Origin: Chloroflexota bacterium | GTDB lineage: Bacteria > Chloroflexota > UBA6077 > JACCZL01 | Direction of reading: 5' to 3' | NCBI GenBank assembly: GCA_030447245.1 | Contig: JAUJPG010000004.1 | Coordinates: forward strand, 16,843-80,842 | Length of the DNA stretch: 64,000 bases | In this document: one piece after another, positions 1 through 64,000 of the stretch | Layout of the letters: every line of letters begins with the position of its first letter | Numbering within the stretch: the first letter of the stretch is position 1 | Program-made: the position numbers and the translations under genes | The notes under the pieces: generated by a model | The model's input: the letters and a program-made list of their open reading frames with translations, nothing else | Told to the model about the DNA's origin: nothing | Database searches by the model: none

Positions 1-197
1 GCCATCTGGACGCTTGGCACGCTGGTGCTGTTCGTGCTGTTGGCCGCCGGCAACCCGCGGCCGATCCCGATGGCGCTGGTGGCAATGCTTGTCCCGCTCG
101 CACCTGCCGTCTTGCCGTGGCTGTTCTTCCGCCCGTTGCTGGACCATTTGACCGCGCGGGAGCTTCGGCACGACCGGGACGGTCCGGCCGCCCGGTG

Positions 198-1493
198 ATG
201 AGCGAGCGTAACGACGGCGGAACGAACGCCCTCGATCAGGCGCGGATCTGGGTCAAGGCCGGCGATGGCGGTAACGGCGCGCTCTCCTTCCGACGCGAGA
301 AGTTCGTCCCACGCGGCGGTCCGGACGGCGGCGATGGCGGCCGCGGCGGAAGCGTCTACCTCCGGGCGGACGCATCGATCGGTACGCTGCTCGAGTTCTC
401 CCACAAGCGGCACTTCAAGGCCGCCCGAGGTGGTCACGGTTCCGGAGGCAAGAAACACGGCAAGACCGGCGAGGACCTGCATATCCGGGTGCCGCCGGGC
501 ACGGTCGTCAGCACCGATGACGGCCGCGTAGTCGCCGACCTCCAGCGTCCGGGCGACGAGGTGATGGTTGGTCGTGCCGGCCGCGGGGGGTTGGGCAACG
601 TCCATTTCGCGACCAGCACCAACCAGGCCCCGCGAGTCGCCCAAAAAGGAGAGCCAGGCGAAGAACGCTGGCTGCGGCTGGAGCTCAAGTCGATCGCGGA
701 CGTCGGCCTGGTCGGCCACCCGAACGCCGGCAAGTCGAGCCTGCTAGCAGCGCTCACCGCGGCGACTCCGAAAGTCGGCGACTACCCGTTCACCACGCTG
801 AGCCCCAACCTGGGCGTCGCCGAACGAGAGGACCTGGCCTTCGTCGTGGCCGACATTCCCGGACTGATCGGCGGCGCGCACCTCGGCGTCGGCCTTGGCC
901 ACCAGTTCCTCCGCCACGTCGAGCGCGCTCGCGTCCTGGTCCACGTCGTCGACGCCTCCGCGCCCGATCCCGACGCCGCCTACCGCGAGGTCCGCGACGA
1001 GCTCCAGCTGTACAATCCGGCGCTGGCCGAGAAGCCCGAGCTGATCGCGCTGAACAAAGTGGACTTGCCGGCGGTCCGCGCCCGCGTCGGCGAGATCCTG
1101 GCCTCTATTGCCGTGGCCGGGCCGAACCGCCGCGCCATTGCCGTCTCGGCGCACACGCTGGCCGGCGTGCCGAAGCTCGTCGAGACCATCGTCGAGACCC
1201 TGACAGCGCTGCCACCACGGCCCGAGTCGCTCGCTCAGTCCATCAAGGTGTACCGCCTGCACGAGGCTCCCGACGAGGACGGGTTCGTGATCGACCGAGA
1301 GGGCGCCGATTTCCGTGTGCGCGGCAAGCGCGTCGAGCGCGTGGTCGCAATGACCGACCTGCAAAATCCGGATGCTGTTGAGATGCTTCAACGCACCTTG
1401 AAGAAGCTCGGTGTGTTTCAGGAGCTCGAAAAGGCCGGTATCCAGTCCGGCCACACCGTCCACATTGGCACCGCGGAGCTGGAGTGGGAATAG
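198..1493 (+). CDS. obg: GTPase Obg/CgtA
   Basis: Translation has the Obg fold N-domain motif [11 protein letters not shown]-binding motifs GHPNAGKSS and DIPGLI, NKVD, and a C-terminal extension; ATG at 198 within track ORF 117..1493. Confidence 0.9.
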
Positions 1494-1617
1494 GCAGGGG
1501 TCCCCCCTCACCCGCTCATCCCCTCTGCCACACGCGCAGACCGACGCTTTGCAGAACGAGGGGGAACACCACGGAAGCAGAGCGACGATCCCCCCTGGAG
1601 GTGGTGGGGCGGAAAAC

Positions 1618-2295
1618 ATGGGCGTTGCGCGGAACAGGGGCGCTGCGCAGGATGCGCGGCCCGTGATCGGGGTGTTTGGCGGGACGTTCGACCCGCCGCA
1701 CCTTGGCCACCTCGCCGCCGCTCAAGAAGCGTGCGATGTCGTCGGGCTCGAGCGTGTCCTCTTCGTGCCGACGGGGCGCAACCCGCTGAAGCGCCTCGCG
1801 CCGGTGTCCGCGGCCGAGCACCGTCTAGCCATGACCGCCCTCGCCATCCAGCAGAACTGCCACTTCGCGGTGAGCGATGCCGACCTGGGCAGGGACCGAG
1901 CCTCGTACACCGTCGATCTGCTCGCGCGACTCCGGGCCGAGCTCGAGGTCGTAGAGGAGCTGGCCTTCGTCGTCGGAATGGACGTGCTCCACGAGCTCCA
2001 TCGCTGGCGACATCCGCGTCGCGTCCTCGAGTTGGCGCGGCTCATCGCCATCGCCCGCCCTGGACAGGGAGTGGTCGCGATGGACGAGCTGGAGGCAAGG
2101 CTGCCTGGCGCCGGGGCGCGCGTCACGATCGTCCATACCCCGGGCGTGGCGATCTCCTCGACCGAGCTGCGCGCCCGCTTCGCCGAAGGACGTTCGGTCC
2201 GCTATCTCGTGCCCGACGCGGTGATTGCCTACATCCACAAGCACGGGCTGTATCTCCAGTCTGCGGTTGCGGAACCGGACCCGTCGAGGCCATAG
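1618..2295 (+). CDS. nadD: nicotinate-nucleotide adenylyltransferase
   Basis: GVFGGTFDPPHLGH nucleotidyltransferase motif; ATG at 1618 inside track ORF 1411..2295; follows obg as in the conserved obg-nadD arrangement. Confidence 0.85.
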   Translation: MGVARNRGAAQDARPVIGVFGGTFDPPHLGHLAAAQEACDVVGLERVLFVPTGRNPLKRLAPVSAAEHRLAMTALAIQQNCHFAVSDADLGRDRASYTVDLLARLRAELEVVEELAFVVGMDVLHELHRWRHPRRVLELARLIAIARPGQGVVAMDELEARLPGAGARVTIVHTPGVAISSTELRARFAEGRSVRYLVPDAVIAYIHKHGLYLQSAVAEPDPSRP

Positions 2296-2656
2296 TGTAG
2301 ACGCCGGCTCCATCCAGTGATCCAAGCTCCCGCGATCGGCGTACCCTCTCGACGCGTGCCCAGAAGCAGGTGGTCGTGCATAAGCTCCATCTGAGGGCAT
2401 GCCCAACGACCCCCGACACTGAGCTGCAAGCCCAGGGCATGGTTGGCTGGAGGTCGCCGCGATCGCAAACGTGACGTTCTACGACAGACAAGTATTGCAT
2501 GACGCCAAGCCAGGGCATGAATCTTGCAACGTCGCGGCAACCTAGCTCGAACTCACGCGATGAGTCGATCTCGCCCGAAAAGATCACCGAAGGGGGTGGC
2601 CGCCAGTACAGTCGGAACGCCGTCCGATCTCGGAACCCTTCTTTAGCAGCGAGCGG

Positions 2657-4459
2657 ATGCGCTCAGAAAAGGATGCAGTAGTGAAGCGACCTCTCTCGAT
2701 CGTCGGCACGCTTGCCGTTACCGCCGGACTGCTCGCGGGCACCGTGGTGGCGCCATTCGTCGGAGCCTCCAGCCACCGCGAAGCGCCCCTGATCTCCAAC
2801 GATCCGGCCGCGGACACGACGGACATGTACGTCTTCCGCAGCCCCGACGCGCCCGACACAATTACCGCCATCATGAACGTCTACCCGTTCGGCAAGCCGG
2901 AGCAGGGCCCGAACTTTTACCTGTTCGACCCGAGTGTCCGATATTCGATGCACATTACGAATGACGGCGACGCAAGCGAAGAGGCGCGGCTGGACTTCCA
3001 GTTCCGCACCGAGATCCGAGGGATGTCGTCCGTGTACAACGACGGCCCGATCACCTCGCTCGACGACCCGAACTGGCTGACCCGCCAGTTCTACTCGGTT
3101 GACCTGGTGATGGGCGGCCAGACGACACGGCTCGGCGAGAACTTGCCGGTCCCGCCGGCCAATGTCGGCCCGAAGTCGACCCCGAACTATGAGCAGCTTG
3201 CAAACGCGGCGATCGTCAACATCCCGTCGATCCCCGGCGGCAAGGTCTTCGCCGGCCCCCGCGACGACCCGTTCTTCATCGACATCGGCGCGGCGTTCGA
3301 CCTGTTGAACGTTCGGCGCCCACCCGGCAACCAGGGCGGCGGCGTCGACAACCTGGCCGGGTTCAATGTCCTGTCGATCGCGGTCCAGGTCCCGATCGCG
3401 GCCGTCGGGCGGCCCGAGTGCGACCTCAACGACCCGAGCGACATGGACTGCGTCGTCGGCATGTGGATCACCACCAGCCGCCAGGCCACCCGGGTCCTCC
3501 GTGGTGAGCAAACTCCGGAAAACACCGGTGATTTCGTCCAGGTCGCGCGCCAGAGCGCCGCGCTGGTGAACGAGTTGGTCGTCCCCACTGCGATGAAGGA
3601 CGCCTTCAACGCCTCGAACCCGAATGACGACGCCCGCTTCCTGCCGCTGGTGCAGGACCCGATACCGGCCCAGCTTATCAACGCGGTGTTCGGCATCCCG
3701 GTCCCGCCGGCCCCGCGCGCGGACTTCGTGACGATCTTCCTGACTGGTATTCCGGGGCTGAACCAGCCGCCGGACGTCCAGCCGGCTGAGATCGCCCACC
3801 TCAACGTGGCCATCCCGGTCACGGCGCAGCCGAATCGGTTGGGTCTGCTCGGCAACGACATGCAGGGTTACCCGAACGGCCGCCGTCTCGCAGACGACGT
3901 GACGGACATCTCGCTGCGGGCCTCCGCGGGCGGGACGCCATTCACGCCGGAGTTCAACGGTGCGCCGAACAATCTGCTCGGCGACGGCGTTGACCAGAAT
4001 GACCGGCCGTTCCTCAACACCTTCCCATACCTGGCGACGCCGCATCAGGGGTTTGACCACACCCACGACCGTGGGCAGGGTCAAGCGTCTGGCCCAGCCC
4101 CGGCGTCCAAGCCTACCGCGGCAGCTCCGGCGGGCCCCGCCCCGGCTTCCAAGCCGACAGCCGCCGCGCCACCAGCAGCGGCGGCCCAACCGGCCGCGCC
4201 ACCAGCAGCGGCGGCCCAACCGGCCGCGCAGCCGCGCACCGGCACTTCGGGCGTGGCGGCGAGCGGTGGGATTTATACCGTGCAGCAGGGTGATACGCTG
4301 AGCTCGATTTCTGAAGCCGTGTACGGCACGCCGGACCGCGTCGAAGAAATCCGTTCCGCGAATCCTGAGATCAGCAACCCGGATGTGTTGCAGCCCGGCG
4401 TGGTCTTGACGCTGCCGGCGATGCCGGACAGTAGCGAAGAAGGCGCTCCGAGCGAGTAG
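2657..4459 (+). CDS. secreted DUF4331-like protein with Pro/Ala-rich linker and C-terminal LysM domain
   Basis: N-terminal hydrophobic signal-like segment followed by SSHREAPLI, which I recall as the DUF4331 N-terminal signature; C-terminal YTVQQGDTLSSISEAVYG...LTLP resembles LysM; alternative GTG start at 2681 has an AGGA RBS. Confidence 0.6.
   Translation: MRSEKDAVVKRPLSIVGTLAVTAGLLAGTVVAPFVGASSHREAPLISNDPAADTTDMYVFRSPDAPDTITAIMNVYPFGKPEQGPNFYLFDPSVRYSMHITNDGDASEEARLDFQFRTEIRGMSSVYNDGPITSLDDPNWLTRQFYSVDLVMGGQTTRLGENLPVPPANVGPKSTPNYEQLANAAIVNIPSIPGGKVFAGPRDDPFFIDIGAAFDLLNVRRPPGNQGGGVDNLAGFNVLSIAVQVPIAAVGRPECDLNDPSDMDCVVGMWITTSRQATRVLRGEQTPENTGDFVQVARQSAALVNELVVPTAMKDAFNASNPNDDARFLPLVQDPIPAQLINAVFGIPVPPAPRADFVTIFLTGIPGLNQPPDVQPAEIAHLNVAIPVTAQPNRLGLLGNDMQGYPNGRRLADDVTDISLRASAGGTPFTPEFNGAPNNLLGDGVDQNDRPFLNTFPYLATPHQGFDHTHDRGQGQASGPAPASKPTAAAPAGPAPASKPTAAAPPAAAAQPAAPPAAAAQPAAQPRTGTSGVAASGGIYTVQQGDTLSSISEAVYGTPDRVEEIRSANPEISNPDVLQPGVVLTLPAMPDSSEEGAPSE
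4170..4229. repeat. perfect tandem duplication (about 27-30 bp x2) encoding PPAAAAQPAA in the DUF4331 linker
   Basis: accagcagcggcggcccaaccggccgcg occurs twice in direct tandem. Confidence 0.7.
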
Positions 4460-4547
4460 TCATCCGTTTACACTGTGCGGAGTGGCTCGGGTGGGCGGGT
4501 CGTCGACGGGCGACCCGCTCACCCGATCTTTATGTTGAGGATACCAC

Positions 4548-5780
4548 GTGAGTTTCCGACGTAGACTTGTTGGTCCGATCCTGGAGGGCCGGCGAAGAGT
4601 GCACCTCCGGGTGCAGACCTGCGCGGCTCTGCTAGCGCTGGTTGTCGTCGCGGAAACCGCTCTGCCCACCCTCGCGGCCGGCACCGACTACGACATTGCC
4701 GATGGGCACTACTACGAGCAGGGCACCGGCACCAAGGGCCGCGGATTCGTCGTCGTCGACGATGAGGCGGCGCCACTCTGGGGCGAGCTCCGTCGCCTTG
4801 GCGGCGTCCCTGCAATGGGTTATCCGATTTCGAGCCGATACGCATGCGACGGAGGGGTCTGTCAGGCTTTCCAGTACGCCGTGTTCAAGTGGGGGCCGAC
4901 TGCCAAGAAGGAGGTCGAGCTGCTGCCGGTTTTCGACTGGCTGCACGCCGAAGGACACGACGCCTGGCTCGACGAAGTCTGGGAGGTTCCGCCGATGGAG
5001 CCTGCCGCGGCCGACACGAAGCGGTCAACGACGAACAAGGATCGCGTCGACGACCGCGATCCGGCAGCACTGCTTGAGGAAAATCCGGCGATCAAGTCGG
5101 CATACGCCAAGCTCGGCGGGGCCGCCCCGAGTATCTACGGCCTCCCGCGAGTGTACCGCGCCTCGGAGAAGCAGGCGGTGCTTCGGACTCAGCGCACGGC
5201 GCTAGTCCATTCAGCCAGCGCGCCGGATGGCGTTCGGCGCATTCCGGCCGGCGAAGTGTTCCGGGAGGCCGGCTACGTACCGATCGAGGCACTCGACCCA
5301 GTACGCGGGCCCCGACTCAGCAAGGCGCTGCCGCCAGTGCGGATCAGCATTCCGGATTTAAAGGTCGATGCTGACGTCATTGCCCTCGACATGGGCCCGG
5401 ACGGCGTGCTGCCAACGCCGGACACTGGACGCGTCGTGGCCTGGTACAGCTATGGCGCGCGGCTGGGCGAGCCGGGCAACGCGGTGCTGGCCGGGCACGT
5501 CGATTGGGACCGTGAGCGGGGCGTGTTCTGGGCGCTGCGCGACGCGAAAGCTGGCCAGGTGATTTCCCTGCGTGACGCCAACGGCAAGACGTACGATTAC
5601 AAGGTGCGGTGGGTGGAAGACTTTCCGGTCGATTCGATCGACGGCCTCGAGGCGCTACGACCCCAGCGGAAGGAGGCGCGGCTCACGCTGGTGACCTGCA
5701 GCGGCCGGTTCGACTTCGCGACGCGCTCCTACGAGAGTCGGCGGGTGGTCCGCGCCGCCCTGATCGGCGAGCGTCCGTGA
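4548..5780 (+). CDS. class F sortase-like transpeptidase with extra N-terminal domain
   Basis: Conserved sortase His (LAGHVDW) and catalytic Cys in LTLVTCSG (TLxTC motif), followed by Arg (RRVV); N-terminal signal/TM segment. Confidence 0.7.
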   Translation: MSFRRRLVGPILEGRRRVHLRVQTCAALLALVVVAETALPTLAAGTDYDIADGHYYEQGTGTKGRGFVVVDDEAAPLWGELRRLGGVPAMGYPISSRYACDGGVCQAFQYAVFKWGPTAKKEVELLPVFDWLHAEGHDAWLDEVWEVPPMEPAAADTKRSTTNKDRVDDRDPAALLEENPAIKSAYAKLGGAAPSIYGLPRVYRASEKQAVLRTQRTALVHSASAPDGVRRIPAGEVFREAGYVPIEALDPVRGPRLSKALPPVRISIPDLKVDADVIALDMGPDGVLPTPDTGRVVAWYSYGARLGEPGNAVLAGHVDWDRERGVFWALRDAKAGQVISLRDANGKTYDYKVRWVEDFPVDSIDGLEALRPQRKEARLTLVTCSGRFDFATRSYESRRVVRAALIGERP

Positions 5781-7135
5781 TCGCCCCGACGACGCGGACA
5801 TTGCGGAACCGCCTGATCCTGGCCTTCGTCGGCCTCGGCCTGTTTGGCAGCGCTTTCCTGATCAGTTCGGCGGTCGCACGATCGCTCCAGACGTGGTCGA
5901 CTCCGGAGGCAGCCGCGCCGGCTCGCAACGTTACCGCGGGTGGCGTGTCGGACACGGACCGCTCGATCGGTGCGCTCCAGGAGCGGCTACGTCAGAGACC
6001 CGACGATCAGGTGAGCCAGACCAACCTGGCGTTCCTCTACCTCCAGAAGGCCCGCGAGACCGGAGACCCGGGCTATTACGGCCGAGCGGATGGCTTGCTG
6101 CGGCAGGTAGTCACCCTGGCCCCGACTGACATCGATGCCTTGATCGGTATGGGCAGCCTCGCCCTCGCGCGGCACGACTTCCCAGGCGCGCTCGAGTGGG
6201 GCCAGAAGGCGATCGAGGCCGCTCCAGCCAGGGCAGCCGCGTATGGCGTGGTGGGCGACGCTCAGGTTGAGCTCGGCCGGTATGACGAAGCGGTTGGCAC
6301 TATCCAGCGCATGGTGGATCTTCGACCGGATCAGGCGTCGTACGCCCGCGTGTCGTACCTGCGCGAGCTATATGGGGACCGAGCAGGTGCCATCGACGCG
6401 ATGCAGCTCGCGGTCCAGTCTGGCCGTCCAGGGGCCGAGGGGACGGAATGGTCGCGCGTCCAGCTCGGTCACCTGTATTTCAACGGCGGCGACCTGGATC
6501 GGGCCGAGGCCACCTATCGAGAGGCGTTGGCATACTACCCGAACTATCTGCACGCCCATGGCGGGTTAGCCCGGGTGGCCGCCGCCCGCGGCGACTACGA
6601 GGGAGCGATTCGCCTGTACGGTCAGGCAGCCGACGTCAACCCGGTGCCCGAGCTGGTGATCCAGTTGGCCGACGTGTACAGCGCCGCCGGTCGGGCCGAC
6701 GACGCTGCCCGTCAAGAGGCATTGGTCCGCGTGATCCAACAGCTCTACGCCGCCAATGGCGTCGACACCGACCTCGAGCTGGCCTTGTTCGACGCCGATC
6801 GCGATACGAACGTGGAGCAGGCTGTTGCGCGGCTACGCGAGCAGTGGGCCGTCCGCAAGAGCATCCACGTCGCCGATGCGTATGGCTGGGCGCTGTACAA
6901 GAGCGGCGACTGCGCCCAGGCGGACGTATATGCTCGTGAGGCGCTGCGCCTGGGCACCACGGATGCCTTGATCCTGTTCCACGCGGGCCGGATCGCGGAC
7001 TGTGCCGGTGACGAGCCGCGCGGGCGCGAGCTGCTCACCGAAGCGCTTAGTCGCAACCCGCATTTCTCGATCCGCTACGCGCCCGTCGCGCGCCAGATCC
7101 TCCAGGGCGGGACACAGGCGAAGGCAGGCGGCTGA
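5777..7135 (+). CDS. membrane-anchored tetratricopeptide-repeat protein
   Basis: One N-terminal TM helix (LILAFVGLGLFGSAFLI) then repeated TPR-like Ala/Leu/Tyr/Gly helical pairs; GTG start at 5777 overlaps the sortase stop; track ORF begins 5609. Confidence 0.65.
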   Translation: MIAPTTRTLRNRLILAFVGLGLFGSAFLISSAVARSLQTWSTPEAAAPARNVTAGGVSDTDRSIGALQERLRQRPDDQVSQTNLAFLYLQKARETGDPGYYGRADGLLRQVVTLAPTDIDALIGMGSLALARHDFPGALEWGQKAIEAAPARAAAYGVVGDAQVELGRYDEAVGTIQRMVDLRPDQASYARVSYLRELYGDRAGAIDAMQLAVQSGRPGAEGTEWSRVQLGHLYFNGGDLDRAEATYREALAYYPNYLHAHGGLARVAAARGDYEGAIRLYGQAADVNPVPELVIQLADVYSAAGRADDAARQEALVRVIQQLYAANGVDTDLELALFDADRDTNVEQAVARLREQWAVRKSIHVADAYGWALYKSGDCAQADVYAREALRLGTTDALILFHAGRIADCAGDEPRGRELLTEALSRNPHFSIRYAPVARQILQGGTQAKAGG

Positions 7136-7166
7136 GGTGCGGCGCGTGACGTGGACCGGCCGCTCG

Positions 7167-8858
7167 ATGCTGGCCGGCGCAATCCTGGCCTTGCTGATCG
7201 GCCTCGGCCTGCCTACAGTTGCGCGGTCACACCCGCTCGGCAACTTCACGGTCAACCTGTACAGTCGGATCGAGCCGGCCGGCGACGGCGTGCGGATCGT
7301 CTACGTCCTGGACATGGCCGAGATCCCAGCCTTCCAGGAGATCGGGGTCGTGGATGCCGACCGCGACGGTCAGACGAGCCGCGCCGAAGAGGAGCAGTAC
7401 GCGACCCAGCGAAGCGAGGAGATCCGCCGCAACCTCCGCCTGGAGCTGAACGGCACGCCGGTGCCTCTCGGATTGATTGAGCGCCAGCTCAGCTTCCCAC
7501 CAGGTCAGGGTGGCCTCGCAACGCTTCGGCTGGACGCGGTCTACTTCGCCCGCCTGCCGAGTGGCCCAGGGGCACCAGTGGACCTGACGTCCCGCGACGA
7601 CAATTTCCCCGGGCGGATCGGCTGGCGCGAGATCGTGGCACGGCCGAGCGCGATCGGTACGGAGCTACTGGCTACCAGCGTGCCGGCAACCGACCAGAGC
7701 GACGAGCTTCGGAGCTACCCGGAAGATCTACTGAGCAGCCCGCTCGACGTCCGAAGTGCGCGCATCTCGTTTGTCCCCGGCGCGGCGCCAGCCGCCCCGC
7801 TTGCCGCGATCGGCATTCGGGCCTCCGACCGAACCCAGGACGCGTTCGCGGCGTTGGTCTCCCGCGAAGAGCTCACGCCCGGGCTGATCGTGTTCTACCT
7901 GCTCTCGGCGATGGTGCTTGGCGCGGGTCACGCGCTGTCACCGGGACACGGCAAGACGGTCGTGGCAGCCTATCTGGTCGGATCGCGCGGGACCGCTCGC
8001 CACGCGGTGTTTCTCGGCATCACGGTCACGGCGACCCACACGATCGGGGTCTACGCACTGGGGCTGGTCACGCTGTACTTGTCCCAGTACATCCTGCCGG
8101 AACGGCTCTACCCGATCCTGCAGGTGGTGTCCGGACTGCTCGTCGTCGGCATCGGGATCTGGCTCTTCATCGCTCGGCTGGCCGGTCTGCCGTGGTTCCC
8201 GCGCCAGCATGGCCGGACGGATGATCATGCCCACGGGCACCGGCACGGCGACGATCATGCCCACGGGCACCCACATGGCGACGGTCATGCCCACGGCCAC
8301 GGGCATGACCATATCCAGGACGGCCACGCGGATCGTGGGCACCAACGGATGCCTGTTGCTGCGACCGCACCTGTACCGATCGCCGTGGGCATGACGGCGA
8401 GCGCAAGTCCCGCTCGTGCGCCGAGCGTGCCGCAAGCTATGCCGTCCACTGCGGTAGTCGCCTCCGCCTCGGGGCACGGGGGACCTCTCCATAGCCACGG
8501 AGGCGCGACGCACTCACACCTGCCGCCCGGAGCTGATGGGGAGCCGGTCACCTGGCGGAGCCTACTCGCGCTCGGAGTCTCGGGCGGTCTACTACCCTGC
8601 CCGTCGGCCCTGGTCGTCCTCCTGAGCGCTATTGCCTTGCAGCGGGTCGCGTTCGGCCTACTGCTAATCGTCGCCTTCAGTGTCGGCCTGGCATCCGTCC
8701 TGGTCGGCATCGGGCTGCTGCTGGTCTTCGCCGGGCGGTTCTTCAACCGCCTCAGCGTGGGAGGGGGCCTCGCCGTGCGCCTGGTCCCCGTCCTGAGCGC
8801 CCTGCTCGTGGTGGTCGCCGGGGTCGTGATCACGGCCCAGGCGCTACCCAGCCTGTAG
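7167..8858 (+). CDS. NicO/RcnA-like nickel/cobalt transporter with N-terminal periplasmic domain and His-rich loop
   Basis: ALSPGHGKTVVAAYLVG motif typical of the RcnA/NicO family, multiple TM helices, His-rich loop DDHAHGHRHGDDHAHGHPHGDGHAHGHGHDH; start ATG 7167 (alternative GTG 7137). Confidence 0.7.
   Translation: MLAGAILALLIGLGLPTVARSHPLGNFTVNLYSRIEPAGDGVRIVYVLDMAEIPAFQEIGVVDADRDGQTSRAEEEQYATQRSEEIRRNLRLELNGTPVPLGLIERQLSFPPGQGGLATLRLDAVYFARLPSGPGAPVDLTSRDDNFPGRIGWREIVARPSAIGTELLATSVPATDQSDELRSYPEDLLSSPLDVRSARISFVPGAAPAAPLAAIGIRASDRTQDAFAALVSREELTPGLIVFYLLSAMVLGAGHALSPGHGKTVVAAYLVGSRGTARHAVFLGITVTATHTIGVYALGLVTLYLSQYILPERLYPILQVVSGLLVVGIGIWLFIARLAGLPWFPRQHGRTDDHAHGHRHGDDHAHGHPHGDGHAHGHGHDHIQDGHADRGHQRMPVAATAPVPIAVGMTASASPARAPSVPQAMPSTAVVASASGHGGPLHSHGGATHSHLPPGADGEPVTWRSLLALGVSGGLLPCPSALVVLLSAIALQRVAFGLLLIVAFSVGLASVLVGIGLLLVFAGRFFNRLSVGGGLAVRLVPVLSALLVVVAGVVITAQALPSL
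8216..8310. repeat. about 30-bp tandem repeats encoding the (D/G)DHAHGH His-rich loop
   Basis: gatcatgcccacgggcac-type units repeated three times in the nucleotide sequence. Confidence 0.7.
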
Positions 8859-8862
8859 CGGG

Positions 8863-9777
8863 TCAGGCACCGAGGGCGGGAGCGGTCGGCGTTGGCAGAT
8901 GTCTAAAGAGGATGGCGGCTTCGCGGACGAGCTTGGCAGCCAGGGCGGCGGTGATGCCGGCCGGATCAACTCCGGGAAGAACTTCCATGACGTCCAGGCC
9001 GACCACGTTCATCTGGCGCAGGCTGTACAGGAAATCGAACAGCTCGCGCGACGTTGGACCGCCGGGCTCGGGGACGCCGGTCCCGGGCGCACCCGCCGGA
9101 TCGAGAACGTCAATATCGATGCTCAAGTAGATTGGCCGATTGCGCAGCCAGGCATAGACGTCATCTGTCAAAGCCAGGGCCAGCTCGGGCGACCTCCAGG
9201 CGCACTCTAGCGAGCGTTGCCACTCGGCGCGGGTGCCGGAGCGGACGCCGAGCAAGATCAGGCAGTCATATCCCCACTCGTCGCCAAGGCGGGCGGCCCA
9301 GGTACCGTGGGCCAGACGCCGTCCGTCAAGCTCGTCAGCAAGATCGAGGTGGGCGTCCAGCGAGATGATCGCGGCATCGCGATAGCGTTGCTTCACGGCT
9401 CGAAAGGCGGCGAGGGTACCAGTGTGCTCGCCGCCGATCATGACCGGAACGCCGCGGCGCGCCAGGATCTGCTCGGTTGCCTGCTCGATCTCGGCGAGCG
9501 CCGCCTCGAGATCCAGGCCGGCAAAGTCGAGATCCCCAAGGTCAGCCAGGCCGCTGCCATTGGACTTGAGGTCGAACAAATCAACGTCCTGGATCGGGCT
9601 GTAGCTCTCGATGTTCTGGGAGGCAGCCCGGACGGCCGCGGGCCCGGCGGCCGTACCCGGGGCACCGGAAACGGTGTACTCGAGGGGCGCGCCGAACAGG
9701 AACAGCCGCGCCCCGCCATCGAGGTCGAGCGGGATGCTACCCCAGAAGGGGTCCGAGGTTGGCGGACGGAGCGGCAT
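8863..9777 (-). CDS. speB: agmatinase (arginase family)
   Basis: Arginase-fold motifs GGEHT, SLDAHLD, SIDIDVLDPA; last gene of the polyamine operon. Confidence 0.8.
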   Translation of the reverse strand: MPLRPPTSDPFWGSIPLDLDGGARLFLFGAPLEYTVSGAPGTAAGPAAVRAASQNIESYSPIQDVDLFDLKSNGSGLADLGDLDFAGLDLEAALAEIEQATEQILARRGVPVMIGGEHTGTLAAFRAVKQRYRDAAIISLDAHLDLADELDGRRLAHGTWAARLGDEWGYDCLILLGVRSGTRAEWQRSLECAWRSPELALALTDDVYAWLRNRPIYLSIDIDVLDPAGAPGTGVPEPGGPTSRELFDFLYSLRQMNVVGLDVMEVLPGVDPAGITAALAAKLVREAAILFRHLPTPTAPALGA

Positions 9778-9783
9778 GGCGGC

Positions 9784-10626
9784 TCACCTCGAGACCTGCG
9801 GATAGCCATGGCGGCAGGGCAAAGGCGGCGCGGTGGACCTCGGGGGTGTACGCGCGTAGGCCACCGGGTGCGCGGCGGAGGGAGTGCTCGGATCGGGCCC
9901 GTTCGAGCCGACGGTCCAGCTCCATACAACACCCGGGTAGGACGGGACGGCGCCAAGATACGTCCGGGCGCTCGGGAAAACTCCGGCGATGCGCGCCGCG
10001 GCGTCGCGCAGCTCGCCAGCCATCAGCATGGGCGAGCCGGTCTGGATCGCCAGCATCCCATTCGGCGTCAGCAGCGCACGCGCCAGGCGGAAAAACTCTT
10101 CGGAGATCAGGCCCTCGGCCGGGCCAACTGGATCGGTCGAGTCGACGAGGATGACGTCGAACGGTGGGCGCTGCTCCTCCGCGAGGCCGCGAAGGTAACC
10201 CAGACCCTCGCCGATCACCAGCTCGGCCCGCGGATCGTCGAACGCTTCGCCTGCTAACTCGGGCAACCACTCGCGGCAGGCGCGGACCACGAGCTGGTCG
10301 ATCTCAACCATTACGACGCGCTCGACGTCGTGCATCAGGGCATGGCGGAGGGCGCCGCCGTCACCGCCGCCGATGACGAGGACGTTGCGCGGGCCGGGAT
10401 GGGCCAGAAGCGGGATGTGGACGAGCGGCTCGTGGTAGCAGAATTCGTCGCCGACGGTTGTCTGGAGCGCACCATCCAGGATGAGCGCCCGCCCAAACGG
10501 GACAGTGTCCAAGACCTCGATCTGCTGGAACTCGGAGCGCCCTGACCAGAGCTTCTCACGCAGCTCGAACTGCTGGCGAAAACCCGCCCGGAAGGGCTCA
10601 GCAAAATGCGGCTCAGGCGCGGTCAT
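9784..10626 (-). CDS. speE: spermidine synthase (polyamine aminopropyltransferase)
   Basis: VLVIGGGDGGALRH and VDSTDPVGPAEGL motifs; start at MTAPEP inside track ORF 9784..10665. Confidence 0.85.
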   Translation of the reverse strand: MTAPEPHFAEPFRAGFRQQFELREKLWSGRSEFQQIEVLDTVPFGRALILDGALQTTVGDEFCYHEPLVHIPLLAHPGPRNVLVIGGGDGGALRHALMHDVERVVMVEIDQLVVRACREWLPELAGEAFDDPRAELVIGEGLGYLRGLAEEQRPPFDVILVDSTDPVGPAEGLISEEFFRLARALLTPNGMLAIQTGSPMLMAGELRDAAARIAGVFPSARTYLGAVPSYPGVVWSWTVGSNGPDPSTPSAAHPVAYARTPPRSTAPPLPCRHGYPQVSR

Positions 10627-10777
10627 CTGGTCGCCGCCAGCCCGAGCGTCGGCGATGCCTCTCACGCGAACTCGATCTGGAGCATACGATCCCCCGCTGC
10701 GCCCGGGAAGACCTGCAGTGGACTCACAATGACACGCGCCGGGCGCCGGATGGCACCAGGCGCCGCGGCTCGTCGGC

Positions 10778-11125
10778 TCATACTGCGACGAGCCCGCGGT
10801 TCATCTCCATAATCTGGATGCGTTCCGGCGTGAAGTGCTCCTTGAGGACTGGAACGGCGTCGTCCGGGTTGCGCTCGTCCCCGCAGGTGAAGACGTCGAC
10901 GGCGGCGTAGCCGAGTTCGGGCCAGGTGTGAATGACGACGTGAGATTCCGAGACGATCGCGACGCCGGTTACGCCGATCGGGCTGAACGGGTGAACCTTC
11001 AGGCTCAAGAGCGTCAGATCCAGCGCGTCGACGATATCCAGTAAGGCGCGCTCGACCACCTCGGGGGAGTTCAGGTTGCTGCACTCCCACAGCTCGAGCA
11101 CCAGGTGGCGACCAACGCTCTTCAT
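10778..11125 (-). CDS. speH: S-adenosylmethionine decarboxylase proenzyme, archaeal/SpeH type
   Basis: About 115 aa with GRHLVLELWEC...VVIHTWPELGYAAVDVFTCG, characteristic of the small pyruvoyl AdoMetDC. Confidence 0.8.
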   Translation of the reverse strand: MKSVGRHLVLELWECSNLNSPEVVERALLDIVDALDLTLLSLKVHPFSPIGVTGVAIVSESHVVIHTWPELGYAAVDVFTCGDERNPDDAVPVLKEHFTPERIQIMEMNRGLVAV

Positions 11126-11129
11126 GACC

Positions 11130-11597
11130 CTACCTCCACCAGAGAACGACGGCCGCGACCGCGCAACCGACCCGCTCAACGCGGTGCTCGGCGACGTGGA
11201 CCACGAGCCGCTCCAGCGGCAGACTGCGCCGCGCGAATCCCTCTTCCACCATCCCCCTCACGACCCGCCCCGTCTCCTTCCGAGACGTGCCGTGGTGCTC
11301 GAAGATCATTCCGTGGCTGTGCTTGCCCATGCCGATCCCGACGGACGCGCAGATCATCTCGCCCGCCGCATGGCTCTGGGCGGCGGAGTAGACCGCCGGC
11401 ACGAGCGAACCGGGTCTTATGCTCGGCGGGTCCTGCAAGAAGACGGCACCCTCGGGAACGATGCTGCTCACCTTGATCAGGTTGAGATTGCCGATCCCAG
11501 CGGCGAGGAGGGCGTTGTCGAACGCATTCAGCTCGGTCGTGCCCTCGGCCGACCCGTCAGTGACCCACAGCACGTTCGGCGTCGGCCAGGCGCCCAT
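11130..11597 (-). CDS. pdaD: pyruvoyl-dependent arginine decarboxylase
   Basis: VTDGSAEGTTELNAFDNALLAAGIGNLNLIKVSSIVP matches the PdaD signature around the self-cleavage site; alternative GTG start at 11681. Confidence 0.8.
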   Translation of the reverse strand: MGAWPTPNVLWVTDGSAEGTTELNAFDNALLAAGIGNLNLIKVSSIVPEGAVFLQDPPSIRPGSLVPAVYSAAQSHAAGEMICASVGIGMGKHSHGMIFEHHGTSRKETGRVVRGMVEEGFARRSLPLERLVVHVAEHRVERVGCAVAAVVLWWR

Positions 11598-11844
11598 CAC
11601 GCCGTGCCCCCACGCCCGCGGCTTCGAGCCGCTCCGAGAAGCTCGCGCATGCCTGCCATCCTTCTGCCTGTCCTCACCCACCTTCTCTGCGACGCTTGCG
11701 CCACCTGCGTCCCGGCGCTGCGCCCGAATTCAGACCACGAAAAAGCACCACCCCAAGGCGGCCCCATTCGGACACCGCGTCCGAACAGCTCGGTGGTCAG
11801 CCGGCCCCAGCCAATGGTGCTGGTTATGTCACGCGCCCGCGCCA

Positions 11845-11900
11845 TACTGCCGCGGGGCAACCAGAAGTATAACAAGTGGCGTGCCACACGCCCACTATCG
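11845..11900 (-). promoter_or_regulatory. candidate promoter/leader region of the pdaD operon (AT-rich patch in the long intergenic region)
   Basis: TTGTTATACTTCTGG on the minus strand is an unusually AT-rich stretch in an otherwise GC-rich 350-nt gap between trmI and pdaD. Confidence 0.2.
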
Positions 11901-11946
11901 GACGCGGCATCCAGCAGGCGTAGCGAACCCGCCTGGCCTCTGCGCT

Positions 11947-12810
11947 TCAGGGAAGAGGGCGAGCAGGCAGCTCGCCCTCCAACTCGGCCGTGCGGTCCGC
12001 GGCATCGAGCCGCTCGGTGGGCCCTGACCGGACAGCCAACCGTCGCGCGAACGTCAGGAAGCCAGTGTGGCCGACCATCTGGTGGGCGGGACGAACGGCC
12101 ATGCCTTTAACGTGCCAGGGCCGATAGAGAACTTCGAGCGTCTCGATCATGCCGAATCCGCCGGCCGCTTCGAGCGCGGCGACGGTCTGCTGAACCTGGA
12201 TGATCGAAGGGTTGTAGCAGGCGGCAATCCCGCCCATCCGGAGCGCTGAGAGAGCATGCGGGACGACCCGCCACGGCTCCGCCAGGTCGAGGACAATGCG
12301 GTCGAAATCGCCATCTTGAATGCCGTCGTAGATGTCACATTCGCGGATGAGGAGGTTGGCCGGTGGTTCGCCCCAGTTGCGGATGTTCTCCAGGGCCGGC
12401 GCGATGAAGTCACGACGCGACTCGTACACGACGACCTGGCCTGTTGGGCCGACGGCGCGCAGCAGCGCCAGGGTGAGCGCTCCGGAGCCCAGGCCGGACT
12501 CCAGGACGGTCGCGCCAGGGTACATGTCGGCCCAGACCAGGATGATGCCGACGTCCTTGGGGTACACGATGGCGGTCGAGCGCGGCATCTCGAGGGCATA
12601 GTCCGCGAGGCGCGGGCGGATCGCGGTGAACACGGCACCGGTCTGGGTGCGCAGACTGATGCCCTCCTCGGCACCGATCAGGCGGTCATGTTCGAGGAAG
12701 CCCTTGTGCGAATGGAAGCGCTCGCCGGGCCGCAGCCGGACCACACGGCGATTGCCGGCGCGGTCCAGCAAGAGAATGGTGTCACCCTCCGAGAACGGCC
12801 GCGCTGCCAC
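11947..12810 (-). CDS. trmI: tRNA (adenine-N1)-methyltransferase
   Basis: Class I SAM-binding motif VLESGLGSGALTLAL and Gcd14/TrmI-like N- and C-terminal regions. Confidence 0.75.
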   Translation of the reverse strand: MAARPFSEGDTILLLDRAGNRRVVRLRPGERFHSHKGFLEHDRLIGAEEGISLRTQTGAVFTAIRPRLADYALEMPRSTAIVYPKDVGIILVWADMYPGATVLESGLGSGALTLALLRAVGPTGQVVVYESRRDFIAPALENIRNWGEPPANLLIRECDIYDGIQDGDFDRIVLDLAEPWRVVPHALSALRMGGIAACYNPSIIQVQQTVAALEAAGGFGMIETLEVLYRPWHVKGMAVRPAHQMVGHTGFLTFARRLAVRSGPTERLDAADRTAELEGELPARPLP

Positions 12811-12946
12811 GGCGGGAGCGTACCACTCGCCTCGTAGACCGAGCCAAGCGTGTCATGACGCGGCACTTCAAGACCGAGCTCGAACCAGGGCGCTGATATA
12901 CTTGGACGCGGAAAGACGCGGGTGTTCCCGCGACGAGGACATCGGC

Positions 12947-14269
12947 ATGGGCAAGTTCCACATCTGGACGATTGGGTGCCAGATGAACACGTCGGATGCG
13001 CGGCGGCTCAGTCAGGAGCTCGAGGGCTACGGCTTCGAGGAAACTGATGCGCGCGGCTCGGCCGACTTGCTGGTCCTGTACTCGTGCATGGTACGCCAGC
13101 ACGCGGAGGACAAAGTGCGGACGCAGCTCGGCGAGCTGCGCAAGCTGAAGCAGGAGAAGCCGTCGACGCGTATCGCCGTGGCCGGCTGCGTTGGCGACGT
13201 CGACGAGTGGCAACAGAAGTACCCATTCGTCGACTTCTTCCTGGAACCCGGTCGGGACCTGACCGTCCGCGCGCGGCTGGCCGACCTGATCGAGCTGGAC
13301 CAGTACTACCGCGTCGAGCCGGCCGACGCTGCTCGGGCACCACGAGTCTCCGAGGGCATCACGATTCACCAGGGCTGCAACCGCAACTGCACCTTCTGCA
13401 TCGTGCCGTCGACGCGCGGCCGAGAGCGCTCGCGGGAGCCCGAGGACATCCTCGCCGAAGTCCGCGCGCTGGTTGGGCGCGGAACGCGCGAGGTGGTCTT
13501 GCTGAGTCAGATCGTCGAGCGGTACGGACGTGACCTCCGGCCGCGCGTCACGCTCGCCGAGCTGTTGGCACGCCTGAACGAGGAGGTGGAAGGCCTCGAA
13601 CGGGTACGCTTCTTGACATCCTATCCGGGCGACTTCCACAAAGATCTCATCGAAGCCGTCGCAACGCTGCCGAAGGTCTGCGAGTGGATCAACCTGCCGC
13701 TTCAATCGGGTGACGACGAAGTGCTGCGGCAGATGCACCGCGGCTATAGCGTCGGCTTTTACAAGGACCTGGTGGCCAGGATTCGCGAGCGGATGCCGAG
13801 CATCGGCATGGCGACCGACATCATCGTCGGCTTTCCGGGCGAGACCGAGGCCCAGTTTGACAACACGCTGAAGGCGCTGGCCGAGATCCGCTTCGACGTC
13901 GTCCACGTGGCGGCCTACTCGCCGCGGCCCGGCACACCCGCGGCAGGATCATCCGATCAACTGCCGCTGGACGAGAAGAAGCGGCGGCTCCGCGCGATCG
14001 AGGCCCTCCAGAAGGAGGTGGCCGCGTCCAGGAACGCGCCGCTGCTCGGTGAGACCGTCGAGGTGCTGATCGAAGGCGAGGCGAAAGGCAAGTGGTACGG
14101 CCGCACCCGGACCAACAAGCTCGTCCACATCGCCTCGGACGAGCCGCTCGCAGGCCGCCTGGTGGACGCGCGGATCACCCAGACCGGCCCATGGTCCCTC
14201 CAGGGTGAGTTGTTGTCGCCAGCCTCGGCCGAGCATGCCGACGGGGTAATGGCCGCGGCGGCTGTCTAG
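12947..14269 (+). CDS. miaB: tRNA methylthiotransferase (radical SAM)
   Basis: N-terminal MTTase domain IWTIGCQMN, radical SAM CNRNCTFC motif, C-terminal TRAM-like region; ATG at about 12947 within track ORF 12626..14269. Confidence 0.85.
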   Translation: MGKFHIWTIGCQMNTSDARRLSQELEGYGFEETDARGSADLLVLYSCMVRQHAEDKVRTQLGELRKLKQEKPSTRIAVAGCVGDVDEWQQKYPFVDFFLEPGRDLTVRARLADLIELDQYYRVEPADAARAPRVSEGITIHQGCNRNCTFCIVPSTRGRERSREPEDILAEVRALVGRGTREVVLLSQIVERYGRDLRPRVTLAELLARLNEEVEGLERVRFLTSYPGDFHKDLIEAVATLPKVCEWINLPLQSGDDEVLRQMHRGYSVGFYKDLVARIRERMPSIGMATDIIVGFPGETEAQFDNTLKALAEIRFDVVHVAAYSPRPGTPAAGSSDQLPLDEKKRRLRAIEALQKEVAASRNAPLLGETVEVLIEGEAKGKWYGRTRTNKLVHIASDEPLAGRLVDARITQTGPWSLQGELLSPASAEHADGVMAAAAV

Positions 14270-14308
14270 GGCCGAGGAGCCTTGGTCGGTACGAGGCACG
14301 CCTGACCC

Positions 14309-15094
14309 TTACGAAGTTGTGCGGCGCAGCTTGGCCAGCAGCACCCGCCCGAGCAGCGGGCCCCCAGCGCGTGAAAGCAGCCGATCGGCGCGAGGGGCGA
14401 CGGACAGACTGACCAACGGACCAAGAGGCGGCCACGCACCGATGTAGCCGACCGCTTCCACTGACAGGCCGGCCGGCGCGAAGTGCGCGGCGATGCCGCG
14501 CCGACCGAAATGGTACTGGGCCTGGTCTGGGTCACGGAAGCGGCGGTACCACCGGAGCGTGGTCAGCGGGGCGCCCAGCCAATGGTACAGGCTGGGGTTG
14601 GCGAAGTCGACGACCGCCACGCCAGCTGGACGGAGCACGCGGGCCAACTCGCGCTCGACACCGTCATACGAGCCTGCGCTGGCGTAGCCGAAGCTCACGA
14701 CCGCGTCGAACGTCTGGTCGGCGAACGGAAGCTCGTAGACACTGGCGCGGACGAGGCGAGGGGAACGCTCCACCGCCAGTCCGCGGAAGCCCGCCGAGCG
14801 GAGGCGCACGCGAAATCTCGCGAGGGCGATGCCCGAAAGGTCGAGGGCCACCATGGCCAGGCGGGAGTCGGCGGCAAGCGCCAAGCTGAGCTCCCCATCG
14901 CCGCAGCCGAGGTCGAGGACGCGTAGCACGCCAACCGGGGGGAGACGAGCGAGGTCGGGGGCGAGGAGGGCGAGTGCAGTCTCGGCAGTGCGCCGAACTG
15001 TGAGCGCCCGCCCACGGGCAGCCGAGGGAACATCCCAGAACCGGTCCCACCAGCCGGCCGACTTGCGCGCTGGCGGGGCTGTCGGCGTCGTCAT
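14309..15094 (-). CDS. class I SAM-dependent methyltransferase
   Basis: [12 protein letters not shown] glycine-rich SAM-binding motif; 4-bp overlap with dtd suggests co-transcription. Confidence 0.7.
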
Positions 15095-15540
15095 GGCCAG
15101 CCGTCAGTGGTCAGCACTATCGTGACCGGTCCGTGGTTGGTGAGCTCGACGTCCATCATGGCTCCGAAACGCCCGGTCCCGACGGTCAGCCCCCGCTCGC
15201 GGAGTAGCTCGGCCACCCGTTCGACGAGTGGCTCGGCGAGGTCCGGCGGCGCAGCGCCGGAGAAGCCCGGTCGGCGCCCACGCGAAACGTCCGCGTACAG
15301 AGTGAACTGAGAGACAAGTAGCACGTCAGCCCCGACATCGACGGCCGACAGGTTCATCTTCCCCGCTTCGTCCTCGAAGACGCGAAGCAAGGCGATCTTG
15401 TCGACGAGTCGGTCAGCGGCCGCCTCATCGTCGCGCGGGCCGATCCCTAGCAGAATGAGCCAGCCCAAGCCGATCGCGCTGACGACTTCCCCACCCACCG
15501 TGACCCGAGCTCGACTGACCCGTTGGCAGACCGCCCTCAT
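15091..15540 (-). CDS. dtd: D-aminoacyl-tRNA deacylase
   Basis: [15 protein letters not shown]...SQFTLYAD...NHGPVT Dtd signature, 149 aa. Confidence 0.85.
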
Positions 15541-15812
15541 GACTACCCTGCCCAGTCCATTGGCTCGAACTGATTGGACATGATGCTCACGATGGACTCG
15601 CCCCAGGAAATCTACTTGAAGATGTCACCTCCCGGTCAGAAGTCGTGGCCCGTGGAGGAGTGGCACTTGCGAGGGCCCCTCGGCCAGCGGGCGGCGTTGA
15701 ACAGGTGCTCAACCACCGAGGCCCATGCACGGCCATGCCGCGATCCACGTCGCTTTCGCGGCCACCTGGACATCTTGGGCGGGCTCCACCGACCAGGTAC
15801 GCTGGAACTTGA

Positions 15813-17612
15813 TCATCCGCTACGCCACTGACGCTCGATCTGCTCGTCGGCGGCGCGCCGCGGCCCGCGCGTGGCGAGCGCGATCTCGTCCAGCGGGAAC
15901 TTCGGCGAGCGGTTCGCATAAAGCAGGCCGTTGGTTTCCTGATACGTGTCGGCGAACTGGGTGTAGCAGAACCCCGCCAGCAGCGGCAGCGAGCGCACCG
16001 CCTCCAGCAGCCGGCGATACCGCTCGGCCAGCGCTTCGGCGCTATCGCTCGCCGAGTATCCCCACGTCGCGTCGGGAGCGTTGGAGAACGCGATGCCGCC
16101 GAACTCTGTCAGCATGATTGGCTGGCCCGCGTGCGGGTGACCCTCGAGCGTCAGCAACCGGCCGCCCAGCCGCTCGCGGGTGAACAAGGGGGGCATGGCC
16201 TCGCCCGTCTCATAGCGGCGCGCGATCCGCTCCGGGTCCTCGTCGTAGTCGTGGATACCGATGATGTCGGTGGCGACGCTCTCCCAACCGTCGTTGCCGA
16301 TCACCGGACGATGGGGGTCCAGCGTCTTCGTCAGGTGGTACAACGCCTGGACGTAGTGGCGCTGAGCCGCGATGGCCGGCAGGTCGGGAACGCCCCAGGA
16401 CTCGTTGAAGGTGACCCACGCCACGATGCAGGGATGGCTTCGGTCTCGGGCGATCACCTCCATCCACTCGCGGGTCACGCGCTCGACCGAGCGCGTGGTG
16501 AAGCGGTAGGCGCTCGGCAGCTCCTCCCAGACCAGCAGCCCGAGCGTGTCGGCCCAGTAGAGGTAGCGCGGATCCTCGATCTTCTGGTGCTTGCGGGCCC
16601 CGTTGAACCCCATCGCCTTGGCCAGCTCCACGTCCCGCCGCAGGGCCGCGTCATCCGGCGGGGTCAGGCCACTCTCCAGCCAGTAGCCCTGGTCCAGTAC
16701 CAGGCGCAGTGGGTAGGCCCGCCCGTTGAGCAGGAACCGATCGCCCTGAACCCCGACCGATCGCAGGGCTGTGTAGCTCTTGACGGCGTCGATCAGCGTG
16801 CCGTGCTCGTCGCGCAGCTCGAGCCGGGCCCGGATCAGGGTCGGGCAGGACGGGCTCCAGAGCAGGTCTGAGCGATAGTCGTCGATGCCAGGATCGGATA
16901 GCGCGATCCGCCGGTGGACCTCGCCGGCGACCACGGCGTAGGTGTCATCGACGAGCAGCCGACCCCGGAGGCGCAACGTGACGTTCAACCGCAGTTCATC
17001 GCGACGCGCGCCGTCGAGGAGCACCTCCAGGCCGATCTCCCAGCGCTCGAGGTTGGGAGTCCAGCTCAGGGTCCCGATTCGGGTCGCGGACACGCGCTCC
17101 AGCCAGACGGTCTGCCAGATCCCGGTCGTCCGCGGGTACCACATCGAGTGCGGCTCCGGCAGCCAGTCCTGCTTGCCGCGAGGCTTGGCGAGGTCCTGCG
17201 AGTCGTCCTCGGCGCGCACGACGACTGTCTGTGGCCCGGGGCCCAGCAGGTCGGTCACGTCGGCCTCGAAGGGGGTGTAGCCGCCCTCGTGCCGCGCGGC
17301 AACCACGCCGTTGACCCACACGGTCGCGGCGTAGTCGACCGCGCCGAAGTGCAGGATCAGTCGCTCCCCGCGCTCAAGCACGGGCGCGTCGAAGCTGCGC
17401 CTATACCAGCACGCTCGGTAGAGCCCCGTGTCCCGGATCCCGCTCGCGGGGGCCTCTGGGGAGAACGGCACCACAATCGTCGCATTCCAGGCGACCTTGT
17501 CGGGGGTAGCCCAGCGGGCGTCACCGTCGAGCGCGAACTCCCACTGTCCATTCAGCGAGACCCACTCGGCGCGTTCGAGCTGCGGGCGAGGGTAGGCGGT
17601 CTCCAGGGTCAT
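15813..17612 (-). CDS. glycoside hydrolase family 2 (beta-galactosidase/glucuronidase-like)
   Basis: GH2 sugar-binding, immunoglobulin-like and TIM-barrel regions (VWVNG, NEPS-like, WSIGNE-like segments); start at MTLETAYP inside track ORF 15813..17690. Confidence 0.75.
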   Translation of the reverse strand: MTLETAYPRPQLERAEWVSLNGQWEFALDGDARWATPDKVAWNATIVVPFSPEAPASGIRDTGLYRACWYRRSFDAPVLERGERLILHFGAVDYAATVWVNGVVAARHEGGYTPFEADVTDLLGPGPQTVVVRAEDDSQDLAKPRGKQDWLPEPHSMWYPRTTGIWQTVWLERVSATRIGTLSWTPNLERWEIGLEVLLDGARRDELRLNVTLRLRGRLLVDDTYAVVAGEVHRRIALSDPGIDDYRSDLLWSPSCPTLIRARLELRDEHGTLIDAVKSYTALRSVGVQGDRFLLNGRAYPLRLVLDQGYWLESGLTPPDDAALRRDVELAKAMGFNGARKHQKIEDPRYLYWADTLGLLVWEELPSAYRFTTRSVERVTREWMEVIARDRSHPCIVAWVTFNESWGVPDLPAIAAQRHYVQALYHLTKTLDPHRPVIGNDGWESVATDIIGIHDYDEDPERIARRYETGEAMPPLFTRERLGGRLLTLEGHPHAGQPIMLTEFGGIAFSNAPDATWGYSASDSAEALAERYRRLLEAVRSLPLLAGFCYTQFADTYQETNGLLYANRSPKFPLDEIALATRGPRRAADEQIERQWRSG

Positions 17613-18186
17613 ACGAGCGTCCTTCACGTTGAAGAGCTGCACGGCGGAAGCCGCGACTTTCACCATCGCCACCCGCCTGCGGGGCACCATTGTCCGCGGC
17701 GGGGTGGCGCTCTTACAAGGTCAACGAGCGTCGTGGAGTCCGGATCTGCACCCCAGCGGCAAGGCCGGCGAAGGGCCGAAAACCCGCCCGCGACCGACCC
17801 CGTGGTCATCGACGAAGCGAACATGCTCGAAGTCCTGAACTCCAACCAGCTCACCAGCCCTATCCAACCTGGCTCGCACCTGCTGAAGGTGGGCGACCCG
17901 GACTAGCTCTCGCGCGTTGGCACCGGTAAACTCCTGGCCGACCTGCTCCGAATATGAGCGCATCCCCGTCAAGCGCCTGGAACACAGCTTCCAGCGGAGT
18001 GATGGGTGCGGCATCGCCCAGAGTGCCCGATAGATCAGCGCCGGCGAGTTGCCGCGCGTCGGCGAAGACGTCCGCGACTGTCTCCTTGCTGTCGGCCCAC
18101 GAGCCAGCCTCGGGCTCGTCATCCTCGGGGGCCGACACCAAACCGTGACGCTCCAGCCCACGTTGATTCCTCAGATAGTCGCCTTG

Positions 18187-18231
18187 GACGGATACACGGG
18201 CACGGCCCACGCGCTGGCGGACGGCGCGCAT
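18187..18231 (-). pseudogene. short dtd-like N-terminal remnant
   Basis: MRAVRQRVGRARVSV at the start of track ORF 17860..18231 nearly matches the Dtd N-terminus [15 protein letters not shown]; similarity is lost after about 15 residues. Confidence 0.3.
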
Positions 18232-18344
18232 CGGTAGGCGGCCGGTCCGAGCACGTCCGAGGATCTCCCGTCCGCCGAGTCATGCCGCCAGGCACCGCCC
18301 ACCGCGCCCTCAGCGTCAACACGTCGACGGCGCGAACCTGGATG

Positions 18345-18413
18345 CGTTCTAGACACAACAGAGCGGCGATACTGCTCCGATGGGCCGACCAGGACGCGGT
18401 CGCGAGCCGATAG
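18345..18413. repeat. about 70-bp repeat, copy 1 (second copy at 24471..24546)
   Basis: cgttctagacacaacagagcggcg...ggccgaccaggacgcggtcgcgagccgatag versus cgttctagccacaaaagtgccgcggcg...gaccgaccaggacgtggtggcc; both encode ...LRW(A/T)DQD(A/V)VAS. Confidence 0.5.
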
Positions 18414-19468
18414 CATGGGACCGCTACGCCGCTCCCACGACCGGGCGGGTGGCGAACGGCCGTGGAGGGTTGACCGTGAAGAAGCGTGTCGCCGGTCCGC
18501 TCGAAGCCATCACCGCGCACCAAGCCGCACTCCCGCAGGGAGGAGATATGGCCTACGGCGTCGCCTTCCTCTGCGCGGTGATGGCGGTGCGGGATGCCTG
18601 GCTGCGTCACGGTGCGCGGGTGGCCGTTGAGGACCTGGTCGGGCGTGCCCTGCGTGACGGAATGCGCCGCGCGACCGACGGGTCTACCTGGCGGCGTGCG
18701 CCCCGCGAAGCTCAGCCACGGCGGCCGTGGCCCCGTCTCGATCGAGAGGATCGGGACAGGGGACAGGGCGGCCGCCCAGGATGTCGCCGTCGATGCCCCG
18801 GGCGAGAACGCCCCGTCGCGGATGCATGAAGCAGGAGCCGTTCGACGGGCCGAAGACGGCGATGCCGCCTTGCGGGCCGTCGTCAGCGAGGTTGCCGAGC
18901 CGTGTGCGCGTCAGCGCCTCGCACGCGCTTCCCTAAAAGTTGTCGTTGTCGTCATCGTTGTCGTTGTCGCCCCCGTTGTCGCCGTGGTCCTCATTGTCGC
19001 CGTGGTTGTCGTTGTCACCGCCACCACCGCCGCCATTGCCAACTCCTCGGCGCCTCGTACGCACCGATGTCGCAGATCGCCATCGCGTTGCCGTCGCCGT
19101 CGATCGGCCGGGAGACGGCGCGCTGGTGGACCGACTCGAAGATGACCGGGTCGCAGGCGTCGATCGCCACGCTGCCGGCAGCAGCGCGTGGGTCTGGGTC
19201 AGCCCGCCGTTGCTCGCGAGCGGGCCGAGCTTCGGGTCGCCACTCGACACGTCGCCGGTCGCGCTCAGACCGCAGGACGCGTCGGTCGAGAGGTTGTGGC
19301 CGCCCTACTGGTAGCCCGAGATGGCCTCGATGAAGCAGTCGGTCGGGATGCCGCGCCATGCCGTTGGCGAAGATGGTGTTGCGGGGCACCGAGGTGCCCT
19401 GGAGAGCCGCGAGGTTGCCGCCGCGCGTGTCCTCGACGTGGCGGCCAGGGTGGCGTTAGAGAGCACTA

Positions 19469-19482
19469 GTGGGTCAGTTCTC
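19469..19482. repeat. left terminal inverted repeat of the IS630-family element
   Basis: gtgggtcagttctc preceded by TA. Confidence 0.6.
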
Positions 19483-19558
19483 GCGAGGGTTGCCAAACGG
19501 GTGTGTGCCTGGCATGCTCTGGCGTCCGTTCGGTCGAGCGAGCGGACGGAGGTCAGCC

Positions 19559-20572
<1,014 letters not shown>

Positions 20573-20887
20573 TGCCCTTGTACACGCGCTAGGCGGCTCC
20601 TGGCCGAACATGGCCGAGTCCGTCCAGGCGCATCCTCGTCCGGGCGCGCCCTGGATGGCCACCACCCCGAAACTGCCCAGCAGGTCATGGACCGCTGGCC
20701 GCCACCGTCCGGGGGCTGGAACGCGGCCCCAACCCCGTTCGTCTGGGGCGGCCACCGTCGGCAGCGCCGCTGGCGGGCCCGCCGCCGGCGGCCGCTCGCG
20801 TCGAGCCGCACGGCCTCGGCGGCTCCGCGGCACTCACCCGTCGCCCACTCCCTCGTCGCCGCTCAACGTATGAACGGCTCTGCGCAT

Positions 20888-20902
20888 GAGAACTGACCCA
20901 CC
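20888..20902. repeat. right terminal inverted repeat of the IS630-family element
   Basis: gagaactgacccacc followed by TA; reverse complement matches the left TIR. Confidence 0.6.
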
Positions 20903-22049
20903 TAGCGTGCGCCATTGCCCTCGTGGAGGACGCCGTGGCCATACCCGCCCCCAATCCTGCTGCTGAAGACCGCGCGGTTGGTGCTGACCGTCACGTTGGT
21001 GAGCGTGGCGACGCCGTCGGCGACGTTGAGGATCCCGCCGCCGTTCCGGGGCCTGGTTGTTGGCGAGCGTGGCGCGATACAGGGCGAGGTTGCCGAGGTT
21101 CTCGATGCCCCCGCCGCTCCCGACGTTGGTGAGCGCCTCGTTGTCCCTGACGGTGACGTCGCTCAGCGACGCGAGGGCTCCACCCGCGGTTCGTCATCCC
21201 GCCGCCCCAGGCGCCGTCGATGACGACGCGGTTGCCTGAGGACGACGTTCGACAGGTTGACCGTTCCGTGGCTGTGGATGCCCGCCGTGGGCGTAGCCGA
21301 CGAAGCCGAAGCCGGGCCTTGCCATTCGTGACCGTCGCCTCCCTGATCTCGAGGGTCGCGCCCGTATTGACGTCGAAGACGCGGTCGCCGGGTCACGTCG
21401 CCGTTCCCGTCGATGATCGTCTGGGTCCAGCGGCCCCCTCGATGCTGGATGCTGGAGCCGGCGATGACGTCGAGGTCGCCCTTCGCGGCGTTGTTGTCGA
21501 CATCGGCCCGCCGCCGTCGGCGCCGCCGATCCCGAGCAGGTACGTCCCGGCTGGCAGGATGATGACGTCCCGGGCCCGCCAAGGCGTTGGCCTCGATGAT
21601 CGCGCCCCGCAGCGAGCAGTTGCCGGGGACATAGAGCAGGTTGTCAGTGGTGGTCGTCACGGTGAAATCGACCGCGTGGGCGGCCCGGGTCGACGTTGCC
21701 GTCCCGCCGATCGTCAGGGTAACGATGATCGCCAGCGCGGCGGATGTACCTCGCTCGCCTATCTCAGCCTCCCATCCGGTCGCTCGCGCTGCGCGAGCCT
21801 ACCTGTTCGGGATCACCTAGGTGAACATCGGCCTGATGTCTGAGATCTAGACGTGCAGGCGACGTGGTTCTCGTTCATCTCCTCTCCGTCGACGACCGCG
21901 ACCAGCCGCGTGGCCGCCAGCCGACTCCATCGGATACCCTCGTCATGCAACCCCCTTCACGAGCTGAACGACGGCGCCCGCCGCGATTCGGCGCGCACGG
22001 CTCACCAACCTGCGACCAGTCTACCGCGTCATGCCCCCCGGCCCCCATG

Positions 22050-22087
22050 GAAGTACGGGGTTTCCGGGGTTTCAGTACGGGCTTTTC
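22050..22087 (-). repeat. GTAC-containing motif, copy 1 (reverse orientation)
   Basis: aagtacggggtttccggggtttcagtacgggctttt is the reverse complement of the AAAGCCCGTACT / AAACCCCGTACT units seen at 44.8 and 48.9 kb. Confidence 0.7.
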
Positions 22088-22290
22088 GCCCTACTGGATC
22101 GTGGACTGGTGCCAGCAGCACGTCGAGGTGTACCGCTGCGGGGAGGCCCCACAGGGAGGGTCAGCCCCGTGGTAGTCACCGGGCGGGGGGGTGCCGCTCG
22201 TGGCAACGCTCGCGGGCGAGGAGGTGCTGACGACGCCGCTCCTGCCCCATTTCGCCTGCCCCTGCCGAGCCTCTGGGCGCCATCGTCCCG
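22085..22290 (+). pseudogene. Uma2-family endonuclease C-terminal remnant (copy A)
   Basis: YWIVDWCQQHVEVYR and LAGEEVLTTPLLPHFACP match the Uma2 C-terminal consensus; N-terminal two thirds absent. Confidence 0.45.
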
Positions 22291-23339
22291 ACCGCGAGCC
22301 GATCGCCCCCAGGGCTCGACGTCCGCCATGGTCGGGCCGCGGTCGTCGATGGGGAGCGCCCCGCGAGGGCCCGGGCCTCGCTCGACGGCCGCGCGCGGTC
22401 GTCCCCGCCGCCGTCAGCGGAGGCGCAGCCGCTCCACGCCCTGGGCCGGTGGCCGCGTAGAGGTACCGCCCGTCGATCCTCAGCGCCAGGTCGGAGATCA
22501 GGCTCAGGTCCTGGTGCCCCAAGTCGGTCCAGGTGGCCCCGCCGTCGAGGCTGGCCTTCACCCCGCTGCCGATCGGGGTCTCGCCTACACCGCCGCCGCG
22601 CTCGTAGCCGTTGAGGCCGACGTCCCGCTGGCAGGGTGTACGCCAGGTCACCATCTGGACGTTTGGTTCGGCCCCGTCCGCTCGGCTCTGCGAACGCCAG
22701 ATCTCGGTCCAGCTTGACCGTCGGTCGCTACAGGGACGAGCCCCCGCCCTGACCGCGACTGCGCGTCGACCGCGGTGGCTCTGCTCGGCCACGGCAGCAT
22801 CGGGACCCACGTCGCCGCGTCGTCGCGCGGCACCGAGGTCCCGACCTTGGCGGTCGTGTGATCGCTCGGGTCGACCGCCACGCCGACCGCACCCAGCGAC
22901 TGCCGGGGATCAGGCCGCGGTCGCTCAGGCTGACCGCGATCGCGCTGAAGCTCTGCTGCTCCGGCCACGGCAGCATCGGGACCCACGTCACCGCGTCGTC
23001 GCGCGACACCGAGGTCCCGACGTACAGCGTCGTGTGATCGCTCGGGTCGACCGCCACGCCAACCCCACCCCAGCGACGGCCGGGGAATCCGGGCGGGAGG
23101 GCGACCGACGCCCAGGTCACGCCGCCGTCGTCGCTGCGGGACAGCCCGCTCGCCGTCTTCGCGAAGAAGGCACCGCTGGCGGGCGTGAAGAGCTCGGAGG
23201 CGCTCTCGCCGAGCCCGGTCGGCTCCCAGTCCCACGCGGGCGCCTCCTGCGCCCCCAGGCCGCCACCCGTCCCGAGCGTCGCCAGCACTGCCACCAGCGC
23301 GACCGCCCGGCGTGCCATTCCCCAGCCGAGGCCCATCAT
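22100..23339 (-). pseudogene. BNR-repeat (beta-propeller, sialidase/Ycf48-like) secreted protein, frameshifted
   Basis: Signal peptide MMGLGWGMARRAVALVAVLATLG, BNR motifs SRSDDGGVTWAS, SVSRDDAVTWVPM, SLDGGATWTDL spread across three overlapping minus-strand frames. Confidence 0.5.
22781..23085. repeat. about 120-bp imperfect direct repeat inside the BNR pseudogene
   Basis: ctgctcggccacggcagcatcgggacccacgtcgccgcgtcgtcgcgcg... recurs about 170 bp downstream with a few substitutions. Confidence 0.6.
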
Positions 23340-23449
23340 GCCTGTCCCTCCCGGTTTCCGTGGTGCGCACCCCGTCGATCGCGCTTCGGCGCGCACGGGT
23401 CGCCGATCCATGACCACTCTACCGCGTCGGCCTCCCCCCGGTCCCCCGT

Positions 23450-23479
23450 GGAAGTACGGGGTTTCAGTACGGGCTTTTC
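23450..23479 (-). repeat. GTAC-containing motif, copy 2 (reverse orientation)
   Basis: gaagtacggggtttcagtacgggcttttcc. Confidence 0.7.
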
Positions 23480-23482
23480 CCC

Positions 23483-23813
23483 GTGGTTGCCAGCGGCGGG
23501 TACCTGCGTACCGCGCCCAAGCTGGTGGTCGGGGTGCTCTCACCGGGGCGGTGCACGAGCGGCGCGACCGAGAGGAGCAGCTCGCGCTCTGCGGGCGGCA
23601 GGGGGTCCGGGAGCACTGGATCGTGGACTGGCGCCAGCAGCGTCTCGACGTCTATCACCGTGGGCAAGCCCGTCGGGAGGGGCCCGTGGTCGTCACCGCG
23701 CCGAGGCAAGTATGCCGCACGTCGCGACGCTCACCGGCGAGGAGGTGCTGACGACGCCCCTGCTGCCCGAGTTCGCCTGCCCCCTGCCGAGCCTCTGGGC
23801 GCCGTCGTCCTGA
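23483..23813 (+). pseudogene. Uma2-family endonuclease C-terminal remnant (copy B), frameshifted
   Basis: PKLVVGVLSPG, EHWIVDWRQQRLDVYHRG and LTGEEVLTTPLLPEFACPLPSLWA lie in three different frames. Confidence 0.55.
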
Positions 23814-23936
23814 CCGCGGATCCATCGCGCGCTTACCCTTGCTCGGCGGCGGCGCAGGTCACCGCCAGCGCGGCCCTCGCGAGCCGCGTCAGGCTCGTCT
23901 CGGCCTCCGATCGCACAGCGCGCACGGTCCCGTCTG

Positions 23937-24482
23937 TCAGCGGTCCGCGATGACGTAGGTGAACGCCAGCGTGTTGTCAGAGATCTGCGACATGCAGGCG
24001 GCAATGTCGTCGTTCCTGTCCTCGTTTGGGCCGACCAGGATCAGCCCGTGCGCCTCGTCATCGGGGTTGTGGATCATCGGGGGCACCCAGTCGAGGATCT
24101 GGTTGAAGAAGCCGCTCCGGTTCTGGTCCCGCGCGTCGTCCTAGGGGATCGCGTAGGCGGGGTTACCCCTATCCCAGTCGACCGTCGGACGCCTGAGCCG
24201 GAGCCAGCAGGAAATCTGGAACTCGCCGGCGTGAGAGGCCCGCCCGCCGTTCGGTGCTTGCTCGTGGTACAGCACCTCGCGGTAGCGGAGCACCGCCTCG
24301 ACCGGCGGCAGGCTATGGCCGTGCAGGGCGCTGAAGTCGAACTTGAAGGCCAGCTGCCGGTACTCGTGCCAGGTGCAGCCGCTGAAGAAGCCGACCGTCG
24401 ACGGCCTCGCTTGCTGCAACGTCACCCAGCATGACCCGGCGACCGGAGGTCCCCCCGTCATGCTGGGAATCGTTCTAGCCAC
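23937..24482 (-). pseudogene. secreted Cys-containing family-A protein, 5'-truncated copy with internal stop
   Basis: LAFKFDFSALHG...CWLRLRRPTVDW then, after a TAG and a frame change, FNQILDWVPPMIHNPDDEAHGLILVGPNEDRNDDIAACMSQISDNTLAFTYVIADR; closely matches the C-terminal half of 44934..45977. Confidence 0.6.
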
Positions 24483-24546
24483 AAAAGTGCCGCGGCGCTG
24501 ATGCGCTGGACCGACCAGGACGTGGTGGCCTCACCAGGTACAATGT
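24471..24546. repeat. about 70-bp repeat, copy 2 (see 18345..18413)
   Basis: Shared cgttctag...ccgaccaggacg.ggt.gc core. Confidence 0.5.
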
Positions 24547-24642
24547 AGGGGGTCGGGTGCGCGCCTGATCAGCGCCCGTTCAAGCCCGGCGACCACAGAC
24601 GCCGGGGCGCGTCCCTCTTCTGCCTCGCTGTGGCGATGTACG

Positions 24643-25170
24643 ATGCCACTCTCGCGAAATGAGGCCCAACTGCTGGCGAGGGCCGCAAAGGCCGCGGCTG
24701 ATGCGAAACGGCTGGTCGATCCAGCCCTTTCCGTCGCACTCGCCGCTCTCAAGCGGGACAAGGATCTCGGCGGGCAAGCAGCTAGGGTCAGGAACAGGAA
24801 GCGGAACGAGGATGCCTTGGGTGACGTGGGTGTCCTCGCCGAAGCGTTGGCGGAGGGGGGTCCCGTATCGAGCGCCGCCCGGTCCGCTGAGGCTCCGTCG
24901 CCTCCGGAAGCAACTGCCGACGACGGCCCCCGCCGCGATCGCAAGCCGCGCACTGTCGGTTCAGAAGCCAAGAAGCGGGTCCGCCAGCGAGACTTCAGCA
25001 GCCAACTCTTCAGACGCAGGCCGATCGAAGTGATGGACTCGATCCTCGACCTGGGCAAACGCTTGACAAAGTGCGGGGTAGCCGCGGCGATGGGCATACA
25101 CAGAGGGACCCTTGGCTTGTACCTGAGCGACGAGCAGATCGACTGGGATCAGGCGAAGCTCGACGCGTAG
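24643..25170 (+). CDS. hypothetical Ala-rich protein with possible C-terminal helix-turn-helix
   Basis: Open frame with lower GC3 than neighbours; C-terminal ILDLGKRLTKCGVAAAMGIHRGTLGLYL is HTH-like; no family recognised. Confidence 0.35.
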   Translation: MPLSRNEAQLLARAAKAAADAKRLVDPALSVALAALKRDKDLGGQAARVRNRKRNEDALGDVGVLAEALAEGGPVSSAARSAEAPSPPEATADDGPRRDRKPRTVGSEAKKRVRQRDFSSQLFRRRPIEVMDSILDLGKRLTKCGVAAAMGIHRGTLGLYLSDEQIDWDQAKLDA

Positions 25171-25276
25171 GAGAGAAGGGCAAGGCGCCGGGCCCTCGAG
25201 CGGCAGAGACAATCTGAGCGGCGATCCTAACAATCGTCGATCATCGATGGAATCCAGCAAGTTCCGACGTTCTTGA

Positions 25277-25313
25277 GGGGCATCCTGGTCTTGAAGGGAG
25301 ACCAGGATGCCCC
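25277..25313 (+). promoter_or_regulatory. perfect 14-bp inverted repeat with 9-nt loop that encloses the RBS and start codon of the RHH gene
   Basis: ggggcatcctggtc-ttgaaggga-gaccaggatgcccc; GGGAG lies in the loop and ATG 25307 in the 3' arm. Confidence 0.6.
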
Positions 25314-25522
25314 GATTCCTTCTTGAGGTCTCGGACCCCGCCTTTGAACGCCTGACCAAAGAGGCCGGGCGGTATCGGCGGTCGCTCAAGGACCAAGCGG
25401 CGTGGCTCCTCGGGGGCGTGCTGCTGGCCGCCGACGCGCCAGCGCGGGAGCTCGAGAAGATTGGCGCGTCGGCGGGTGTGAGTGCAGCTGACCAGCTAGG
25501 GGCTGGTTATGCCGCGGGGTGA
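25307..25522 (+). CDS. small ribbon-helix-helix-like DNA-binding protein (candidate antitoxin)
   Basis: 71 aa; PRFLLEVSDPAFERLTKEAGRYRRSLKDQAAWLL is consistent with a beta-strand plus two helices as in Arc/CopG/ParD proteins. Confidence 0.45.
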   Translation: MPRFLLEVSDPAFERLTKEAGRYRRSLKDQAAWLLGGVLLAADAPARELEKIGASAGVSAADQLGAGYAAG

Positions 25523-25681
25523 GCATCCACTGCCGCTCACGGTGCGGCGTGAGCTCCTCACGGAACTTTACCGTGTGCTTCTATGCCCCCCGGTCGAGGA
25601 GCAGGATGCGGTAAAGCCGCGTCACCGGGTGGACGACGCGGACCGCACAATTGTGATCCTGGACAGCGGGGCGAGCGAGTA
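25508..25681 (+). CDS. short overlapping ORF downstream of the RHH gene (possible toxin remnant)
   Basis: ATG at about 25508 overlaps the RHH stop; 57 codons, MPRGEHPLPLTVRRELLTELYRVLL...; not in the ORF track because under 60 aa. Confidence 0.2.
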
Positions 25682-26179
25682 GCCGTGTCGAACATCATCG
25701 CTATCCGACGTCCGCTCCACTCCCAGCCCGAAGTCGGTCAGGTCGTGCAGTTTCTCCGCTGTCGGTGCGAACGGCACGTCGTCGTGCTGGAGGGGGCGAG
25801 CGGCTCGATTTGACGACGTGGCGCCACAAGGTCTGGCGAGCGGGCGATCCCTCCCGCGACCGGTACCTGATCTAGATGGGCCCGCCACCCGCATCAGATG
25901 ACGTTGTGGCTAGAACCTCGACGGCGTGGACTCACAGCGCTGGATGTGCACCCATCAGATGCCTCCTCCACGGGGCAAGGGCGTCGGGGGTCTCGGCCGG
26001 GGTTGGCCAGCGCGCTCGCGCCCGCGGCCCACGGGCAAGCCGGGTCAGAGCCTCGGTTCTGTCCTGCCTTCAACCGCTCCAACCGCTGCTCGGCGGGCAG
26101 CGTGGTCCTGCTGCTCCCGCCACCGGCAGGCTATCGTCCCAGCGTCCGCAACGATCTCCGGCGGACGAAAGGAGCCGAC

Positions 26180-26557
26180 ATGGAATCGAAATCCGCCGCG
26201 CTCAACACGCCGCCAGGACAAGACGTCCCGGCGCGCTTTCCGCTGGCTGAGGCACGCACGGCGCCGCCTCAGGCTGGCCGCCGGTCGGCGCTGCTGCTGG
26301 AGCACGGGAGCCTGGAGCTACGCTACTATGCGCCGCGCGGCACCGACCCGCAGACACCGCACACCCGTGACGAGGTCTACGTCGTCGCCTCTGGCCGAGG
26401 CTGGTTCGTGCGCGCGGAAGAGCGCGTTGCGTTCGAGTGCGGCGACGCGCTGTTCGTGGCGGCCGGCGTGGAGCACCGGTTCGAAGACTTCAGCGACGAC
26501 TTCGCAACCTGGGTCATGTTCTACGGTCCAGAAGGTGGCGAGCGGCCGGCGACGTGA
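26180..26557 (+). CDS. cupin-domain protein
   Basis: HTRDEVYVVASGRGWF ... GDALFVAAGVEHRFEDF has the two-motif cupin pattern; start at MESKS inside track ORF 25898..26557. Confidence 0.65.
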   Translation: MESKSAALNTPPGQDVPARFPLAEARTAPPQAGRRSALLLEHGSLELRYYAPRGTDPQTPHTRDEVYVVASGRGWFVRAEERVAFECGDALFVAAGVEHRFEDFSDDFATWVMFYGPEGGERPAT

Positions 26558-26614
26558 CCAGTTAGCGAGGGCGTCCAGCATGGAGTCGCCGATCAAGCAG
26601 GAGTAGTGCTCGGC

Positions 26615-27064
26615 TTAGTCGGCCTTGGCCCCAGCGGCGCTTTCGGTTCTGGCCGGCGCGGGAGTTCCGCTGCCGGCATTGGACCCACCCTCGGATCTGG
26701 ACCCGCCCCCAGATTTGGACCCATTCTCCGACTTGGACCCGCCTTCGGGCTTGGCACCCGCTTCCGACTTGGCGCCCGGTTCCGACTTGGCGCTGGCGTC
26801 GGACTTGACGCCTGACTCTTTGCTCGCGGGAGCTTCCGATGCAGCGCCGTCCGCCTTGTCCGACTCCGGCTCTTTGGCCGCACTGGTGCCACGATAGTCC
26901 GTGTTGTAGAAGCCGCTGCCCTTGAACACGATGCCGGCCGGGTGGATCAATCTGCGGAGCGCACCGCCGCACGACTCACAGGTAGTGAGTGGGTCATCGC
27001 TGAAGCTCTGCCGCTTCTCGGCGACGTTGCTGCACGATTGACACTCATATGTATAGATCGGCAC
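26615..27064 (-). CDS. FmdB-family zinc-ribbon protein with Ser/Lys/Glu/Gly-rich low-complexity tail
   Basis: PIYTYECQSC...CESCGG CxxC-x-CxxC zinc ribbon starting at a GTG (about 27064); tail SKSEAGAKPEGGSKSENGSKSGGGSRSEGG. Confidence 0.7.
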   Translation of the reverse strand: MPIYTYECQSCSNVAEKRQSFSDDPLTTCESCGGALRRLIHPAGIVFKGSGFYNTDYRGTSAAKEPESDKADGAASEAPASKESGVKSDASAKSEPGAKSEAGAKPEGGSKSENGSKSGGGSRSEGGSNAGSGTPAPARTESAAGAKAD

Positions 27065-27275
27065 GCCCGGCCCTCCGCCCCACGACCACACAAAAGCGAC
27101 CAGCTCGCGAGCTGATCGCTCGTAGATTCTAAATTGAAGTATACCAGAAGTGGCGGATGAAGCCCGGATGCGCCACGGCCCGCGGGCCAGCGGCGAGCGT
27201 GTCGGCCGGGGTGGCAACCAAGGTACCATCGGCCCGAGCACTCGGTTCGGGCCGGTCGATCGAGAGAGGTGCAGC

Positions 27276-28202
27276 ATGCGCGTGGCGGTCTTTGGGGCCG
27301 GCGGGACCGGCGGCTACTTCGGCGGGCTGTTGGCCAAAGCAGGCGAGGACGTCAGTTTCATCGCGCGCGGCGAGCACTTGAGGGCGATCCTGGCCGAGGG
27401 ACTGACCGTTCGCTCGAAGATGGTGGGCGATTTCACGGTCCGAGCCAACGCGACAGACAACCCGGCCGAGATCGGGCCAGTCGACCTGGTTCTGTTCTGC
27501 GTGAAGACGTACGACAACGACGCTGCCGAGCGCCTCCGCCCGCTGGTCGGCCCGGAGACGATGGTGCTATCAGTTCAGAACGGGATCGACCACGCCGAGC
27601 GGCTGGCACGCGTCCTCGGTGAGGGGCACGTCGTCGGCTGCACGGTCGGCGTCTCGGCCATCGTGGCGGCGCCCGGCGTGATCGAGCACCGAGCGATTCG
27701 CGGGCTCATCCGATTCGGCGAGCTACCCCGGGGGACGAGCCAGCGGACGGCCCAGCTCAAGGAGCTTTTCGAGCGGGCGGAGATCGTCGCCGACGAGCGT
27801 CCGGACATTCAGGTCGCGATCTGGGAGAAGTTTGTCATGATCTGCGCGGTGAGCGGCGTGACGGCGCTTACCCGACTGCCGCTCGGGCCGATCCTGGCCT
27901 GCGCTGAGACGGCCGAGCTATTCCGCGGGACGATGGAGGAGGTCGAGGCGGTCGGCCACGCCTCCGGCGTCGCGCTGGCCGCGGGCACCGCCCAGCGGAC
28001 GTTCGACGGGATGTCCCGCTCAGACCCCAGGACACGCGGCTCAATGGCCCACGATCTCGAGACCGGGCGTCGGCTGGAGGTAGAAACCCTGAACGGGACC
28101 GTCGTTCGTCTGGGCAGCGAGCGTGGCATACCGACCCCCTGCAACTTTGCGATCTACGCCGCCCTGAAGCCGTACGCCGATGGCCCTCCGGAGCTACCAT
28201 GA
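27276..28202 (+). CDS. panE: 2-dehydropantoate 2-reductase
   Basis: MRVAVFGAGGTGGYFGG Rossmann motif and ApbA/PanE-like C-terminal domain; start inside track ORF 27150..28202. Confidence 0.75.
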   Translation: MRVAVFGAGGTGGYFGGLLAKAGEDVSFIARGEHLRAILAEGLTVRSKMVGDFTVRANATDNPAEIGPVDLVLFCVKTYDNDAAERLRPLVGPETMVLSVQNGIDHAERLARVLGEGHVVGCTVGVSAIVAAPGVIEHRAIRGLIRFGELPRGTSQRTAQLKELFERAEIVADERPDIQVAIWEKFVMICAVSGVTALTRLPLGPILACAETAELFRGTMEEVEAVGHASGVALAAGTAQRTFDGMSRSDPRTRGSMAHDLETGRRLEVETLNGTVVRLGSERGIPTPCNFAIYAALKPYADGPPELP

Positions 28203-29035
28203 CGACGCGCCTTGACGTCCAGGCAGTCACCGGCAATGCGATGGTGGACGAGGCCCTCCGCCGGCTGCGAACCGAAGGCGACGCGTTCTGCGCACACCTG
28301 GCGTCCCTTTCCCTCGTCGACTGGGATCGGCCCACCAACTGTCCCGGGTGGACCATCCGCCTGCTGGTGGCTCATGTTGTGCGCGGCGGCGAGTCGTTCT
28401 TGCGGAGCCTGGAGCGGGGCCTGGCGGGGAACCTGGAGCCGGCGCTGACGCCGGAGCAGAAGACGGCGCGAATGCACGAGATCGCGGCGCATCCGCCGGC
28501 CAAGATCCTCGCCGAGCTGCGAACAATCAACGATCGCTTCGAGCGAGCATTCGGCGCGCTTCGGCCGGACCAGCTCGGCACGCTCGGCGAGCACCCATTC
28601 GGTCCGCGCTCGGCGCGCTGGTTCGCCCAACAGCGCCTCGCCGAGGTCGCCTTCCACCGCTGGGACCTCGCGGCCTCGCTCGGCGCCCGTGCTGAGCTGG
28701 ATTCGGCAACCGCGGGTTTCTTGTTGCCCATGCTGGTCGAGGAGAACCTCCCGGTCATGATGGGCCATGACTGGCCGCGCGCCCGCGCGAGCTTCCACTT
28801 CGGAATCGCCGGGAGCGACCGCTCCTGGACGGCGGCGGCCTCGCCAGGCAGGCTCGCGATTACGCGCGGCTCAACCGCCCCCGCGGACGTGCAGGTCGAT
28901 GGTGACGCGGCGGCGCTGGCGCTTCTGGTGTATGGGCGGCGTACGCTCGCGGAGCTGCGCGCGGAGGGACGCGTATCGGTGAAAGGCGATCGTGCAGCAG
29001 TCGAGCGGTTTAGCGAGGTGTTCCACGGGCCGTAG
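28199..29035 (+). CDS. maleylpyruvate-isomerase-like (TIGR03083/DinB_2 family) protein
   Basis: N-terminal DinB/MDMPI-like helix bundle (TNCPGWTIRLLVAHV) and C-terminal SCP2-like region; 4-bp overlap with panE. Confidence 0.55.
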   Translation: MTTRLDVQAVTGNAMVDEALRRLRTEGDAFCAHLASLSLVDWDRPTNCPGWTIRLLVAHVVRGGESFLRSLERGLAGNLEPALTPEQKTARMHEIAAHPPAKILAELRTINDRFERAFGALRPDQLGTLGEHPFGPRSARWFAQQRLAEVAFHRWDLAASLGARAELDSATAGFLLPMLVEENLPVMMGHDWPRARASFHFGIAGSDRSWTAAASPGRLAITRGSTAPADVQVDGDAAALALLVYGRRTLAELRAEGRVSVKGDRAAVERFSEVFHGP

Positions 29036-29112
29036 CGGGACGGGCGGGCACGGTAGCCAGTCGTCGCCCGAACAGTACGGCGAGGGGCCAGAGCGCCCAG
29101 GAGGAGGAACTG

Positions 29113-30282
29113 ATGAAAGTCCGGACCGCGGCGGATAAGGCGCTGGAGCGTGCAGTCGATGCAGGCGACGTACCCGGCGTCGTCGCTCTGGCAGCCGACG
29201 AGACCGGCATCATCTATGAGGGCGCGTTCGGCACGCGTGAGGTGGCCAAGAGTCAGCCCATGACCCTCGACACCGTGTTCTGGATCGCGTCGATGACCAA
29301 GGCGGTGACGTCCGTCGCGGCCATGCAGCTCGTCGAGCGAGGGGAGCTGGAGCTCGACGAGCCGTTGGGCGAGCGTATGCCGGGGCTGGCGTCGCACCAG
29401 GTGCTCGAGGGCTTTGACGCCGCGGGCACGCCACGCCTTCGTCCGGCGAAGCGGCCGATCACCCTCCGCCACCTCCTGACGCACACGGCGGGCTTCACCT
29501 ACGACATCTGGAATGCCGACATGGGCCGCTTTATGGCGCAGCGGGGGATTCCCGGCATTATCGAGTGCAAGGACGTCACGCTCAGCACGCCGCTGGTGTT
29601 CGATCCAGGCGATCGCTGGGACTACGGGATCAACATCGACTGGGTGGGTAAGACTGTCGAGAAGGTCAGCGGCCAATCGCTCGAAGAGTACTTCCGCGAG
29701 CACATCTTCGCCCCGCTTGGCATGGCCGACAGCGGCTTCGTGCTCTCGCCTTCGCAGCGAGAACGCCTGGCCAGCATGCACGCCCGCAATCCGGATGGCT
29801 CGTTGACGGCGATCCCGTTCGAGATCCCGCAGCAGCCCGAGTTCTTCATGGGCGGCGGCGGCCTCTACTCCGTCGGGCGCGACTACCTGACCTTCCTCCA
29901 GATGCTGCTGCACGAAGGCCGGTTCAAGGGCGTCCAGGTGCTGCGGCCGGAGACCGTCGCCGAGATGGGTAAGAACCAGATCGGCGATCTCACGGTCAGC
30001 GGCCTCAAGACGGCCATCCCGGCGAGCTCGAACGACGCCGAGTTCTTCCCCGGGATGCACAAGACCTGGGGTTTGGGCTACATGATCACCACCGACAACG
30101 CGCCAACCGGGCGGAGCAGCGGCAGCCTCGCGTGGGCCGGGCTGGCCAACACCTACTTCTGGCTTGACCAGACCAAGCGTCTCACTGGCCTGATCCTGAC
30201 GCAGATCCTTCCATTCGCGGATGCCAAAGCCCTCCGCCTCTTCGAGCAGTTCGAAACGGCGATCTACGAGCGCGGCGCGTAA
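29113..30282 (+). CDS. serine hydrolase, beta-lactamase/esterase family
   Basis: S-x-x-K active-site motif IASMTKAVTS, YGINIDW and WAGLANTYFW regions typical of class C beta-lactamase-like esterases. Confidence 0.75.
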   Translation: MKVRTAADKALERAVDAGDVPGVVALAADETGIIYEGAFGTREVAKSQPMTLDTVFWIASMTKAVTSVAAMQLVERGELELDEPLGERMPGLASHQVLEGFDAAGTPRLRPAKRPITLRHLLTHTAGFTYDIWNADMGRFMAQRGIPGIIECKDVTLSTPLVFDPGDRWDYGINIDWVGKTVEKVSGQSLEEYFREHIFAPLGMADSGFVLSPSQRERLASMHARNPDGSLTAIPFEIPQQPEFFMGGGGLYSVGRDYLTFLQMLLHEGRFKGVQVLRPETVAEMGKNQIGDLTVSGLKTAIPASSNDAEFFPGMHKTWGLGYMITTDNAPTGRSSGSLAWAGLANTYFWLDQTKRLTGLILTQILPFADAKALRLFEQFETAIYERGA

Positions 30283-30445
30283 GTATGGGCGAGCCCAGCT
30301 TTGTCGCGGCGCTTCTGGCGAGCCACCGCTCCGTTGACTTCTGAGCGCGGCAATCAGCCGCCACGTCGCGAGACAGCATAGTCCCGCGGCGCCTGGCGGC
30401 TGAGGTGGCGCTTCCGTTCACACAGCCGGGTCGTCGAGTCGCAAA

Positions 30446-30826
30446 CTACTCGACAGCCGCGATGGCTTCGATCTCGACAAGGGTGCCGGGAGCAAACTGG
30501 GCGCCGCCGATGCATGTCCGGCCGGGCGGATCGTTCGGGAAGTACTCGGTATACACCTCGTTGACGGCGGGGCGGTCCTCGATGTTGGTGAGGTAGATGT
30601 TGACCTTGATCACCGAGTTGAGCGAGGAGCCGCCCGCTTCCAAAACGGCCTTGACGTTCTCGAGCGTGCGGCGCGCCTGCGCCGTCACGTCGCCCTCAAT
30701 CTTCCCGGTCGCCGGGTCCTGACCCACCTGGCCGGCTGTCCAGACAAGGTCGCCGACACGCACGCCGGGGCTGAGAATAGGACTCGGCCGCACGCCAGCC
30801 GGTCGGACGATCTCGCGCTTCGCCAT
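30446..30826 (-). CDS. ridA: RidA family reactive-intermediate deaminase
   Basis: 126 aa, VWTAGQVG ... RTCIGGAQFAPGTLVEIEAIA matches YjgF/RidA. Confidence 0.85.
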   Translation of the reverse strand: MAKREIVRPAGVRPSPILSPGVRVGDLVWTAGQVGQDPATGKIEGDVTAQARRTLENVKAVLEAGGSSLNSVIKVNIYLTNIEDRPAVNEVYTEYFPNDPPGRTCIGGAQFAPGTLVEIEAIAAVE

Positions 30827-31043
30827 TGCTGCCTCCCCGCCGGGGCTAAAGGCCCGCCTGATCGGCGTGCTCGCGATGTGCCCGGCGCTCGGCCATTAGA
30901 GCAGCCGCGCGGCGGTTGGTCAAGAGCACGGGCCCGTCCAAATAGCTGACGGCCCCCGCCCTGGGACGCCGCGCTATCCTTGGTGGGTCCATCTCAGCGG
31001 GTGGACCGACCCAGACGTGCCTGTGGCGCGAGCGAGGACGACG

Positions 31044-31817
31044 ATGACCTACGAGTTCCTACACGTGCACGTCAAGGATCGGGTCGGCTGGCTGGAGTAT
31101 CATCGGCCGCCGGTCAACGCGATCAATTGGGAAATGCTGCGCGAGATCCCGCGCGCGTTCGACGCTCTGCTGGAAGACCAGACGGTCCGGGTCATCGCCT
31201 TCGCGAGCGCGCTGGAACGGTACTTCACGACCGGTGCCGACATCCGGGTGATGCAGGCGATGACCCCGGACGACATGCGCGCCTGGGTGACGGTCGCCCA
31301 CCGTCTCGTGCGGGCGATGCGTGGGTCGCCCAAACCGCTGCTCGCGGCGATCGGCGGGACGGCCGTCGGCGGCGGGCTCGAGATCGTCACACACTGCGAC
31401 GTGCGGTTCGTCGCCGCAGACGCGCGACTGGGCCAGCCGGAGATCAACATCGCGTTTATCCCGCCGATCGGCGCGACGCAGGCGTATGCGCGGCTGCTCG
31501 GCCGCCCTCGGGCGCTGCGCTTCCTGTACGAGGGCGGTCTGGTCTCGGCGTCGGAAGCGCACGCGCTTGGCTTCGTCGACATCGTGGTCCCGCCGGAAGA
31601 GCTGCGGAACGAGGTGCAGACGTACGCGGCGATGCTGGCCGCCAAGCCGGCCGCGGCGCTGGCCGCGATCAGGCGCTGCGTCACCCAGGGTATCGAGGTT
31701 CCCTTCGAGAACGGGCTCGACATCGAGCTCGAGGTGGCGGTCGACCTGGCCGCCTCTCCGGATTTCGCTGAGGGTCTGAGCGCATTTCTGGAGAAGCGCC
31801 CGCCCAGATGGGCGTAG
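31044..31817 (+). CDS. enoyl-CoA hydratase/isomerase family protein
   Basis: Crotonase fold motifs AFASALERYFTTGADI and GGTAVGGGLEIVTHCD. Confidence 0.8.
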   Translation: MTYEFLHVHVKDRVGWLEYHRPPVNAINWEMLREIPRAFDALLEDQTVRVIAFASALERYFTTGADIRVMQAMTPDDMRAWVTVAHRLVRAMRGSPKPLLAAIGGTAVGGGLEIVTHCDVRFVAADARLGQPEINIAFIPPIGATQAYARLLGRPRALRFLYEGGLVSASEAHALGFVDIVVPPEELRNEVQTYAAMLAAKPAAALAAIRRCVTQGIEVPFENGLDIELEVAVDLAASPDFAEGLSAFLEKRPPRWA

Positions 31818-31859
31818 ATGGCATGTGGCCGTATCCGTGCGCTGATCTCGGGGGGGTGG

Positions 31860-34469
31860 CTAGTCGCTCCAGCGGATGAGGCCGAGACGGGCAGGGGTGG
31901 AGCCGTCGAGAGACTGGGCAGGATGGCGGGGGGTAACGCGGACGGCGTAGCCGTGGCGACCGCTACGCTCGCCGGGGACGCCCCGGCCCCCGAAAACCCA
32001 GCAGCCTGGCTTGAGCTCGAGGTCCGGCTCGAGCTCGACCAGCGTCGGCCCTGTCAGCATTCCCTGCCCATCGATCGGCCCAAGCGCCAACTGGACGAGG
32101 ACCTCGGACGGGCCTAAGGAGCCCAGGTGCACCTCGGTCTGGAGGTCGAAGTGCCCGCCGGAGTCGAGCGTATCCGGGATGCCACGGACGGAGCCAATGC
32201 GCACGGCCGGCCACTGCTCGACGACCCGGGCCGACCAGGCGGCTAACTCGCGAGCGGGGTCCAGGCCGTTCGACGCCAGTCGGCGTACTTCGGCGGTGGA
32301 GGGCTCATAGAATCGGGCGGCATACTCTTCGACCATCCGATCGGTGTTGAAGATCGGCGGCAGCGCGCTCATCGACGCCCGCATGCGCGAGACCCAACCC
32401 TGGGGCACGCCGGCCGCGTCGCGCTCGTAGAACAACGGGACGATCTCCCGCTCGAGCAGGTCATACAGTGACTGGGCCTCGACCTCGTCCTGGCTCTCGG
32501 CAGCTTCATAGAAGCGGCGATCGCCGATCGCCCAGCCGAGGCCCGGCCGGTACGCCTCGTCCCACCAGCCGTCGAGCGTTGCGACATGGAGCCCGCCGTT
32601 GGCGACGGCCTTCATGCCACTGGTCCCACTGGCCTCGAGCGGACGGCGCGGGGTGTTGAGCCAGACGTCCACGCCCTGGACCATCCAGCGCGCCACGCCG
32701 ATGTCGTAATCCTCGAGCATCACGATCTTGCCACGGAGCTCCTCGCTCCGCGCCAGCTCCACGAGCCGCCGGATCAGCTCCTTGCCGCCGTTGTCAGCCG
32801 GGTGGGACTTCCCCGCGTAGATGAACTGGACCGGGCGACCGGCGGCCGTGATCAGGCGGATCAGCCGGGCCGGATCGCGCAGCATGAGCGTGGCGCGCTT
32901 GTATTCGGCAAAACGACGGGCGAAGCCGATCGTCAGCGCGTGGGGATCGAGCGCCTCGACAGCCCGGCCGACCTCGCCCGGTCCGGCGCCTTGACGGGTC
33001 AGCTGCGTGTTCAGCCGCGCGCGGACGTAGTGGACCAGATCGGCGCGCAGCCGTTCGTGTCGCGCCCAGAGATCGCGGTCCGAGATCGTCTCCACGGCGC
33101 GAGGTCGATTGCCGGCCCGGAGTCCCAGCCGCCCCGGGGGTCTGTCACCGTTGGCGCCATCATCGTCCGAGGCATCATCAGTTTGGGCAGCGCCAGGGCG
33201 CTGGAGCTCGGCCATCTCGGGCGCCAGCCATGAGGGGAGGTGGATACCGTTGGTGACGCTGTCGATCGGGACCTCGCCCTCCGCCAGGCCTGGCCAGACC
33301 CTCCCCCAGATTCGGCGCGACACGCCACCGTGAAGCTTGCTGACGCCATTACTGTGACCCGCCAGCCGCAGCGAGAGCACGGTCAGTGAGAACGGCTCGT
33401 GCTCGTCGCGCGGGTCTAGCCGCCCGAGCGTCATGAACTCGGTCCGGGAGAGCCCGAGCTCACGAGAGTAGCCGCCCAGATAATGGTCGATCATGCCGGC
33501 GTCGAAGGCATCGTGACCGGCCGGCACCGGGGTGTGTGTCGTGAAGACCAAACCGGCCGACGCGGCGCAACGACCCTCGGCGAAGCTCAGCTTGTGCTCC
33601 TGCATGAACTGGCGGATGCGTTCCAGGGCCAGGAAGGCCGAGTGCCCCTCATTGAGGTGACAGACTTCAGGCCGCAGGCTGAGCGCATCGAGCGCGCGCA
33701 GGCCGCCGATCCCAAGCAGCAGCTCCTGACGAATCCGCATGTCGCGGTCACCGCCGTACAACTGATCGGTGATCGATCGGTCCTGCTCGGCATTCGATTC
33801 GACGTCGCTGTCGAGCAAGTACAGCGCGGTCCGTCCGACCTGGACGTGCCAGACCCGCGCGGCGAGGTCACGACCCGGAAACTGGAGGTGGACCATCACC
33901 TGGTTGCCCGAGGCGTCCAGGGCCGGCCGGACCGGAAGCTGGGCCGGGTCGTTGTCGTGATGGGCCTCTTCCTGCCAGCCGTCCAGGCGGAGCCGCTGCA
34001 GGAAGTAGCCACGGCGATAGAACAGGCCGACTCCAGTCAGGTTGAGGCCCAGATCGCTGGCCGACTTGAGATGGTCGCCGGCCAGCACGCCCAGCCCGCC
34101 GGAGTAGATCGGCAGGCACTCGGACAGGCCGAACTCGGCGCAGAAGTAGGCGACGCGTGGGCGCTCGGCCCCATCGGCCCCGTCACCATCCAGATAGGCT
34201 GCCAGTTCGGCGGCGGCGCCGGCCAACTCGCGCCGGTAGCCCTGGTCGCGTGCCATCTCGTCGAGCCGGGCCTGGTCGATCGTCCGAAGCAGCAGGATGG
34301 GGTTGTGGTTGGTGGCGGCCCAGCGAGCGGGGTCCAGGCGGCGGAACAGGTCGGCGGCCTGGGGGTCCCAGCTCCAGCGCAGGTTATAGGCAAGGTCGAC
34401 CAGCGGCGCCAGCGCGGGTGGAACCTTCGAGACAACGGTGAAGATGCGAGATGGTCGGATGATCGTCAC
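31860..34469 (-). CDS. glgP: alpha-glucan phosphorylase
   Basis: 869 aa; HLNEGHSAF and pyridoxal-phosphate region typical of GT35 maltodextrin/glycogen phosphorylases. Confidence 0.85.
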   Translation of the reverse strand: MTIIRPSRIFTVVSKVPPALAPLVDLAYNLRWSWDPQAADLFRRLDPARWAATNHNPILLLRTIDQARLDEMARDQGYRRELAGAAAELAAYLDGDGADGAERPRVAYFCAEFGLSECLPIYSGGLGVLAGDHLKSASDLGLNLTGVGLFYRRGYFLQRLRLDGWQEEAHHDNDPAQLPVRPALDASGNQVMVHLQFPGRDLAARVWHVQVGRTALYLLDSDVESNAEQDRSITDQLYGGDRDMRIRQELLLGIGGLRALDALSLRPEVCHLNEGHSAFLALERIRQFMQEHKLSFAEGRCAASAGLVFTTHTPVPAGHDAFDAGMIDHYLGGYSRELGLSRTEFMTLGRLDPRDEHEPFSLTVLSLRLAGHSNGVSKLHGGVSRRIWGRVWPGLAEGEVPIDSVTNGIHLPSWLAPEMAELQRPGAAQTDDASDDDGANGDRPPGRLGLRAGNRPRAVETISDRDLWARHERLRADLVHYVRARLNTQLTRQGAGPGEVGRAVEALDPHALTIGFARRFAEYKRATLMLRDPARLIRLITAAGRPVQFIYAGKSHPADNGGKELIRRLVELARSEELRGKIVMLEDYDIGVARWMVQGVDVWLNTPRRPLEASGTSGMKAVANGGLHVATLDGWWDEAYRPGLGWAIGDRRFYEAAESQDEVEAQSLYDLLEREIVPLFYERDAAGVPQGWVSRMRASMSALPPIFNTDRMVEEYAARFYEPSTAEVRRLASNGLDPARELAAWSARVVEQWPAVRIGSVRGIPDTLDSGGHFDLQTEVHLGSLGPSEVLVQLALGPIDGQGMLTGPTLVELEPDLELKPGCWVFGGRGVPGERSGRHGYAVRVTPRHPAQSLDGSTPARLGLIRWSD

Positions 34470-34662
34470 CTACAACAACTAGCAATCGGCGGCGGGCGGC
34501 CAGTATAGCGCGCCGAGGCTTCCGAGGATGGGTCAGGGGCGCGTTTGGTATACTTGGAGGCGTACCCTGGACGCCATGACGGCGCGGCGCCGCGAGCCGC
34601 GCCGTTCTTTTGTCCGCGGCCCAGCGCACTGGCGTGTGGCGGGCCGCGTCCGCTGGAGCCAC

Positions 34663-36552
34663 ATGCTGACCGAGAACGCCCTGACCGCTGCTCCACCAAA
34701 CGGGATTGGGCTACGGACCGATCTCCGCAACATCGCGATCATCGCTCACGTCGACCATGGCAAGACGACGCTGGTCGACGGGATGTTGAAGCAGTCGAAC
34801 ATCTTCCGCGCCAACCAGGACGTCGGCGAGCTGATCCTTGACTCGAACGCGCTCGAGCGTGAGAAGGGGATCACGATCCTATCGAAGAGCACCGCGATCC
34901 GCTTCCGCGGAGTGACGATCAACATCATCGACACGCCGGGTCACGCCGACTTCTCCGGCGAGGTGGAGCGGGTCCTCAACATGGCCGACGGCTGCCTGCT
35001 GCTGGTGGACGCGGTTGATGGGCCGATGCCGCAGACCCGGTTCGTTCTACGCAAGGCGCTCGAGCTGAACCTCCGACCGCTGGTGGTGATCAACAAGATC
35101 GACCGCCCGAATGCACGACCCGCCGCGGTGTTGGACATGGTCCAGGACCTGTTCCTGGAGCTGGCGACCCACGAGGAGCAGCTTGAGTTCGAGGTCATCT
35201 ACACGAATGCTCGCGAGGGTCAGGCAAGCAGCGATCCGAGCCGGCCAGGAACGTCGCTCGTCAGCCTGTTCGAGGCGATCGTCGAGCACATTCCGCCACC
35301 GCGCGCGGACCTGGACGGACCGTTTCAGATGCTGGTTACGAGCATCGATTACGACGACTACCGCGGGCGTAGCGGGATCGGGCGGATCCAGCGCGGGCGG
35401 ATCGGGGCAGGGGACGCGCTGGTCGTCCTGGGTCGGGATGGAGCAGCCACACCTCAGCGGGGGAGTTTGATCTTTCGCTTCGAGGGGCTCCGCCGGGTGC
35501 CGGCTGATGACGCCCGCTCCGGCGACATCGTGGCGATCGCCGGGTTGGAGGGCGTCCAGATCGGCGACACGGTTGCCGCGGCGGACGCGCCCGAGGCACT
35601 GCCCCGGCTCGAAGTCGAGGAGCCCACCGTCCAGATGACGTTCGGCGTCAATACGTCCCCGTTCGCCGGCCGCGACGGCAAGCACGTGACGAGCCGTCAG
35701 CTTCGATCGCGGCTCTGGCGCGAGTTGGAGACGAACGTGGCGCTGCGCGTCGAGGAAACCGACACAGCCGACGTCTTCCTGGTCAGCGGGCGCGGCGAGC
35801 TCCACCTGTCGATCCTGGTCGAGACGATGCGTCGTGAGGGATACGAGTTTGAAGTCTCACGGCCTCAGGCGATCACTCGGGTAGTGGACGGGCACGTGCA
35901 GGAGCCCGTCGAGCAACTGGTCATCGACACCGACGAGGCGTCCATCGGGGCACTGACGGAGCAACTGGCCAAGAGGCTCGCTCAGCTCACGAACTTGCAG
36001 AATGATGGGTCCGGGCGAGTCCGGCTGGAGTACACGATCCCAACGCGCGGCCTGATTGGCTTCCGCAACGCGTTTCTGACGATCACGCGCGGCGAGGGCC
36101 AGATGGCGAGCTTGCTGCTCGGGTTCGAGCCGTGGCGCGGGGCGCTCGCCGCCGATCGCAACGGCGCGCTGGTTGCGTCGGAAGGGGGCAGCGCGGTCAC
36201 CTTCGGGCTGGCGAATGCCCAGGGCCGCGGCCAGACCTTCATCGAGGCGGGGACCGAGGTGTACGAGGGGATGGTGGTCGGCATCAATAGCCGCGAGGAC
36301 GACCTGACGGTCAACATCTGCAAGGAGAAGCAGAAGACCAACATCCGCTCGTCGACGTCTGACATCGCGGTGCGGTTGACGCCACCAGTCAAGCTGAGTC
36401 TGGAGGAGGCGCTCGACTTCCTGGCAGCCGACGAGCTGCTCGAAGTGACCCCCAGGGCGTATCGCCTCCGCAAGCGCCTGCTCAGTGCCGACGATCGGGC
36501 CAAGGTCCGCAAGCGCGCAGCCTGGGGCGACCAGCGGCCCGCCAAGGGGTAG
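34663..36552 (+). CDS. typA: translational GTPase TypA/BipA
   Basis: [30 protein letters not shown]-motifs and EF-G-like domains; start at MLTENAL inside track ORF 34528..36552. Confidence 0.9.
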
Positions 36553-36662
36553 GACCGTCTCGGGCTGGTCGTCAGAGGCAAGGCGCCTGTTCATCGGCGC
36601 GCACACCGCGCGTCCCGAGCGGCCAGACATGGCGACCGGTCCTGCTCCCGGAGTGATCCCCC

Positions 36663-37535
36663 ATGCCTGAGTGTCCCGCGGGCGACTGGCGAGAGTTCGA
36701 CCTGGCGCCAGGTGAGCGGGCGGCCTACGAGGTCACGCGGGTCCTCTATCGCGGCAAGACTCGGTTCCAGGAGGTCGAGATCGTCGAGACACGGGCGTAC
36801 GGACTCGCCTTGTTCCTGGACGGGTCGCCGCAGTCGGCGGTCGTTGACGAGTTCGTCTACCACGAAGCGCTAGTCCACCCTGCCCTCATCGCTCATCCGA
36901 ACCCGCGGCGCGTCCTGATTGCCGGCGGCGGTGAGGGGGCCACGCTGCGCGAGGTGCTGCGCCACCCGAGCGTCGAGCGCGCGACGATGGTCGACATCGA
37001 CGGCGAGCTGGTCGAGCTGGCCCGCCGCTATCTGGAACCGATGCACGGCGGGGCATTCGATGACCCACGCGCGGACGTGGTCATCGGCGACGCCCTGGCC
37101 TTCCTGCGCGAGCGCGAGGCGCGCTACGACGCGATCGTGGTCGACCTGGTGGATCCGAGCGACGAGGGGCCGGCCGTCGAACTGTACGGCGAAGAGTTCT
37201 ACCGCCGGGCGCGATCTCGGCTTGACGATGGCGGCGTCCTGGCGACCCAGGCGTATAGCTTCGCGCTCCACAACCTGAACTGGTTCACCAGGATCGTCCA
37301 GACACTTGGACTGGTGTTCCCGGTCGTGCGGCCCTATCGGGCCGAGATCCCGTTCTTCAAGGACAGCTGGGGCTTCTGCGTCGCCTCGGCCCTGCGCGAC
37401 CCGACGGCGCTCGGCCCGCTGATGGTAGATATGGCGTTGACCCAACGCGGCCTGGAAGAGCTCAGCTTCTACGACGGCGACACCCACGCCGCGATGTTCG
37501 CCATCCCAAAGTACGCTCGCGCTCGTATGGGTTGA
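36663..37535 (+). CDS. polyamine aminopropyltransferase paralogue (spermidine synthase-like)
   Basis: SpeE fold with VLIAGGGEGATLREVL (GGGEGA in place of the GGGDGG seen in the operon copy) and IVVDLVDPSDEGP. Confidence 0.75.
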   Translation: MPECPAGDWREFDLAPGERAAYEVTRVLYRGKTRFQEVEIVETRAYGLALFLDGSPQSAVVDEFVYHEALVHPALIAHPNPRRVLIAGGGEGATLREVLRHPSVERATMVDIDGELVELARRYLEPMHGGAFDDPRADVVIGDALAFLREREARYDAIVVDLVDPSDEGPAVELYGEEFYRRARSRLDDGGVLATQAYSFALHNLNWFTRIVQTLGLVFPVVRPYRAEIPFFKDSWGFCVASALRDPTALGPLMVDMALTQRGLEELSFYDGDTHAAMFAIPKYARARMG

Positions 37536-37572
37536 CCCTACCGCACCGTGATTCGGAGCTTTCGCACGTCTG

Positions 37573-37597
37573 CCCCGCCGTGGTGCGCACGGCGGGG
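37573..37597 (+). terminator. stem-loop immediately downstream of the speE paralogue
   Basis: ccccgccgtg-gtgcg-cacggcgggg, 10-bp perfect stem; no clear U-tract. Confidence 0.3.
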
Positions 37598-37891
37598 GTC
37601 CGCCAGAACTCTGGGCGACCCATCTGCCGAGCTCGGTTGCCGGAGCGGGGCAGTACGATCAAGTGGTTGTCGCGAGACGCGTTAGACTGCCACGCCTGGG
37701 AGGAGATCGAGCATCTCGGCATCAGCCCCAATCTACAGTAGGATCATGCGTTCGTGGCCCTCAGCATGGTCCTGTACGCCACGCGCCAGCCTGAATCCAA
37801 GAGCACGACCGCGCCGAAGAAGGTGTCGGGGCTCAGGATGCCGCGTACCTCGCGGTCGCGTGCATGGAGCGCCTGAGCCGAAATAGGGGAT

Positions 37892-40402
37892 GTGGATACG
37901 CCCAACAGAGCACCCGCATGGAGCATTGGCCTGGTGATACGCGTGGTGCGTGGTGTTGCCCTGGTAGTTGGCGTCACCGCCTGGGTCGCGTACCTCGGGC
38001 GGCTGCTCCTCCGCGCGCTGCACATGCTTCAGTTGGAGGGGTATCAATCCGCGCGGTTTCTGCACTGGTCGACGAAGAAGGCGGAGCGCTGGGCGCGGAG
38101 TGACCGCGCCGCGCTCGCGGTGGTCGCGGGGGCGATCGGCCTCGCGGGGCGGTCCGCGCCTGGTGGCCGGCCGGCATTCGCCGCCGCGGTCTGGGCCGTG
38201 ATCGGGGCATGGCTGCTGCGAGGGGCGACGTTTGGAGCGGCCAAGAAGCCGCTGGTGCTGACCCCGCGGGCCAGGCGCCTACTGGCCGGCGAGGCGTTCA
38301 TAGCAAGCGTGGCGGCGATCGGGCCGGCCGCGTGGCTTGCGATCCGCGGGCGGCCAGACGCGGGGGCAGGCCTGTGCGTCGGGATCTCCGCGGCCAGCCT
38401 GTTGGTGCCGACAATCGCGGCAGGCGCGAACGTGCTGCTCTGGCCGATCGAAGAGGGGTTCCGGCGCTACTACCTGCGCGATGCGAAACGGCGCCTGCGG
38501 GCGTGCGGACCGACGGTGATCGGCGTCGCGGGCTCGTACGGCAAGACAAGCACCAAGGAGTTCATCGCCGCGATCCTGGGGCGGCAGCGACGGGTGCTCA
38601 AGGCGCCCGGGTCCTACAACACGCCGATGGGGCTATGTCGGGTGATCCGCGAGCACCTAGAGCCGGGCCACGAGCTGTTCGTCGCGGAGCTGGGCGACTG
38701 GGTACCTGGTGACATCCGCTTTCTTTGCGAACTTGTCGACCCGAAGATCGGGGTGCTGACGACGATCGGACCAGAGCACCTCGAGCGATTTAGAACCCTC
38801 GACCGGGTGGTCCAATCCAAGGCCGAGCTGATCGACGCGCTGCCGCCGGACGGGGTCGCCGTCGTCAACCAGGACGACTCGCTGGTCCGTGGGCTCGGCG
38901 AGCGGGCCTCGGCGCGTGGGCTGCGGGTCGTCCGCTACGGCCTGGGCGACGACGCCGACGTCCAGGCCCGCGACGTGCAGACGACGCGTGACGGTCTCCG
39001 GTTCGTGGTGGACGCGCAAGGCCACGGGGTCGCCGAGCTACGGGTCGGTGTCCTCGGACGGCACAACGTGTCCAACCTCCTGGCGGCGGCGGCAGTGGCG
39101 CTCCAACTGGGGATGTCGCTGGAAGACATCGCGGAGGCGGCGTCGACAATCGAGCCGGTCGAGCACCGCTTGCAGCCGATTCGTGGGACTGGTGGAGTGC
39201 TGGTGATCGACGACGCTTTCAATGCCAACCCTCGCGGAGCCGCCGAGGCGCTCGACGTCCTGGCCGAGCTGGGGACCGGCCCTGATGGCGGACGACGCAT
39301 CCTGGTGACGCCGGGGATGATCGAGCTAGCCGAGCGGGAGTGGGACGAGAACAAGGCGTTCGGGCGCAAGGCGGGCGAGGTCTGCGACGTCGTAATTCTG
39401 GTTGGTCCGAAGCGGGCCAGGCCGATCCTCGCGGGCCTCCGCGTGGCAGGCTTTCCGGCGGACCAGACCCACGTCGTACGCAACCTGGCCGAAGCCACGG
39501 AGCGCCTGCAAGGGCTGGTTCGATCAGGCGACGCGGTGCTGTTCGAGAACGACTTGCCGGACACCTACGACGAGAACGGGACGACCGACAGCCTGGCTAT
39601 GCCGCCAACCGAAACTGTCGAGGGCGAACGCCCCACCGGTTCGGTCATCGTGGACGGCCTACGGGTCACCTACCGCGAGGAGGGCGCGGAGACCGGGCGA
39701 ACACCGGTCGTCGTGCTGCACGGATGGGGAGCCAGCAGCGGGGCCGTCGTTTCGATCCAGCGATGCCTCGGAGGCGAGCGGCGGACGGTCGCGCCGGACC
39801 TGCCGGGCTTCGGCGCGAGCGACCTGCCGCCAGAGATCTGGGGCACGGCCGACTACGCCGCGGCCGTGCGCGCATTTCTGCGGGAGGTGAAGATCGAGCG
39901 GGCCAGCTTCGTCGGCCACTCGCGCGGCGGCGGGATCGCGATCTTTCTGGCGGCGACCGCGCCCGAGCTGGTGGACAAGCTGGTGCTCGTCGACAGCGTT
40001 GGCATTCGGGCGCACCGCGGTCCTGGCTATCGCGCTCGCGTGCTGGCATTCAAGGCCGCGCGGCGGGTGGTCGCCAGTCGGTGGACGCGGAGGATCCAGC
40101 CGCTTCAGGAATGGTTCGAACGGCGGTTCGGGTCGGCGGACTACCGCCAGGCGGGCGCGATGCGCGGAACCCTGGTCCGCCTTGTCAACGAAGATCTGCG
40201 GGTGCTGCTGCCGCGAATTCAGGCGCCGACGTTGCTGATCTGGGGCGACCAGGACGAGGACACGCCGATCTCGGACGGCAGACAGATGGAGGAGCAGATC
40301 CCGGATGCAGGACTGGTCGTGTTCCCGGGCGCCGGGCACTTTTCGTACGCGGACGACCCCGGCCGATTCTGCCGCGTCGTCGACCACTTCCTCAAGAACT
40401 GA
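37892..40402 (+). CDS. Mur ligase family protein (MurF-like) with N-terminal membrane segment and C-terminal alpha/beta-hydrolase domain
   Basis: VIGVAGSYGKTSTKE P-loop, GPEHLERF, HNVSNLLAAAAVA, IDDAFNANP Mur-ligase motifs; then a continuous frame into VVVLHGWGAS...FVGHSRGGGIAIFLA...GAGHFS (GxSxG nucleophile elbow and His); N-terminal 200 aa hydrophobic. Confidence 0.65.
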   Translation: MDTPNRAPAWSIGLVIRVVRGVALVVGVTAWVAYLGRLLLRALHMLQLEGYQSARFLHWSTKKAERWARSDRAALAVVAGAIGLAGRSAPGGRPAFAAAVWAVIGAWLLRGATFGAAKKPLVLTPRARRLLAGEAFIASVAAIGPAAWLAIRGRPDAGAGLCVGISAASLLVPTIAAGANVLLWPIEEGFRRYYLRDAKRRLRACGPTVIGVAGSYGKTSTKEFIAAILGRQRRVLKAPGSYNTPMGLCRVIREHLEPGHELFVAELGDWVPGDIRFLCELVDPKIGVLTTIGPEHLERFRTLDRVVQSKAELIDALPPDGVAVVNQDDSLVRGLGERASARGLRVVRYGLGDDADVQARDVQTTRDGLRFVVDAQGHGVAELRVGVLGRHNVSNLLAAAAVALQLGMSLEDIAEAASTIEPVEHRLQPIRGTGGVLVIDDAFNANPRGAAEALDVLAELGTGPDGGRRILVTPGMIELAEREWDENKAFGRKAGEVCDVVILVGPKRARPILAGLRVAGFPADQTHVVRNLAEATERLQGLVRSGDAVLFENDLPDTYDENGTTDSLAMPPTETVEGERPTGSVIVDGLRVTYREEGAETGRTPVVVLHGWGASSGAVVSIQRCLGGERRTVAPDLPGFGASDLPPEIWGTADYAAAVRAFLREVKIERASFVGHSRGGGIAIFLAATAPELVDKLVLVDSVGIRAHRGPGYRARVLAFKAARRVVASRWTRRIQPLQEWFERRFGSADYRQAGAMRGTLVRLVNEDLRVLLPRIQAPTLLIWGDQDEDTPISDGRQMEEQIPDAGLVVFPGAGHFSYADDPGRFCRVVDHFLKN

Positions 40403-40535
40403 TGGACGACACCAGACGCCGCGTGTCTGAAGAGCAGGACCGGCTGCGTTTCATTTCCGGTGTCTGCGCGGCGGCGCTTGCCATGCACCCGTACAATGCC
40501 GCGCGAACCAAGGCGGACATAGCTCTGAGGGTGGA

Positions 40536-41768
40536 ATGACTGATCTAAGGCGCAAGCGGCGCGTGGCCGTGCTGTTCGGGAGTCGCTCGGTCGAGCACGA
40601 GGTCTCGATCATCTCGGCGATTCAGGCGATGGACGCCATGGACCCGCGCCGCTACGAGCCGCTGCCGATCTTCATCACCAGGCATGGGCGCTGGGTGACG
40701 GGGCCGGACTTGCGGAGGATCGAAGCGTACCAGGACCTGCCAGCGCTGCTCCGACGCTGCCGACCGGTCTACCTGCGGCCGGAGCCGTACGAAGCTCGGC
40801 TGTTCATGGAAGAGTCCGGTCTCATCGGCGGGCGGCGGACACGCAGCACGATCCTGGACGCGGTGTTTCCGATCATCCACGGAACGTTCGGCGAGGACGG
40901 CACGATCCAGGGCCTCCTGGAGCTCGCAGACGTGCCGTACGTCGGCGCCGGGGTGGTCGGCTCGGCGGTCGGCATGGACAAGATCATCATGAAGGCGGCG
41001 TTCCGGGCGGCCGGGCTGCCAACGGTCGAGTACCACTGGTTCACTCGACCGCGCTGGGAGCGCAGCCGTGAGGACGTGCTCGCGGAGGTCGAAGCCAGGC
41101 TGCGCTACCCGCTCTTCGTCAAGCCCGCGAACCTCGGGTCGAGCGTCGGAATCACCAAGGCGCAGAACCGCGACGACCTGGCCGACGCGATCGACGTGGC
41201 CGCCCACTACGACCGCCGCCTGCTGGTCGAAGAAAGCTTCGAGGGGGCGACCGAGATCAATTGCGCGGTGCTCGGCAACGGCGACCCTATTCCCTCGGTC
41301 TGCGAGCAGCCAGTCAGGTGGACCGACATCCTCAGCTACGAAGACAAGTACCTGCGGAGCGCCAACGGCAAAGGCAAGCGCCAGCGGGTCGGCGCCAAGG
41401 GCGCGGGTGACGGCGATGGCGGAATGGCCGGGGCAGATCGCCGCATTCCAGCCCCGATCTCGGACGATCTGACAGCCGCCGTCCAACGCCTGGCGGTCGA
41501 GTCCTTCGTTGCCATCGACGCTGCCGGCCTGGCGCGTGTCGACTTCCTCGTTGACGAGGAGAGCGGGCGAATCTGCGTCAACGAGATCAATACGCTGCCT
41601 GGATCGCTGTCGTTCTACCTGTGGGACCCGAGCGGTATCCCGTTCCCAACGTTGATCGATCGCCTGCTGGAGCTGGCGTTCGAGCGGCATCACGAGCGCC
41701 GGCAGACGACGTTCACCTACGACAGCACCCTCCTCCAGCAGATGGCCAGCGGCTCGAAGCAATCGTAG
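40536..41768 (+). CDS. ddl: D-alanine--D-alanine ligase
   Basis: VAVLFGSRSVEHEVSIISA, HGTFGEDGTIQGLLE and ATP-grasp C-terminal EINTLPG motifs. Confidence 0.85.
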   Translation: MTDLRRKRRVAVLFGSRSVEHEVSIISAIQAMDAMDPRRYEPLPIFITRHGRWVTGPDLRRIEAYQDLPALLRRCRPVYLRPEPYEARLFMEESGLIGGRRTRSTILDAVFPIIHGTFGEDGTIQGLLELADVPYVGAGVVGSAVGMDKIIMKAAFRAAGLPTVEYHWFTRPRWERSREDVLAEVEARLRYPLFVKPANLGSSVGITKAQNRDDLADAIDVAAHYDRRLLVEESFEGATEINCAVLGNGDPIPSVCEQPVRWTDILSYEDKYLRSANGKGKRQRVGAKGAGDGDGGMAGADRRIPAPISDDLTAAVQRLAVESFVAIDAAGLARVDFLVDEESGRICVNEINTLPGSLSFYLWDPSGIPFPTLIDRLLELAFERHHERRQTTFTYDSTLLQQMASGSKQS

Positions 41769-41772
41769 GCCC

Positions 41773-41798
41773 CCGAGCGGCGTGGGCGACCCGCTCGG
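41773..41798 (+). terminator. stem-loop immediately after the ddl stop codon
   Basis: ccgagcgg-cgtgggcga-cccgctcgg, 8-bp stem; no U-tract. Confidence 0.3.
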
Positions 41799-42205
41799 AT
41801 GTGATGGGACCGTGACCACAGGGTTCTCCCCGCGGCCGCTCGGCAGATGTACACTGCCGCCGTCAGACGCGGCCGAGCCGAATGGTGAGGCCGGGTGACA
41901 GCGGCAGGCCGTTCCTTCGCGAGTCGCCGCTGGTTTTCCGCAGTTGGGGCGGCGGCCAACGCCCCGTTCGTGGTCTGGCCGGGCAGCCCGGGAGGCGCAA
42001 GCTTCTCGGGCTGTTTTCTTGTCCGCCGCCCGGGGCGCTGGCGAGGCTCGGATTGGGACATCCCTCCTGTGACCCCGTACATTTACCGGGTCAGAGCAGA
42101 CAGCGTGGTATAGAGTAGTCTCACGGCAACCGGCCACTGCCGGAGGCGTCCCGCACCCTGCGCAGGGTGCCCCCGGGGCGAGTGGCTGGTGGGGCACAGC
42201 GCCAG

Positions 42206-44542
42206 ATGGGCTCGAACCGACGACGGGACAATCTCCCCGACTTCCAATCGGCCTTCGTTGGTCGCGGGCGGCACCTTGTCGAGGTCGCGCGGCTGCTTCG
42301 GACCGAGCGGCTGGTGACCTTGACCGGGCCGCCCGGTGTGGGCAAGACACGGCTGGCGCTCCGCGTCGCGAGCACGATGAGAAGCCGGTACGCCGACGGC
42401 GTCTGGCTCGTCGAGCTGGCGGCGATCGCCGAACCGGCAATGGTGGCGCACCGAGTAGCGAGGACGCTCGCCGTACTTCCCCGGCCAGGTCGGGCCCTAC
42501 TCGACGAGCTGGCGGCGCTGCTCCAGGATCGGCGCGCTTTGCTGGTGCTCGACAACTGCGAGCATGTCCTGGACGCCTGCGCGAGACTTGCCGATCGCCT
42601 GCTGCGTGCCTGCCCTGAGCTGGCGATCCTGACGACGAGCCGCCAGTCGCTCGGGCTCGCCGGTGAGTGGGCGTGGCTGGTGCCGCCACTGTCGGCGCCA
42701 CCAGTTGGCGGGCTCGGCAACGGCGCGCCGCTGGGCGAGCGCGACGCGATCGAGCGGTATGAGGCCTTCGAGCTCTTCGTAGAGCGCGCCCGGAGAGCCT
42801 CCCCGAGCTTCGCGCTGGACCAAGGCACCGCCGCGGCGGCGGCCCAGATCTGCTGCCGCCTGGATGGACTGCCGCTCGCCATCGAGCTGGCGGCGGCTCG
42901 CACGAGCAACCTGAAGGTCGAGGAGATCGCGGCCCTGCTCGACGACCGCTTCACTCTGCTGACGGCCAGTCCGGACGCAACGCCGACCGGCCAACGGTCG
43001 CTTCGAGCGACCCTGGACTGGAGCCACGATCTGCTGTCAGAGGCGGAGCAGGTCCTGTTCCGACGGCTGGCCGTGTTCGTCGGCGGCTGGACGCTGGAGG
43101 CGGCCGAAGCGGTGTGCGCGATCGACGGCGGATTACCCTCGATCGTCGATCTGATTTCGGGCCTGGTGGACCAGTCGCTGGTGGTGGCAGATGAGCGGGG
43201 TGGCGAATTCCGGTATCGGCTACTGGAGACGCTTCGCGAGTACGGACTGGAGCGGCTGCGCGCGGCGGGCGAAGAGGAGGGCCTGCGCGACGCGCACCTC
43301 GACTGGCTGCTGCGCTTCACCGAGGATGCCGAGCCCGCGCTGCGTGGGGCACAGCAGGCCGACTGGCTGGACCGGCTCGAAGTCGAGCACGACAACCTGC
43401 GGGCGGGACTCGGCTGGTGTCTCGGGCGCGGCTCGGCAGAGTCGGGACTGCGCCTGTGCTGGGCGGTCTGGCGCTTCTGGCTGACCCGCAACCATCCCGC
43501 CGAGGGGCTGGCGTGTCTGGCGCGGGTGCTCGGCCTGGAACGGGCAAAGGCGGAGCCCGCGTTGCACTTCGCTGGACTGTTTGCCGCCGGCCGGCTTGCC
43601 TACGTGGCAGGCGATCCAGAGACCGCGCGTCGGTCGCTCGAGGAGGCGCTCGCGATCGCAAGGGAGCTGGACCACCGAGAGGATATCGCCGGCGCCCTGA
43701 CTCAGCTCGGGCATCTCGCACGCGAGCGGGGCGATTACGCCACCGCGCGACGGCTGTACGAGGAGAGCCTCTGCCTTCGGCAGGAGGCCGGTGATCGGCG
43801 ACTGATCGCGATCTCGCTCGGCAGCCTCGGGCGGGCGGCCTACGGCCAGGGCAACCTGGCCGAGGCGCGGCAGCTAGCCGAAGGGAGCATCCACCTGAGT
43901 CGCACGGCTGGCGACCCGCGCGACCTTGGGACGTTGCTCGTGTTCCTCGGCGACGTTGCCAGTGAGCAAGGCGACCGCGACGCGGCGCGGGCATACTACG
44001 CCGAGGCGTCGGCCATCATCGAGCAGCTCCGAGATCGCCAGCTCCTGGCACAGCTCCTCGAAGGTTTCGCGGCGCTCGCGGCCGACGAGGATCGAGGACA
44101 GCGGGCACTGCGCCTGGCCGGCGCGGCGGCCGGCCTGCGCGAGTCGATCGGTGTCTTGCTCCAGCGTACCGAGCGTCATCGGCTGGAGCGCCGGATCGAT
44201 CCACTCCGCCGAACACTCGGGACGGACCGCTTCATGGCCCTCTGGGCCGAGGGCCGGGCCATGCCGATCGCGGACGCCATCGGCTACGCACTCGACGTGG
44301 ATCAGGTGCCCGATGCCGCGGCGGCCGTCCGGGCCGCCGCGGCCGAGCTGGGCCTGACGCCAAGCGAGCAGCGGATCACGCTGTTGCTCGGGCAAGGATT
44401 CAGCAACCGTCACATCGCCGCGACGCTGGAGGTCTCCGAGCGGACGGTTGAGTGGCACGTGGGCAATCTCCTGGACAAGCTGGGGCTAGCGTCGCGGGTC
44501 CAGGTGGCCGTGTGGGTCGTCGAGCACGGATTGGCGGGCTGA
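42206..44542 (+). CDS. STAND-type ATPase / LuxR-family transcriptional regulator
   Basis: Walker A LTGPPGVGKTRLAL, long TPR-like helical middle region, C-terminal LuxR HTH (LTPSEQRITLLLGQGFSNRHIAATLEVSERTVEWHVGNLLDKLG). Confidence 0.75.
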   Translation: MGSNRRRDNLPDFQSAFVGRGRHLVEVARLLRTERLVTLTGPPGVGKTRLALRVASTMRSRYADGVWLVELAAIAEPAMVAHRVARTLAVLPRPGRALLDELAALLQDRRALLVLDNCEHVLDACARLADRLLRACPELAILTTSRQSLGLAGEWAWLVPPLSAPPVGGLGNGAPLGERDAIERYEAFELFVERARRASPSFALDQGTAAAAAQICCRLDGLPLAIELAAARTSNLKVEEIAALLDDRFTLLTASPDATPTGQRSLRATLDWSHDLLSEAEQVLFRRLAVFVGGWTLEAAEAVCAIDGGLPSIVDLISGLVDQSLVVADERGGEFRYRLLETLREYGLERLRAAGEEEGLRDAHLDWLLRFTEDAEPALRGAQQADWLDRLEVEHDNLRAGLGWCLGRGSAESGLRLCWAVWRFWLTRNHPAEGLACLARVLGLERAKAEPALHFAGLFAAGRLAYVAGDPETARRSLEEALAIARELDHREDIAGALTQLGHLARERGDYATARRLYEESLCLRQEAGDRRLIAISLGSLGRAAYGQGNLAEARQLAEGSIHLSRTAGDPRDLGTLLVFLGDVASEQGDRDAARAYYAEASAIIEQLRDRQLLAQLLEGFAALAADEDRGQRALRLAGAAAGLRESIGVLLQRTERHRLERRIDPLRRTLGTDRFMALWAEGRAMPIADAIGYALDVDQVPDAAAAVRAAAAELGLTPSEQRITLLLGQGFSNRHIAATLEVSERTVEWHVGNLLDKLGLASRVQVAVWVVEHGLAG

Positions 44543-44798
44543 ACGCCAGCAAACGCGACTCGACGGCTCCAATGCGCCGACTATAGACGGACCGCCGTTC
44601 GGCGACGCACCGTGCGAGAGTCCGTACCCCTACCGGCGGCCGGCGTACCTCGGGTCGTGGCGTGGCGACGCGCCCCCGCGCGCAGTGTGCCCTCCGAGGA
44701 CAGCACCCTCCAGCTGTGCTCGACCGACGCCCGGCACAGAGGACGACGCCAGATTCGAGCCTCCGATTGCCGACCGAAGGTTGCACGCCGCGTAGCGA

Positions 44799-44843
44799 AC
44801 AGTACGGAGAACCCCGTACTTAAACCCCGTACTAGTACGGGGG
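44799..44843 (+). repeat. GTAC-containing motif, copy 3, ending in perfect 18-bp palindrome CCCCGTACTAGTACGGGG
   Basis: acagtacggagaaccccgtacttaaaccccgtactagtacgggg, about 90 bp upstream of 44934. Confidence 0.7.
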
Positions 44844-44933
44844 CGTCAATGGCAGCACAGGCCGTAGAGTGGTGTCAGGACGGTGTGCCATCAAGTCGGA
44901 GCGGAAGCTCCCGCGCAATGAGGAGGATTTCTC

Positions 44934-45977
44934 GTGAAGCCTACAGGACTCGCTCGAATCGCCCTGACGGCAACGGTCGCGCTCGGCGCCATCTGGAGTG
45001 CGGGCGGCGACGGCGGGCCGAGCACATCGTTCGCCTCGCTCGAGGCGGCGTCGCACCCCGAGGCGGCGCGGCAGGTTGCGACGCCGACGGTACCCGGCCT
45101 ACCTGAGAGCGCTCCGCTGCGCGTCGTCGACACGTTCGACGCCGTCGACAAGGGCGGGCGGGTCGCGCCCGGGCCCCAGGCCATCCCGCCCAACAGGGGT
45201 GACGAGCTCGTCGTGCCGGTCGAGCCCGACGACAACACGGGGTTCACCGACCGGATCAAGCATGACCCGAGCGACCGCATCGAGGACCTGGTCACGACCA
45301 CCGGCCTGTCGGTCATCCCCGAGGCGCTCCGGCCGGGCACGCACCCCTTCCCTGACGAGCCGCCCTTCACGCCGGTCGGGCCGATGGCGAACCCGCACGT
45401 GTGGGGGATGCGCTGGGTAAGCGAGGAACTCGAGGACCGCAGGGGCTATAACGACCCATGCAGGGAAAGCAACTCGACCGACCCGGTGCGCCCGAACTCG
45501 GTCGGCTTTCGCAACGTCAACAAGGTCGACGACCTCTGCAGCCTTAACCCGTTTTACCAGCTGGCTTTCAAGTTCGACTTCAGCACGCTGCGCCAGGCCA
45601 GCTTCCTTCCGATCAGCGCCGCGCTCAAGTTCCACGAAACCGTCTATGAAGAGCGCGATTCAAACGGCAACTATGTTCCCTTCGTCGGATTCCAGAACAC
45701 TTGCTCGCTCCGGCTCGGACGGCCGAATGGGCCCTGGAACGCCCCGCACGTAGGGTACCGAGGGCTCCCGTACACCGACCCACGGGAACAGAACCGGATC
45801 GGCGAGTTCAACGACATTCTGGACTGGGTGGTCACGATGGTTCGGAATCCCGCGGAGGAGGCTAAGGGGCTGATCCTCATCGGCAAGAGCGAGGACCGGA
45901 ACCCCGACAACGCCGCCTGCATGTCCCAGATCTCGAACATCGAGCTCGTGTTCACCTACGTGATCGCGGACCGTTGA
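44934..45977 (+). CDS. secreted Cys-containing hypothetical protein, family A (intact copy)
   Basis: Signal peptide MKPTGLARIALTATVALGAIWSA; conserved LAFKFDFS, CSLRLGRP, ILDWV, GLILIGKSEDRNPDNAACMSQISNIELVFTYVIADR shared with three other copies in the window. Confidence 0.6.
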   Translation: MKPTGLARIALTATVALGAIWSAGGDGGPSTSFASLEAASHPEAARQVATPTVPGLPESAPLRVVDTFDAVDKGGRVAPGPQAIPPNRGDELVVPVEPDDNTGFTDRIKHDPSDRIEDLVTTTGLSVIPEALRPGTHPFPDEPPFTPVGPMANPHVWGMRWVSEELEDRRGYNDPCRESNSTDPVRPNSVGFRNVNKVDDLCSLNPFYQLAFKFDFSTLRQASFLPISAALKFHETVYEERDSNGNYVPFVGFQNTCSLRLGRPNGPWNAPHVGYRGLPYTDPREQNRIGEFNDILDWVVTMVRNPAEEAKGLILIGKSEDRNPDNAACMSQISNIELVFTYVIADR

Positions 45978-46014
45978 GCGCTAGCACCGTGAAGACCGTA
46001 CATCGGAGTTCGAA

Positions 46015-47376
46015 ATGCGACTGACCACGCTCACCCGGGCCGCGCTTGCGGCGACGATCGTCCTCACGCTCGGCGGGCCGGCTCGTCCGGCACGGGCGGA
46101 CGAGTTCACCGTGACGCGCACCGACGACACCACCACCTGCACCCCCGGCGACTGCTCGCTGCGCGGGGCGATCATCGCCGCCAACACCTCGGCCGGACCG
46201 GACGTGATCTTGCTGCCGGCCGGCCTCTACATCCTGACGATCGGCGGCGCGGACGGCGGCGTCCTGGCCGCCAACGACGCCCAGAAAGGGGACCTCGACA
46301 TCGTCAATGGCTCCAGCATCACCATCGTCGGGGATGGCCCCGATACGACGATCATCGACGGCAATGGCGACATGACCCTCGATCGCGTCTTCGACATCGG
46401 CGCGGGCGGCAGGCTCCAGCTCGGGGGCGCGACGATCATGAACGGCCGCGCCGGAGTCGGCTTCCAGAGCCATGCCCACGGCGCCGGCATCCACAACCAC
46501 GGCTCGCTGATCCTGCAGAACGTCGTCATCAGCGACAACCGCGTCATGCTGACCGGCTGGGGCGGGGGCGGCATCACCAACGCGGACGCGCCCCAGAAGG
46601 CCTCGGCGTCGCTGAACAACGTCACCATCAGGGACAACGAGGCTCTCGAAGACACGGGCGGTGGCGCCATCGAGAACCTGAGCTTCCTGCAGCTCGAGAA
46701 CAGCACGCTGGCCAACAATCGAGCGCGCAATGGCGGCGGGATCGAGAACAAGGGAGTCAACGCCCTGGCCGGCCTGACCAACGTGACGATCAGCGATAAC
46801 CGCGCGGTCTCCAACGGGACCCCGACCACCGGCTTCGGCGGCGGTATCTCCAACCGAGACGGCGCGACCCTCTCCATGACCCACGTGACGCTGGCCGGCA
46901 ACAGCGCGGACACCCGCGGGGGTAACCTGGCGGCGCTGGACAAGGGCAAGTCCGTGACGCCCATCAACACGATCTTCGCCGACGGCAGCCCTGCCGATTG
47001 CTTCATCGAGGCGACCGGCGGCTACGTCTCCAACGGCACCAATCTCGCGACCGACGCCAACTGCAACCTGGCCGGCGCGGGCGACCGGCCGGGCGGCCAG
47101 GTGCAGCTCGGACCGTTGGCGGACAACGGCGGCCTGACCCCGACCCGCGCGCTGCTGCCGGCATTCCCTGACCACGGCAACGAAGCGATCGACGCCTGCA
47201 ACCCGGCGTCGTCGACGGACGCCGACCAGCGCGGCGAGCCCCGTCCCAGGGACGGCGACGGCGACGGCACGGCGATCTGTGACATGGGCGCCTACGAGAT
47301 GCAGCGCGCCGAACGCGGGCATGACAACGACAACGAGAACCACGACAACGACAACCATGACAACGACAACGACTAG
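46015..47376 (+). CDS. CSLREA-domain right-handed beta-helix surface protein (choice-of-anchor-type C-terminal region) with Asp/Asn-rich tail
   Basis: Signal peptide, CSLRGAIIAAN motif, repeated N.T....N beta-helix rungs, C-terminal DNGGLTPTRALLP...AIDACNP...DGDGDGTAICDMGAYE, tail HDNDNENHDNDNHDNDND. Confidence 0.7.
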   Translation: MRLTTLTRAALAATIVLTLGGPARPARADEFTVTRTDDTTTCTPGDCSLRGAIIAANTSAGPDVILLPAGLYILTIGGADGGVLAANDAQKGDLDIVNGSSITIVGDGPDTTIIDGNGDMTLDRVFDIGAGGRLQLGGATIMNGRAGVGFQSHAHGAGIHNHGSLILQNVVISDNRVMLTGWGGGGITNADAPQKASASLNNVTIRDNEALEDTGGGAIENLSFLQLENSTLANNRARNGGGIENKGVNALAGLTNVTISDNRAVSNGTPTTGFGGGISNRDGATLSMTHVTLAGNSADTRGGNLAALDKGKSVTPINTIFADGSPADCFIEATGGYVSNGTNLATDANCNLAGAGDRPGGQVQLGPLADNGGLTPTRALLPAFPDHGNEAIDACNPASSTDADQRGEPRPRDGDGDGTAICDMGAYEMQRAERGHDNDNENHDNDNHDNDND

Positions 47377-47423
47377 AGACCTCCTGCCGAGCGTCGGCCG
47401 GGGTAAGCGGGAGGCACACGCTG

Positions 47424-48197
47424 ATGGAGACCGAACATTCGATTGTGGCGCCAGGGCATGGGCGCGACCGATCGCGGTGGCTGCGCTGGACGGCGCTGCT
47501 GGGCCTGGTGGTCGCGCTGACCAGTCTGCCGGGCGTCGGCCTGGCGGATGACGACGAGAACAAGAAGAAGGACAAGCAGACCGCGAGCCTGCGAGAGTCC
47601 AGCCAACAGCAGACGATCGGACCAATCGACGACGCCGATCGGATCAGGATCCCTGACCTGACCGAGAAGCCGGGCCTGCCGCCGGACACGGTCGCCACCC
47701 CGGTCGACAACTTTGACGATCGGGTCAGGATCCCTGACCTGACCGAGAAGTCAGGTCTGCCGCCGGACACGGTCGCCACACCGATCGACCACGACCGGGT
47801 CGAGCAGATCGGCCAGCTGGTCGGCGAGAACACCTGGACGGACCGGGCCCCGATGCCCACCTCGCGCTTCGGGCTTGGGCTGGCGGCGGCGCAAAACGGG
47901 AAGCTCTACGCCGTCGGCGGCTACAACAACGGCGGCGCGCAGGCCACGGTCGAGGAGTACGACCCGGACCTCAACACCTGGAGGGCTCGGGTCCCGCTGC
48001 CCACCCCGCGCTCCGGGCTCGGGCTGGCGGTGGCGTCCAACGGCAGGCTCTACGCCGTCGGCGGCAACAACGGCAGCGCCTTTCTGGCCACGGTCGAGGA
48101 GTACGACCCGGCCACCAACACCTGGACGGCCCGGGCCCCACTGCCCACCGCGCGCTACGCGCTCGGGCTGGCGGCGGCGCAACCCTGCAAGCTCTAG
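47424..48197 (+). CDS. Kelch-repeat protein, truncated by an in-frame stop
   Basis: Signal/TM segment, two 27-aa tandem repeats RIPDLTEK.GLPPDTVATP, then Kelch blades (GKLYAVGG...EEYDP.TNTW); TAG at 48195 replaces the Tyr of the next LYAVGG. Confidence 0.6.
   Translation: METEHSIVAPGHGRDRSRWLRWTALLGLVVALTSLPGVGLADDDENKKKDKQTASLRESSQQQTIGPIDDADRIRIPDLTEKPGLPPDTVATPVDNFDDRVRIPDLTEKSGLPPDTVATPIDHDRVEQIGQLVGENTWTDRAPMPTSRFGLGLAAAQNGKLYAVGGYNNGGAQATVEEYDPDLNTWRARVPLPTPRSGLGLAVASNGRLYAVGGNNGSAFLATVEEYDPATNTWTARAPLPTARYALGLAAAQPCKL
47640..47795. repeat. near-identical tandem repeat (2 x about 78 bp) inside the Kelch gene
   Basis: cggatcaggatccctgacctgaccgagaag... repeated with a few substitutions. 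Confidence 0.7.
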
Positions 48198-48410
48198 GCC
48201 GTCGGCGGCGACATCGGCGGCGCGCAGGCCACGGTCGAGGAGTACGACCCGGCCACCAACACCTGGACGGCCCGGGCCCCGCTGCCCACCCCCCGCTCCA
48301 GCCTCGGGCTGGCGGCGGCGCCCAACGGCAAGCTGTACGCCGTCGGCCATCGGCGGCGCGCAGGCCACCATCGAGTACGACCCGAACGCCGACACCCTGG
48401 ACCGCTGAAC
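48198..48410 (+). pseudogene. degenerate continuation of the Kelch repeats after the premature stop
   Basis: AVGGDIGGAQATVEEYDPATNTWTARAPLPTPRSSLGLAAAPNGKLYAVG then frame loss. Confidence 0.5.
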
Positions 48411-48529
48411 GCCCGCGCCGCTCGCTGCTGTTCAATCGAGCCCGCCTCGCCCATGACCCAGACCTGGCCAAGCAGCAGGGCGCCGTCCCACCCTGGTCGT
48501 TCCCGCTGTACGCAGGATGAGCGAGCACG

Positions 48530-48875
48530 GTGCGCTCGTCAGCGATCTCGACCATGACCCAGACCCGGACCTTCCGCTCACGGGCGATGATCCGTTACCC
48601 GACCGGCAACGGGGCCGTCAGGATCAGGACTGTCGGCGACGGCGAGCTGACCCAGAATGGGTTCGGCTCGCCAGCGAAGTCGACAGGAGGGCAAGCCGCG
48701 CAACGCGGTGCCCGACTCTCGCACTCGGTGCCCGCCTTCCGCGTCAACCGGATGATCCGCTACTGATGCCAACAATGGCGTCCTGCTGCGCGGCTCCGAC
48801 GAGACGCTTTGGACCCAGGACAGCGCGTGCGTCTCCAACATCAGGCTCTCGTTCACCTACGAGATCTCCGATTAG
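48530..48875 (+). pseudogene. family-A C-terminal remnant
   Basis: Ends ...DSACVSNIRLSFTYEISD, matching the AACMSQISNIELVFTYVIAD C-terminus; upstream part degenerate with internal duplications. Confidence 0.5.
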
Positions 48876-48912
48876 CAGCCCTCGGAGACGCGTCTCGGCG
48901 CGTCCAACGGCG

Positions 48913-48947
48913 AAAACCCCGTACTAAAAGCCCGTACTAGTACGGGG
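48913..48947 (+). repeat. GTAC-containing motif, copy 4, ending in palindrome CCCGTACTAGTACGGG
   Basis: aaaaccccgtactaaaagcccgtactagtacgggg, between the family-A remnant and the CARDB-like gene. Confidence 0.7.
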
Positions 48948-49048
48948 ACGCCGGAGCGCGGTGCCGTATCGTGGTCCCAGGGCACCGCGGGTGCGCGCCG
49001 AACGGGTGCGCGGTCGCCTCGCACCGCGGTTCGGGGGAGGATCTGAGG

Positions 49049-49480
49049 ATGACGCGATCTCCGTGGCAGCGGCGGCTGCTCTCGGCGCTGCTGGCCGCCA
49101 GCGTCGTGGCAGCGGGACTGCCCGGCGAGAGCTGGGCGCAGGCCCGACCGGACCTGGAGCTAACCTACGGCGGCTTATTGCCCGACAAGCTCCGACTCGT
49201 CAAGTTCACGGTCAAGAACGTCGGCACTGCGCCCTCGTCAGCGACCAATAAGGTCGGGGTGATTACCTCCGAGCCCGAGCCGACGCCGTCGTTCCAAGGG
49301 CTCGACCTGCCGCCCCTCAAGCCGGGAGAGAGCAAGGACGTGTTCTACACCCTTGCCGCCGACTGCAACGGGCACGTCGTCCAGGCGCTGGTCAACGACC
49401 CGCTTGACCTGAACACAGCGAACAACGCTGTCGAGGACAAGCAGGGTCTGCTCGGGCGCACCGGTCGCCACGTCGCCTGA
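49049..49480 (+). CDS. small secreted CARDB-like (Ig-fold) protein
   Basis: Signal peptide MTRSPWQRRLLSALLAASVVAAGLPGESWA after a GGGGGAGGA RBS; LVKFTVKNVGTAPS...ANNAVED resembles a CARDB domain. Confidence 0.5.
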   Translation: MTRSPWQRRLLSALLAASVVAAGLPGESWAQARPDLELTYGGLLPDKLRLVKFTVKNVGTAPSSATNKVGVITSEPEPTPSFQGLDLPPLKPGESKDVFYTLAADCNGHVVQALVNDPLDLNTANNAVEDKQGLLGRTGRHVA

Positions 49481-49510
49481 AGACCCGTTTACGGTCGAAG
49501 ACTACGCCAC

Positions 49511-50203
49511 GTGCGCCACCTGCAACGTGCCGGGCGGAGTTTCGACCCGGGCCTGCACACGCTGTCCCTCCGCCGGGCGGCCTTCAAGACGCTGAGACGC
49601 CACAGGGTCGAGGGCGATTGCTACATCGGGCACGAAATCGTCGACGAGGCGCAGAACCCGCCCTTTCCACTCATGGGCGGCACCGGAATATCAGTTCTGA
49701 GAGCCCCGATCTTAACTCGTGACTGTCAGACTAATGGTGTCTGGCACGCGGCGTTCAGGTTCAACCTGTCCGAAATCCGGGGGCGGTGGGCGGCCGGGCG
49801 GTTGTCCGTGCTCACCATGGAGCTGACATTCGAAGAGACTCCGTACCTCTCGTCCCTCGACGGCATCACTGGCAAGAGGGAGTTCATGATTAACCTCTGG
49901 CGTCCGCCCACCTTCGACTTTAGTCAGCACGCGCCGACCGAGACCTGCTGGCCGCGGCTGGCCCGTCCGACGGTCGACTGGAGCCGCACGGGCATCGTGG
50001 TCCCGAACGACGTCCTCCTTGAGGCGGGACAGATCGGCACCTTCCCGCTGCTGCATCAGATCGGCGATATGCTGCGCTACCCGGAGAACGACGGGCTCGG
50101 ATTCCTGATCCTCGGCCACAACGAGGAGATGCACTTCAACGACGCGGAGTGCGTCTCGAAGATCGACAACGTCACACTCAACGTGACCTACCACGTCCAC
50201 TAA
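49511..50203 (+). CDS. family-A paralogue (divergent, no obvious signal peptide in the called frame)
   Basis: AFRFNLSEIRG, ETCWPRLARPTVDWSRTG, GFLILGHNEEMHFNDAECVSKIDNVTLNVTYHVH align with the other family-A copies; may be fused to or frameshifted from the upstream CARDB ORF. Confidence 0.55.
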   Translation: MRHLQRAGRSFDPGLHTLSLRRAAFKTLRRHRVEGDCYIGHEIVDEAQNPPFPLMGGTGISVLRAPILTRDCQTNGVWHAAFRFNLSEIRGRWAAGRLSVLTMELTFEETPYLSSLDGITGKREFMINLWRPPTFDFSQHAPTETCWPRLARPTVDWSRTGIVVPNDVLLEAGQIGTFPLLHQIGDMLRYPENDGLGFLILGHNEEMHFNDAECVSKIDNVTLNVTYHVH

Positions 50204-50291
50204 CGCTGAAGCGCGCGAGGCCAGCCGGCAGGACAATCGGCCAGGGCGCCGAGCACGACAGCGTCGCCGCGCACGCACCTGGGGCAGGGAG

Positions 50292-51797
50292 ATGATGATG
50301 CAGGCATCCGAGGTGGAGTCACGGCCGTGGGCGACGGTGCCGGGGCCGCTCGACCGGGCGAGCTTCTTCGAGGAGCAGGCCCGGCATCGGCGGTCGACCT
50401 GGCGGCTGACGGCGCTCTGCCTGGCGGCGGTGGTGCTGATGGGGCTGGTGGTGAGCGTCGTCGTGACGCCGCTGCTGATGGCGCAGATCGGCATCACCCT
50501 CGCGGTGCTCGGAATCGTGCTGCCGGTCCCAGACGTTCTGAAGGCCATTCCGAACGGGTACGCCGATCTGATCGCCCCGATGATGCATCAGGATCAGCGT
50601 CCGGCGACCTTCGGACAGATCGTCGTCGGCTGGGCCTTGTTGCTCGGACCGGGCGTGGCGGTGATGCTCCTGATCTCGTTCTGGCTGTGGTCGCTCTTCC
50701 TGCGGGCCGGGGTTGGCGGCGCGCTGCTCGCGCTGGGGGCACGTGCGCCGCGGCCCGATGACCTCGAGGAGCAACAGCTCGTCAACGTCGTCGCCGAGAT
50801 GGCCATCGCGGCCGGGCTGCCGCCTCCCCAGGTCGTGCTGCTCGACTCGGACGTGCCGAACGTGGCGGTCATTGGCTCGGGGCCGGACGACGCGACCGTG
50901 GTCGTCTCGCGGCGACTGCTGGATGAGTTCGACCGGGACCAGACCCAGGCGGCGCTCGGCCACCTGATTGGCTCGATCGGCAATGGCGACCTACGCATCG
51001 CCTTTGCGATCGTGTCGGTGTACCAGACCTTTGGCCTGCTGATGACGCTGCTCGACGCGCCGTTCACTGGAGCCGCTCGCTCCACGATCGGCCGCACGCT
51101 GCGTTTCGCCCTGCGTCGACCGGACCGCGACGCGGCCGGCGAGGCCGAGCGGGTGACGGCGCTCTTCTCCCAGACGTTCACGTCGGCACGGCTCGACGAG
51201 ATCGGCAAGTTCCTGGAGCCCGATCCAGACACCTGGCTGGGTCGGCTCGACCAGCGCACCGTCATCTTCCGCGGGATTCGGATCGCCGTCTTGATGCCGC
51301 TGCTGTTTGCGAACCTGTTCAGCAAGATCGTCTTGCTGGTGTTGATGCCCCTTCTGGTTGGCCCGTTGATCGCGCTGGTCTGGCGATCACGCCGCTACCT
51401 GGCGGATTCCACGGCCGTCCAGCTCACCCGCAATCCCGACGGGATGGCCGCCGCGCTGGTCGAGCTGCTCCAAAAGGGCGGGCTGCCGCCCGGCAGCAAG
51501 TGGTCGGCCCACCTGTTCGTCGTGGGCACTGAGGTCGCCCGAGAACAGGCCCAGCGTACGCTGGCGGCGAAGCTGCGAGGGATCGGGGAGGCCAATGCCG
51601 GCAGACCGCTCTCTGAGCGCCTCACCGCGGGCGTCAGGATGGCCGGCGAGGCGATGCGCGGGGCGAATGAGGCCGAGGCGGCAGACGCGGGCACCTTTGC
51701 CGAAGAGAACTCGATTCTGCTGAACTTCCACCCGCCCCTGCGCAAGCGGCTCGAGCGGCTGCGACTCCAGGGCGCGACCATCAATCTGCACGCGTAA
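50292..51797 (+). CDS. M48/HtpX-like membrane protein lacking the HExxH zinc site
   Basis: TM helices; PNVAVIGSGPDDATVVVSRRLL aligns with HtpX NAFATG...VAVSTGLL, but the active-site position reads ALGHLIGSIGNGDL where HtpX has AHEISHIANGDM. Confidence 0.6.
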   Translation: MMMQASEVESRPWATVPGPLDRASFFEEQARHRRSTWRLTALCLAAVVLMGLVVSVVVTPLLMAQIGITLAVLGIVLPVPDVLKAIPNGYADLIAPMMHQDQRPATFGQIVVGWALLLGPGVAVMLLISFWLWSLFLRAGVGGALLALGARAPRPDDLEEQQLVNVVAEMAIAAGLPPPQVVLLDSDVPNVAVIGSGPDDATVVVSRRLLDEFDRDQTQAALGHLIGSIGNGDLRIAFAIVSVYQTFGLLMTLLDAPFTGAARSTIGRTLRFALRRPDRDAAGEAERVTALFSQTFTSARLDEIGKFLEPDPDTWLGRLDQRTVIFRGIRIAVLMPLLFANLFSKIVLLVLMPLLVGPLIALVWRSRRYLADSTAVQLTRNPDGMAAALVELLQKGGLPPGSKWSAHLFVVGTEVAREQAQRTLAAKLRGIGEANAGRPLSERLTAGVRMAGEAMRGANEAEAADAGTFAEENSILLNFHPPLRKRLERLRLQGATINLHA

Positions 51798-51811
51798 GGA
51801 GGGACCGACCG

Positions 51812-52369
51812 ATGGAGCTGTTGATCGTCCTGGCGGTGGTGGCGTTGCTGGCGTTCTACCTGGTGAGCGTCTACAACGGCCTGATCGGCAAGCGGAACCG
51901 GGTCAGGAACGCCTGGTCACAGATCGACGTGCAGCTGAAGCGTCGGCACGACCTGATCCCCAACCTCATCAACGCCGTCAAGGGCTATCTGGCTCACGAG
52001 CGGGGAGTGCTGGAGAGCGTCACTCGCGCCCGCGCGGAGGCGATCGCGGCCGGCAATGACGTCCCCGCGCGAGCGGCGGCAGAAGGCGAGCTGACCCGGA
52101 CGGTACGCTCGTTGTTCGCGGTGGCCGAAGCCTATCCGGATCTGAAGGGGAACCAGAACATGCTGGCCCTGCAGGAGGAGCTGAGCTCGACCGAGAACAG
52201 GGTCGCCTTCTCGCGCCAGCACTACAACGATTCGGTGATGGCGTACAACACCGCCCGTGAGACGCTTCCGGCCAGCCTCTTCGCCCCGGCGCTCGGCTTC
52301 GGTGCGGAGCCCCTGTTCACGCTCGAGGACCCAGTCGCCGAGCGCGGCGTGCCACAGGTGCAGTTCTAG
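51812..52369 (+). CDS. lemA: LemA family protein
   Basis: N-terminal TM helix and VYNGLIGKRNRVRNAWSQIDVQLKRRHDLIPNL signature. Confidence 0.85.
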   Translation: MELLIVLAVVALLAFYLVSVYNGLIGKRNRVRNAWSQIDVQLKRRHDLIPNLINAVKGYLAHERGVLESVTRARAEAIAAGNDVPARAAAEGELTRTVRSLFAVAEAYPDLKGNQNMLALQEELSSTENRVAFSRQHYNDSVMAYNTARETLPASLFAPALGFGAEPLFTLEDPVAERGVPQVQF

Positions 52370-52477
52370 CCCGCCGACTTCGCTTGGCGAGGCGGTGAGG
52401 GAGTTCGTTGCGCACGCCACACCCCCGCCGATCGCGCTGCTCCAGTGGGCAACCGGCGTCTGGGGGCCGGACAACGA

Positions 52478-52525
52478 GCGGGGGACTTGAAGCCCCCGAC
52501 GGGGAGGGGGCATGTGCCCCCTCCC
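52478..52525. terminator. two adjacent GC-rich hairpins between convergent lemA and the coxL-like gene
   Basis: cgggggacttgaagcccccg and the 24-bp palindrome ggggagggggca|tgccccctcccc. Confidence 0.35.
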
Positions 52526-52559
52526 CGAACCGGCGAGACCACGTGGCCTTTGGATCCGA

Positions 52560-54908
52560 TTATGCCTGGCCGTTCGAGCCACTGGCAGCGCGGATAGCCT
52601 TCCAGACCCGCACGGACGTGGCGGGCATGTCGAAGTCCTGGATCCCGAGCGGGAGCAGTGCGTCGACGACAGCGCTCCGGAGAGTCGGGGTGCTGCCGAT
52701 CGTGCCGGCCTCGCCGACACCCTTGACGCCGAGCGGGTTGCGGTCGGTCGTCGTCACCGTCCGATCAAGCTCGAACATCGGCATCATGTGCGCGGTTGGC
52801 ACGGAGTAGTCGTTGAGCGTCCCGCTGACCAGCTGGCCGCTCTCGTCGTAGACGACCTCTTCGCACAGCGCCTGCGCGACACCCTGAACGATGCCGCCGT
52901 GACGTTGGCCGTCGAGCAGCAGCGGGTTGATCACATTACCAACGTCGTCGACGGCGATGAAGCGGCGGAGCGTGACGCGCCCGGTGTCCGGGTCGATATC
53001 GACAACCGCGACGTGGACGCCGAACGGGAAGACCGAATCGTCCGGCTTGAAAAAGCGGGTGGATTCCAGGCCCGGCTCGTCGCCGGTCGGGACGTTGCCG
53101 CCGTAGGCCGCGGCAGCGATCTCGCCGAGGGTGACCGCCTTGCCGGCGGCGCCGCGGACGGCGAAGGTGCCGTTGCTCCGCTCGACGTCATCCGGCGCGG
53201 CCTCGAGCAGGTGGGCCGCGATCCGCACGGCCTTGTCCCTGACCTGGTCGACGGCCATCACCATCGCCCCGCCGCCGACCGCCGCGCTGCGACTCCCGAA
53301 CGTCCCGATGCCGCTCTGGGTCATGGCGGTGTCGCCGTGGAGGACGACGATGTCGTCGATGCCGACGCCGAGGCTGTCGGCGACGATCTGGGCCATCGAC
53401 GTCTCGGTTCCCTGGCCGTGTGGCGACGTGCCGGTGTGGACCATCACCTTACCGGACGGCTCGACGCGGACCGTGGCGCTCTCCCAGGGACCGAAGCCGC
53501 AAATCTCGACGTAGGCAGCCAGCCCGATGCCCATCAGCTTGCCCTGCGCACGGGCCGTCTGCTGCTCCTCGCGGAGCTGCCGGTAGCCCGAAACTTCGAG
53601 CGCCTTGTCGAGCGCCTTGACGTACTCGCCGGTGTCGTAGTTGGCGCCCAGGCCATTGGAGTAGGGGAACTTCTCGGGTGGAATGAAGTTGATTCGACGA
53701 ATCTCGGCCGGGTCTTTGCCGAGCTCGTGGCCGATCTTGTCCATCAGGCATTCGAGGAGGTAGGTCGCCTCGGGGCGGCCGGCTCCGCGGTAGGCGCCGA
53801 CGGGCGTCTTGTTGGTCAGCACGCCCTTGAGCGTGAAGTGGATGTTGGGGATGTCGTATGGGCCGGGCATCATCATCCCGGTCAGCATCCCCATTAGGGG
53901 CGAGAGGTACTGGTAGTAGCCCCCGATGTCGCAAATAGCGTCGACGTGGATCGCCGTGACGCGGCCGTCGCCGGTGATCGCGGCCTCGACAATGTCAACC
54001 TGCCCGCGGCCCTGCATCGCGGCCTGGAAATTCTCGGAGCGCGTCTCAGACCACTTGACGGGACGGGAAAGGCGCATCGCGGCGATCGCGGCAAGGGTCT
54101 CCTCAGGCGAGACGTCGACCTTGTTGCCAAAGCCGCCGCCGACCTCCGGGGCGATGACGCGTACCTTGTTCTCCGGCACGCCGAGCAGGACGGCAAGCTT
54201 CGTCTTCAGGCCATGCGGGATCTGGGTGGACGACCACATCGTCAGCTCGCCGGAGTCACCCGGGCGGCCCGGCCGCCAGTCGGTGACGCAGCCGCGGGTC
54301 TCCATGGCGACGGCGAAGACGCGCTGATTGACGACCCGCAGCTTGACGACCCGCTCGGCGTTGGCGAACGCGGCGTCCGGATCGCCGACCTTACGGTCCT
54401 GGGTGTGACCGAGGTTCGTCCCGAACTCTTCGTACAGCAGCGGCGCCCCTGGAGCAAGGCCCGCCTCCGGGTCGACCACCGCCGCGGGCAGCGGCTCGTA
54501 GTCGACCTCCACCAGGGCGGCCGCGTCACGGGCGGCATAGCGCGTCTCGGCGATGACGGCCGCGACCGGGTCGCCGACGTAGCGGACCTTGTCGGTCGCG
54601 AGCGGCCCGCGCTCCATATTCTTGACGTCGCTGAATGGATCGAAGGCGAACTCATACGGAAGCGGACCGGTGGTGGAGCCTTCGAGGTCCTTGGCTGTGA
54701 GGACGGCCAGGACTCCGGGCACCCCGAGCGCGGCGGCTGTGTCGATGCCGTTGACGCGAGCATGGCCGTGCGGGCTCCTGACGAAGATCAGGTGGGCCAG
54801 GCCCGGGAGCTGGAGGTCGTCAACGTAGGTGGACGACCCGGTGATCAGGCGCGGGTCCTCGCGCCGCTTGATTGGTTGACCGAGCATCTTGGGTGTTGCG
54901 ACTGTCAT
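52560..54908 (-). CDS. molybdopterin-dependent oxidoreductase large subunit (xanthine dehydrogenase/CoxL family, AYRGAGR type)
   Basis: 782 aa; GQPIKRREDPRLITG N-terminus, VGAYRGAGRPEATYL active-site loop, MoCo-binding C-terminal domains. Confidence 0.8.
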   Translation of the reverse strand: MTVATPKMLGQPIKRREDPRLITGSSTYVDDLQLPGLAHLIFVRSPHGHARVNGIDTAAALGVPGVLAVLTAKDLEGSTTGPLPYEFAFDPFSDVKNMERGPLATDKVRYVGDPVAAVIAETRYAARDAAALVEVDYEPLPAAVVDPEAGLAPGAPLLYEEFGTNLGHTQDRKVGDPDAAFANAERVVKLRVVNQRVFAVAMETRGCVTDWRPGRPGDSGELTMWSSTQIPHGLKTKLAVLLGVPENKVRVIAPEVGGGFGNKVDVSPEETLAAIAAMRLSRPVKWSETRSENFQAAMQGRGQVDIVEAAITGDGRVTAIHVDAICDIGGYYQYLSPLMGMLTGMMMPGPYDIPNIHFTLKGVLTNKTPVGAYRGAGRPEATYLLECLMDKIGHELGKDPAEIRRINFIPPEKFPYSNGLGANYDTGEYVKALDKALEVSGYRQLREEQQTARAQGKLMGIGLAAYVEICGFGPWESATVRVEPSGKVMVHTGTSPHGQGTETSMAQIVADSLGVGIDDIVVLHGDTAMTQSGIGTFGSRSAAVGGGAMVMAVDQVRDKAVRIAAHLLEAAPDDVERSNGTFAVRGAAGKAVTLGEIAAAAYGGNVPTGDEPGLESTRFFKPDDSVFPFGVHVAVVDIDPDTGRVTLRRFIAVDDVGNVINPLLLDGQRHGGIVQGVAQALCEEVVYDESGQLVSGTLNDYSVPTAHMMPMFELDRTVTTTDRNPLGVKGVGEAGTIGSTPTLRSAVVDALLPLGIQDFDMPATSVRVWKAIRAASGSNGQA

Positions 54909-55121
54909 GGGGTCCCCCTCCGGGCGTCTGTGACGCGCTGTCGCAGCATCCTAGCGCGTTGCGCCGTGGGGCTCAAGTCCAGCACGGCGCGCCGACGGCG
55001 CTACGGGGATTCGCGGCAGGTTTTCCTTCAGGTCGGCCGTCTTCTGGCTGTCACGCGCCAGTGTGGGCTGGTATCCTGCTGGCGCCGCGACGGGGCGGCA
55101 GTCTGTCGAGGAGTGACAAGC

Positions 55122-56216
55122 GTGAAAGCAGCGGTACTCAATGACTACGGGCAGCCCCTGAGCATCGAGGAGGTGCGGATCGACTCGCCAAGGGCGGGCG
55201 AGGTGAAGGTGCGGATCGGCGCCACCGGCGTCTGCCACAGTGACTACCACCTGATCAAGGGCGAGTGGAAGTACGGTCTGCCGATGATCCTGGGTCACGA
55301 GGCGGCCGGGGTTGTCGAGGAGGTGGGCGCGGGCGTCACCAGCGTCCAGCCGGGTGATCACGCGATCCTGTCGTTCCGGCCCGCGTGCGGGATCTGTCGG
55401 CTGTGCACGCTGGGTCGCTCGGTGATGTGCGAAGGGTATACCGGCAACCGCTTCATGATGCATGACGGCACCGCGCGGGTCCACCGAAACGGCGAGGACC
55501 TGCTGGTAATGGCGCGGATGGGCTCCTTCGCCGAGTACGTGGTGATGGCCGCCGAGCAGGTAATCCCGGTTCGCAAGGATGTCTCGATGGAGGTGCTCGC
55601 CTTGATCGGCTGCGCCGTGACGACCGGTGTCGGCGCGGTGATCAACGCGGCGAAGGTGGAGCCGGGCAGCTCGGTCGCCGTGATCGGCTGCGGTGGGGTC
55701 GGGCTGAACGTGATCCAGGGGGCCGGGCTGGTCAGCGCCGGACGGGTCATCGCCGTCGACCTGCTGGACAACAAGCTCGAGTACGCACGCCAGTTCGGCG
55801 CCACGGACACCGTGAATGGGTCCAGCGGCGACGCGGTCGACCAGGTTCGCGAGCTGACCGGCGGCGGGGTCGACTATGCATTCGAGGTGATCGGCAACGG
55901 CAAGACGGTCGAGCAGGCGATCCAGATGACCCGGGCGGGGGGGACGGCCTGCATCGTCGGGATGGCGCCGCAGAACACATCGTCGAGCTTCGACCCGCTC
56001 ATCTTTGTGATGAAGGAGACCAAGCTGATCGGGACATGGTACGGGTCGGCGCGACCGCGGATCGACTTCCCGCGGCTTGTCGAGCTGACCATGGCGGGCA
56101 AGCTGAAGGTCGAGGAGCTCATCTCGCGGCGCTACAGCCTGGACGAGATCAACGACGGCTTCGACCGCCTCGGTCGTGGCGAGGTCGCACGCGGAGTAAT
56201 CACCTTCCCAACCTGA
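55122..56216 (+). CDS. zinc-dependent alcohol dehydrogenase (MDR family)
   Basis: GVCHSDYH, GHEAAGVVEEVG, structural-zinc Cys cluster CGICRLCTLGRSVMCE, VIGCGGVG NAD motif; GTG start at about 55122. Confidence 0.8.
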   Translation: MKAAVLNDYGQPLSIEEVRIDSPRAGEVKVRIGATGVCHSDYHLIKGEWKYGLPMILGHEAAGVVEEVGAGVTSVQPGDHAILSFRPACGICRLCTLGRSVMCEGYTGNRFMMHDGTARVHRNGEDLLVMARMGSFAEYVVMAAEQVIPVRKDVSMEVLALIGCAVTTGVGAVINAAKVEPGSSVAVIGCGGVGLNVIQGAGLVSAGRVIAVDLLDNKLEYARQFGATDTVNGSSGDAVDQVRELTGGGVDYAFEVIGNGKTVEQAIQMTRAGGTACIVGMAPQNTSSSFDPLIFVMKETKLIGTWYGSARPRIDFPRLVELTMAGKLKVEELISRRYSLDEINDGFDRLGRGEVARGVITFPT

Positions 56217-56277
56217 GCCAAGATGCGCGACGGCCACCTTCCCGCCACGGCAAGGCGGCCGTCGCGCTCGGCGATCG

Positions 56278-56745
56278 ATGACTTCCGCGAGGGAGTGGCT
56301 GGCGAGACGGCGCGAGGAGAGAACTGTGCGGATCGACACGAGCACCGACTTCGGCGCGCGGGTGGCGCGGCGGCTGCGGGAGGACCAGATCGGCTGGCTG
56401 ACGACGGTGAGGCCAGACGGCATGCCGCAGCCGGTGCCGCTCTGGTTCCTGTGGGATGGCGAGACGTTCCTGATTTACAGCCATCCGAACGCGCAGAAGA
56501 TGCGGAACATCAAGACCAACCCGAAGGTGTCGCTGAACCTCGATGGCGATGGCCGCGGTGGCGACATCGTCGTGCTGACCGGGGAGGCGCGGGCAATCTC
56601 GGATGCGCCGCCCGCCGATCAAGTCGCCGAGTACCTCGAGAAGTATCGGGAAGGCATCAGACGGATCAACATGACGCCAGAGCAAATGGCGCAGATGTAC
56701 TCGGCCGCGATCTGCATGACGCCGGTCAAGCTGACCGGGCATTGA
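56278..56745 (+). CDS. PPOX-class (pyridoxamine 5'-phosphate oxidase-like) probable F420-dependent enzyme
   Basis: IGWLTTVRPDGMPQPVPLWFLWDGETFLIYSHPNAQKMRNIKTNPKVSL split-barrel pattern. Confidence 0.6.
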   Translation: MTSAREWLARRREERTVRIDTSTDFGARVARRLREDQIGWLTTVRPDGMPQPVPLWFLWDGETFLIYSHPNAQKMRNIKTNPKVSLNLDGDGRGGDIVVLTGEARAISDAPPADQVAEYLEKYREGIRRINMTPEQMAQMYSAAICMTPVKLTGH

Positions 56746-56831
56746 GGCGCGGCCGCCCTCTTCCTGGCATCCGATATGACCGGGTACAACGCCGGGCATA
56801 CCTGCGTGCGTGACGCTGGTGGGATGTCGAG

Positions 56832-57539
56832 GTGAACCTCTCAGTGCGACCCGAGCTGATCGTGACCGACTTTGCCGGGACGACCATGCGTGAGGAAGGC
56901 GCCGTGCCGCGGGCGTACCGGCAGGCGCTGATTGAACACGGGATTCCGTTCTCCGAGGACGACCTGGCGACCCGGCGCGGGGCCAGCAAGCGGGCAGTGT
57001 TCCACGAGCTGGCGGCGCGCGACGATCCGGCTTGCGAGCGGCCCGACCGTGGCGATCGCGCCCTAGCGAGCTTCGAGTCCGCCTTGCGCCGCGAGTACGA
57101 AACCGGCAACGTGCGCGAGGTGGATGGCGCCGAGGCGGCGCTTCGGCGGCTGCGGCGGGCCGGCTGTAAGCTGGCGCTCAGCAGCGGCTTCGACCGTGGA
57201 CTGGTTGACCTCCTAGTGGACCGACTCGGCTGGGGTGAGCTGTTCGACCTGGTCCTCGCCAGCGGCGACGTGCCGACCGGGCGGCCGGCGCCGTACCTGA
57301 TCTATCGCGCCATGGCGGAGCTCGGCGTCCACGACGTCGCCCGCGTGGCGGTCGTCGGCGACACGCCTCTCGATCTCCAGGCCGGAACGAACGCGCGGGC
57401 TGGGTGGGTCATTGGTGTCCTCAGCGGCGCCCACGCCATCGAGACGCTCGGCCTAACGTCCCACACGCACCTGCTCCCCAGCGTCGCCGCCCTGCCCGCG
57501 CTGTTCCGCCTCGCGTCCGAATCCCACCTCGGCCCGTGA
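56832..57539 (+). CDS. HAD-superfamily hydrolase
   Basis: Motif I VTDFAGTT (DxxGT), motif II LALSSG, motif IV VVGDTPLD. Confidence 0.75.
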   Translation: MNLSVRPELIVTDFAGTTMREEGAVPRAYRQALIEHGIPFSEDDLATRRGASKRAVFHELAARDDPACERPDRGDRALASFESALRREYETGNVREVDGAEAALRRLRRAGCKLALSSGFDRGLVDLLVDRLGWGELFDLVLASGDVPTGRPAPYLIYRAMAELGVHDVARVAVVGDTPLDLQAGTNARAGWVIGVLSGAHAIETLGLTSHTHLLPSVAALPALFRLASESHLGP

Positions 57540-57853
57540 ACGGGCGCCGCGAACCTGCCTGGACGATGATCCTGCAGGCGCCTCGTAGCTACGCACTCCC
57601 GAGCAGAATACGGGTATAATCGACCCGAGTCGCGAGCGCGGCTGCCTGGTGCTCGGCCGACGTTGACCAATCCACCAGCCTCTGCCTGGTGGATTTTTCT
57701 TGGCCTCGGATGCGGACGATCCCGAGGCGTTGGCCGGCCGAGTGTCAAAAGAATGTGGCGCGTGAAGAATTACGTCGCGCGCTCGACCGGCGACATACAG
57801 CCCGTTCGGGGCCCCACTAACGCGGGGCCGACCAAGATGAGGAGCGACGGACA

Positions 57854-59488
57854 ATGCTGCGCGTACATGAGATCACCAAAGGATACGGGGGCACGCAGGT
57901 CCTCGACGGTGTCACGTTTGAGATCAGCGACCGCGACAAGGTGGCGCTGGTCGGGGTCAACGGCGCCGGCAAATCGACGCTGCTCAAGATCATCGGCGGA
58001 ATCCTGCCGGCCGACGGCGGGCTGATCAAGACCCAGCCAGGGACCGAAGTCTCCTACCTGCCGCAAGACGCCGGCGTGCGCGGCGGCAAGACGCTCTGGC
58101 AGGAGCTGCTCTCGGCGTTCCCCGAGCTCCAGGAGGCGCAGGCCGAGCTCCAGGCGGTCGAGGCCGAGCTGGCGACGTCCTGGGAGGATGCCGGCCGGCT
58201 CGACACGCTCGTCGCGCGCCAGGGCGAGTTACTGGACAACTTCGAACGGCTCGGCGGGTACCGCGTCGAGGCTGAGGTGGCAAAGGTGCTGGCCGGCCTG
58301 GGTTTCGCCTCGGACGACCGCGACAAGCCGTGCGAGGCGTTCTCGGGCGGTTGGCAGATGCGGATTGCACTGGCCAAACTGCTGGTGCGTAAGCCGGGCC
58401 TGCTCCTGCTCGACGAGCCGACGAACCACCTGGACCTGGCCGCGACCGAGTGGCTCGAGGACTACCTGGTCGAATATCCGGGCATGATCGTGGTCGTCTC
58501 GCACGATCGCTACTTCCTGGACAAGGTAGTTTCACGGACGATCGAGGTCGAAGAGGGCAAGGCGAGGGACTATCGGGGCAACTACAGCTACTACCTGACC
58601 GAGCGCGAGCGGCGCCGCAAGGACGCCGTGAATGCCTACGAACGCCAGCAGAAGTGGATCAAGAAGCAGCAGGCATTCATCAATGCCTTCCGCGCCAACG
58701 CCGCGCGCGCTGCCGTGGTCAAGAGCCGCCAGCGGGCGCTGGACAAGCTGGAGCGCATCGCACCGCCACGCGCAAGCGACCCGAAGATCACGGTGCGCTT
58801 CGCCGCTGGCAAACCTGGCCCGGAGCGAGTCCTGGATCTCAACGGGATTGCCAAGGCGTTCGACGGGCGGGCGGTCCTCAACGACCTTTCGCTGATGGTC
58901 AACCGCGGCGATCGCATCGCGCTGGTCGGGCCGAACGGGGCTGGCAAGTCCACATTGCTGAAGGTCATCGCTGGGGTCGAGGAGCCGGACGCCGGGACGG
59001 TGGAGCTGCATTCGAACGTCAGCGTCGGCTACTACGCCCAGGACCAATCGCAGACGCTGGACGAGTCACGGACCGTCGTCGAGGAGATGCTGGCCCACGC
59101 TCCCGATGGCTGGGGCGAGGAGTCGGTCCGCGGACTGCTAGCGCGGTTCCTGTTCCGCCAGGATGACGTGTACAAGTCGATCGGAGCGCTCTCCGGCGGC
59201 GAGAAGAGCCGATTGAGCCTGGCCAAGTTGATCATGCGTCCGCGTCAGCTGCTGCTGCTGGACGAGCCAACCAACCACCTGGACGTACCATCCAAGGACG
59301 AGCTCGAGTCGGCGCTGGACAACTATCCGGGCGCGGTGATCTTCGCGTCACACGACCGCTTCCTCCTGGACCGAGTGGCCACGAAAGTGGCCGAGCTGCA
59401 CGACGGAAAATTGGACGTCCACCTGGGCGGCTGGAGCCGCTTCCGCGAGGTCCAGGCCGAGCGCGAGGAAGCGGAGGCCGTCGCGTAG
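57854..59488 (+). CDS. ABC-F family ATPase (two ABC domains, no TM domain)
   Basis: Two Walker A sites (GVNGAGKST, GPNGAGKST), two signature motifs (FSGGWQMR, LSGGEKSR), inter-domain linker. Confidence 0.85.
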   Translation: MLRVHEITKGYGGTQVLDGVTFEISDRDKVALVGVNGAGKSTLLKIIGGILPADGGLIKTQPGTEVSYLPQDAGVRGGKTLWQELLSAFPELQEAQAELQAVEAELATSWEDAGRLDTLVARQGELLDNFERLGGYRVEAEVAKVLAGLGFASDDRDKPCEAFSGGWQMRIALAKLLVRKPGLLLLDEPTNHLDLAATEWLEDYLVEYPGMIVVVSHDRYFLDKVVSRTIEVEEGKARDYRGNYSYYLTERERRRKDAVNAYERQQKWIKKQQAFINAFRANAARAAVVKSRQRALDKLERIAPPRASDPKITVRFAAGKPGPERVLDLNGIAKAFDGRAVLNDLSLMVNRGDRIALVGPNGAGKSTLLKVIAGVEEPDAGTVELHSNVSVGYYAQDQSQTLDESRTVVEEMLAHAPDGWGEESVRGLLARFLFRQDDVYKSIGALSGGEKSRLSLAKLIMRPRQLLLLDEPTNHLDVPSKDELESALDNYPGAVIFASHDRFLLDRVATKVAELHDGKLDVHLGGWSRFREVQAEREEAEAVA

Positions 59489-59739
59489 CCGCGGTGCCGG
59501 GTTGTCCCGCCGACGGTCGCGCCGCCGCGGTTACCCGATCCACAAAGTCTCGATCAGCGATCGTCCCGCTCGGGAGACCAGGGCAAGAAGTCCGACGCCC
59601 GTGACGGCCTGGTCGCCATCTGGAGCTTGCTCCGTTACCGCGTGGTACGTTGATCTGTCTAGCCCCGACGCTCTGACCGCTGCGTCCAATACTCGCGGTC
59701 CATCTTGACAGCGACTCGCGATCCACCTACCCTCTGGCA

Positions 59740-61806
59740 ATGAACGGCGCATCCCTCTCGGACGCCGCCCCCAGCCTTCGCTTTGGCATCGACGTCGGAG
59801 GGACCTTCACCGACGTCGTCGCGTACGACGAACGGGCGGGCACCCTCGTATCGCTCAAGGTGCCGACCACCCCCGAGGACCAGTCGGCCGGCGTCATGGC
59901 CGGGATTGACGTCCTCCTGGGGGACGGTACGATTGGCGCTGTCGTGCACGGGACGACGGCCGTCACCAACGCCCTGCTCGAAGGGCGAGGGGCGTCGGTC
60001 GCGTTGGTCACCACCCGCGGCTTCCGCGACGTCCTGGAGATTGCGCGGCTGGCCCGGGAGGCCGGCTTGTATGAGCTAGTCCGGCCGGGCCGGCCCGATC
60101 CACCGGTGCCACGCCACCGCCGCCTGGAAGTGGCGGAGCGGCTACGCCACGACGGCTCGGTCCTGGACACGCTGACCGAGGACGAGTGTCGGCGGGTCGC
60201 GGCGCGGGTCGGCGAGCTTGACGTCGAAGCCGCGGCCGTCTGCCTGCTCCACAGCTACGCCAACCCTGAGCACGAGCGGGCCCTCAAGGCGGCGTTGGCC
60301 GACGCGGCCCCGCACGTCTGCGTCTCCTCCGAGATCAACGCAGAGTTCCGCGAGTACGAGCGGACCAGCACGACCGTTCTGAATGCGTCCGTCATGCCGA
60401 TCGCGGCTCGCTACATGGCGCGGCTCGCTCGAGCGCTCGGCCTACGCGCGGCCGAGGCCCCGCTCCACATCGTCCAATCCAGCGGCGGGATGATGTCGGC
60501 GGCGACGGCCGCTGAGCAGCCGCTGCGGATGGTCATGTCGGGCCCGGCCGCCGGAGTCGCCGCCGCCCAGTACCTTCTCCGGCACCTCGACGTCCCAAGT
60601 GCCGTAACGTTCGACATGGGCGGGACCAGCACCGACGTCTGCCTGATCTCTCACGGCGTGTTGAGTACCGTCCGCGAGCGCAAGCTGAACGGCTGGCCGG
60701 TCCGGGTACCGTCGGTCGCGGTTGAGAGCATCGGCGCCGGTGGCGGCTCGTTGGCGTGGCTGGATGCCACCGGGGCGCTCCGCGTTGGCCCGCGTAGCGC
60801 CGGCGCGCACCCTGGCCCGGCAGCCTACGGCCTGGGCGGCACAGAGCCAACGGTCACCGACGCCAACGTGGCCCTCGGCTTGATCCGTGATGGTCTGGTG
60901 TTCGGGCGTGGCGCCATCAGCGTCGATCGGGCCCTCGCCGAGCAGGCGATCGGACAGATCGCCGAACCGCTCGGCTTGGGACTCGTCCAAACTGCCCGCG
61001 GGATCGTCGAAGTCGCGAACGCGAACATGCTGCGCGCCATCAGGCTGGTCTCGGTTCAGCGAGGCGTCGATCCGCGCGATCTGACGCTCGTCGCCTACGG
61101 CGGCGCCGGCCCGCTCCACGCGACCCGGCTGGCCCAGGCGATGGGCATGCCGCGCGTGCTGATCCCAGCCTACTCCAGCGCGTTTTCGGCACTCGGCTGC
61201 CTCGTGTCCGAGCTGCGTTACGATGTGGTCCGCACATTCCGCCGCCAGCTCGCCGCCATCGACCAGGATGAGCTCGGCGCGCAGTTCGAGGAGCTCGAAA
61301 CGTCGGCCCGCGCGCCGCTCGAGCGCGAGGGACACGGCCGCGAGCAGATTGTCACCCGCCGTAGTCTGGACCTCCGCTACGCCGGCCAGAACTACGAGCT
61401 GGAGGTGCCGCTCGACGGCGGCGCGGCCGGGCTCGCGTACGCCGAGATCCGCCGCCGCTTCTACGACCAGCACCGCGCGCTGTACACCTACGCCACTGAC
61501 GAGGCGGTCGAGTGCGTGACGCTCAGGGTGGCCGCGCTGGTCCCGAGCACCCTCCTTCGACTCCCGCGACGCACCCCGACCGGTTCGGAGCGGCTGGCTG
61601 AAGACCACCCATGCACGCTGCCTGGCCTGGGAAGCGGCGTCGGCGAGGCGCGAGTGACCGTCTATAACCGTTCGGGCCTTGGCGTCGACGACCCTATCTC
61701 CGGGCCAGCCCTCATCGAGGACGAGCAATCAACGACCGTCATCCTCGCCGGGCAGACTGCTCGGTCCGACGCGCTCGGAAACCTCTTCGTGGACGTGCCG
61801 ACGTGA
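59740..61806 (+). CDS. hyuA: hydantoinase/oxoprolinase family, A subunit
   Basis: FGIDVGGTFTDVV N-terminus and hydantoinase A core. Confidence 0.8.
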   Translation: MNGASLSDAAPSLRFGIDVGGTFTDVVAYDERAGTLVSLKVPTTPEDQSAGVMAGIDVLLGDGTIGAVVHGTTAVTNALLEGRGASVALVTTRGFRDVLEIARLAREAGLYELVRPGRPDPPVPRHRRLEVAERLRHDGSVLDTLTEDECRRVAARVGELDVEAAAVCLLHSYANPEHERALKAALADAAPHVCVSSEINAEFREYERTSTTVLNASVMPIAARYMARLARALGLRAAEAPLHIVQSSGGMMSAATAAEQPLRMVMSGPAAGVAAAQYLLRHLDVPSAVTFDMGGTSTDVCLISHGVLSTVRERKLNGWPVRVPSVAVESIGAGGGSLAWLDATGALRVGPRSAGAHPGPAAYGLGGTEPTVTDANVALGLIRDGLVFGRGAISVDRALAEQAIGQIAEPLGLGLVQTARGIVEVANANMLRAIRLVSVQRGVDPRDLTLVAYGGAGPLHATRLAQAMGMPRVLIPAYSSAFSALGCLVSELRYDVVRTFRRQLAAIDQDELGAQFEELETSARAPLEREGHGREQIVTRRSLDLRYAGQNYELEVPLDGGAAGLAYAEIRRRFYDQHRALYTYATDEAVECVTLRVAALVPSTLLRLPRRTPTGSERLAEDHPCTLPGLGSGVGEARVTVYNRSGLGVDDPISGPALIEDEQSTTVILAGQTARSDALGNLFVDVPT

Positions 61807-63431
61807 CCGCCATAGACGCGGTCACGCTGGAGGTAGTCCGCAACGCGATCTTCTCGGTGGCCGAGGAGATGCGGGTCATCGTCATGCGCTCTGCGCGGTC
61901 GCCACTGCTCAAGGAGGCCGGCGACCTGTCGTGTGTGCTAACCGACGCGCGGGGCCGGCTGATCGCCCAGGGTAATCTGGACAACCCGATCCACCTGGGC
62001 GTCATGTGCTTCACGGTCAAGGAATTCTTGAAGCGCTTCCCGCCCGAGACACTGCGCGACGGTGACGTCTTCTACACCAACGCACCGACCGTCGGGGGCA
62101 ACCACCTGCCAGACGTCAAGGCGATCAAGCCAATCTTCTGGGAAGGCGAGCTCGTCGCGTTCTCAGTCAACCTGAGCCACTGGCCCGATGTCGGTGGCGC
62201 GCTGCCGGGCAGTTACGTCCCATGGGCGACCGACTTGACCCAGGAGGGGCTGCACATCACGCCGGTCCGCCTGTTCGATGCCGACGGGCCGGTCCGTGAG
62301 ACGCTCGACCTCATTCTGGCCAACGTCCGCGGCCGCGTCGAGCGCGAAGGCGACATCCACGCCCAACGCGCCGCTGCCGAGGTCGCCGCGCGGCGGCTCC
62401 ACGAAATCTTCGCACAGTTCGGCACGCCGACCGTCCTGTCCTGCTTCGAACGAATGATGAACGAGTCGGGCCAGCTCATGCGAGCCGCGCTGACGGAGGT
62501 GCCGGACGGCGTCTACGTCGGTGAAGACTGGATGGACGACGACGGCATCGTCGACCAGCCGATCCGGATCAGGGTCCGGGTCACGATTGCTGGTGACACA
62601 GCGACCTTCGACTTCGACGCAACGGATCCGCAGGCCCGCGGTCCGATCAACACGACGTACTTCATCGCTTGCTCGTCGGTCTACTACGTTTGCAAGGCGC
62701 TGCTCGGTCCCGACATCCCAGCCAATGACGGCCTGTACCGTGCGCTGACCGTCAACGTCCCCGAGGGGACCCTGCTCAACCCGGCGCCACACGCACCGAT
62801 CGTTGGCGGCAACCACGAAACCTCGCAGCGCGTCGCCGACGCCTTGTTCGTCGCCTTCGCCCAGGCGATCCCCGAGCGGGTCCAGGCCGGCGGGATTACC
62901 ACCTCGGGACTGGCCGTCGTGACCGGGCGCTGGCCGAACGGGACGCCGTTCACGCTGTATGAGGTCCATGGCGGAGGCGAAGGCGGCAGCCTGCATCGAG
63001 ACGGGCTGTCCGCGCTCCGGGTGCACATGGCAAACACGATGAACACCCCGGTCGAGGTGATCGAGCACGAGTATCCGCTGTTCGTTGAGGAGAGCGCCTT
63101 GCGTGACGGCAGCGCGGGCGCCGGCCGCCAGCGCGGTGGCCTCGGAATCCGACGCCTCTACCGAATCGCCAACGCCGAGGCCCGTCTAACCACGATGATC
63201 GAGCGCTGCATCGTCCCGCCGTACGGCCTGCTTGGCGGCGCGCCCGGTGAGCCGAGTCGCGTAAGCCTCGACCGGGATGGTGAGCAGCGAACGATCAAGG
63301 GCAAGGAGAGCGTGGTCCTCCAACACGGAGACCTCGTCACGGTCGAAACCGCCGGCGGTGGCGGGTATGGGCCGCCTGTCGAGCGCTCGGCCGAGCTGGC
63401 CCAGAGGGACCTGCGCGAAGGTTACGGGTGA
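61803..63431 (+). CDS. hyuB: hydantoinase/oxoprolinase family, B subunit
   Basis: DAVTLEVVRNAIFSVAEEMRVIVMRSARSPLLKEAGDLSCVL and GGNH motifs; 4-bp overlap with hyuA. Confidence 0.8.
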   Translation: MTAIDAVTLEVVRNAIFSVAEEMRVIVMRSARSPLLKEAGDLSCVLTDARGRLIAQGNLDNPIHLGVMCFTVKEFLKRFPPETLRDGDVFYTNAPTVGGNHLPDVKAIKPIFWEGELVAFSVNLSHWPDVGGALPGSYVPWATDLTQEGLHITPVRLFDADGPVRETLDLILANVRGRVEREGDIHAQRAAAEVAARRLHEIFAQFGTPTVLSCFERMMNESGQLMRAALTEVPDGVYVGEDWMDDDGIVDQPIRIRVRVTIAGDTATFDFDATDPQARGPINTTYFIACSSVYYVCKALLGPDIPANDGLYRALTVNVPEGTLLNPAPHAPIVGGNHETSQRVADALFVAFAQAIPERVQAGGITTSGLAVVTGRWPNGTPFTLYEVHGGGEGGSLHRDGLSALRVHMANTMNTPVEVIEHEYPLFVEESALRDGSAGAGRQRGGLGIRRLYRIANAEARLTTMIERCIVPPYGLLGGAPGEPSRVSLDRDGEQRTIKGKESVVLQHGDLVTVETAGGGGYGPPVERSAELAQRDLREGYG

Positions 63432-63468
63432 CAACTGCATCGGTCGCCCGGGCGAGGCGATCGGGTCG

Positions 63469-64000
63469 ATGGAGTGGGCCGTGACTGACTTCCTGACCGA
63501 GCGCGAGCAGCAGGAATCTCCCGCCCTGGAGACGAGCTCCGGGCGTCCCAAGCTCCAGGGGAAGGTCGCCATAGTGACCGGTGGCGCCAAGGGGATGGGC
63601 GGCACCATCTGTGAGCTATTCGCACGCGAGGGCGCGAGCCTCATGCTGGCCGCCCGCGACCGCGCCGCGCTGGACTCCGAGATCGACCGCGTCCGCGGCA
63701 TCGTACCCTCCGTCCGCGCATCCACCACGCCCGTGGACGTGACCGACGAGACGTCAGTCCAACGCATGGTCCGCAAAGCCCTCGACGACTACGGTCGGGT
63801 CGACATCCTGGTCAATGCGGCCGGGACCACTGGCCCGATCGAGACGCCGGCCCACGAGGTGTCTGCCGAGGCTTGGGACGAAACGCTCGACGTCAATGCC
63901 AAGGGTACGTTCCTGTGCTGCAAGGCCATCCTGCCGCACATGATCGCGCACCGCGATGGCAAAATCGTGAACATCGGCGGCACCTCCGGCCTGCGCGGCT
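63469..64000 (+). CDS. short-chain dehydrogenase/reductase (SDR), 3'-truncated by window end
   Basis: KVAIVTGGAKGMG cofactor motif, NAAG motif; no stop before window end. Confidence 0.7.
   Translation, partial: MEWAVTDFLTEREQQESPALETSSGRPKLQGKVAIVTGGAKGMGGTICELFAREGASLMLAARDRAALDSEIDRVRGIVPSVRASTTPVDVTDETSVQRMVRKALDDYGRVDILVNAAGTTGPIETPAHEVSAEAWDETLDVNAKGTFLCCKAILPHMIAHRDGKIVNIGGTSGLRG

Follow-up and report, generated by a model that had tools for sequence, protein, structure and literature searches.

A STAND-type LuxR regulator gene adjoining motif-marked genes for secreted proteins in a Chloroflexota bacterium

Results

Regulator gene and the genes downstream of it

The locus lies within the window, the whole 64-kb stretch of DNA that was analysed, and begins with a plus-strand gene at 42206–44542 (GTG at 42167 is an alternative start). 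Its 778-aa product combines a STAND ATPase, a winged helix, a TPR region and a LuxR/GerE helix-turn-helix (HTH), as assigned with Pfam and NCBIfam. The Pfam matches are AAA_22 (38.2 bits, cut-off 27), NB-ARC (25.3 bits, cut-off 23.5), TPR_12 (65 bits), TPR_MalT (47.9 bits, cut-off 45) and PF00196 GerE (51 bits, cut-off 23.5, residues 730–783), which bears out the ATPase-TPR-LuxR regulator described here in an earlier note on this DNA. Walker A (GPPGVGKT) and Walker B (LLVLDNCEH) motifs are read in the sequence, and the recognition helix is VSERTVEWHVGNLL. The protein has the features of the LAL/MalT-like STAND LuxR regulators: a P-loop NTPase with both Walker motifs, a C-terminal LuxR/GerE HTH and a TPR/SUPR super-helical sensor between them. 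It is not MalT proper, as NF003420 reached only 34 bits (cut-off 537) and aligned with the HTH alone. Membership of the anti-phage STAND (Avs-like) defence systems is not supported either; PADLOC models gave generic TPR, HTH and P-loop matches only, and no nuclease or other effector domain. Homologues number more than 8000, the closest sharing 47–53% identity, and this is the single LuxR regulator of the STAND kind in the window.

Downstream, on the same strand, follows the intact family A1 gene (44934–45977), whose product runs from a signal peptide through a Pro-rich linker to a family-A domain at the C-terminus and has no match in Pfam or NCBIfam. The second intact gene (46015–47376) starts 37 bp after A1. 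Its product has the N-terminal motif and the anchor-Q domain of the CSLREA/choice-of-anchor-Q secreted proteins: choice_anch_Q scores 55.7 bits (cut-off 25), CSLREA_Nterm is slightly under its cut-off (22.8 against 25 bits) with the CSLRGAI motif present, and the protein ends in an acidic DN-rich tail. Its fold is presumably a beta-helix.

The Kelch-repeat gene (47424–48408, open reading frame to 48197; Kelch_1 E = 7e-25 in Pfam) is disrupted. It has an in-frame TAG at 48195–48197 (KL*AVGG, compared with KLYAVGG in its own repeats) and a frameshift near 48345, after which reading continues to about 48408; hence, it is either a pseudogene or an assembly error. About 3.9 blades are left, as 144-bp tandem repeats, and the N-terminal leader LPGVGLADDDENKKKDK is common to CARDB-family A proteins of other organisms. 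Comparison with family-A C-termini places the remnant of a third family-A gene at 48410–48875, decayed over several frames and ending in ...CVSNIRLSFTYEISD*.

The last two annotated genes, CARDB (49049–49480; 24.4 bits in Pfam, cut-off 22.7) and family A2 (49511–50203; related to A1 via a shared profile), lie in the same frame and are separated solely by a TGA at 49478–49480. Jointly they align end to end with single CARDB-family A proteins elsewhere (P0134, 41% identity over 369 residues). In tblastn searches P0134 and P0136 cover 49088–50197 in one frame, through the TGA, and P0137 matches 49464–49532 in a different frame; the linker DPFTVEDYATCATCNVPGG is readable in another frame only. The alignments indicate that 49049–50203 is one ancestral gene split by the TGA, with CARDB-family A fusions as its relatives. 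The gene order given in the earlier note therefore stands, except that its Kelch gene is disrupted, its CARDB-like and second family-A genes are one split gene, and the decayed family-A remnant has to be added. About half of the genes are disrupted, and only A1 and the first CSLREA gene are intact; the regulon may have largely lost its function in this organism, or else some of the disruptions may be assembly errors.

Second, decayed locus at 19–24.5 kb

The motif-marked gene set reaches beyond 42206–50203, into a second locus on the minus strand. There we find a family A3 fragment consisting of the domain only (23940–24461; closest relative P0002), with an in-frame TAG at 24141–24143 in place of a conserved Tyr. 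Next to it lies a fragmented secreted protein (22091–23339) in which S-x-D-x-G-x-T-W (Asp-box) motifs were read by eye and which has no Pfam match. The third member is a CSLREA2 pseudogene (19042–21765; tblastn matches at 20929–21747 and 19042–19431), split by an IS630-like element at 19469–20901 that has perfect 14-bp terminal inverted repeats and resembles transposase/HTH gene pairs. Judging by the duplications, the nonsense and frameshift mutations and the IS insertion, the secreted-protein set most plausibly turns over quickly here.

Family A is a rare secreted domain with a predicted CBM96-like fold

Family A is a rare secreted domain family, usually fused to CARDB: at E ≤ 1e-3 it comprises 75 clusters among 1.84 billion representative proteins. 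Its predicted fold, a beta-sandwich, resembles the CBM96/DNRLRE carbohydrate-binding modules (PDB 7vbo, 8wab), and the model superimposes on CBM96 with a sequence identity of only 10–11%. By sequence, no CBM96/DNRLRE match was obtained in NCBIfam at E ≤ 0.01 or in Pfam, and a profile search of PDB sequences returned nothing relevant, 7vbo and 8wab included. Unlike CBM96/DNRLRE modules, family A has motifs of its own (GxxLxGxNE...C.S) with two conserved Cys, and it is attached to CARDB as its usual partner and not to catalytic domains. The cluster shares with CARDB and CSLREA/choice-of-anchor-Q proteins the above-cut-off CARDB (Pfam) and choice_anch_Q (NCBIfam) domains, the signal peptides and the arrangement in paralogous arrays. 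The papers returned by a literature search contain no description of the fixed CARDB-family A fusion or of its link to a STAND-LuxR regulator. The predicted fold points to a testable glycan-binding role.

A shared promoter module

The earlier note had reported a palindromic motif in two intergenic regions of the cluster. The palindrome CCCCGTACTAGTACGGGG is indeed present in both, but as part of a larger module, in which a pair of direct CCCGTAC repeats spaced 13 bp apart is accompanied by an inverted half-site and, 36–39 nt downstream, by a TAnnnT hexamer. The window contains four full modules, two in the cluster and two at 22–23.5 kb on the minus strand, before the decayed paralogues. Module 1 (44806–44870, plus strand; nhmmer E = 5e-12) has repeats starting at 44813 and 44826, the palindrome at 44825–44842 and a −10-like TAGAGT at 44865–44870. 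Module 2 (48911–48972, plus strand; E = 1.6e-11) has repeats starting at 48918 and 48931, the palindrome at 48930–48947 and TATCGT, also −10-like, at 48967–48972. In module 3 (23416–23481, minus strand; E = 2.9e-11; repeats starting at 23473 and 23460), upstream of the fragmented Asp-box protein, the inverted half is reduced to CCCCGT-N6-ACGGGG and TAGAGT follows 39 nt downstream. Module 4 (22018–22088, minus strand; E = 9e-8), upstream of CSLREA2, contains three half-site-like units with CCCCGT-N6-ATGGGG, and TAGACT 36 nt downstream. A weak fifth hit (42072–42116, plus strand; E = 0.61) combines an imperfect palindrome, GACCCCGTACATTTACCGGGTC, with the hexamer TAGAGT, 37 nt on from where CCCGTAC starts; with low confidence, it could be an autoregulated promoter of the regulator gene.

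According to a profile search, all four modules have the same orientation and lie upstream of members of one paralogous gene set. The core CCGTACTAGTACGG occurs in two exact copies in the window (44827–44840 and 48932–48945; 0.05 expected), and the half-site CCCGTACT occurs 10 times (0.96 expected), a count reached in none of 100 shuffles. TAnnnT starts 36–39 nt after the proximal repeat at all 10 sites from four loci and lineages, against a background of 0.3–0.9% for this range of offsets. No sigma-70 −35/−10 pair was found in 44400–50400. The four copies in the window are alike over about 100 bp. This exceeds the core elements, so the likeness partly reflects recent duplication rather than selection.

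Recurrence in other organisms

Co-occurrence of the regulator and the cluster in related genomes, on which the earlier note had made its proposal depend, is observed. In three contigs of other organisms (L006, with eight open reading frames for family-A domains, L013 and L014), STAND-LuxR genes are followed immediately, and on the same strand, by family-A genes, and the regulator-to-cluster intergenic regions of all three contain motifs with the same repeat geometry as the window. The L006 spacer reads AAAACCCCGTACC-N5-CCCCGTGCTAGCACGGGG; compared with the window, an A-to-G change on one arm is matched by T-to-C on the other, and thus the palindrome is preserved. The helix VSERTVEWHV (window and L006) pairs with CCCGTrC, ISELTAETHV (L013 and L014) with TACCTAC repeats and ISPRTAEWRV (L010) with CCGGTA repeats. 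All three pairings obey the same spacing rules, and the repeat sequence differs where the helix differs. P0018, the positional orthologue of the regulator in the related genome L010, is followed by a secreted protein of another kind than family A, and the short family-A contig L008 has a glycerol kinase gene upstream and lacks a regulator gene. Scans of genome and metagenome contigs found neither the motif nor family A.

Discussion

Proposed mechanism

We suggest that the region is probably an ordinary regulator-regulon unit, in which a STAND/LAL-type LuxR activator is encoded in the same cluster as the promoters that it acts on, since the repeat-plus-palindrome promoter element is shared and the pairing recurs in three other contigs. 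The TPR arm would sense a ligand, causing ATP-dependent multimerisation of the regulator. The multimer would then bind the array of CCCGTAC half-sites, namely two direct repeats 13 bp apart, the promoter-proximal one of which is completed into the 18-bp palindrome. If TAnnnT serves as the −10 element, the palindrome centre would be at about −42, a position relative to the transcription start that is counted from this assumed −10. The promoters have no recognisable −35 element, which argues for class II-type activation. Most likely, the regulator would activate the module promoters from this site near −42 rather than repress them. ATP- and ligand-dependent multimerisation and activation of the adjacent genes are supported indirectly, by the number of half-sites, the presumed position near −42 and the conserved adjacency.

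Module 1 would drive A1, the CSLREA gene and the Kelch pseudogene, which may thus be expressed together, and module 2 the split CARDB-family A gene. Two further promoters would precede the decayed paralogues at 22–23.5 kb, and the weak fifth site may provide autoregulation of the regulator gene. The genes encode proteins with signal peptides, and the modules of these proteins look non-catalytic: the CBM96/DNRLRE-like beta-sandwich, CARDB, a probable beta-helix, Kelch repeats and Asp-box motifs. Most plausibly, the output would be a set of inducible proteins, extracellular or on the cell surface, that bind glycans or ligands of other kinds. The single regulated extracellular module envisaged by the earlier note is retained in part. 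Its core, a LAL-type regulator with motif-marked genes for secreted proteins in a recurrent pairing, is supported, but the module is not intact: about half of the listed genes are disrupted, the motif-marked set extends to 19–24.5 kb, and the L010 orthologue precedes a protein outside family A.

Other explanations of the motif

The motif may be a real operator of another factor, be it a paralogous STAND-LuxR protein or a small GerE protein that stands alone and has the same helix, in which case the adjacent regulator would be linked by ancestry only or would answer another signal. The related genome GCA_973843005.1 has at least five further STAND-LuxR paralogues and one 97-aa GerE protein inside a family-A array, all with SERTVEWHV; therefore the adjacent regulator need not be the sole binder, or the binder at all. 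The different helix and target of the positional orthologue P0018 point the same way. However, the window has only one such regulator, the motif sits in the spacer immediately after the regulator gene in four loci, and the repeat differs where the adjacent helix differs. Hence, we regard a different binder as rather unlikely. Quite improbable is the idea that the repeats simply persist from recent duplication and do nothing today, having been copied with the promoter regions of the paralogous genes. The surrounding genes are indeed paralogues, many of them decaying, and in three of the four copies the likeness runs past the core, for example into GTGCGCGCCGAA. Other lineages, however, keep the architecture (two direct repeats with a period of 12–14 bp, TAnnnT at +36 to +39) with a different repeat sequence and flanks that do not align, and the symmetric change of the L006 palindrome also speaks against duplication as the only cause.

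A hairpin in RNA or DNA (a terminator, a transcript stabiliser or a REP-like intergenic element) in place of a protein-binding site would account for the good folding of the stems, with −21 to −33 kcal/mol and z-scores between −3.4 and −4.9 in three of the four copies, and for changes in L006 and CSLREA2 (a G-U pair) that are compatible with a conserved stem. We nevertheless consider it very improbable. The sense strand has no T-tract, no plus-strand terminator-like site was called there and Rfam gave no match; the palindromes lie anywhere from 0 to about 456 nt beyond the preceding stop codon but at a fixed distance from TAnnnT; and in L013 and L014 the direct repeats are retained with no comparable palindrome. 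The least credible explanation is a promoter of an alternative (ECF-type) sigma factor, with GAAAAC as the −35 element and the CGTA in the repeat that follows as the −10. GAAAAC-N15-CGTA of the module resembles the TGAAAC-N16-CGTA type of ECF promoter, but its spacing is one base shorter. In such a promoter the inverted half-site and the symmetric L006 change would have no role; moreover, the sites in L013, L014 and L010 keep the repeat geometry with no AAC/CGT pairs, and no sigma or anti-sigma gene is among the window genes scanned.

Relation to known systems

Having favoured the adjacent regulator as activator, we note that its class is well known, as is the principle of cluster-situated activation. 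Like LAL/MalT-like proteins, it begins with a P-loop STAND ATPase, continues with a TPR-like sensor that gives a MalT-like TPR match and ends in a GerE/LuxR HTH, and its gene adjoins the presumed targets. MalT boxes are several short half-sites, both direct and inverted, and the presumed target promoters here are built similarly; the half-site CCCGTAC itself is unrelated to the MalT box. The regulator is, however, shorter (778 aa), its ATPase scores best with AAA_22/NB-ARC rather than AAA_16, and the presumed targets are uncharacterised secreted proteins instead of genes for sugar catabolism or secondary metabolites. A palindrome of 18 bp at about −42, if the −10 is assigned correctly, would overlap the missing −35 and, together with the GerE-type DNA-binding domain, recalls LuxR/TraR class II activation. 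Unlike LuxR/TraR, the regulator has no autoinducer-binding domain, and the extra upstream direct repeat suggests that more than a dimer may bind.

If the proposal is correct, an uncultivated and poorly studied lineage gains a testable unit with a predicted operator sequence, promoter geometry and target set; its scope is limited by the familiarity of the regulator class and by the degradation of much of the regulon in this genome.

More tentatively, it is conceivable that STAND-LuxR paralogues have expanded in the lineage, that each works with a separate version of a common operator design whose 7-mer co-varies with the recognition helix, and that each such pair turns on a fast-evolving array of its own, made up of secreted binding proteins such as CARDB with the CBM96-like family A. 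In this design, two 7-mer direct repeats would lie 12–14 bp from each other, near −50 and −63, and an inverted partner would be optional. Such an expansion, if true, would be a modular, diversifying system that tunes the extracellular binding repertoire of the cell. The joint variation of helix and half-site could help to decode the DNA specificity of GerE-type domains.

Regulator and the downstream genes

The plus-strand gene at 42206-44542 (alternative start 42167) encodes a LAL/MalT-type regulator with STAND ATPase-TPR-LuxR architecture. Pfam identifies AAA_22, NB-ARC, TPR_12, TPR_MalT and GerE domains, the Walker A and Walker B motifs are read as GPPGVGKT and LLVLDNCEH, respectively, and the protein agrees with the LAL/MalT-like class on every testable feature. 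Comparison with NCBIfam rules out MalT itself, and an anti-phage or defence STAND system was rejected with no specific PADLOC match. The best homologues are named as Chloroflexi, Anaerolineae, Armatimonadota or Rubrobacter MAGs.

The ORF and domain scans recovered, in place and on the same strand, all of the genes which the earlier note had listed after the regulator. In this window of ~68% GC they are family A1 (44934-45977), which neither Pfam nor NCBIfam matches; the CSLREA gene (46015-47376), whose product has a choice-of-anchor-Q domain and, close to the threshold, a CSLREA N-terminus; the Kelch-repeat ORF (47424-48197); the CARDB-domain ORF (49049-49480); and family A2 (49511-50203), a family-A relative. 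To this list the analysis adds frame-shifted remnants of another family-A gene (48410-48875), which end in ...CVSNIRLSFTYEISD*.

Several of these genes carry lesions. The Kelch ORF is closed by an in-frame TAG at 48195-48197, giving KL*AVGG where its own repeats have KLYAVGG; the repeats go on past the TAG, a frame shift follows near 48345, and just ~3.9 copies of the 144-bp repeat are left. Another in-frame TAG (24141-24143, minus strand) lies in family A3, and both change TAC to TAG at a conserved Tyr. Reassignment or recoding of TAG is ruled out, since TAG is the normal stop of 15 of the 36 ordinary genes in the window; therefore, the in-frame TAGs are nonsense lesions or assembly errors. 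CARDB and A2 share one frame and are separated solely by a TGA at 49478-49480. Four relatives from other organisms (P0134, P0136, P0140 and P0141) are single polypeptides with a signal peptide, CARDB and family A, and the alignment to P0134 spans 49115-50197 across the TGA (41% identity, 369 residues). The short linker between CARDB and A2 matches P0137 in a different frame only. CARDB and A2 are one gene, now split. Within the cluster the only intact targets are A1 and the CSLREA gene.

Directly after A2 come an M48/HtpX-like membrane peptidase (501 aa) and a LemA-family protein (50292-52369). Both were rejected as members, with no motif near them and the pair missing from the syntenic locus L010; they probably have nothing to do with the module.

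Family A and the cluster products

Family A is very rare. A word-indexed search of 5.8 billion proteins returned the query itself and one fragment, and wider alignment only 3 proteins; the profile search of 1.84 billion representatives gave 75 clusters. Searches of Pfam, NCBIfam and PDB sequences returned nothing, the NCBIfam and PDB sequence comparisons did not place the family in CBM96/DNRLRE at the sequence level, and the metagenome_contigs scan with the family alignment yielded no confirmed relative. One Cys is invariant and a second nearly so, and a Cys-Cys pair is predicted. In A1 the family-A domain covers residues ~160-347. Our best guess is that it may be non-catalytic and bind glycans or other ligands.

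All cluster products start with N-terminal signal-like sequences, and their secretion is predicted. The leader of the Kelch gene, LPGVGLADDDENKKKDK (47496-47606; signal peptide followed by an acidic/lysine-rich stretch), is common to the N-termini of P0136 and P0140, CARDB-family A proteins found on unrelated metagenome contigs. This suggests that one leader for export or anchoring has been exchanged among different passenger domains.

Recurrence of the regulator with family A

The context comparison took in loci with enough flanking sequence. The earlier note had let its reading depend on the regulator and the cluster occurring together in related genomes, and they do so in three contigs. L006 (GCA_973843005.1) carries a 771-aa STAND-LuxR gene with 48% identity, and next on that strand comes an array with 8 ORFs that have family-A domains; in both L013 (Logan assembly) and L014 (JGI metagenome) a tandem pair of STAND-LuxR genes leads into CARDB-family A genes. 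In L008 glycerol kinase lies upstream, and the upstream flank of L009 is almost nil. The syntenic locus is L010, in the genome that also supplied L006 (phosphorylase, BipA, spermidine synthase, a Mur-ligase/hydrolase fusion, Ddl and regulator; 73% identity for Ddl and 48% for the regulator). However, its regulator precedes a different, Gly-rich secreted protein, which is a caveat to the recurrence.

The Mur-ligase/hydrolase fusion (37892-40402; L010 5830-8343) joins the middle and C-terminal Mur-ligase domains with an alpha/beta-hydrolase domain. It lies immediately 5' of the D-Ala-D-Ala ligase and has 59% identity to the copy in the related genome, versus 73% for Ddl.

Further STAND-LuxR paralogues occur elsewhere. 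L012 (4208-4539, 8203-9096) has four or five in tandem, some broken into fragments, and the breaks fall at tracts of short tandem repeats, each set opposite its reverse complement: (GACGATG)n...(CATCGTC)n and (GGACGGAG)n...(CTCCGTCC)n. Such tracts would fold into hairpins inside coding sequence. In L011 (3542-16040) two more paralogues bracket genes for a GAF protein, an S8 peptidase and a radical SAM enzyme, along with small ORFs and an ABC transporter that carries a cNMP-binding domain; the set looks like a peptide natural-product cluster.

Motif module and predicted operator grammar

The palindrome CCGTACTAGTACGG, reported earlier from two intergenic regions, has exactly 2 copies in the window, at 44827 and 48932, versus 0.05 expected, and its half-site CCCGTACT has 10 versus 0.96. 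Alignment extends the palindrome to a shared module, GAAAAsCCCGTACT-nAAAsCCCGTACT-(AGTA/TCCA)yGGGG, with GCsGTAkmsTGGT ~20 nt further on. Two modules lie on the plus strand, 5' of A1 and 5' of CARDB, and two on the minus strand (23443-23481 and 22041-22088). A core-based profile picks out exactly these four window sites (E = 5e-12 to 9e-8). A weak fifth site at 42072-42116, 5' of the regulator gene (profile E = 0.61), has the imperfect palindrome GACCCCGTACATTTACCGGGTC, one repeat only, and TAGAGT at the canonical offset, 37 nt past the start of CCCGTAC; it hints at autoregulation. Across the window, neither Rfam families nor tRNAs were detected. Scanning genome_contigs, which lacks the source genome, with CCCGTACTNAAANCCCGTACT returned five unrelated, chance-looking matches (Streptomyces, Agathobacter and others), and metagenome_contigs with the 21-base motif pattern returned zero.

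The same layout is found in the L006 spacer after the regulator, AAAACCCCGTACC-GCGGC-CCCCGTGCTAGCACGGGG, where an A-to-G change on one arm of the palindrome is accompanied by the matching T-to-C change on the other. The L013 and L014 sites read GGAAATACCTAC-cgctc-TACCTAC-TTTCGGGG, and the L010 site CCGGTAC-N7-CCGGTATTTTTACCGG. Of the 9 two-repeat sites, 8 have a period of 12-14 bp, and the site of the second CSLREA gene has one of 22 bp. A TAnnnT hexamer begins 36-39 nt past the proximal repeat in 10/10 sites, versus a background of 0.3-0.9% at that offset. Taking TAnnnT as the -10 hexamer would put the centre of the proximal palindrome near -42 and the distal repeat near -60; the transcription start predicted for the A1 promoter lies near 44877. 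A scan of 44400-50400 revealed no sigma-70-like -35/-10 pair. Class II activation geometry of LuxR-type proteins is established for the lux box, and the geometry predicted here is the same.

Proposed mechanism and alternatives

We suggest that the adjacent regulator would activate the module promoters as an ATP-dependent multimer on the half-site array, which we consider rather probable. The recognition helix VSERTVEWHV (window and L006) pairs with CCCGTrC, ISELTAETHV (L013 and L014) with TACCTAC, and ISPRTAEWRV (L010) with CCGGTA. Regulator helices and operator repeats differ in parallel, which is suggestive in a comparison of three groups only. Binding of the motif by a different paralogue or by a small GerE protein is unlikely. 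In its favour, the genome GCA_973843005.1 has many paralogous regulators, VSERTVEWHV also occurs in several L012 paralogues, and within the L006 array a 97-aa stand-alone GerE protein (7078-7371) carries a helix, VSERTVEWHVGNVL, nearly that of the window regulator. This protein could compete with the regulator, or act jointly with it, at the same operator.

Duplication as the only source of the module similarity is quite improbable, the two arms of the L006 palindrome having changed in step. The palindromes fold well, as expected of hairpins or terminators, but T-tracts are absent and the distance to the upstream stop codons varies, so that we regard such a role as very improbable; the intrinsic terminator was rejected for lack of a T-tract on the sense strand. 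To the module being an ECF-type promoter we give hardly any weight. Activation by the adjacent regulator would fit a well-known pattern, that of cluster-situated LAL regulators. Three elements are new: the set of targets, the operator grammar predicted above, and the definition of a rare CARDB-associated family with a CBM96-like predicted fold.

Second, decayed locus

Downstream of the minus-strand modules come a fragmented protein showing Asp-box motifs (read by eye; no Pfam match) and the second CSLREA gene. A family-A3 fragment, bearing the in-frame TAG at 24141-24143, lies just upstream of these decayed genes. Therefore, the motif-marked set covers two loci and is mostly decayed. An IS630-like insertion sequence of 1433 bp (19469-20901) interrupts the second CSLREA gene; its 14-bp terminal inverted repeats, GTGGGTCAGTTCTC / GAGAACTGACCCAC, are perfect. 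The element's own transposase reading frames are frame-shifted, and plasmids of Deinococcus and Microvirga carry similar DNA, annotated there as a transposase and helix-turn-helix pair.

Between the GH2 glycosidase gene and the cupin gene that border it, the ~9 kb at 17700-27100 hold almost no intact ORF with coding-type GC3 bias. This stretch contains the decayed locus and the IS element, together with one small HTH-like ORF (24643-25170; no Pfam match), and has the look of a region that is decaying or variable.

Follow-up and report, generated by a model that had tools for sequence, protein, structure and literature searches.

In the 64,000 nucleotides of Chloroflexota DNA analysed here (the window), a short GTAC-containing palindromic motif recurs at four sites, two on each strand, and the question raised by this locus is what such a motif does there. 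The first-pass annotation, which had pointed out the four sites, left the matter between a shared operator for a dimeric regulator, a REP/MITE-like element and a recombination site linking two accessory regions. Our analysis suggests with good confidence that the motif is a transcription-factor binding array situated in promoters. The narrower reading that we favour, predicted from sequence and moderately probable in our judgement, is that the GTAC motif is the activator site array of the adjacent MalT-like STAND-LuxR regulator.

Results

Anatomy and distribution of the motif

We found all four sequences at the positions originally reported. When the four sites were aligned in motif orientation, the repeated unit read (A)AAsCCCGTACT, with a third unit that is inverted and abuts the second, units two and three together forming an 18-bp core. 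The conserved element is this core, CCCCGT-N6-ACGGGG, accompanied by at least one direct copy of (A)AACCCCGTAC 13 bp upstream. On the forward strand, S1 (44801..44842) starts with a degenerate inverted unit, AGTACGGA at 44801-44808, and continues with the direct units GAACCCCGTACT (44809-44820) and AAACCCCGTACT (44822-44833); its core at 44825-44842 is the perfect 18-bp palindrome CCCCGTACTAGTACGGGG. The second forward site, S2 (48914..48947), has the direct units AAACCCCGTACT at 48914-48925 and AAAGCCCGTACT at 48927-48938 and the core GCCCGTACTAGTACGGGG at 48930-48947. The palindrome had been described as perfect in two places, which holds for S1 but not for S2, where perfect symmetry is limited to the inner 16 bp.

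The two remaining sites are on the reverse strand. S3 (22043..22085) contains the units AAAGCCCGTACT (22074-22085) and AAACCCCGTACT (22052-22063) and the core CCCCGTACTTCCATGGGG (22043-22060), with a 9-bp partial duplication of the slippage type, GAAACCCCG, between units one and two (within 22061-22072). In S4 (23444..23477) the units are AAAGCCCGTACT (23466-23477) and AAACCCCGTACT (23453-23464) and the core is CCCCGTACTTCCACGGGG (23444-23461). Both reverse sites carry the third, inverted unit (CCCCGTGGA at 23444-23452 and CCCCATGGA at 22043-22051), and all four reported sites thus have the core with no more than one mismatch. Two direct units 13 bp apart plus the inverted unit are present at S1, S2 and S4, and also at L132b, in one of the homologous loci described below. 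The inner six bases of the core form a perfect palindrome at S1 and nearly so at S2, and this inner symmetry is lost at S3 and S4 (ACTTCC).

The motif stands out sharply from its background. With up to one mismatch allowed, AAASCCCGTACT occurs eight times in the 64-kb window, compared with 0.11 expected from dinucleotide-preserving shuffles; none of 100 shuffles reached eight, and all eight matches are confined to the four reported sites. Exact matches to CCCGTACT number 10 in the window (0.96 expected), none of them outside these sites. When three mismatches were allowed, the window gave 45 matches where 40.8 were expected, which is background level, and there is therefore no halo of weak or degenerate copies in it. 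The tetranucleotide GTAC by itself is not enriched in the window (176 observed, 188 expected). An Rfam scan of the whole window returned zero matches, and a search of the accessible literature for the motif strings as a described site yielded chance occurrences in primers only, the 16-bp palindrome being absent.

A search of the window for the core with up to one mismatch gave five matches (0.55 expected), and the fifth is a new site, S0, at 42073-42090 on the forward strand, 5′ of a regulator gene. The S0 core, CCCCGTACATTTACCGGG, has one mismatch to CCCCGT-N6-ACGGGG and lies within an imperfect palindrome, TGACCCCGTACATTTACCGGGTCA. S0 consists of the dyad only, without upstream direct units. 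Likewise, CCCCGTAC is found in the window at five sites only, with S0 as its sole occurrence beyond the four reported ones.

Genes behind the sites

Each of S1 to S4 faces a gene or pseudogene of the secreted-protein type on its own strand. Behind S1, all on the forward strand, come a gene for a secreted 347-amino-acid protein of a family that we call family A, with a signal-peptide-like N-terminus (44934..45977), a gene for a beta-helix (CSLREA / choice-of-anchor Q) protein (46015-47376) and one for a Kelch protein (47424-48197). On the same strand, S2 precedes a gene for a secreted CARDB-like protein at 49049-49480 and, at 49511-50203, the gene for another family-A protein. The placement of two sites upstream of secreted-protein genes holds for S1 and S2, which face family-A and CARDB-like genes, respectively. 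The other two sites had been placed just upstream of Uma2 remnants, a misreading of their orientation: S3 and S4 point to genes or pseudogenes on the minus strand, which they would drive or would once have driven. The target of S3 is a short ORF and then a decayed beta-helix pseudogene (21747->19042, minus strand) split by an IS630-like remnant, and that of S4 is a frameshifted BNR-like secreted-protein gene on the minus strand, with its ATG at 23339 and the ribosome-binding site GGGAGGGA. Behind S3 and S4, the opposite strand carries the Uma2 fragments, which have lost their 5′ halves and are thus not what these two sites control. At S1, S2 and S4, start codons with GGAGG-type ribosome-binding sites follow about 90-100 nt past the core, and the encoded N-termini are signal-peptide-like.

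Family A has neither a Pfam nor an NCBIfam model. Word-indexed searches for its homologues found almost nothing, and an exhaustive profile search recovered 79 cluster representatives out of 1.84 billion. When the structure of the family-A domain was predicted from a three-sequence alignment, the mean pLDDT was 48.6, too poor for a fold search. The wider surroundings of the five sites are chromosomal housekeeping genes (obg, typA, ddl, glycogen phosphorylase and polyamine genes), and the two islands that hold the sites are paralogous.

A hexamer at fixed distance from the core

At all five window sites, TAGAGT, TAGACT or TATCGT lies 19-22 nt 3′ of the core. TAGAGT is found at S0 (42111-42116, forward strand, 20 nt 3′ of the core), at S1 (44865..44870, forward, 22 nt after the core and without a TTGACA-like -35) and at S4 (23416-23421, reverse, 22 nt); S2 has TATCGT (48967-48972, forward, 19 nt) and S3 has TAGACT (22018-22023, reverse, 19 nt). 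At S1, S2, S3 and S4 the hexamer is directly followed by GGT. TAGAGT occurs four times in the 64 kb, three times behind a motif, and the combined pattern CCCGTAC-N20-45-TAGASTNGT has five matches in the window against 0.00 expected. When the cores of two homologous loci, L131 and L132, are counted with those of the window, the distance from core end to TAnnnT is 19-22 nt at seven of eight cores.

These positions resemble those of a promoter that depends on an activator. Across 44500-49200, the stretch with S1 and S2, no sigma-70 consensus promoter was detected, and judged by eye the -35 regions match the consensus at 0-3 of six positions; such poor -35 regions are typical of activator-dependent promoters. 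If the hexamer serves as the -10 element, the core would occupy about -49 to -32, abutting or overlapping the poor -35 region, and its centre near -40.5 to -43.5 would be the position taken by class II activators.

The regular spacing of the units could also be read as an ECF-sigma-type promoter, in which the AAC of one unit would be the -35 and the CGTA of the next the -10. The SigW-type consensus is TGAAAC-N16-CGTA, which the AAAC...CGTA of the motif recalls, and the spacing of the units puts 15 nt between AAC and CGT. However, a spacer of 15 nt is not one of 16-17, the AAC is missing in L131 with its 12-bp spacing, and neither the window nor L131 and L132 yielded a gene for an ECF sigma or anti-sigma factor. 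This reading also accounts for neither the dyad core nor the TAnnnT box conserved behind it, and we regard it as very doubtful. The boxes of GlnR, PhoP and SARP regulators were also tried and rejected, their 11-bp periodicity and half-site sequences being a misfit.

The adjacent regulator gene

The candidate cognate regulator of the array is encoded at 42167..44542 on the forward strand (791 amino acids; the start is uncertain, GTG at 42167 or ATG at 42207). Its gene, preceded by a site of its own (S0), stops 257 bp short of S1. Domain searches identified AAA_22 (2.1e-9), NB-ARC (1.1e-5), TPR_MalT (1.5e-12) and a C-terminal GerE domain (1.1e-13), that is, a P-loop NTPase, MalT-like TPRs and a C-terminal LuxR/GerE HTH, which make up the full MalT/LAL-type architecture. 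The protein is not a MalT orthologue, the NCBIfam MalT equivalog scoring 34 bits against a cutoff of 537, in the HTH region only. The best homologues, about 50% identical and uncharacterised, come from MAGs of Chloroflexi, Anaerolineae and Rubrobacter, and none is a close relative. Among the approximately 55 ORFs scanned in the window, we found no other DNA-binding protein.

Homologous loci in other assemblies

Homologues of the regulator were picked by a common recognition helix, RTVEWHVxN, and five loci with DNA (L130, L131, L132, L133 and L134) were compared. Two of the five, L131 and L132, both with distant homologues, have the motif architecture directly downstream of the regulator gene. 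In L132 (P0016; GCA_973843005.1), AAAAACCCCGTACC-GCGGCCCCGTGCTAGCACGGGG is followed after 21 nt by TACGGT; 13 bp after AAAAACCCCGTACC, GGCCCCGTGCT abuts AGCACGGGG to give a perfect 18-bp dyad, with a further core 58 bp upstream. In L131 (P0031; ENA ERZ1758302), four direct units spaced 12 bp apart precede CCCCGTGTGCGCACGGGG, which is followed after 21 nt by TACACT. In a set of 134 loci, totalling about 1 Mb and consisting in large part of high-GC actinomycete DNA, L131 and L132 alone have the exact core. The L132 site heads a nine-gene cluster in which eight genes encode secreted CARDB + family-A proteins that are homologous to those of the window and have 23-47% identity to its family-A domain, and the L131 site precedes a second STAND regulator gene.

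Between genomes, the outer CCCCGT/ACGGGG is unchanged (window sites differ by at most one mismatch), and the inner bases vary symmetrically, as GTAC/GTAC, GTGC/GCAC or GTGG/CCAC. The sites of the other genomes thus differ in sequence and keep the architecture, indicating binding-site evolution, unlike what mobile copies would show. Of the functions proposed at the outset, these results favour that of a shared operator, for which the adjacent STAND/LuxR protein is the candidate regulator, through the fixed hexamer geometry, the presence of S0 and the recurrence in L131 and L132.

The symmetric inner changes (GTAC..GTAC versus GTGC..GCAC) would also be expected if the palindrome acted in RNA, as a terminator hairpin without a U-tract or as a 5′ structure, with the direct repeats offering alternative pairings. 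The predicted hairpins are stable, with energies of -14 to -29 kcal/mol and z-scores of -0.6 to -3.8, and in S1 and S2 unit three can pair with unit one instead of unit two. In addition, every site has a co-directional gene or pseudogene upstream, and a terminator scan flags S2 on the minus strand. However, the GC-rich hairpin with a sense-strand U-tract at a gene end, as in an intrinsic terminator, was not found at the sites; T-runs are present on the antisense strand only, where no gene converges. The inner pairing is lost at S0, S3 and S4, and the lack of an Rfam match also speaks against a structured RNA. The outer stem, in turn, is invariant in sequence across genes and in three assemblies, which suggests base-specific recognition by a protein rather than structure. 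Direct repeats that stay unpaired and the fixed 19-22 nt to TAnnnT would find no explanation in RNA. We therefore consider an RNA function quite improbable.

The three other homologous loci are less favourable to the adjacent regulator. L130, L133 and L134 have no CCCCGT-N6-ACGGGG core beside the regulator gene despite similar recognition helices, indicating that the recognition helix is not predictive of the site; in L133, the cargo genes are present and the core is absent. These loci would fit the idea that the array is the operator of another DNA-binding protein, encoded elsewhere, or else a repressor site at which the adjacent regulator occludes the -35. Consistent with that idea, a location over the -35 suits repression as well as class II activation, and a further gene of L132 codes for a small, stand-alone GerE protein with an identical recognition helix. 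Nevertheless, the poor -35 regions and the lack of a consensus promoter over S1 and S2 are of the activator type, and the motif and this regulator subfamily adjoin each other in three independent assemblies. Another protein or repression is thus unlikely in our view, and we infer from the arrangement of sites and genes that the adjacent regulator binds the array and activates, rather than represses, transcription from starts set by the hexamers.

The duplicated segment and the two islands

S3 and S4 are parts of a duplicated segment, lie about 1.4-1.5 kb apart and are accompanied by the Uma2 remnants, which are included in the duplication. S3 and S4 differ by a deletion whose end falls no more than 2 bp from the distal edge of the motif, as would be expected if the motif is constrained and the neighbouring Uma2 remnant is not. 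Apart from this duplication, the alignment showed that similarity between sites is restricted to the motif (about 45 bp) and the -10 box; across the four aligned sites the motif is nearly invariant, whereas the flanks and the downstream gene families differ.

The duplicated segment, the end of S3/S4 similarity so close to the motif edge and the nearby IS630-like remnant could be taken as signs that the motif is REP/MITE-like, a 'mobile promoter' cassette or a transposable-element end that spread between the two islands. Transposase binding sites typically include subterminal direct repeats, which would fit as well. Against this, we found no terminal inverted repeats, target duplications or partner end, and all copies keep a constant orientation toward the downstream gene. 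The REP/MITE-like proposal of the first-pass annotation is also not supported, given the restricted similarity and the lack of further copies in the window: five sites in 64 kb, all gene-facing and without whole-element similarity, do not make up a REP or MITE family. Searches of metagenome records and viral contigs gave no related copies. The two-unit pattern CCCGTACTNAAASCCCGTACT found an unrelated gut Agathobacter repeat only in 241 M metagenome records, and the core matched unrelated hairpins only in viral contigs. The loose pattern CCCGTACT-N5-CCCGTACT, searched in the genome collection, gave at least 120 unrelated 13-bp tandem arrays among the matches listed. We regard a mobile origin of the motif as very unlikely.

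Still less probable, to the point of being barely credible, is a site for a site-specific recombinase that would link the two accessory regions, with inverted sites, a 6-bp spacer and arm-type direct repeats. Tyrosine-recombinase sites consist of inverted core sites around a spacer and of accessory direct repeats of the arm type. The CCCCGT/ACGGGG pair around its 6-bp spacer formally resembles such a core with arm sites, and the paralogy of the two islands could be counted in its favour. The spacers, however, are not identical between sites (ACTAGT, ACTTCC and ACATTT), and recombination between sites would thus be blocked. No gene for a recombinase or integrase turned up among the scanned ORFs, and neither the fixed distance to the -10 box nor the linkage to LuxR genes in other genomes would be explained. 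With similarity limited to motif and -10 box and no further copies in the window, the recombination-site proposal is not supported either.

Discussion

The composite motif and its promoter-like geometry are restricted in the window to the five sites in front of the regulator gene and the secreted-protein genes and pseudogenes, and they recur beside homologous regulators in two other assemblies, in L132 together with the cargo. The most likely account of this pattern is an operator array of the MalT-like regulator. In the mechanism that we propose, the nucleotide-binding domain would open in response to a signal and ATP, the regulator would multimerise, and its C-terminal HTH domains could then bind the core and the upstream repeats cooperatively. 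The dyad would be bound by a pair of HTH domains and the upstream direct repeats by further protomers. The promoter-proximal protomer would then recruit RNA polymerase to a promoter without a usable -35, which would be class II activation, as for MalT and the MalT-like regulator of Actinoplanes. The proposed regulon comprises the regulator's own gene, through S0, and the secreted-protein operons with their family-A, CARDB-like, beta-helix, Kelch and BNR-like products. This would be a lineage-specific operator with a small regulon, governed by an uncharacterised STAND-LuxR regulator and probably working like MalT/LAL-dependent promoters.

The spacing of the direct repeats, 12-13 bp, is not one helical turn, and the activator model leaves it unexplained. 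A broader and clearly more tentative reading is that of a conserved, hitherto undescribed module in uncultured high-GC soil bacteria, in which an autoregulating STAND-LuxR ATPase, acting on CCCCGT half-site arrays with the unusual 12-13-bp repeat, might switch on expanding tandem families of secreted CARDB + family-A proteins. The non-helical repeat spacing might in that case reflect an oligomeric STAND platform that wraps the promoter DNA.

STAND-LuxR regulators are very numerous in Chloroflexi- and Actinobacteria-like bacteria and almost wholly uncharacterised there. If the operator-array reading is true, it would provide a concrete operator and a small predicted regulon for one of them, and would tie this regulator to a rare secreted family without assigned function. 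The locus would also be a ready test system, with one regulator, five promoters and natural variants (a perfect or degenerate third half-site, and 19- or 22-nt spacing), and could reveal how a MalT-like oligomer recognises sites arrayed in direct and inverted orientation. No general concept is altered by the finding.

Comparison with known systems

The motif is new, but its kind is most likely a familiar one, since a LuxR-type factor on a dyad over the -35, beside its own gene, is what would be expected. Dimers of NarL, DosR and other GerE-family proteins bind GC-containing inverted repeats, NarL as 7-2-7 heptamer pairs and DosR on a 20-bp palindrome. The DNA-binding domains of NarL, VraR and DosR are the nearest relatives of the regulator's HTH, and their inverted repeats are of similar length. 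The sequence and polarity differ, however: in the NarL heptamer, TACYYMT, the TAC is outside, whereas GTAC faces the dyad centre here. The core, CCCCGTAC-TA-GTACGGGG, does not follow the 7-2-7 arrangement, and the heptamer consensus is absent from it. Furthermore, NarL-type proteins are response regulators and the protein encoded here is a STAND ATPase.

MalT of E. coli multimerises in dependence on inducer and ATP, and this allows it to bind several MalT boxes cooperatively and to recruit RNA polymerase (PMC4381067). Promoters under MalT control are characterised by boxes arranged as direct repeats (Vidal-Ingigliardi et al. 1991, as cited elsewhere). As in the maltose regulon of E. coli and Klebsiella, the regulator here combines a P-loop NOD, a TPR-like sensor and a C-terminal LuxR HTH, and several short sites are present per promoter, some of them in direct repeat. 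A proximal site over the -35 region of a poor--35 promoter, as at MalT promoters, is predicted here from sequence. The half-site here, (A)AACCCCGTRY, is unlike the MalT box and matches neither GGGGA(T/G)GAGG nor GGATGA; strictly speaking, it is therefore no MalT box. Unlike at MalT promoters, a true dyad around a 6-bp centre forms the proximal element in this locus. The cargo differs as well, maltodextrin genes in the case of MalT and genes for secreted proteins, function not assigned, in this locus.

A further comparison is the MalT-like LuxR regulator of Actinoplanes sp. SE50/110, which activates 17 promoters through the palindrome TCATCC-N5-GGATGA over the -35, the 3′ end of the palindrome lying 34.4 +/- 1 nt from the transcription start (PMC7567727). 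The distance from motif end to start is thus about 34 nt in Actinoplanes, and the hexamers here would place it at 31-36 nt. In both systems a MalT-like regulator of the LuxR family is encoded in the island, with its control established in Actinoplanes and predicted here, and in both the motif is kept beside homologous regions in related genomes. The half-site sequence and the spacing differ, and upstream direct repeats are not described for Actinoplanes. The Actinoplanes case is built on maps of transcription starts, deletion and overexpression, and ours on the arrangement of sites and genes.

A decayed copy of the secreted-protein island

The 44.8-50.2 kb island, which holds S1 and S2, two of the sites with the CCCCGT-N6-ACGGGG core, has a decayed paralogue in the interval 19000-24530 of the window. 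This interval contains a beta-helix pseudogene on the minus strand (21747 to 20929 and 19431 to 19042), interrupted by an IS630-like transposase remnant, together with a frameshifted BNR-like gene, two Uma2 C-terminal remnants and a pseudogene of family A, the rare secreted-protein family encoded behind S1 and S2, that runs from 24530 to 23940 and carries an in-frame stop. GC content across the interval is elevated, at 0.71-0.73, and the coding GC3 pattern is missing from nearly all ORFs at 17.7-24.5 kb, the single ORF that has it being a fragment of the family-A pseudogene (24141-24530).

The C-terminal domain of this family measures ~170-200 aa, has conserved Cys residues and ends in ...C.S.I.NI.L.F.Y.V. 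Genes or pseudogenes of the family lie in the window at 44934-45977, 49511-50203 and 23940-24530, and at 3558-12392 of L132, a regulator-homologue locus with the core. There, 8 of 9 tandem genes have the domain, fused in 7 of those 8 to a CARDB-like N-domain. Neither Pfam nor NCBIfam holds a model for it, and just 79 cluster representatives among 1.84 billion matched at E<=1e-3. The AlphaFold model of the domain was poor (pLDDT 48.6).

Between the Kelch gene and S2 (48200-48875), more Kelch repeats were seen in a different reading frame, along with a family-A C-terminal end, ...VSNIRLSFTYEISD and a stop. This suggests a Kelch plus family-A gene with a frameshift, or sequencing errors.

Elements beside the core and at other loci

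A conserved box, CGTGCGCGCCGAA, lies ~25 nt 3' of the -10-like hexamer at S2 (48991-49002, plus strand), S3 (21986-22000, minus) and S4 (23385-23399, minus), whereas S0 and S1 lack it. Its role may be that of a second operator or of an element in the 5'-UTR.

In locus L045, from the Actinomycetota MAG contig SYMT01000322.1, a 13-bp unit (5849-5990 of the locus, minus strand), GAACCCCGTACT(T/C), is repeated in ~10 tandem copies, the later ones identical to S1 unit 1. Beyond the array, GGGCAACCACGGGGGGATTGCC occurs three times, and an LD-carboxypeptidase-like gene lies downstream; the 8 kb of this locus showed no STAND-LuxR gene.

Repeats of other kinds were observed at two regulator-homologue loci without the core. 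L130, a contig of GCA_973843005.1, has four STAND-LuxR genes in tandem, every one preceded by GGCTATACTG. Simple repeats that form palindromes are inserted between and within these genes (4208-4539 and 8203-9096 of L130); they read (GATGGAC)n...(GTCCATC)n and (GGACGGA)n...(TCCGTCC)n. In L134, from GCA_013695975.1, a long inverted repeat, GGTCGTAGGGG...CCCCTACGACC, with arms ~57 nt apart (2290-2370), sits 3' of P0002, the closest regulator homologue, in place of the CCCCGT core.

Follow-up and report, generated by a model that had tools for sequence, protein, structure and literature searches.

A probably decaying pseudogene of a recently amplified Kelch propeller in a Chloroflexota bacterium

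The window analysed in this study, which is the whole stretch of 64,000 nucleotides from one contig of a Chloroflexota bacterium, contains the remnant of a Kelch-repeat gene. The remnant sits in a same-strand gene cluster, several members of which are predicted secreted proteins. Its surroundings are as follows.

42167..44542, same strand as the Kelch remnant: LuxR/TPR regulator
44934..45977, same strand as the Kelch remnant: member of an unnamed family
46015..47376, same strand as the Kelch remnant: CSLREA/choice-of-anchor-Q beta-helix protein
48409..48764, no strand assigned: decayed spacer without coding signal (codon-usage track)
48765..48875, plus strand: C-terminal fragment of an unnamed-family paralogue, 36 aa and stop (hmmsearch with a three-paralogue profile, E = 1.3e-5; tblastn E = 0.028)
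48971..49480, same strand as the Kelch remnant: CARDB protein
49511..50203, same strand as the Kelch remnant: second unnamed-family member
after 49511..50203, same strand as the Kelch remnant: M48 protease, then LemA protein

The unnamed family, which has no Pfam or NCBIfam match, occurs in the window twice intact, once as a pseudogene, and once as a fragment; its C-terminal motif reads roughly GLIL.G..ED.....AAC(M/V)S(Q/K)I.N..L.FTY.I. The fragment lies between the Kelch remnant and the CARDB gene, with its coding part at 48765-48872 and its stop codon at 48873-48875. Upstream of it, the stretch at ~48560-48625 (AMIRYPTGNG...) weakly resembles the same family, at a level that is not significant (hmmsearch E ~1). 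Between the fragment and the CARDB gene lies a perfect 16-nt palindrome, CCCGTACTAGTACGGG (48931-48946), which is terminator-like on the minus strand; such scores are no commoner than in shuffled sequence. Promoter and terminator scans likewise gave matches no more frequently than in shuffled sequence, and Rfam and tRNA scans of the window returned nothing. Elsewhere in the window, in an 836-aa ORF (37892-40402) of unusual architecture, an alpha/beta-hydrolase domain is joined to the middle and C-terminal domains of a Mur ligase; this ORF adjoins a D-Ala-D-Ala ligase gene.

A second cluster, paralogous to the one at 44.9-50.2 kb, occupies 18000-26000 on the minus strand. It has decayed: about 8 kb are without a coherent coding frame. 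Three segments are still recognizable.

21747..20929, 19604..18954, and 24407..23940, minus strand: segments of the decayed cluster

This cluster includes frameshift-riddled choice-of-anchor-Q copies with 36-39% amino-acid identity to the gene at 46015..47376, as well as an unnamed-family pseudogene (24407..23940, minus strand) with 50% identity to the gene at 44934..45977 and an in-frame TAG at 24143-24141, at a Tyr position. The intact choice-of-anchor-Q protein ends in a HDNDNENHDNDNHDNDND tail encoded by a GACAAC-type hexanucleotide repeat (47323-47373), and a similar tail, DNDNHGDNEDHGDN, is retained in a pseudogene copy at ~18954-19010 on the minus strand.

The features of the Kelch gene itself are listed in order of position.

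47410..47414, plus strand: GGAGG, a Shine-Dalgarno-like motif (putative function; read from the sequence), 9 nt upstream of the ATG
47424..48197, plus strand: surviving ORF of 257 aa (ORF list), with signal peptide, linker, and ~2.5 Kelch blades, ending at a premature TAG
47424..47546, plus strand: probable Sec signal peptide or membrane anchor, residues 1-41 (from the translation)
47636..47797, plus strand: two tandem 81-nt units in the linker, 91% identical (Tandem Repeats Finder and repeat finder)
47829..47972, plus strand: Kelch unit 1, 144 nt, intact (nhmmer E = 1e-44)
47973..48116, plus strand: Kelch unit 2, 144 nt, intact (alignment, nhmmer)
48117..48257, plus strand: Kelch unit 3, 141 nt, one codon short, holding the TAG and an Asn-Gly to Pro-Cys replacement (alignment, nhmmer, blade-column comparison)
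48195..48197, plus strand: premature TAG at a near-invariant Tyr codon, TAC in units 1, 2, and 4; Tyr in 97% of family blades
48258..48393, plus strand: Kelch unit 4, 136 nt, with a 5-nt deletion, a lost GAG codon, and a Val to Ile replacement (alignment, nhmmer, blade-column comparison)
48394..48408, plus strand: vestige of a fifth unit, GACACC(C)TGGACCGC, then TGA in a shifted frame; end of the array (read from the sequence and translation)

The surviving ORF still has a good ribosome-binding site, and its expression may continue. Residues 1-41 of its translation consist of an Arg-rich n-region, the hydrophobic stretch WTALLGLVVALTSLPGVGLA, and then DDDE; a helix at residues 17-33 appears in a single-sequence AlphaFold2 model of the 257-aa product, whose confidence is low (pLDDT 48.8). 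A low-complexity stretch, both acidic and basic, follows the putative signal peptide and leads to the two 81-nt linker units, which encode the 27-aa repeat DR(I/V)RIPDLTEK(P/S)GLPPDTVATP(V/I)D. This linker duplication (47636-47797) is a second young internal duplication within the gene. No homologue of the 27-aa repeat was detected in the protein database, the GTDB representative genomes, or the JGI metagenome contigs, and in these collections nothing else matched the N-terminal 135 residues. A search of 5.8 billion proteins found a single full match, the identical 257-aa entry from NCBI (P0001); all other matches covered the Kelch part only, at 36-67% identity. The same three collections yielded no close orthologue or intact allele of the gene. 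The best named matches of the Kelch part, like those of the neighbouring M48 protease, are Chloroflexota MAGs, and the source lineage has probably been little sampled; identity is 49-62% to Chloroflexota genomic loci and at most 67% to Chloroflexota homologues. The closest usable relative of the M48 protease (53% identity, Chloroflexota MAG) lies 240 nt from a contig end and shares no neighbours with the window.

A preliminary description of this DNA had recognized a Kelch-repeat gene with a premature stop, and this identification holds. The 257-aa ORF (47424..48197) matched Pfam PF01344 Kelch_1 with E = 7e-25 and 86.6 bits, above the gathering cut-off of 20.1, and the frame-repaired Kelch sequence scored 129.5 bits against the same model. 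Assignment to the N-acetylneuraminate mutarotase NanM/YjhT was rejected, as NF010730 gave 22.1 bits against a cut-off of 416 and TIGR03547 gave 18.6 against 256. At the DNA level, a tandem array of 141-144-nt units spans 47829-48393. Tandem Repeats Finder reported a period of 144 nt at 47829-48375 (3.9 copies, 82% matches, score 732), and an nhmmer profile of the units found exactly four copies, with E = 1e-33 to 1e-44 each. Neither a fifth nor a degenerate further blade was found by nhmmer downstream of unit 4 in a search extended to 49100, and the rest of the window contains no other Kelch sequence and no donor Kelch copy. Pairwise nucleotide identity among the units is 82-88%, in line with the 82% matches above; the units are thus similar rather than near-identical, as they had been called. 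The longest exact stretch common to units is 54 nt (48086-48139 = 48227-48280), and another spans 38 nt.

The recent tandem expansion proposed in the preliminary description is supported by synonymous sites, not by raw identity. Among 188 positions at which a pair of units agrees in the residue, 171 (91%) also agree in the codon, against 45% predicted from codon usage. Nei-Gojobori estimates between units give dS of 0.07-0.19 and dN/dS of 0.7-2.9, with pooled pS of 0.117 and pN of 0.168. Of 79 homologous Kelch genes taken from other genomes, 78 have a higher between-blade dS, and most show dS > 0.5 and dN/dS of 0.1-0.5 in the same computation; ranked among these 79, the gene studied here would come second in blade youth. 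The sole comparable gene (L027) is an intact six-blade gene from Bacteroidia, with dS of 0.12 and dN/dS of 1.29. That gene, whose ORF starts at position 1231 of its locus (MAG contig BPGX01000023.1), has 94% identical codons and blades that are even younger, and is a candidate for a freshly amplified, still-functional propeller. A dN/dS of about 1 or more was rejected as proof of decay, because this intact young-bladed gene shows such a value. At the protein level, identity among the query blades is 0.70-0.80 (mean 0.74) and identity to foreign blades is 0.70-0.77; the blades are as near to foreign blades as to one another because the whole family is consensus-like. The low synonymous divergence therefore indicates that the blades are unusually young at the DNA level. 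Recent amplification of the blades is supported; intragenic gene conversion would leave an identical signal.

The premature stop lies where it had been described, at codon 48195-48197 in the third blade, in the motif KLY|AVGG (K-L-Y-A-V-G-G); the changed base is 48197. The downstream blades had been said to lose frame, which is accurate only from 48347/48348 onward: the original frame persists past the TAG, to the end of unit 3 and for another 30 codons into unit 4. Unit 4 is then without 5 nt (GGCGA) at 48347/48348 in comparison with unit 3, and without 8 nt in comparison with units 1-2, and the remainder of this unit (IGGAQATIEYDPNAD) reads in the +1 frame. Blade-coding sequence is thus still recognizable beyond both the in-frame TAG and the frameshift. 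Several lesions come in addition to those first described, namely the codon loss and the Asn-Gly to Pro-Cys replacement in unit 3, the loss of GAG in unit 4, and the end of the array, where a TGA at 48406-48408 follows only ~15 nt similar to the beginning of a fifth unit. Column-by-column comparison with 652 family blades placed several of these changes at conserved positions. The Pro and Cys of unit 3 each have a frequency of 0.00 in columns that are otherwise Asn (70%) and Gly (87%); the Ile of unit 4 occurs in 1% of family blades, at a column with 78% Val; and the Glu lost from unit 4 belongs to an 89% conserved column. Units 1-2 are nearly clean by this comparison. With codon usage trained on the long ORFs of the window, the coding score is high on either side of the TAG (0.35 and 0.26) and falls to about zero across 48.3-49.05 kb.

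These lesions bear on the suggestion, also made earlier, of repeat-mediated switching, in which recombination between blade units would toggle the gene or vary the surface as phase or antigenic variation. The gene is located in a secreted-protein gene cluster, its between-blade dN/dS is 1 or more, and the 54-nt exact repeats flank the TAG-bearing unit, so that a deletion between them would excise the stop in frame. However, such recombination would leave a three-blade array and would repair neither the frameshift at 48348 nor the loss of blades. The stop is a point substitution and not a change in repeat number, residues in units 3-4 violate family-invariant positions, and the downstream DNA is non-coding. 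Moreover, neither a simple-sequence tract nor an invertible segment is present at the locus, and the window contains no silent donor Kelch cassette, features that would be expected of a contingency locus. Switching is therefore regarded as extremely improbable.

Segmentation with blade profiles counted six blades in 107 of 119 homologous proteins, five in 8, and four in 1; the frame-repaired query gave four by the same procedure. The closest solved structures, namely the designed SAKe6 proteins together with KLHL20, KLHL2, and KEAP1, are all six-bladed Kelch propellers. The top PDB sequence match is the computationally designed symmetric SAKe6 (E = 1e-76), ahead of every natural protein, which shows the consensus-like character of the blades. 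Because most of the homologues and all of these structures have six blades and the array has four units, at least two blades are absent even after the stop and the frameshift have been repaired. The ancestral state was presumably six-bladed, judging from distant homologues of at most 67% identity that align with the Kelch part only. A closed six-blade Kelch propeller is not encoded here, as there are four units after repair and ~2.5 in the ORF. The 257-aa product with ~2.5 blades is the only one that can still be made, and it cannot close a propeller.

Oligomeric propellers assembled from fragments are known. The possibility that propellers oligomerize from fragments has also been discussed for highly repetitive propellers (PMC9218822). 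A functional product might persist despite the stop, either through read-through or recoding of the TAG or because the 257-aa fragment of ~2.5 blades works alone or as an oligomer. The ORF has kept the Shine-Dalgarno motif and the signal peptide, the coding score is high before and after the TAG, and the two further in-frame pseudogene stops in the window are also TAG. Against this, a ribosome reading through the TAG would run into the frameshift and blades would still be missing, the break falls inside strand 2 of a blade and leaves a non-integral fragment, and the AlphaFold2 model mentioned above is of low confidence. In addition, TAG terminates 11 of the 33 long ORFs in the window. This reading is considered very unlikely. 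Recoding of TAG in particular was rejected, since TAG is a normal terminator here and credible in-frame stops with coding signal on their flanks are found only in the Kelch gene and another pseudogene. The three pseudogene in-frame stops (48195-48197, 24143-24141, and 19307-19305) are all TAG, two of them at Tyr codons; they are most simply explained as the nonsense codon to be expected from GC-rich codon usage, rather than by recoding.

An assembly or consensus artefact was also considered, in which the true gene is an intact six-blade Kelch gene and the stop, the indels, and the short array stem from mis-assembly or poor polishing of a repeat in a MAG. Exact stretches of 38-54 nt common to the units can confuse short-read assemblers and classically lead to repeat collapse; the sequence comes from one contig of an apparently uncultured lineage, and no second copy of the sequence is present in the collections searched. 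Collapse, however, joins units in register, and leaves unexplained the nonsense substitution, the 5-nt deletion, and the Asn-Gly to Pro-Cys replacement, as well as the passage of the array into decayed DNA of unrelated sequence. Long uninterrupted genes take up about 50 kb of the window, so error rates are not generally high, and the lesions are concentrated in two specific surface-protein clusters. The genes for BipA, the Mur ligase fusion, Ddl, a molybdenum hydroxylase, an ABC-F ATPase, and hydantoinases are all long and uninterrupted. The lesions are therefore local, and general assembly noise is unlikely. An artefact is thus considered improbable, and the lesions are likely to be present in the organism rather than in the assembly alone.

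The locus is probably a genuine pseudogene, that is, a recently amplified secreted six-bladed Kelch propeller gene that has since been inactivated and is now decaying. Ongoing decay, as the preliminary description had proposed, is well supported by at least five independent lesions, two missing blades, residues absent from all family blades compared, the disappearance of coding signal downstream, and the adjacent gene fragment. The original protein would have been secreted or surface-anchored, and in it a signal peptide preceded a disordered linker with internal repeats and a Kelch beta-propeller of six blades. Its propeller array may have been built or homogenized recently at the DNA level, through gene conversion or the tandem amplification of a single 144-nt unit. 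Loss of function and neutral decay would then have followed. The lesions may have arisen in this order: a nonsense mutation turned the invariant Tyr codon of unit 3 from TAC into TAG, conserved positions in units 3 and 4 received non-conservative residues, two single codons were deleted, unit 4 lost 5 nt and with them its frame, and finally everything beyond the start of unit 5 was deleted. This last event probably also took the 5' portion of the adjacent gene, leaving its last 36 codons; most simply, a single deletion would have removed the 3' portion of the Kelch gene together with the 5' portion of its neighbour.

A bolder interpretation is that the birth and death of a propeller has been caught in the act. 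In such a scenario, a single blade would have been amplified within the lineage (dS ~0.1), its loops would have come under positive selection (dN/dS > 1), and the gene, as one of a set of rapidly turning-over secreted recognition proteins, would then have been discarded; the decayed cluster at 18-26 kb would be a product of this same arms-race-like turnover. This more elaborate account is speculative and unlikely. In a still bolder variant, the cell would continue to use the four-unit array or the 257-aa fragment. The plain reading of the locus as a decaying pseudogene has a practical consequence for annotation, as the deposited 257-aa 'protein' would be a pseudogene stump and neither a functional Kelch protein nor a NanM mutarotase. 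The synonymous-site numbers date the Kelch amplification as recent, and the genome carries clusters of decaying secreted-protein paralogues. The locus opens no new question; it adds one more dissected Kelch case of propellers that are amplified from single blades and of which many soon decay.

Several known systems resemble the locus. Bacterial six-bladed Kelch proteins, often auto-annotated as 'N-acetylneuraminic acid mutarotase' (COG3055-type), have the same blade motif, W..R..PMPT.R...G.A...GKLYA.GG...ATVEEYDP, whereas the query is interrupted and has four units rather than six. Contingency (phase-variable) loci are likewise repeat-containing surface-protein genes with an inactivating lesion; unlike these, the query is without a simple-sequence repeat, its lesion is irreversible, and several independent lesions are present. 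Ordinary bacterial pseudogenes in paralogous surface-protein clusters share with the query the combination of nonsense change, frameshift, and truncation, and here a decayed sister cluster lies at 18-26 kb, but the query differs from them in carrying an unusually young internal repeat array while decaying.

The closest parallel is found among globally highly repetitive beta-propellers, which have a median blade identity above 60% (Pereira and Lupas 2022, PMC9218822); that study describes them from all lineages, the Kelch superfamily among them, and cites earlier work by Chaudhuri et al. 2008 and Dunin-Horkawicz et al. 2014. The phyla in its dataset include Chloroflexi, and many of its propellers are broken by frameshifts and in-frame stops (PMC9218822). 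The query belongs to this class by its median blade identity of ~0.74 over consecutive blades, which exceeds the 60% threshold, by the low synonymous divergence that marks recent amplification of its blades, by its Kelch superfamily membership, and by its origin in Chloroflexota. As in the disrupted propellers of that study, its blade-coding sequence runs past an in-frame stop and into another frame. Unlike in those propellers, the distal blades of the query have been deleted outright instead of being displaced into another frame, the array adjoins a fragment of an unrelated gene, and the N-terminal region is an orphan. Nearly a twin of the query locus is the Verrucomicrobia protein PYL67592.1, in which four Kelch-like blades of 76% identity are followed by a fifth-blade deletion, a frameshift, and a stop (PMC9218822). 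In sum, this birth and death of bacterial propeller genes is of a known kind, and the Chloroflexota locus is another instance of the disrupted highly repetitive class.

Follow-up and report, generated by a model that had tools for sequence, protein, structure and literature searches.

The window, a 64,000-nucleotide stretch of a contig from a Chloroflexota bacterium, carries a gene for an M48/HtpX-like protein followed directly by lemA (Table 1). The probable true start of the M48-like gene is the third ATG (position 50298), which gives a protein of 499 amino acids, as in NCBI's call. The encoded protein matched Peptidase_M48 in Pfam (PF01435, E-value 2.6e-15, 57.2 bits versus a gathering cut-off of 20.3), and its structure model, which is confident, has the three-dimensional fold of the gluzincin/M48 proteins. 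In profile searches of the PDB, a sequence match was obtained only to a 107-residue HtpX fragment, and full-length M48 structures were reached by fold searches. The protein is not HtpX proper, since its best score against an HtpX equivalog of NCBIfam was 102.9 bits versus a cut-off of 355, and all eight models (PRK04897, PRK05457 and others) remained well under their cut-offs of 245-422. The downstream frame matched LemA (PF04011, E-value 1e-53, 181.6 bits versus 26.2), and residues 23-185 of its product matched the Thermotoga LemA structure 2etd (E-value 2e-35).

Table 1. Features of the M48-like/lemA locus (positions in the window; residue numbers refer to the 501-residue frame).
Feature	Position	Strand	Remarks
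M48/HtpX-like pseudopeptidase gene	50292..51797	+	501 aa; frame intact over 501 codons
N-terminal motif GPxDRxSFFxEQxRxRRxTW, predicted cytoplasmic	50343..50402	+	conserved; directly before TM1
TM1 (aa 41-59), extracytoplasmic loop (60-109), TM2 (110-128)	50412..50675	+	predicted by hydropathy scan
Edge beta-strand N190-G195 (NVAVIG)	50859..50876	+	family NAAAxG; active M48 NAFA(A/T)G
Former HExxH, now H224-L225-I226-G227-S228	50961..50975	+	alignments; codons checked
HtpX-type NGD motif N231-G232-D233	50982..50990	+	kept; alignment
TM3 (236-254), cytoplasmic helical insert (about 260-320), TM4 (324-364)	50997..51383	+	predicted from hydropathy and model helices
R365-S-R-R368-Y-L-A-D372, helix bearing the third zinc ligand in active M48	51384..51407	+	family profile versus E. 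coli HtpX
M48 HPx4R 'plug' motif H480-P-P-L-R-K-R486	51729..51749	+	P481 and R486 at least 90% conserved
Strong Shine-Dalgarno sequence AAGGAGG of lemA	51796..51802	+	overlaps the M48-like stop codon; sequence read
lemA	51812..52369	+	185 aa; TM helix aa 3-21, then helical-bundle domain

The M48-like gene and lemA form a two-gene operon. The stop codon TAA (51795-51797) is separated from the ATG of lemA by 14 nt, and not by 15 bp as given in the first-pass annotation. Nothing like a terminator turned up in the spacer between the two genes, and the operon as a whole yielded neither terminator-like nor promoter-like sites. Searches of the 64-kb window found no second M48 gene and no second lemA gene. 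A Kelch gene neighboring the locus is disrupted. PADLOC defense-system models gave no match for either protein, and a role of the pair in anti-phage defense was dropped as a candidate.

The M48-like protein is predicted to have the HtpX membrane layout, with a pair of TM helices at the N-terminus, then a cytoplasmic gluzincin domain and two more hydrophobic helices; its four hydropathy peaks run parallel to those of E. coli HtpX. Both this protein and LemA are presumably oriented to the cytoplasm, because some homologues of the former have N-terminal zinc ribbons (assumed to be cytoplasmic) and positive charges follow the TM helix of LemA. In the N-terminal motif (mean conservation 0.66), G18, P19, R22, F25, Q29, R31, R33, R34 and W37 are almost invariant, and an active sister family opens with a related FFxxQxxARRxT motif. 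The sole predicted extracytoplasmic loop, of about 50 residues, is the second least conserved of the measured segments (0.28 versus 0.47 overall).

The first-pass annotation had recognized an M48 homologue in which the Glu and the second His of the HExxH motif are missing, and this was borne out by the Pfam match and by alignments. When aligned with 3cqb, a solved domain of HtpX, the protein has LAHEVSHIANGDM opposite LGHLIGSIGNGDL, and H139-E140-xx-H143 of E. coli HtpX aligns with H224-L225-xx-S228. The loss is in fact wider, as the third zinc ligand, E222 of E. coli HtpX (SRHREFHAD), aligns with R368 (WRSRRYLAD, family profile WRtRryLAD), in a helix with invariant R367, A371 and D372. Thus, L225 stands in place of the catalytic Glu, and of the three zinc ligands two have given way to S228 and R368. 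An alternative HExxH elsewhere was ruled out by motif search: neither HExxH nor an inverted motif was found in the protein or in its homologues, HExxH being absent from all of the 120 best. Other M48 elements are present. The NGD motif is invariant in an alignment of 59 sequences, and among 246 family proteins N is found in 94%, G in 99% and D in about 100%. It is mostly common to the active clades described below, except that G232 is mainly L in the short active clade. The plug motif H480-P481-PLRK-R486, the role of which is known from BepA (PMC13655028), is present together with D372 (Asp-Arg latch). The plug His comes first in only 72% of the dead-family members with the motif, versus 23 of 23 proteins in the active sister clade.

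That the substitutions might be confined to this one sequence, a possibility raised in the first-pass annotation, did not hold. Among the 246 family proteins, position 224 is H in 83% and D, Y, N, Q, R or A in the other 17%. Position 225 is L in 84% and never E, and position 228 is S in 85%, A, T, M or G in 15% and never H. R (82%), C (8%) and K (5%) together account for 95% of residues at position 368. Positions 224 and 368 co-vary: 6 of the 7 proteins with Y224 have C368, and none of those with R224 has R368. The two helices of the former metal site are the best conserved segments of the protein (0.76 and 0.74 versus 0.47 overall). N190 and G195 of the edge strand (residues 191-194 in the model) do not vary, and position 192 is Ala in the dead clade where active clades have Phe. 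The dead clade shares most of its conserved residues with the active sister clades (E169, N190, G195, R215, NGD, R367, A371, D372, T379, R380 and P382). The substitutions are fixed and not drifting: catalytic residues are lacking in all 246 relatives, as in a pseudopeptidase, and the helices of the site are the most conserved. The description as a non-catalytic M48 homologue is therefore strongly supported by the conserved replacements L225, S228 and R368. From the loss of the catalytic Glu and of two zinc ligands, and from the relaxed H224 and H480 across the family, the protein should be unable to function as a zinc peptidase.

Judged by sequence, soil bacteria have a whole branch of "dead" M48 proteases, large and conserved, of which the protein is a member. 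A search of 50%-identity cluster representatives yielded 1871 clusters at E-values up to 1e-30, and the 150 listed ones all scored at least 364 bits; we take the dead clade to comprise at least 150 clusters at 50% identity. The best matches were 40-74% identical to the query, and the nearest homologues 63-74%. Members come from Chloroflexota, Acidobacteriota, Gemmatimonadota, Verrucomicrobiota, Actinomycetota and some Proteobacteria. Cultured carriers are Skermanella stibiiresistens SB22, with adjacent lemA, and Peristeroidobacter and Steroidobacter species, without it.

In a neighbor-joining tree (built on 124 columns, without support values), the dead proteins form a single clade beside two active clades with intact HExxH, their nearest relatives in the tree. 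The long active form, for example in Bradyrhizobium sp. Tv2a-2 and Paraburkholderia, has about 650 residues, HEFSHILNGDM and RQRE(Y/F)LADA, and a C-terminal region of roughly 300 residues without Pfam match. The short form, for example in Reyranella soli, has about 300 residues and HEMxH. Dead and active LemA-linked clades have in common the N-terminal FFxxQxxRRxT, NVVEEMAIAAG, VQ(F/L)TRNP and HPPLxxR motifs, and a lemA gene adjacent on the same strand. Unlike the dead clade, the active clades keep all catalytic residues, along with the invariable plug His.

A lemA gene was adjacent in 23 of 47 assessable dead-clade loci and in 27 of 28 active-clade loci, always on the same strand. In the active clades, it lies directly upstream in these 27 loci, whereas in the window it lies downstream. 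Because the dead clade stands beside active clades with this arrangement, the LemA pairing was probably inherited from active proteases, and in itself it would be no sign of inactivity. The first-pass annotation had read the pairing as pointing away from proteolysis. This argument fails for the active relatives (HEFSH or HEMxH, and REY/FLAD), and it is also countered by the canonical htpX-lemA pair of Streptococcus pneumoniae (PMC8546594). No lemA lies within 5 kb in the remaining 24 of the 47 dead-clade loci, which come from Gemmatimonadota, Steroidobacter, Verrucomicrobiota and Actinomycetota; the dead protein may thus also work without linked LemA. lemA is the sole recurrent neighbor of the dead family: a search for other conserved neighbors in the loci without it turned up only lineage-specific genes and lemA shadow ORFs. 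Natural M48-LemA fusions, considered as a sign of physical contact, were dropped, as none occurred among the 246 proteins, in which long N-terminal extensions were low-complexity regions or zinc ribbons.

We consider it probable that the M48-like protein is a catalytically dead member of the LemA-linked M48 branch, acting as a non-proteolytic, cytoplasm-facing partner of LemA, and we infer that it binds polypeptide without cutting it. The protein keeps the beta edge strand with which M48 enzymes grip their substrate, and it keeps the plug motif's Pro/Arg/Asp latch; in this mechanism, an arginine would hold the former active-site cleft in place of zinc. On the cytoplasmic side of the membrane, and jointly with the cytoplasmic helical domain of LemA, the cleft might then still bind an extended polypeptide or a segment of a partner, but not cleave it. 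Its role in membrane-protein quality control could be that of a holdase, adaptor or gate without proteolytic activity, which would amount to the non-catalytic half of the job of the active LemA-linked relatives. A membrane scaffold, as proposed in the first-pass annotation, is plausible. A more far-reaching and rather doubtful proposal sees in LemA and the M48 protein the two parts of an ancient membrane machine with a non-proteolytic core job (capture, gating or handover of polypeptide at the cytoplasmic face). Catalysis would be dispensable in the whole dead clade, where zinc would be replaced by an arginine, either R368 or, if position 368 is not basic, R224, that keeps cleft and plug assembled. 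If this is true, the dead clade would be a natural separation-of-function allele and could reveal what LemA proteins do.

Other explanations have to be weighed against a LemA partner. The M48-like protein could regulate an active protease encoded elsewhere in the genome (canonical HtpX, another M48 protein or FtsH), or act as its decoy, through mixed oligomers or competition for substrate like iRhoms and FtsHi, with LemA merely an inherited neighbor. Pseudoenzymes often regulate active relatives (review PMC11266112; FtsHi, PMC8197885), the substrate-binding elements are kept, and half of the dead clade is without adjacent lemA. However, the 64-kb window holds no second M48 gene, no protease gene is recurrent beside the dead family, and in the other half of the clade the lemA linkage is retained across phyla. 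We therefore regard such a regulator as unlikely. That the protein is still a hydrolase, with a Ser228-His224(-Asp233) group or a carboxylate metal site of invariant D/E residues, is very improbable, even though no part of the protein is under tighter constraint than this site, where H224, S228 and D233 each reach a conservation of 83% or more. H224 is replaced in 17% and S228 in 15% of the family, which a catalytic nucleophile would not tolerate, a hydrophobic Leu occupies the position of the general base, and the acidic invariants are common to active M48 clades, where they are non-catalytic.

BlaR1 signaling depends on the zinc site of BlaR1. A BlaR1-like transmembrane transducer of an extracytoplasmic signal is very unlikely here, as the protein is without this site and without an extracytoplasmic domain, its lone outside loop is short and poorly conserved, and no regulator gene is recurrent nearby; the sensor role suggested in the first-pass annotation, if taken as sensing of an outside signal, is likewise unsupported. 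An error of sequencing or assembly, or a pseudogene in decay, might be suspected in a window that resembles a metagenome-type assembly and has a disrupted Kelch gene nearby, but is refuted by conservation to the point of being negligible: the frame is intact, the same substitutions occur in the 246 proteins from several phyla, and the model is confident.

M48 proteases such as HtpX, BepA, Ste24/ZMPSTE24 and OMA1 are central to membrane-protein quality control. To our knowledge, LemA proteins have been unexplained since 1996. In the literature, the function of LemA is unexplained and its topology is stated inconsistently (PMC3905215). No inactive M48 branch turned up in the literature that could be searched, and the 2024 review of pseudoenzymes among metallopeptidases mentions neither M48 nor HtpX (PMC11266112). 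Literature searches on LemA with M48/HtpX and on M48 pseudoproteases returned nothing about the dead clade. Databases label its proteins "M48 family metalloprotease", and automated annotation should refrain from assigning them protease activity. A broad dead clade conserved at the former active site would mean that part of the work of the M48 fold is independent of hydrolysis, and the link to LemA, a widespread family, offers a concrete handle on both proteins.

Among known systems, E. coli HtpX (M48B), a zinc protease of cytoplasmic-membrane quality control, has the same Pfam family and order of hydrophobic segments as the M48-like protein, and both have the NAxAxG edge strand, the xxxxxNGD and RxxxAD helices and HPPLxxR. 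HtpX differs in its H139-E140-xx-H143 and E222 (versus H-L-xx-S and R368), and only the M48-like protein has a conserved N-terminal extension of 40 residues, a TM3-TM4 insert of roughly 60 residues and a helical hairpin (413-465). In the Firmicutes, the M48 gene and lemA of S. pneumoniae are side by side as in the window: htpX (SPD_1138) and lemA (SPD_1139) have consecutive locus tags and fold changes of 2.04 and 2.08 in a transcriptome table of an RNase mutant (PMC8546594). Unlike the M48-like protein, streptococcal HtpX is by annotation a canonical heat-shock protease. BepA offers a precedent both for holding substrate through the edge strand and for promoting assembly independently of protease activity (PMC8423444; PMC13655028). 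BepA is, however, soluble, periplasmic, equipped with TPR repeats and fully catalytic, so that in BepA the non-proteolytic mode is a state that an active enzyme can adopt, whereas the M48-like protein represents a fixed loss. iRhom, Derlin and Dsc2 of the rhomboid family and FtsHi of the FtsH family are likewise membrane protease homologues without catalytic residues. They have unrelated folds and eukaryotic or organellar settings, and such membrane pseudoproteases are retained for client recognition or inside larger machines (PMC11266112; PMC8197885).

The gene at 50292-51797 encodes a membrane protein with the M48 fold. Both profile and fold assign it to the M48 homologous family, and the AlphaFold2 model (59-sequence alignment) has a pLDDT of 91.3 and a pTM of 0.86. 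Hydropathy peaks at residues 41-59, 110-128, 236-254 and 324-364 parallel those of HtpX. According to alignment and model, the three-stranded sheet is kept, with the edge strand (191-194), which M48 enzymes use to hold substrate, between the invariant residues N190 and G195. Two features that define the enzyme, HExxH and the Glu ligand, are absent. By the NCBIfam equivalog cut-offs the protein is not HtpX either: only HtpX models were returned, all far below cut-off (best 102.9 bits versus 355).

In a phmmer search against PDB sequences, LGHLIGSIGNGDL of the M48 protein stands opposite LAHEVSHIANGDM of the Vibrio HtpX domain 3cqb. When the family profile was aligned to E. coli HtpX (sequence from NC_000913), H224-L225-xx-S228 fell opposite H139-E140-xx-H143, and WRSRRYLAD opposite SRHREFHAD, so that R368 takes the place of E222, the third zinc ligand. 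The first-pass annotation, which had read HExxH as replaced, was thus right. No alternative motif emerged among the 120 best database homologues, all of which lack HExxH. Judged from these alignments, the protein lacks a general base and would be unable to bind zinc canonically.

Residues were counted in 246 relatives (database homologues plus a profile search of 50%-identity clusters) aligned to the family profile. Position 224, the first zinc His of active M48 proteins, is H in 83%; 225, the catalytic Glu, is L in 84% and never E; 228, the second zinc His, is S in 85% and never H; and 368, the third ligand Glu, is R in 82%, C in 8% and K in 5%. When BepA is latent, its zinc receives a fourth ligand from the HPx4R plug, which an Asp-Arg pair latches in place (PMC13655028). 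The window protein has this motif (H480-P-PLRK-R486), D372 being the Asp of the latch. The clade without HExxH (dead clade) retains the plug Pro, Arg and Asp, but its plug His is down to 72%, against 23 of 23 for the active sister clade. All four zinc-contacting residues are thus lost or relaxed, as expected with the metal gone. The two site-building helices are the best conserved segments (mean top-residue frequency 0.76 and 0.74 versus 0.47 overall). The former active site, the edge strand and the plug latch are under strong constraint; for the active site, this constraint has a cause other than catalysis. Residues 224 and 368 vary in concert: of the 7 proteins with Y224, 6 have C368 (Fisher p ~9e-7, ignoring phylogeny), and where 224 is R, 368 is Q, Q, C or E and never R (shared ancestry ignored). 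This pattern would fit a single cationic side chain in the former metal position.

We suggest that the old cleft binds a polypeptide or partner segment on the cytoplasmic side without cleavage, and that it may do so together with LemA. BepA is a precedent for an M48 protein that promotes assembly, not degradation, through edge-strand binding (PMC8423444; PMC13655028). It is also plausible that the protein regulates an active protease or serves as its decoy, a reading that in part coincides with this explanation. An artefact is excluded by conservation, as the replacements at 225, 228 and 368 recur across the 246 relatives and are not unique to the window protein. A hydrolase with new chemistry is unlikely, since neither H224 nor S228 is fixed: at each of the two, 15-17% of members have another residue. 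The first-pass annotation had proposed a membrane scaffold or sensor; a BlaR1-like sensor of an outside signal is unlikely with so short and poorly conserved an outer loop.

Some homologues have an N-terminal zinc ribbon; taking this as cytoplasmic, the N-terminus and hence the M48 domain would be cytoplasmic as well. LemA has a transmembrane helix (residues 3-21) followed by a basic run; the positive-inside rule would place its helical domain, a homologue of 2etd, on the cytoplasmic side too. The literature is at odds over the topology of LemA (PMC3905215).

An exhaustive profile search yielded 1871 clusters (50% identity) with E<=1e-30, and each of the best 150 scored at least 364 bits. The genome scan found relatives in 546 species-level genomes and returned 79 loci of two kinds. 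The dead kind (53 loci analysed; RxR(R/K/C/Q)xLAD, no HExxH) occurs in Chloroflexota, Acidobacteriota/Terriglobia, Gemmatimonadota, Verrucomicrobiota, Actinomycetota and Rokubacteria, with Skermanella, Peristeroidobacter and Steroidobacter as cultured hosts. Of its 47 assessable loci, 23 have lemA next to the M48 gene (21 immediately downstream, one upstream, one downstream of a frameshifted copy); at 24 assessable loci, including some from Gemmatimonadota, Steroidobacter, Verrucomicrobiota and Actinomycetota, there is no lemA within 5 kb. The active kind, from Proteobacteria, Planctomycetota, Verrucomicrobiota and Cyanobacteriota, has a long form (~650 aa, 23 loci analysed; HEFSHILNGDM, RQRE(Y/F)LADA) and a short form (~300 aa, 7 loci analysed; HEMxH). 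With both forms pooled, lemA lies immediately upstream at 27 of 28 assessable loci. When all flanking ORFs of related loci were clustered, no other neighbour recurred; LemA is the only recurrent genomic partner. In one Terriglobia MAG (L034:4947-6898), the dead-M48 gene is split over three overlapping frames with lemA still downstream, which reflects either a frameshift in this copy or faulty assembly.

In a neighbour-joining tree (124 shared columns, E. coli HtpX root, without support values), all dead proteins form one clade beside two active LemA-linked clades. Consensus motifs common to dead and active forms are N-terminal FFxxQxxRRxT, NVVEEMAIAAG, NAxAAG, NGD, ADAxAVQ(F/L)TRNP and HPPLxxR; among the fixed differences beyond the catalytic residues, the dead forms have Ala for Phe in the edge strand (position 192) and Leu for Met behind NGD. 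The active long form (loci L051-L083, e.g. L072:4626-6932 and L065:4992-7043) has a C-terminal region of ~300 aa without Pfam domain, and lemA stands immediately upstream of it at almost all loci. Some dead-clade members (P0125, P0128, P0203, P0079, P0105) carry an N-terminal CxxC...CxxC zinc ribbon and Pro/Ala-rich linkers before GPxDRxSFF, and many add one or two C-terminal transmembrane helices that the window protein lacks.

The M48 gene has three consecutive ATGs from 50292. The upstream GGGAG suits the third (50298) best, and this start gives a 499-aa protein, matching the NCBI record. That lemA follows was correctly annotated in the first pass, with the spacing of 15 bp now read as 14 nt from the M48 stop to the lemA ATG. 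AAGGAGG overlaps the stop codon, 9 nt ahead of this ATG, and no terminator-like site was found between the genes, so that co-transcription would be the natural inference. No functional clue comes from the surrounding genes, which show no conservation among the related loci; the 230-aa ORF, for example, is not conserved beside the M48 family elsewhere. In the Kelch gene, an in-frame stop (48195-48197) replaces the Tyr of the repeat consensus (KL*AVGG versus KLYAVGG), and the repeats run on in the same frame before changing frame near 48330, indicating either a pseudogene or an assembly error.

Features of the operon and its surroundings
Feature	Position	Strand	Remarks
453-aa protein	46015-47376	+	signal-peptide-like N-terminus, Gly/Asn-rich repeats, C-terminal HDNDNENHDNDNHDNDND tail; no Pfam match
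Secreted Kelch-repeat gene	47424-48410	+	disrupted; upstream of operon
CARDB-like secreted protein			upstream of operon
230-aa ORF	49511-50203	+	directly upstream of operon, 88-nt gap; no Pfam match
M48/HtpX-like gene	50292-51797	+	501 aa; Pfam Peptidase_M48, E 2.6e-15
lemA	51812-52369	+	185 aa; Pfam LemA, E 1e-53
Molybdopterin-dependent aldehyde oxidase/xanthine dehydrogenase-family protein		opposite	large-subunit domains; downstream of operon
Zinc alcohol dehydrogenase			next after the preceding gene, downstream of operon

We regard the dead clade as a branch of pseudoenzymes within a protease family that is itself well known. A specialist would not be astonished by a dead M48 branch, given that most enzyme families include pseudoenzymes. 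The interest lies in the size of the clade, in a dead site that is its most conserved part, and in a route to the function of LemA. Neither Pfam nor NCBIfam has a model specific to the clade, and source labels read "M48 family metalloprotease" or "Zn-dependent protease with chaperone function". No publication on an M48 clade that is inactive or linked to LemA came up in full-text literature searches, and a 2024 review of metallopeptidase pseudoenzymes mentions neither M48 nor HtpX (PMC11266112).

In Streptococcus pneumoniae, htpX and lemA have consecutive locus tags (SPD_1138/1139), and one transcriptome table gives them similar fold changes; this htpX is annotated as canonical (PMC8546594). 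As the pairing is seen there and in the active clades, it is probably general and of long standing. The inactivation is what sets the window apart.
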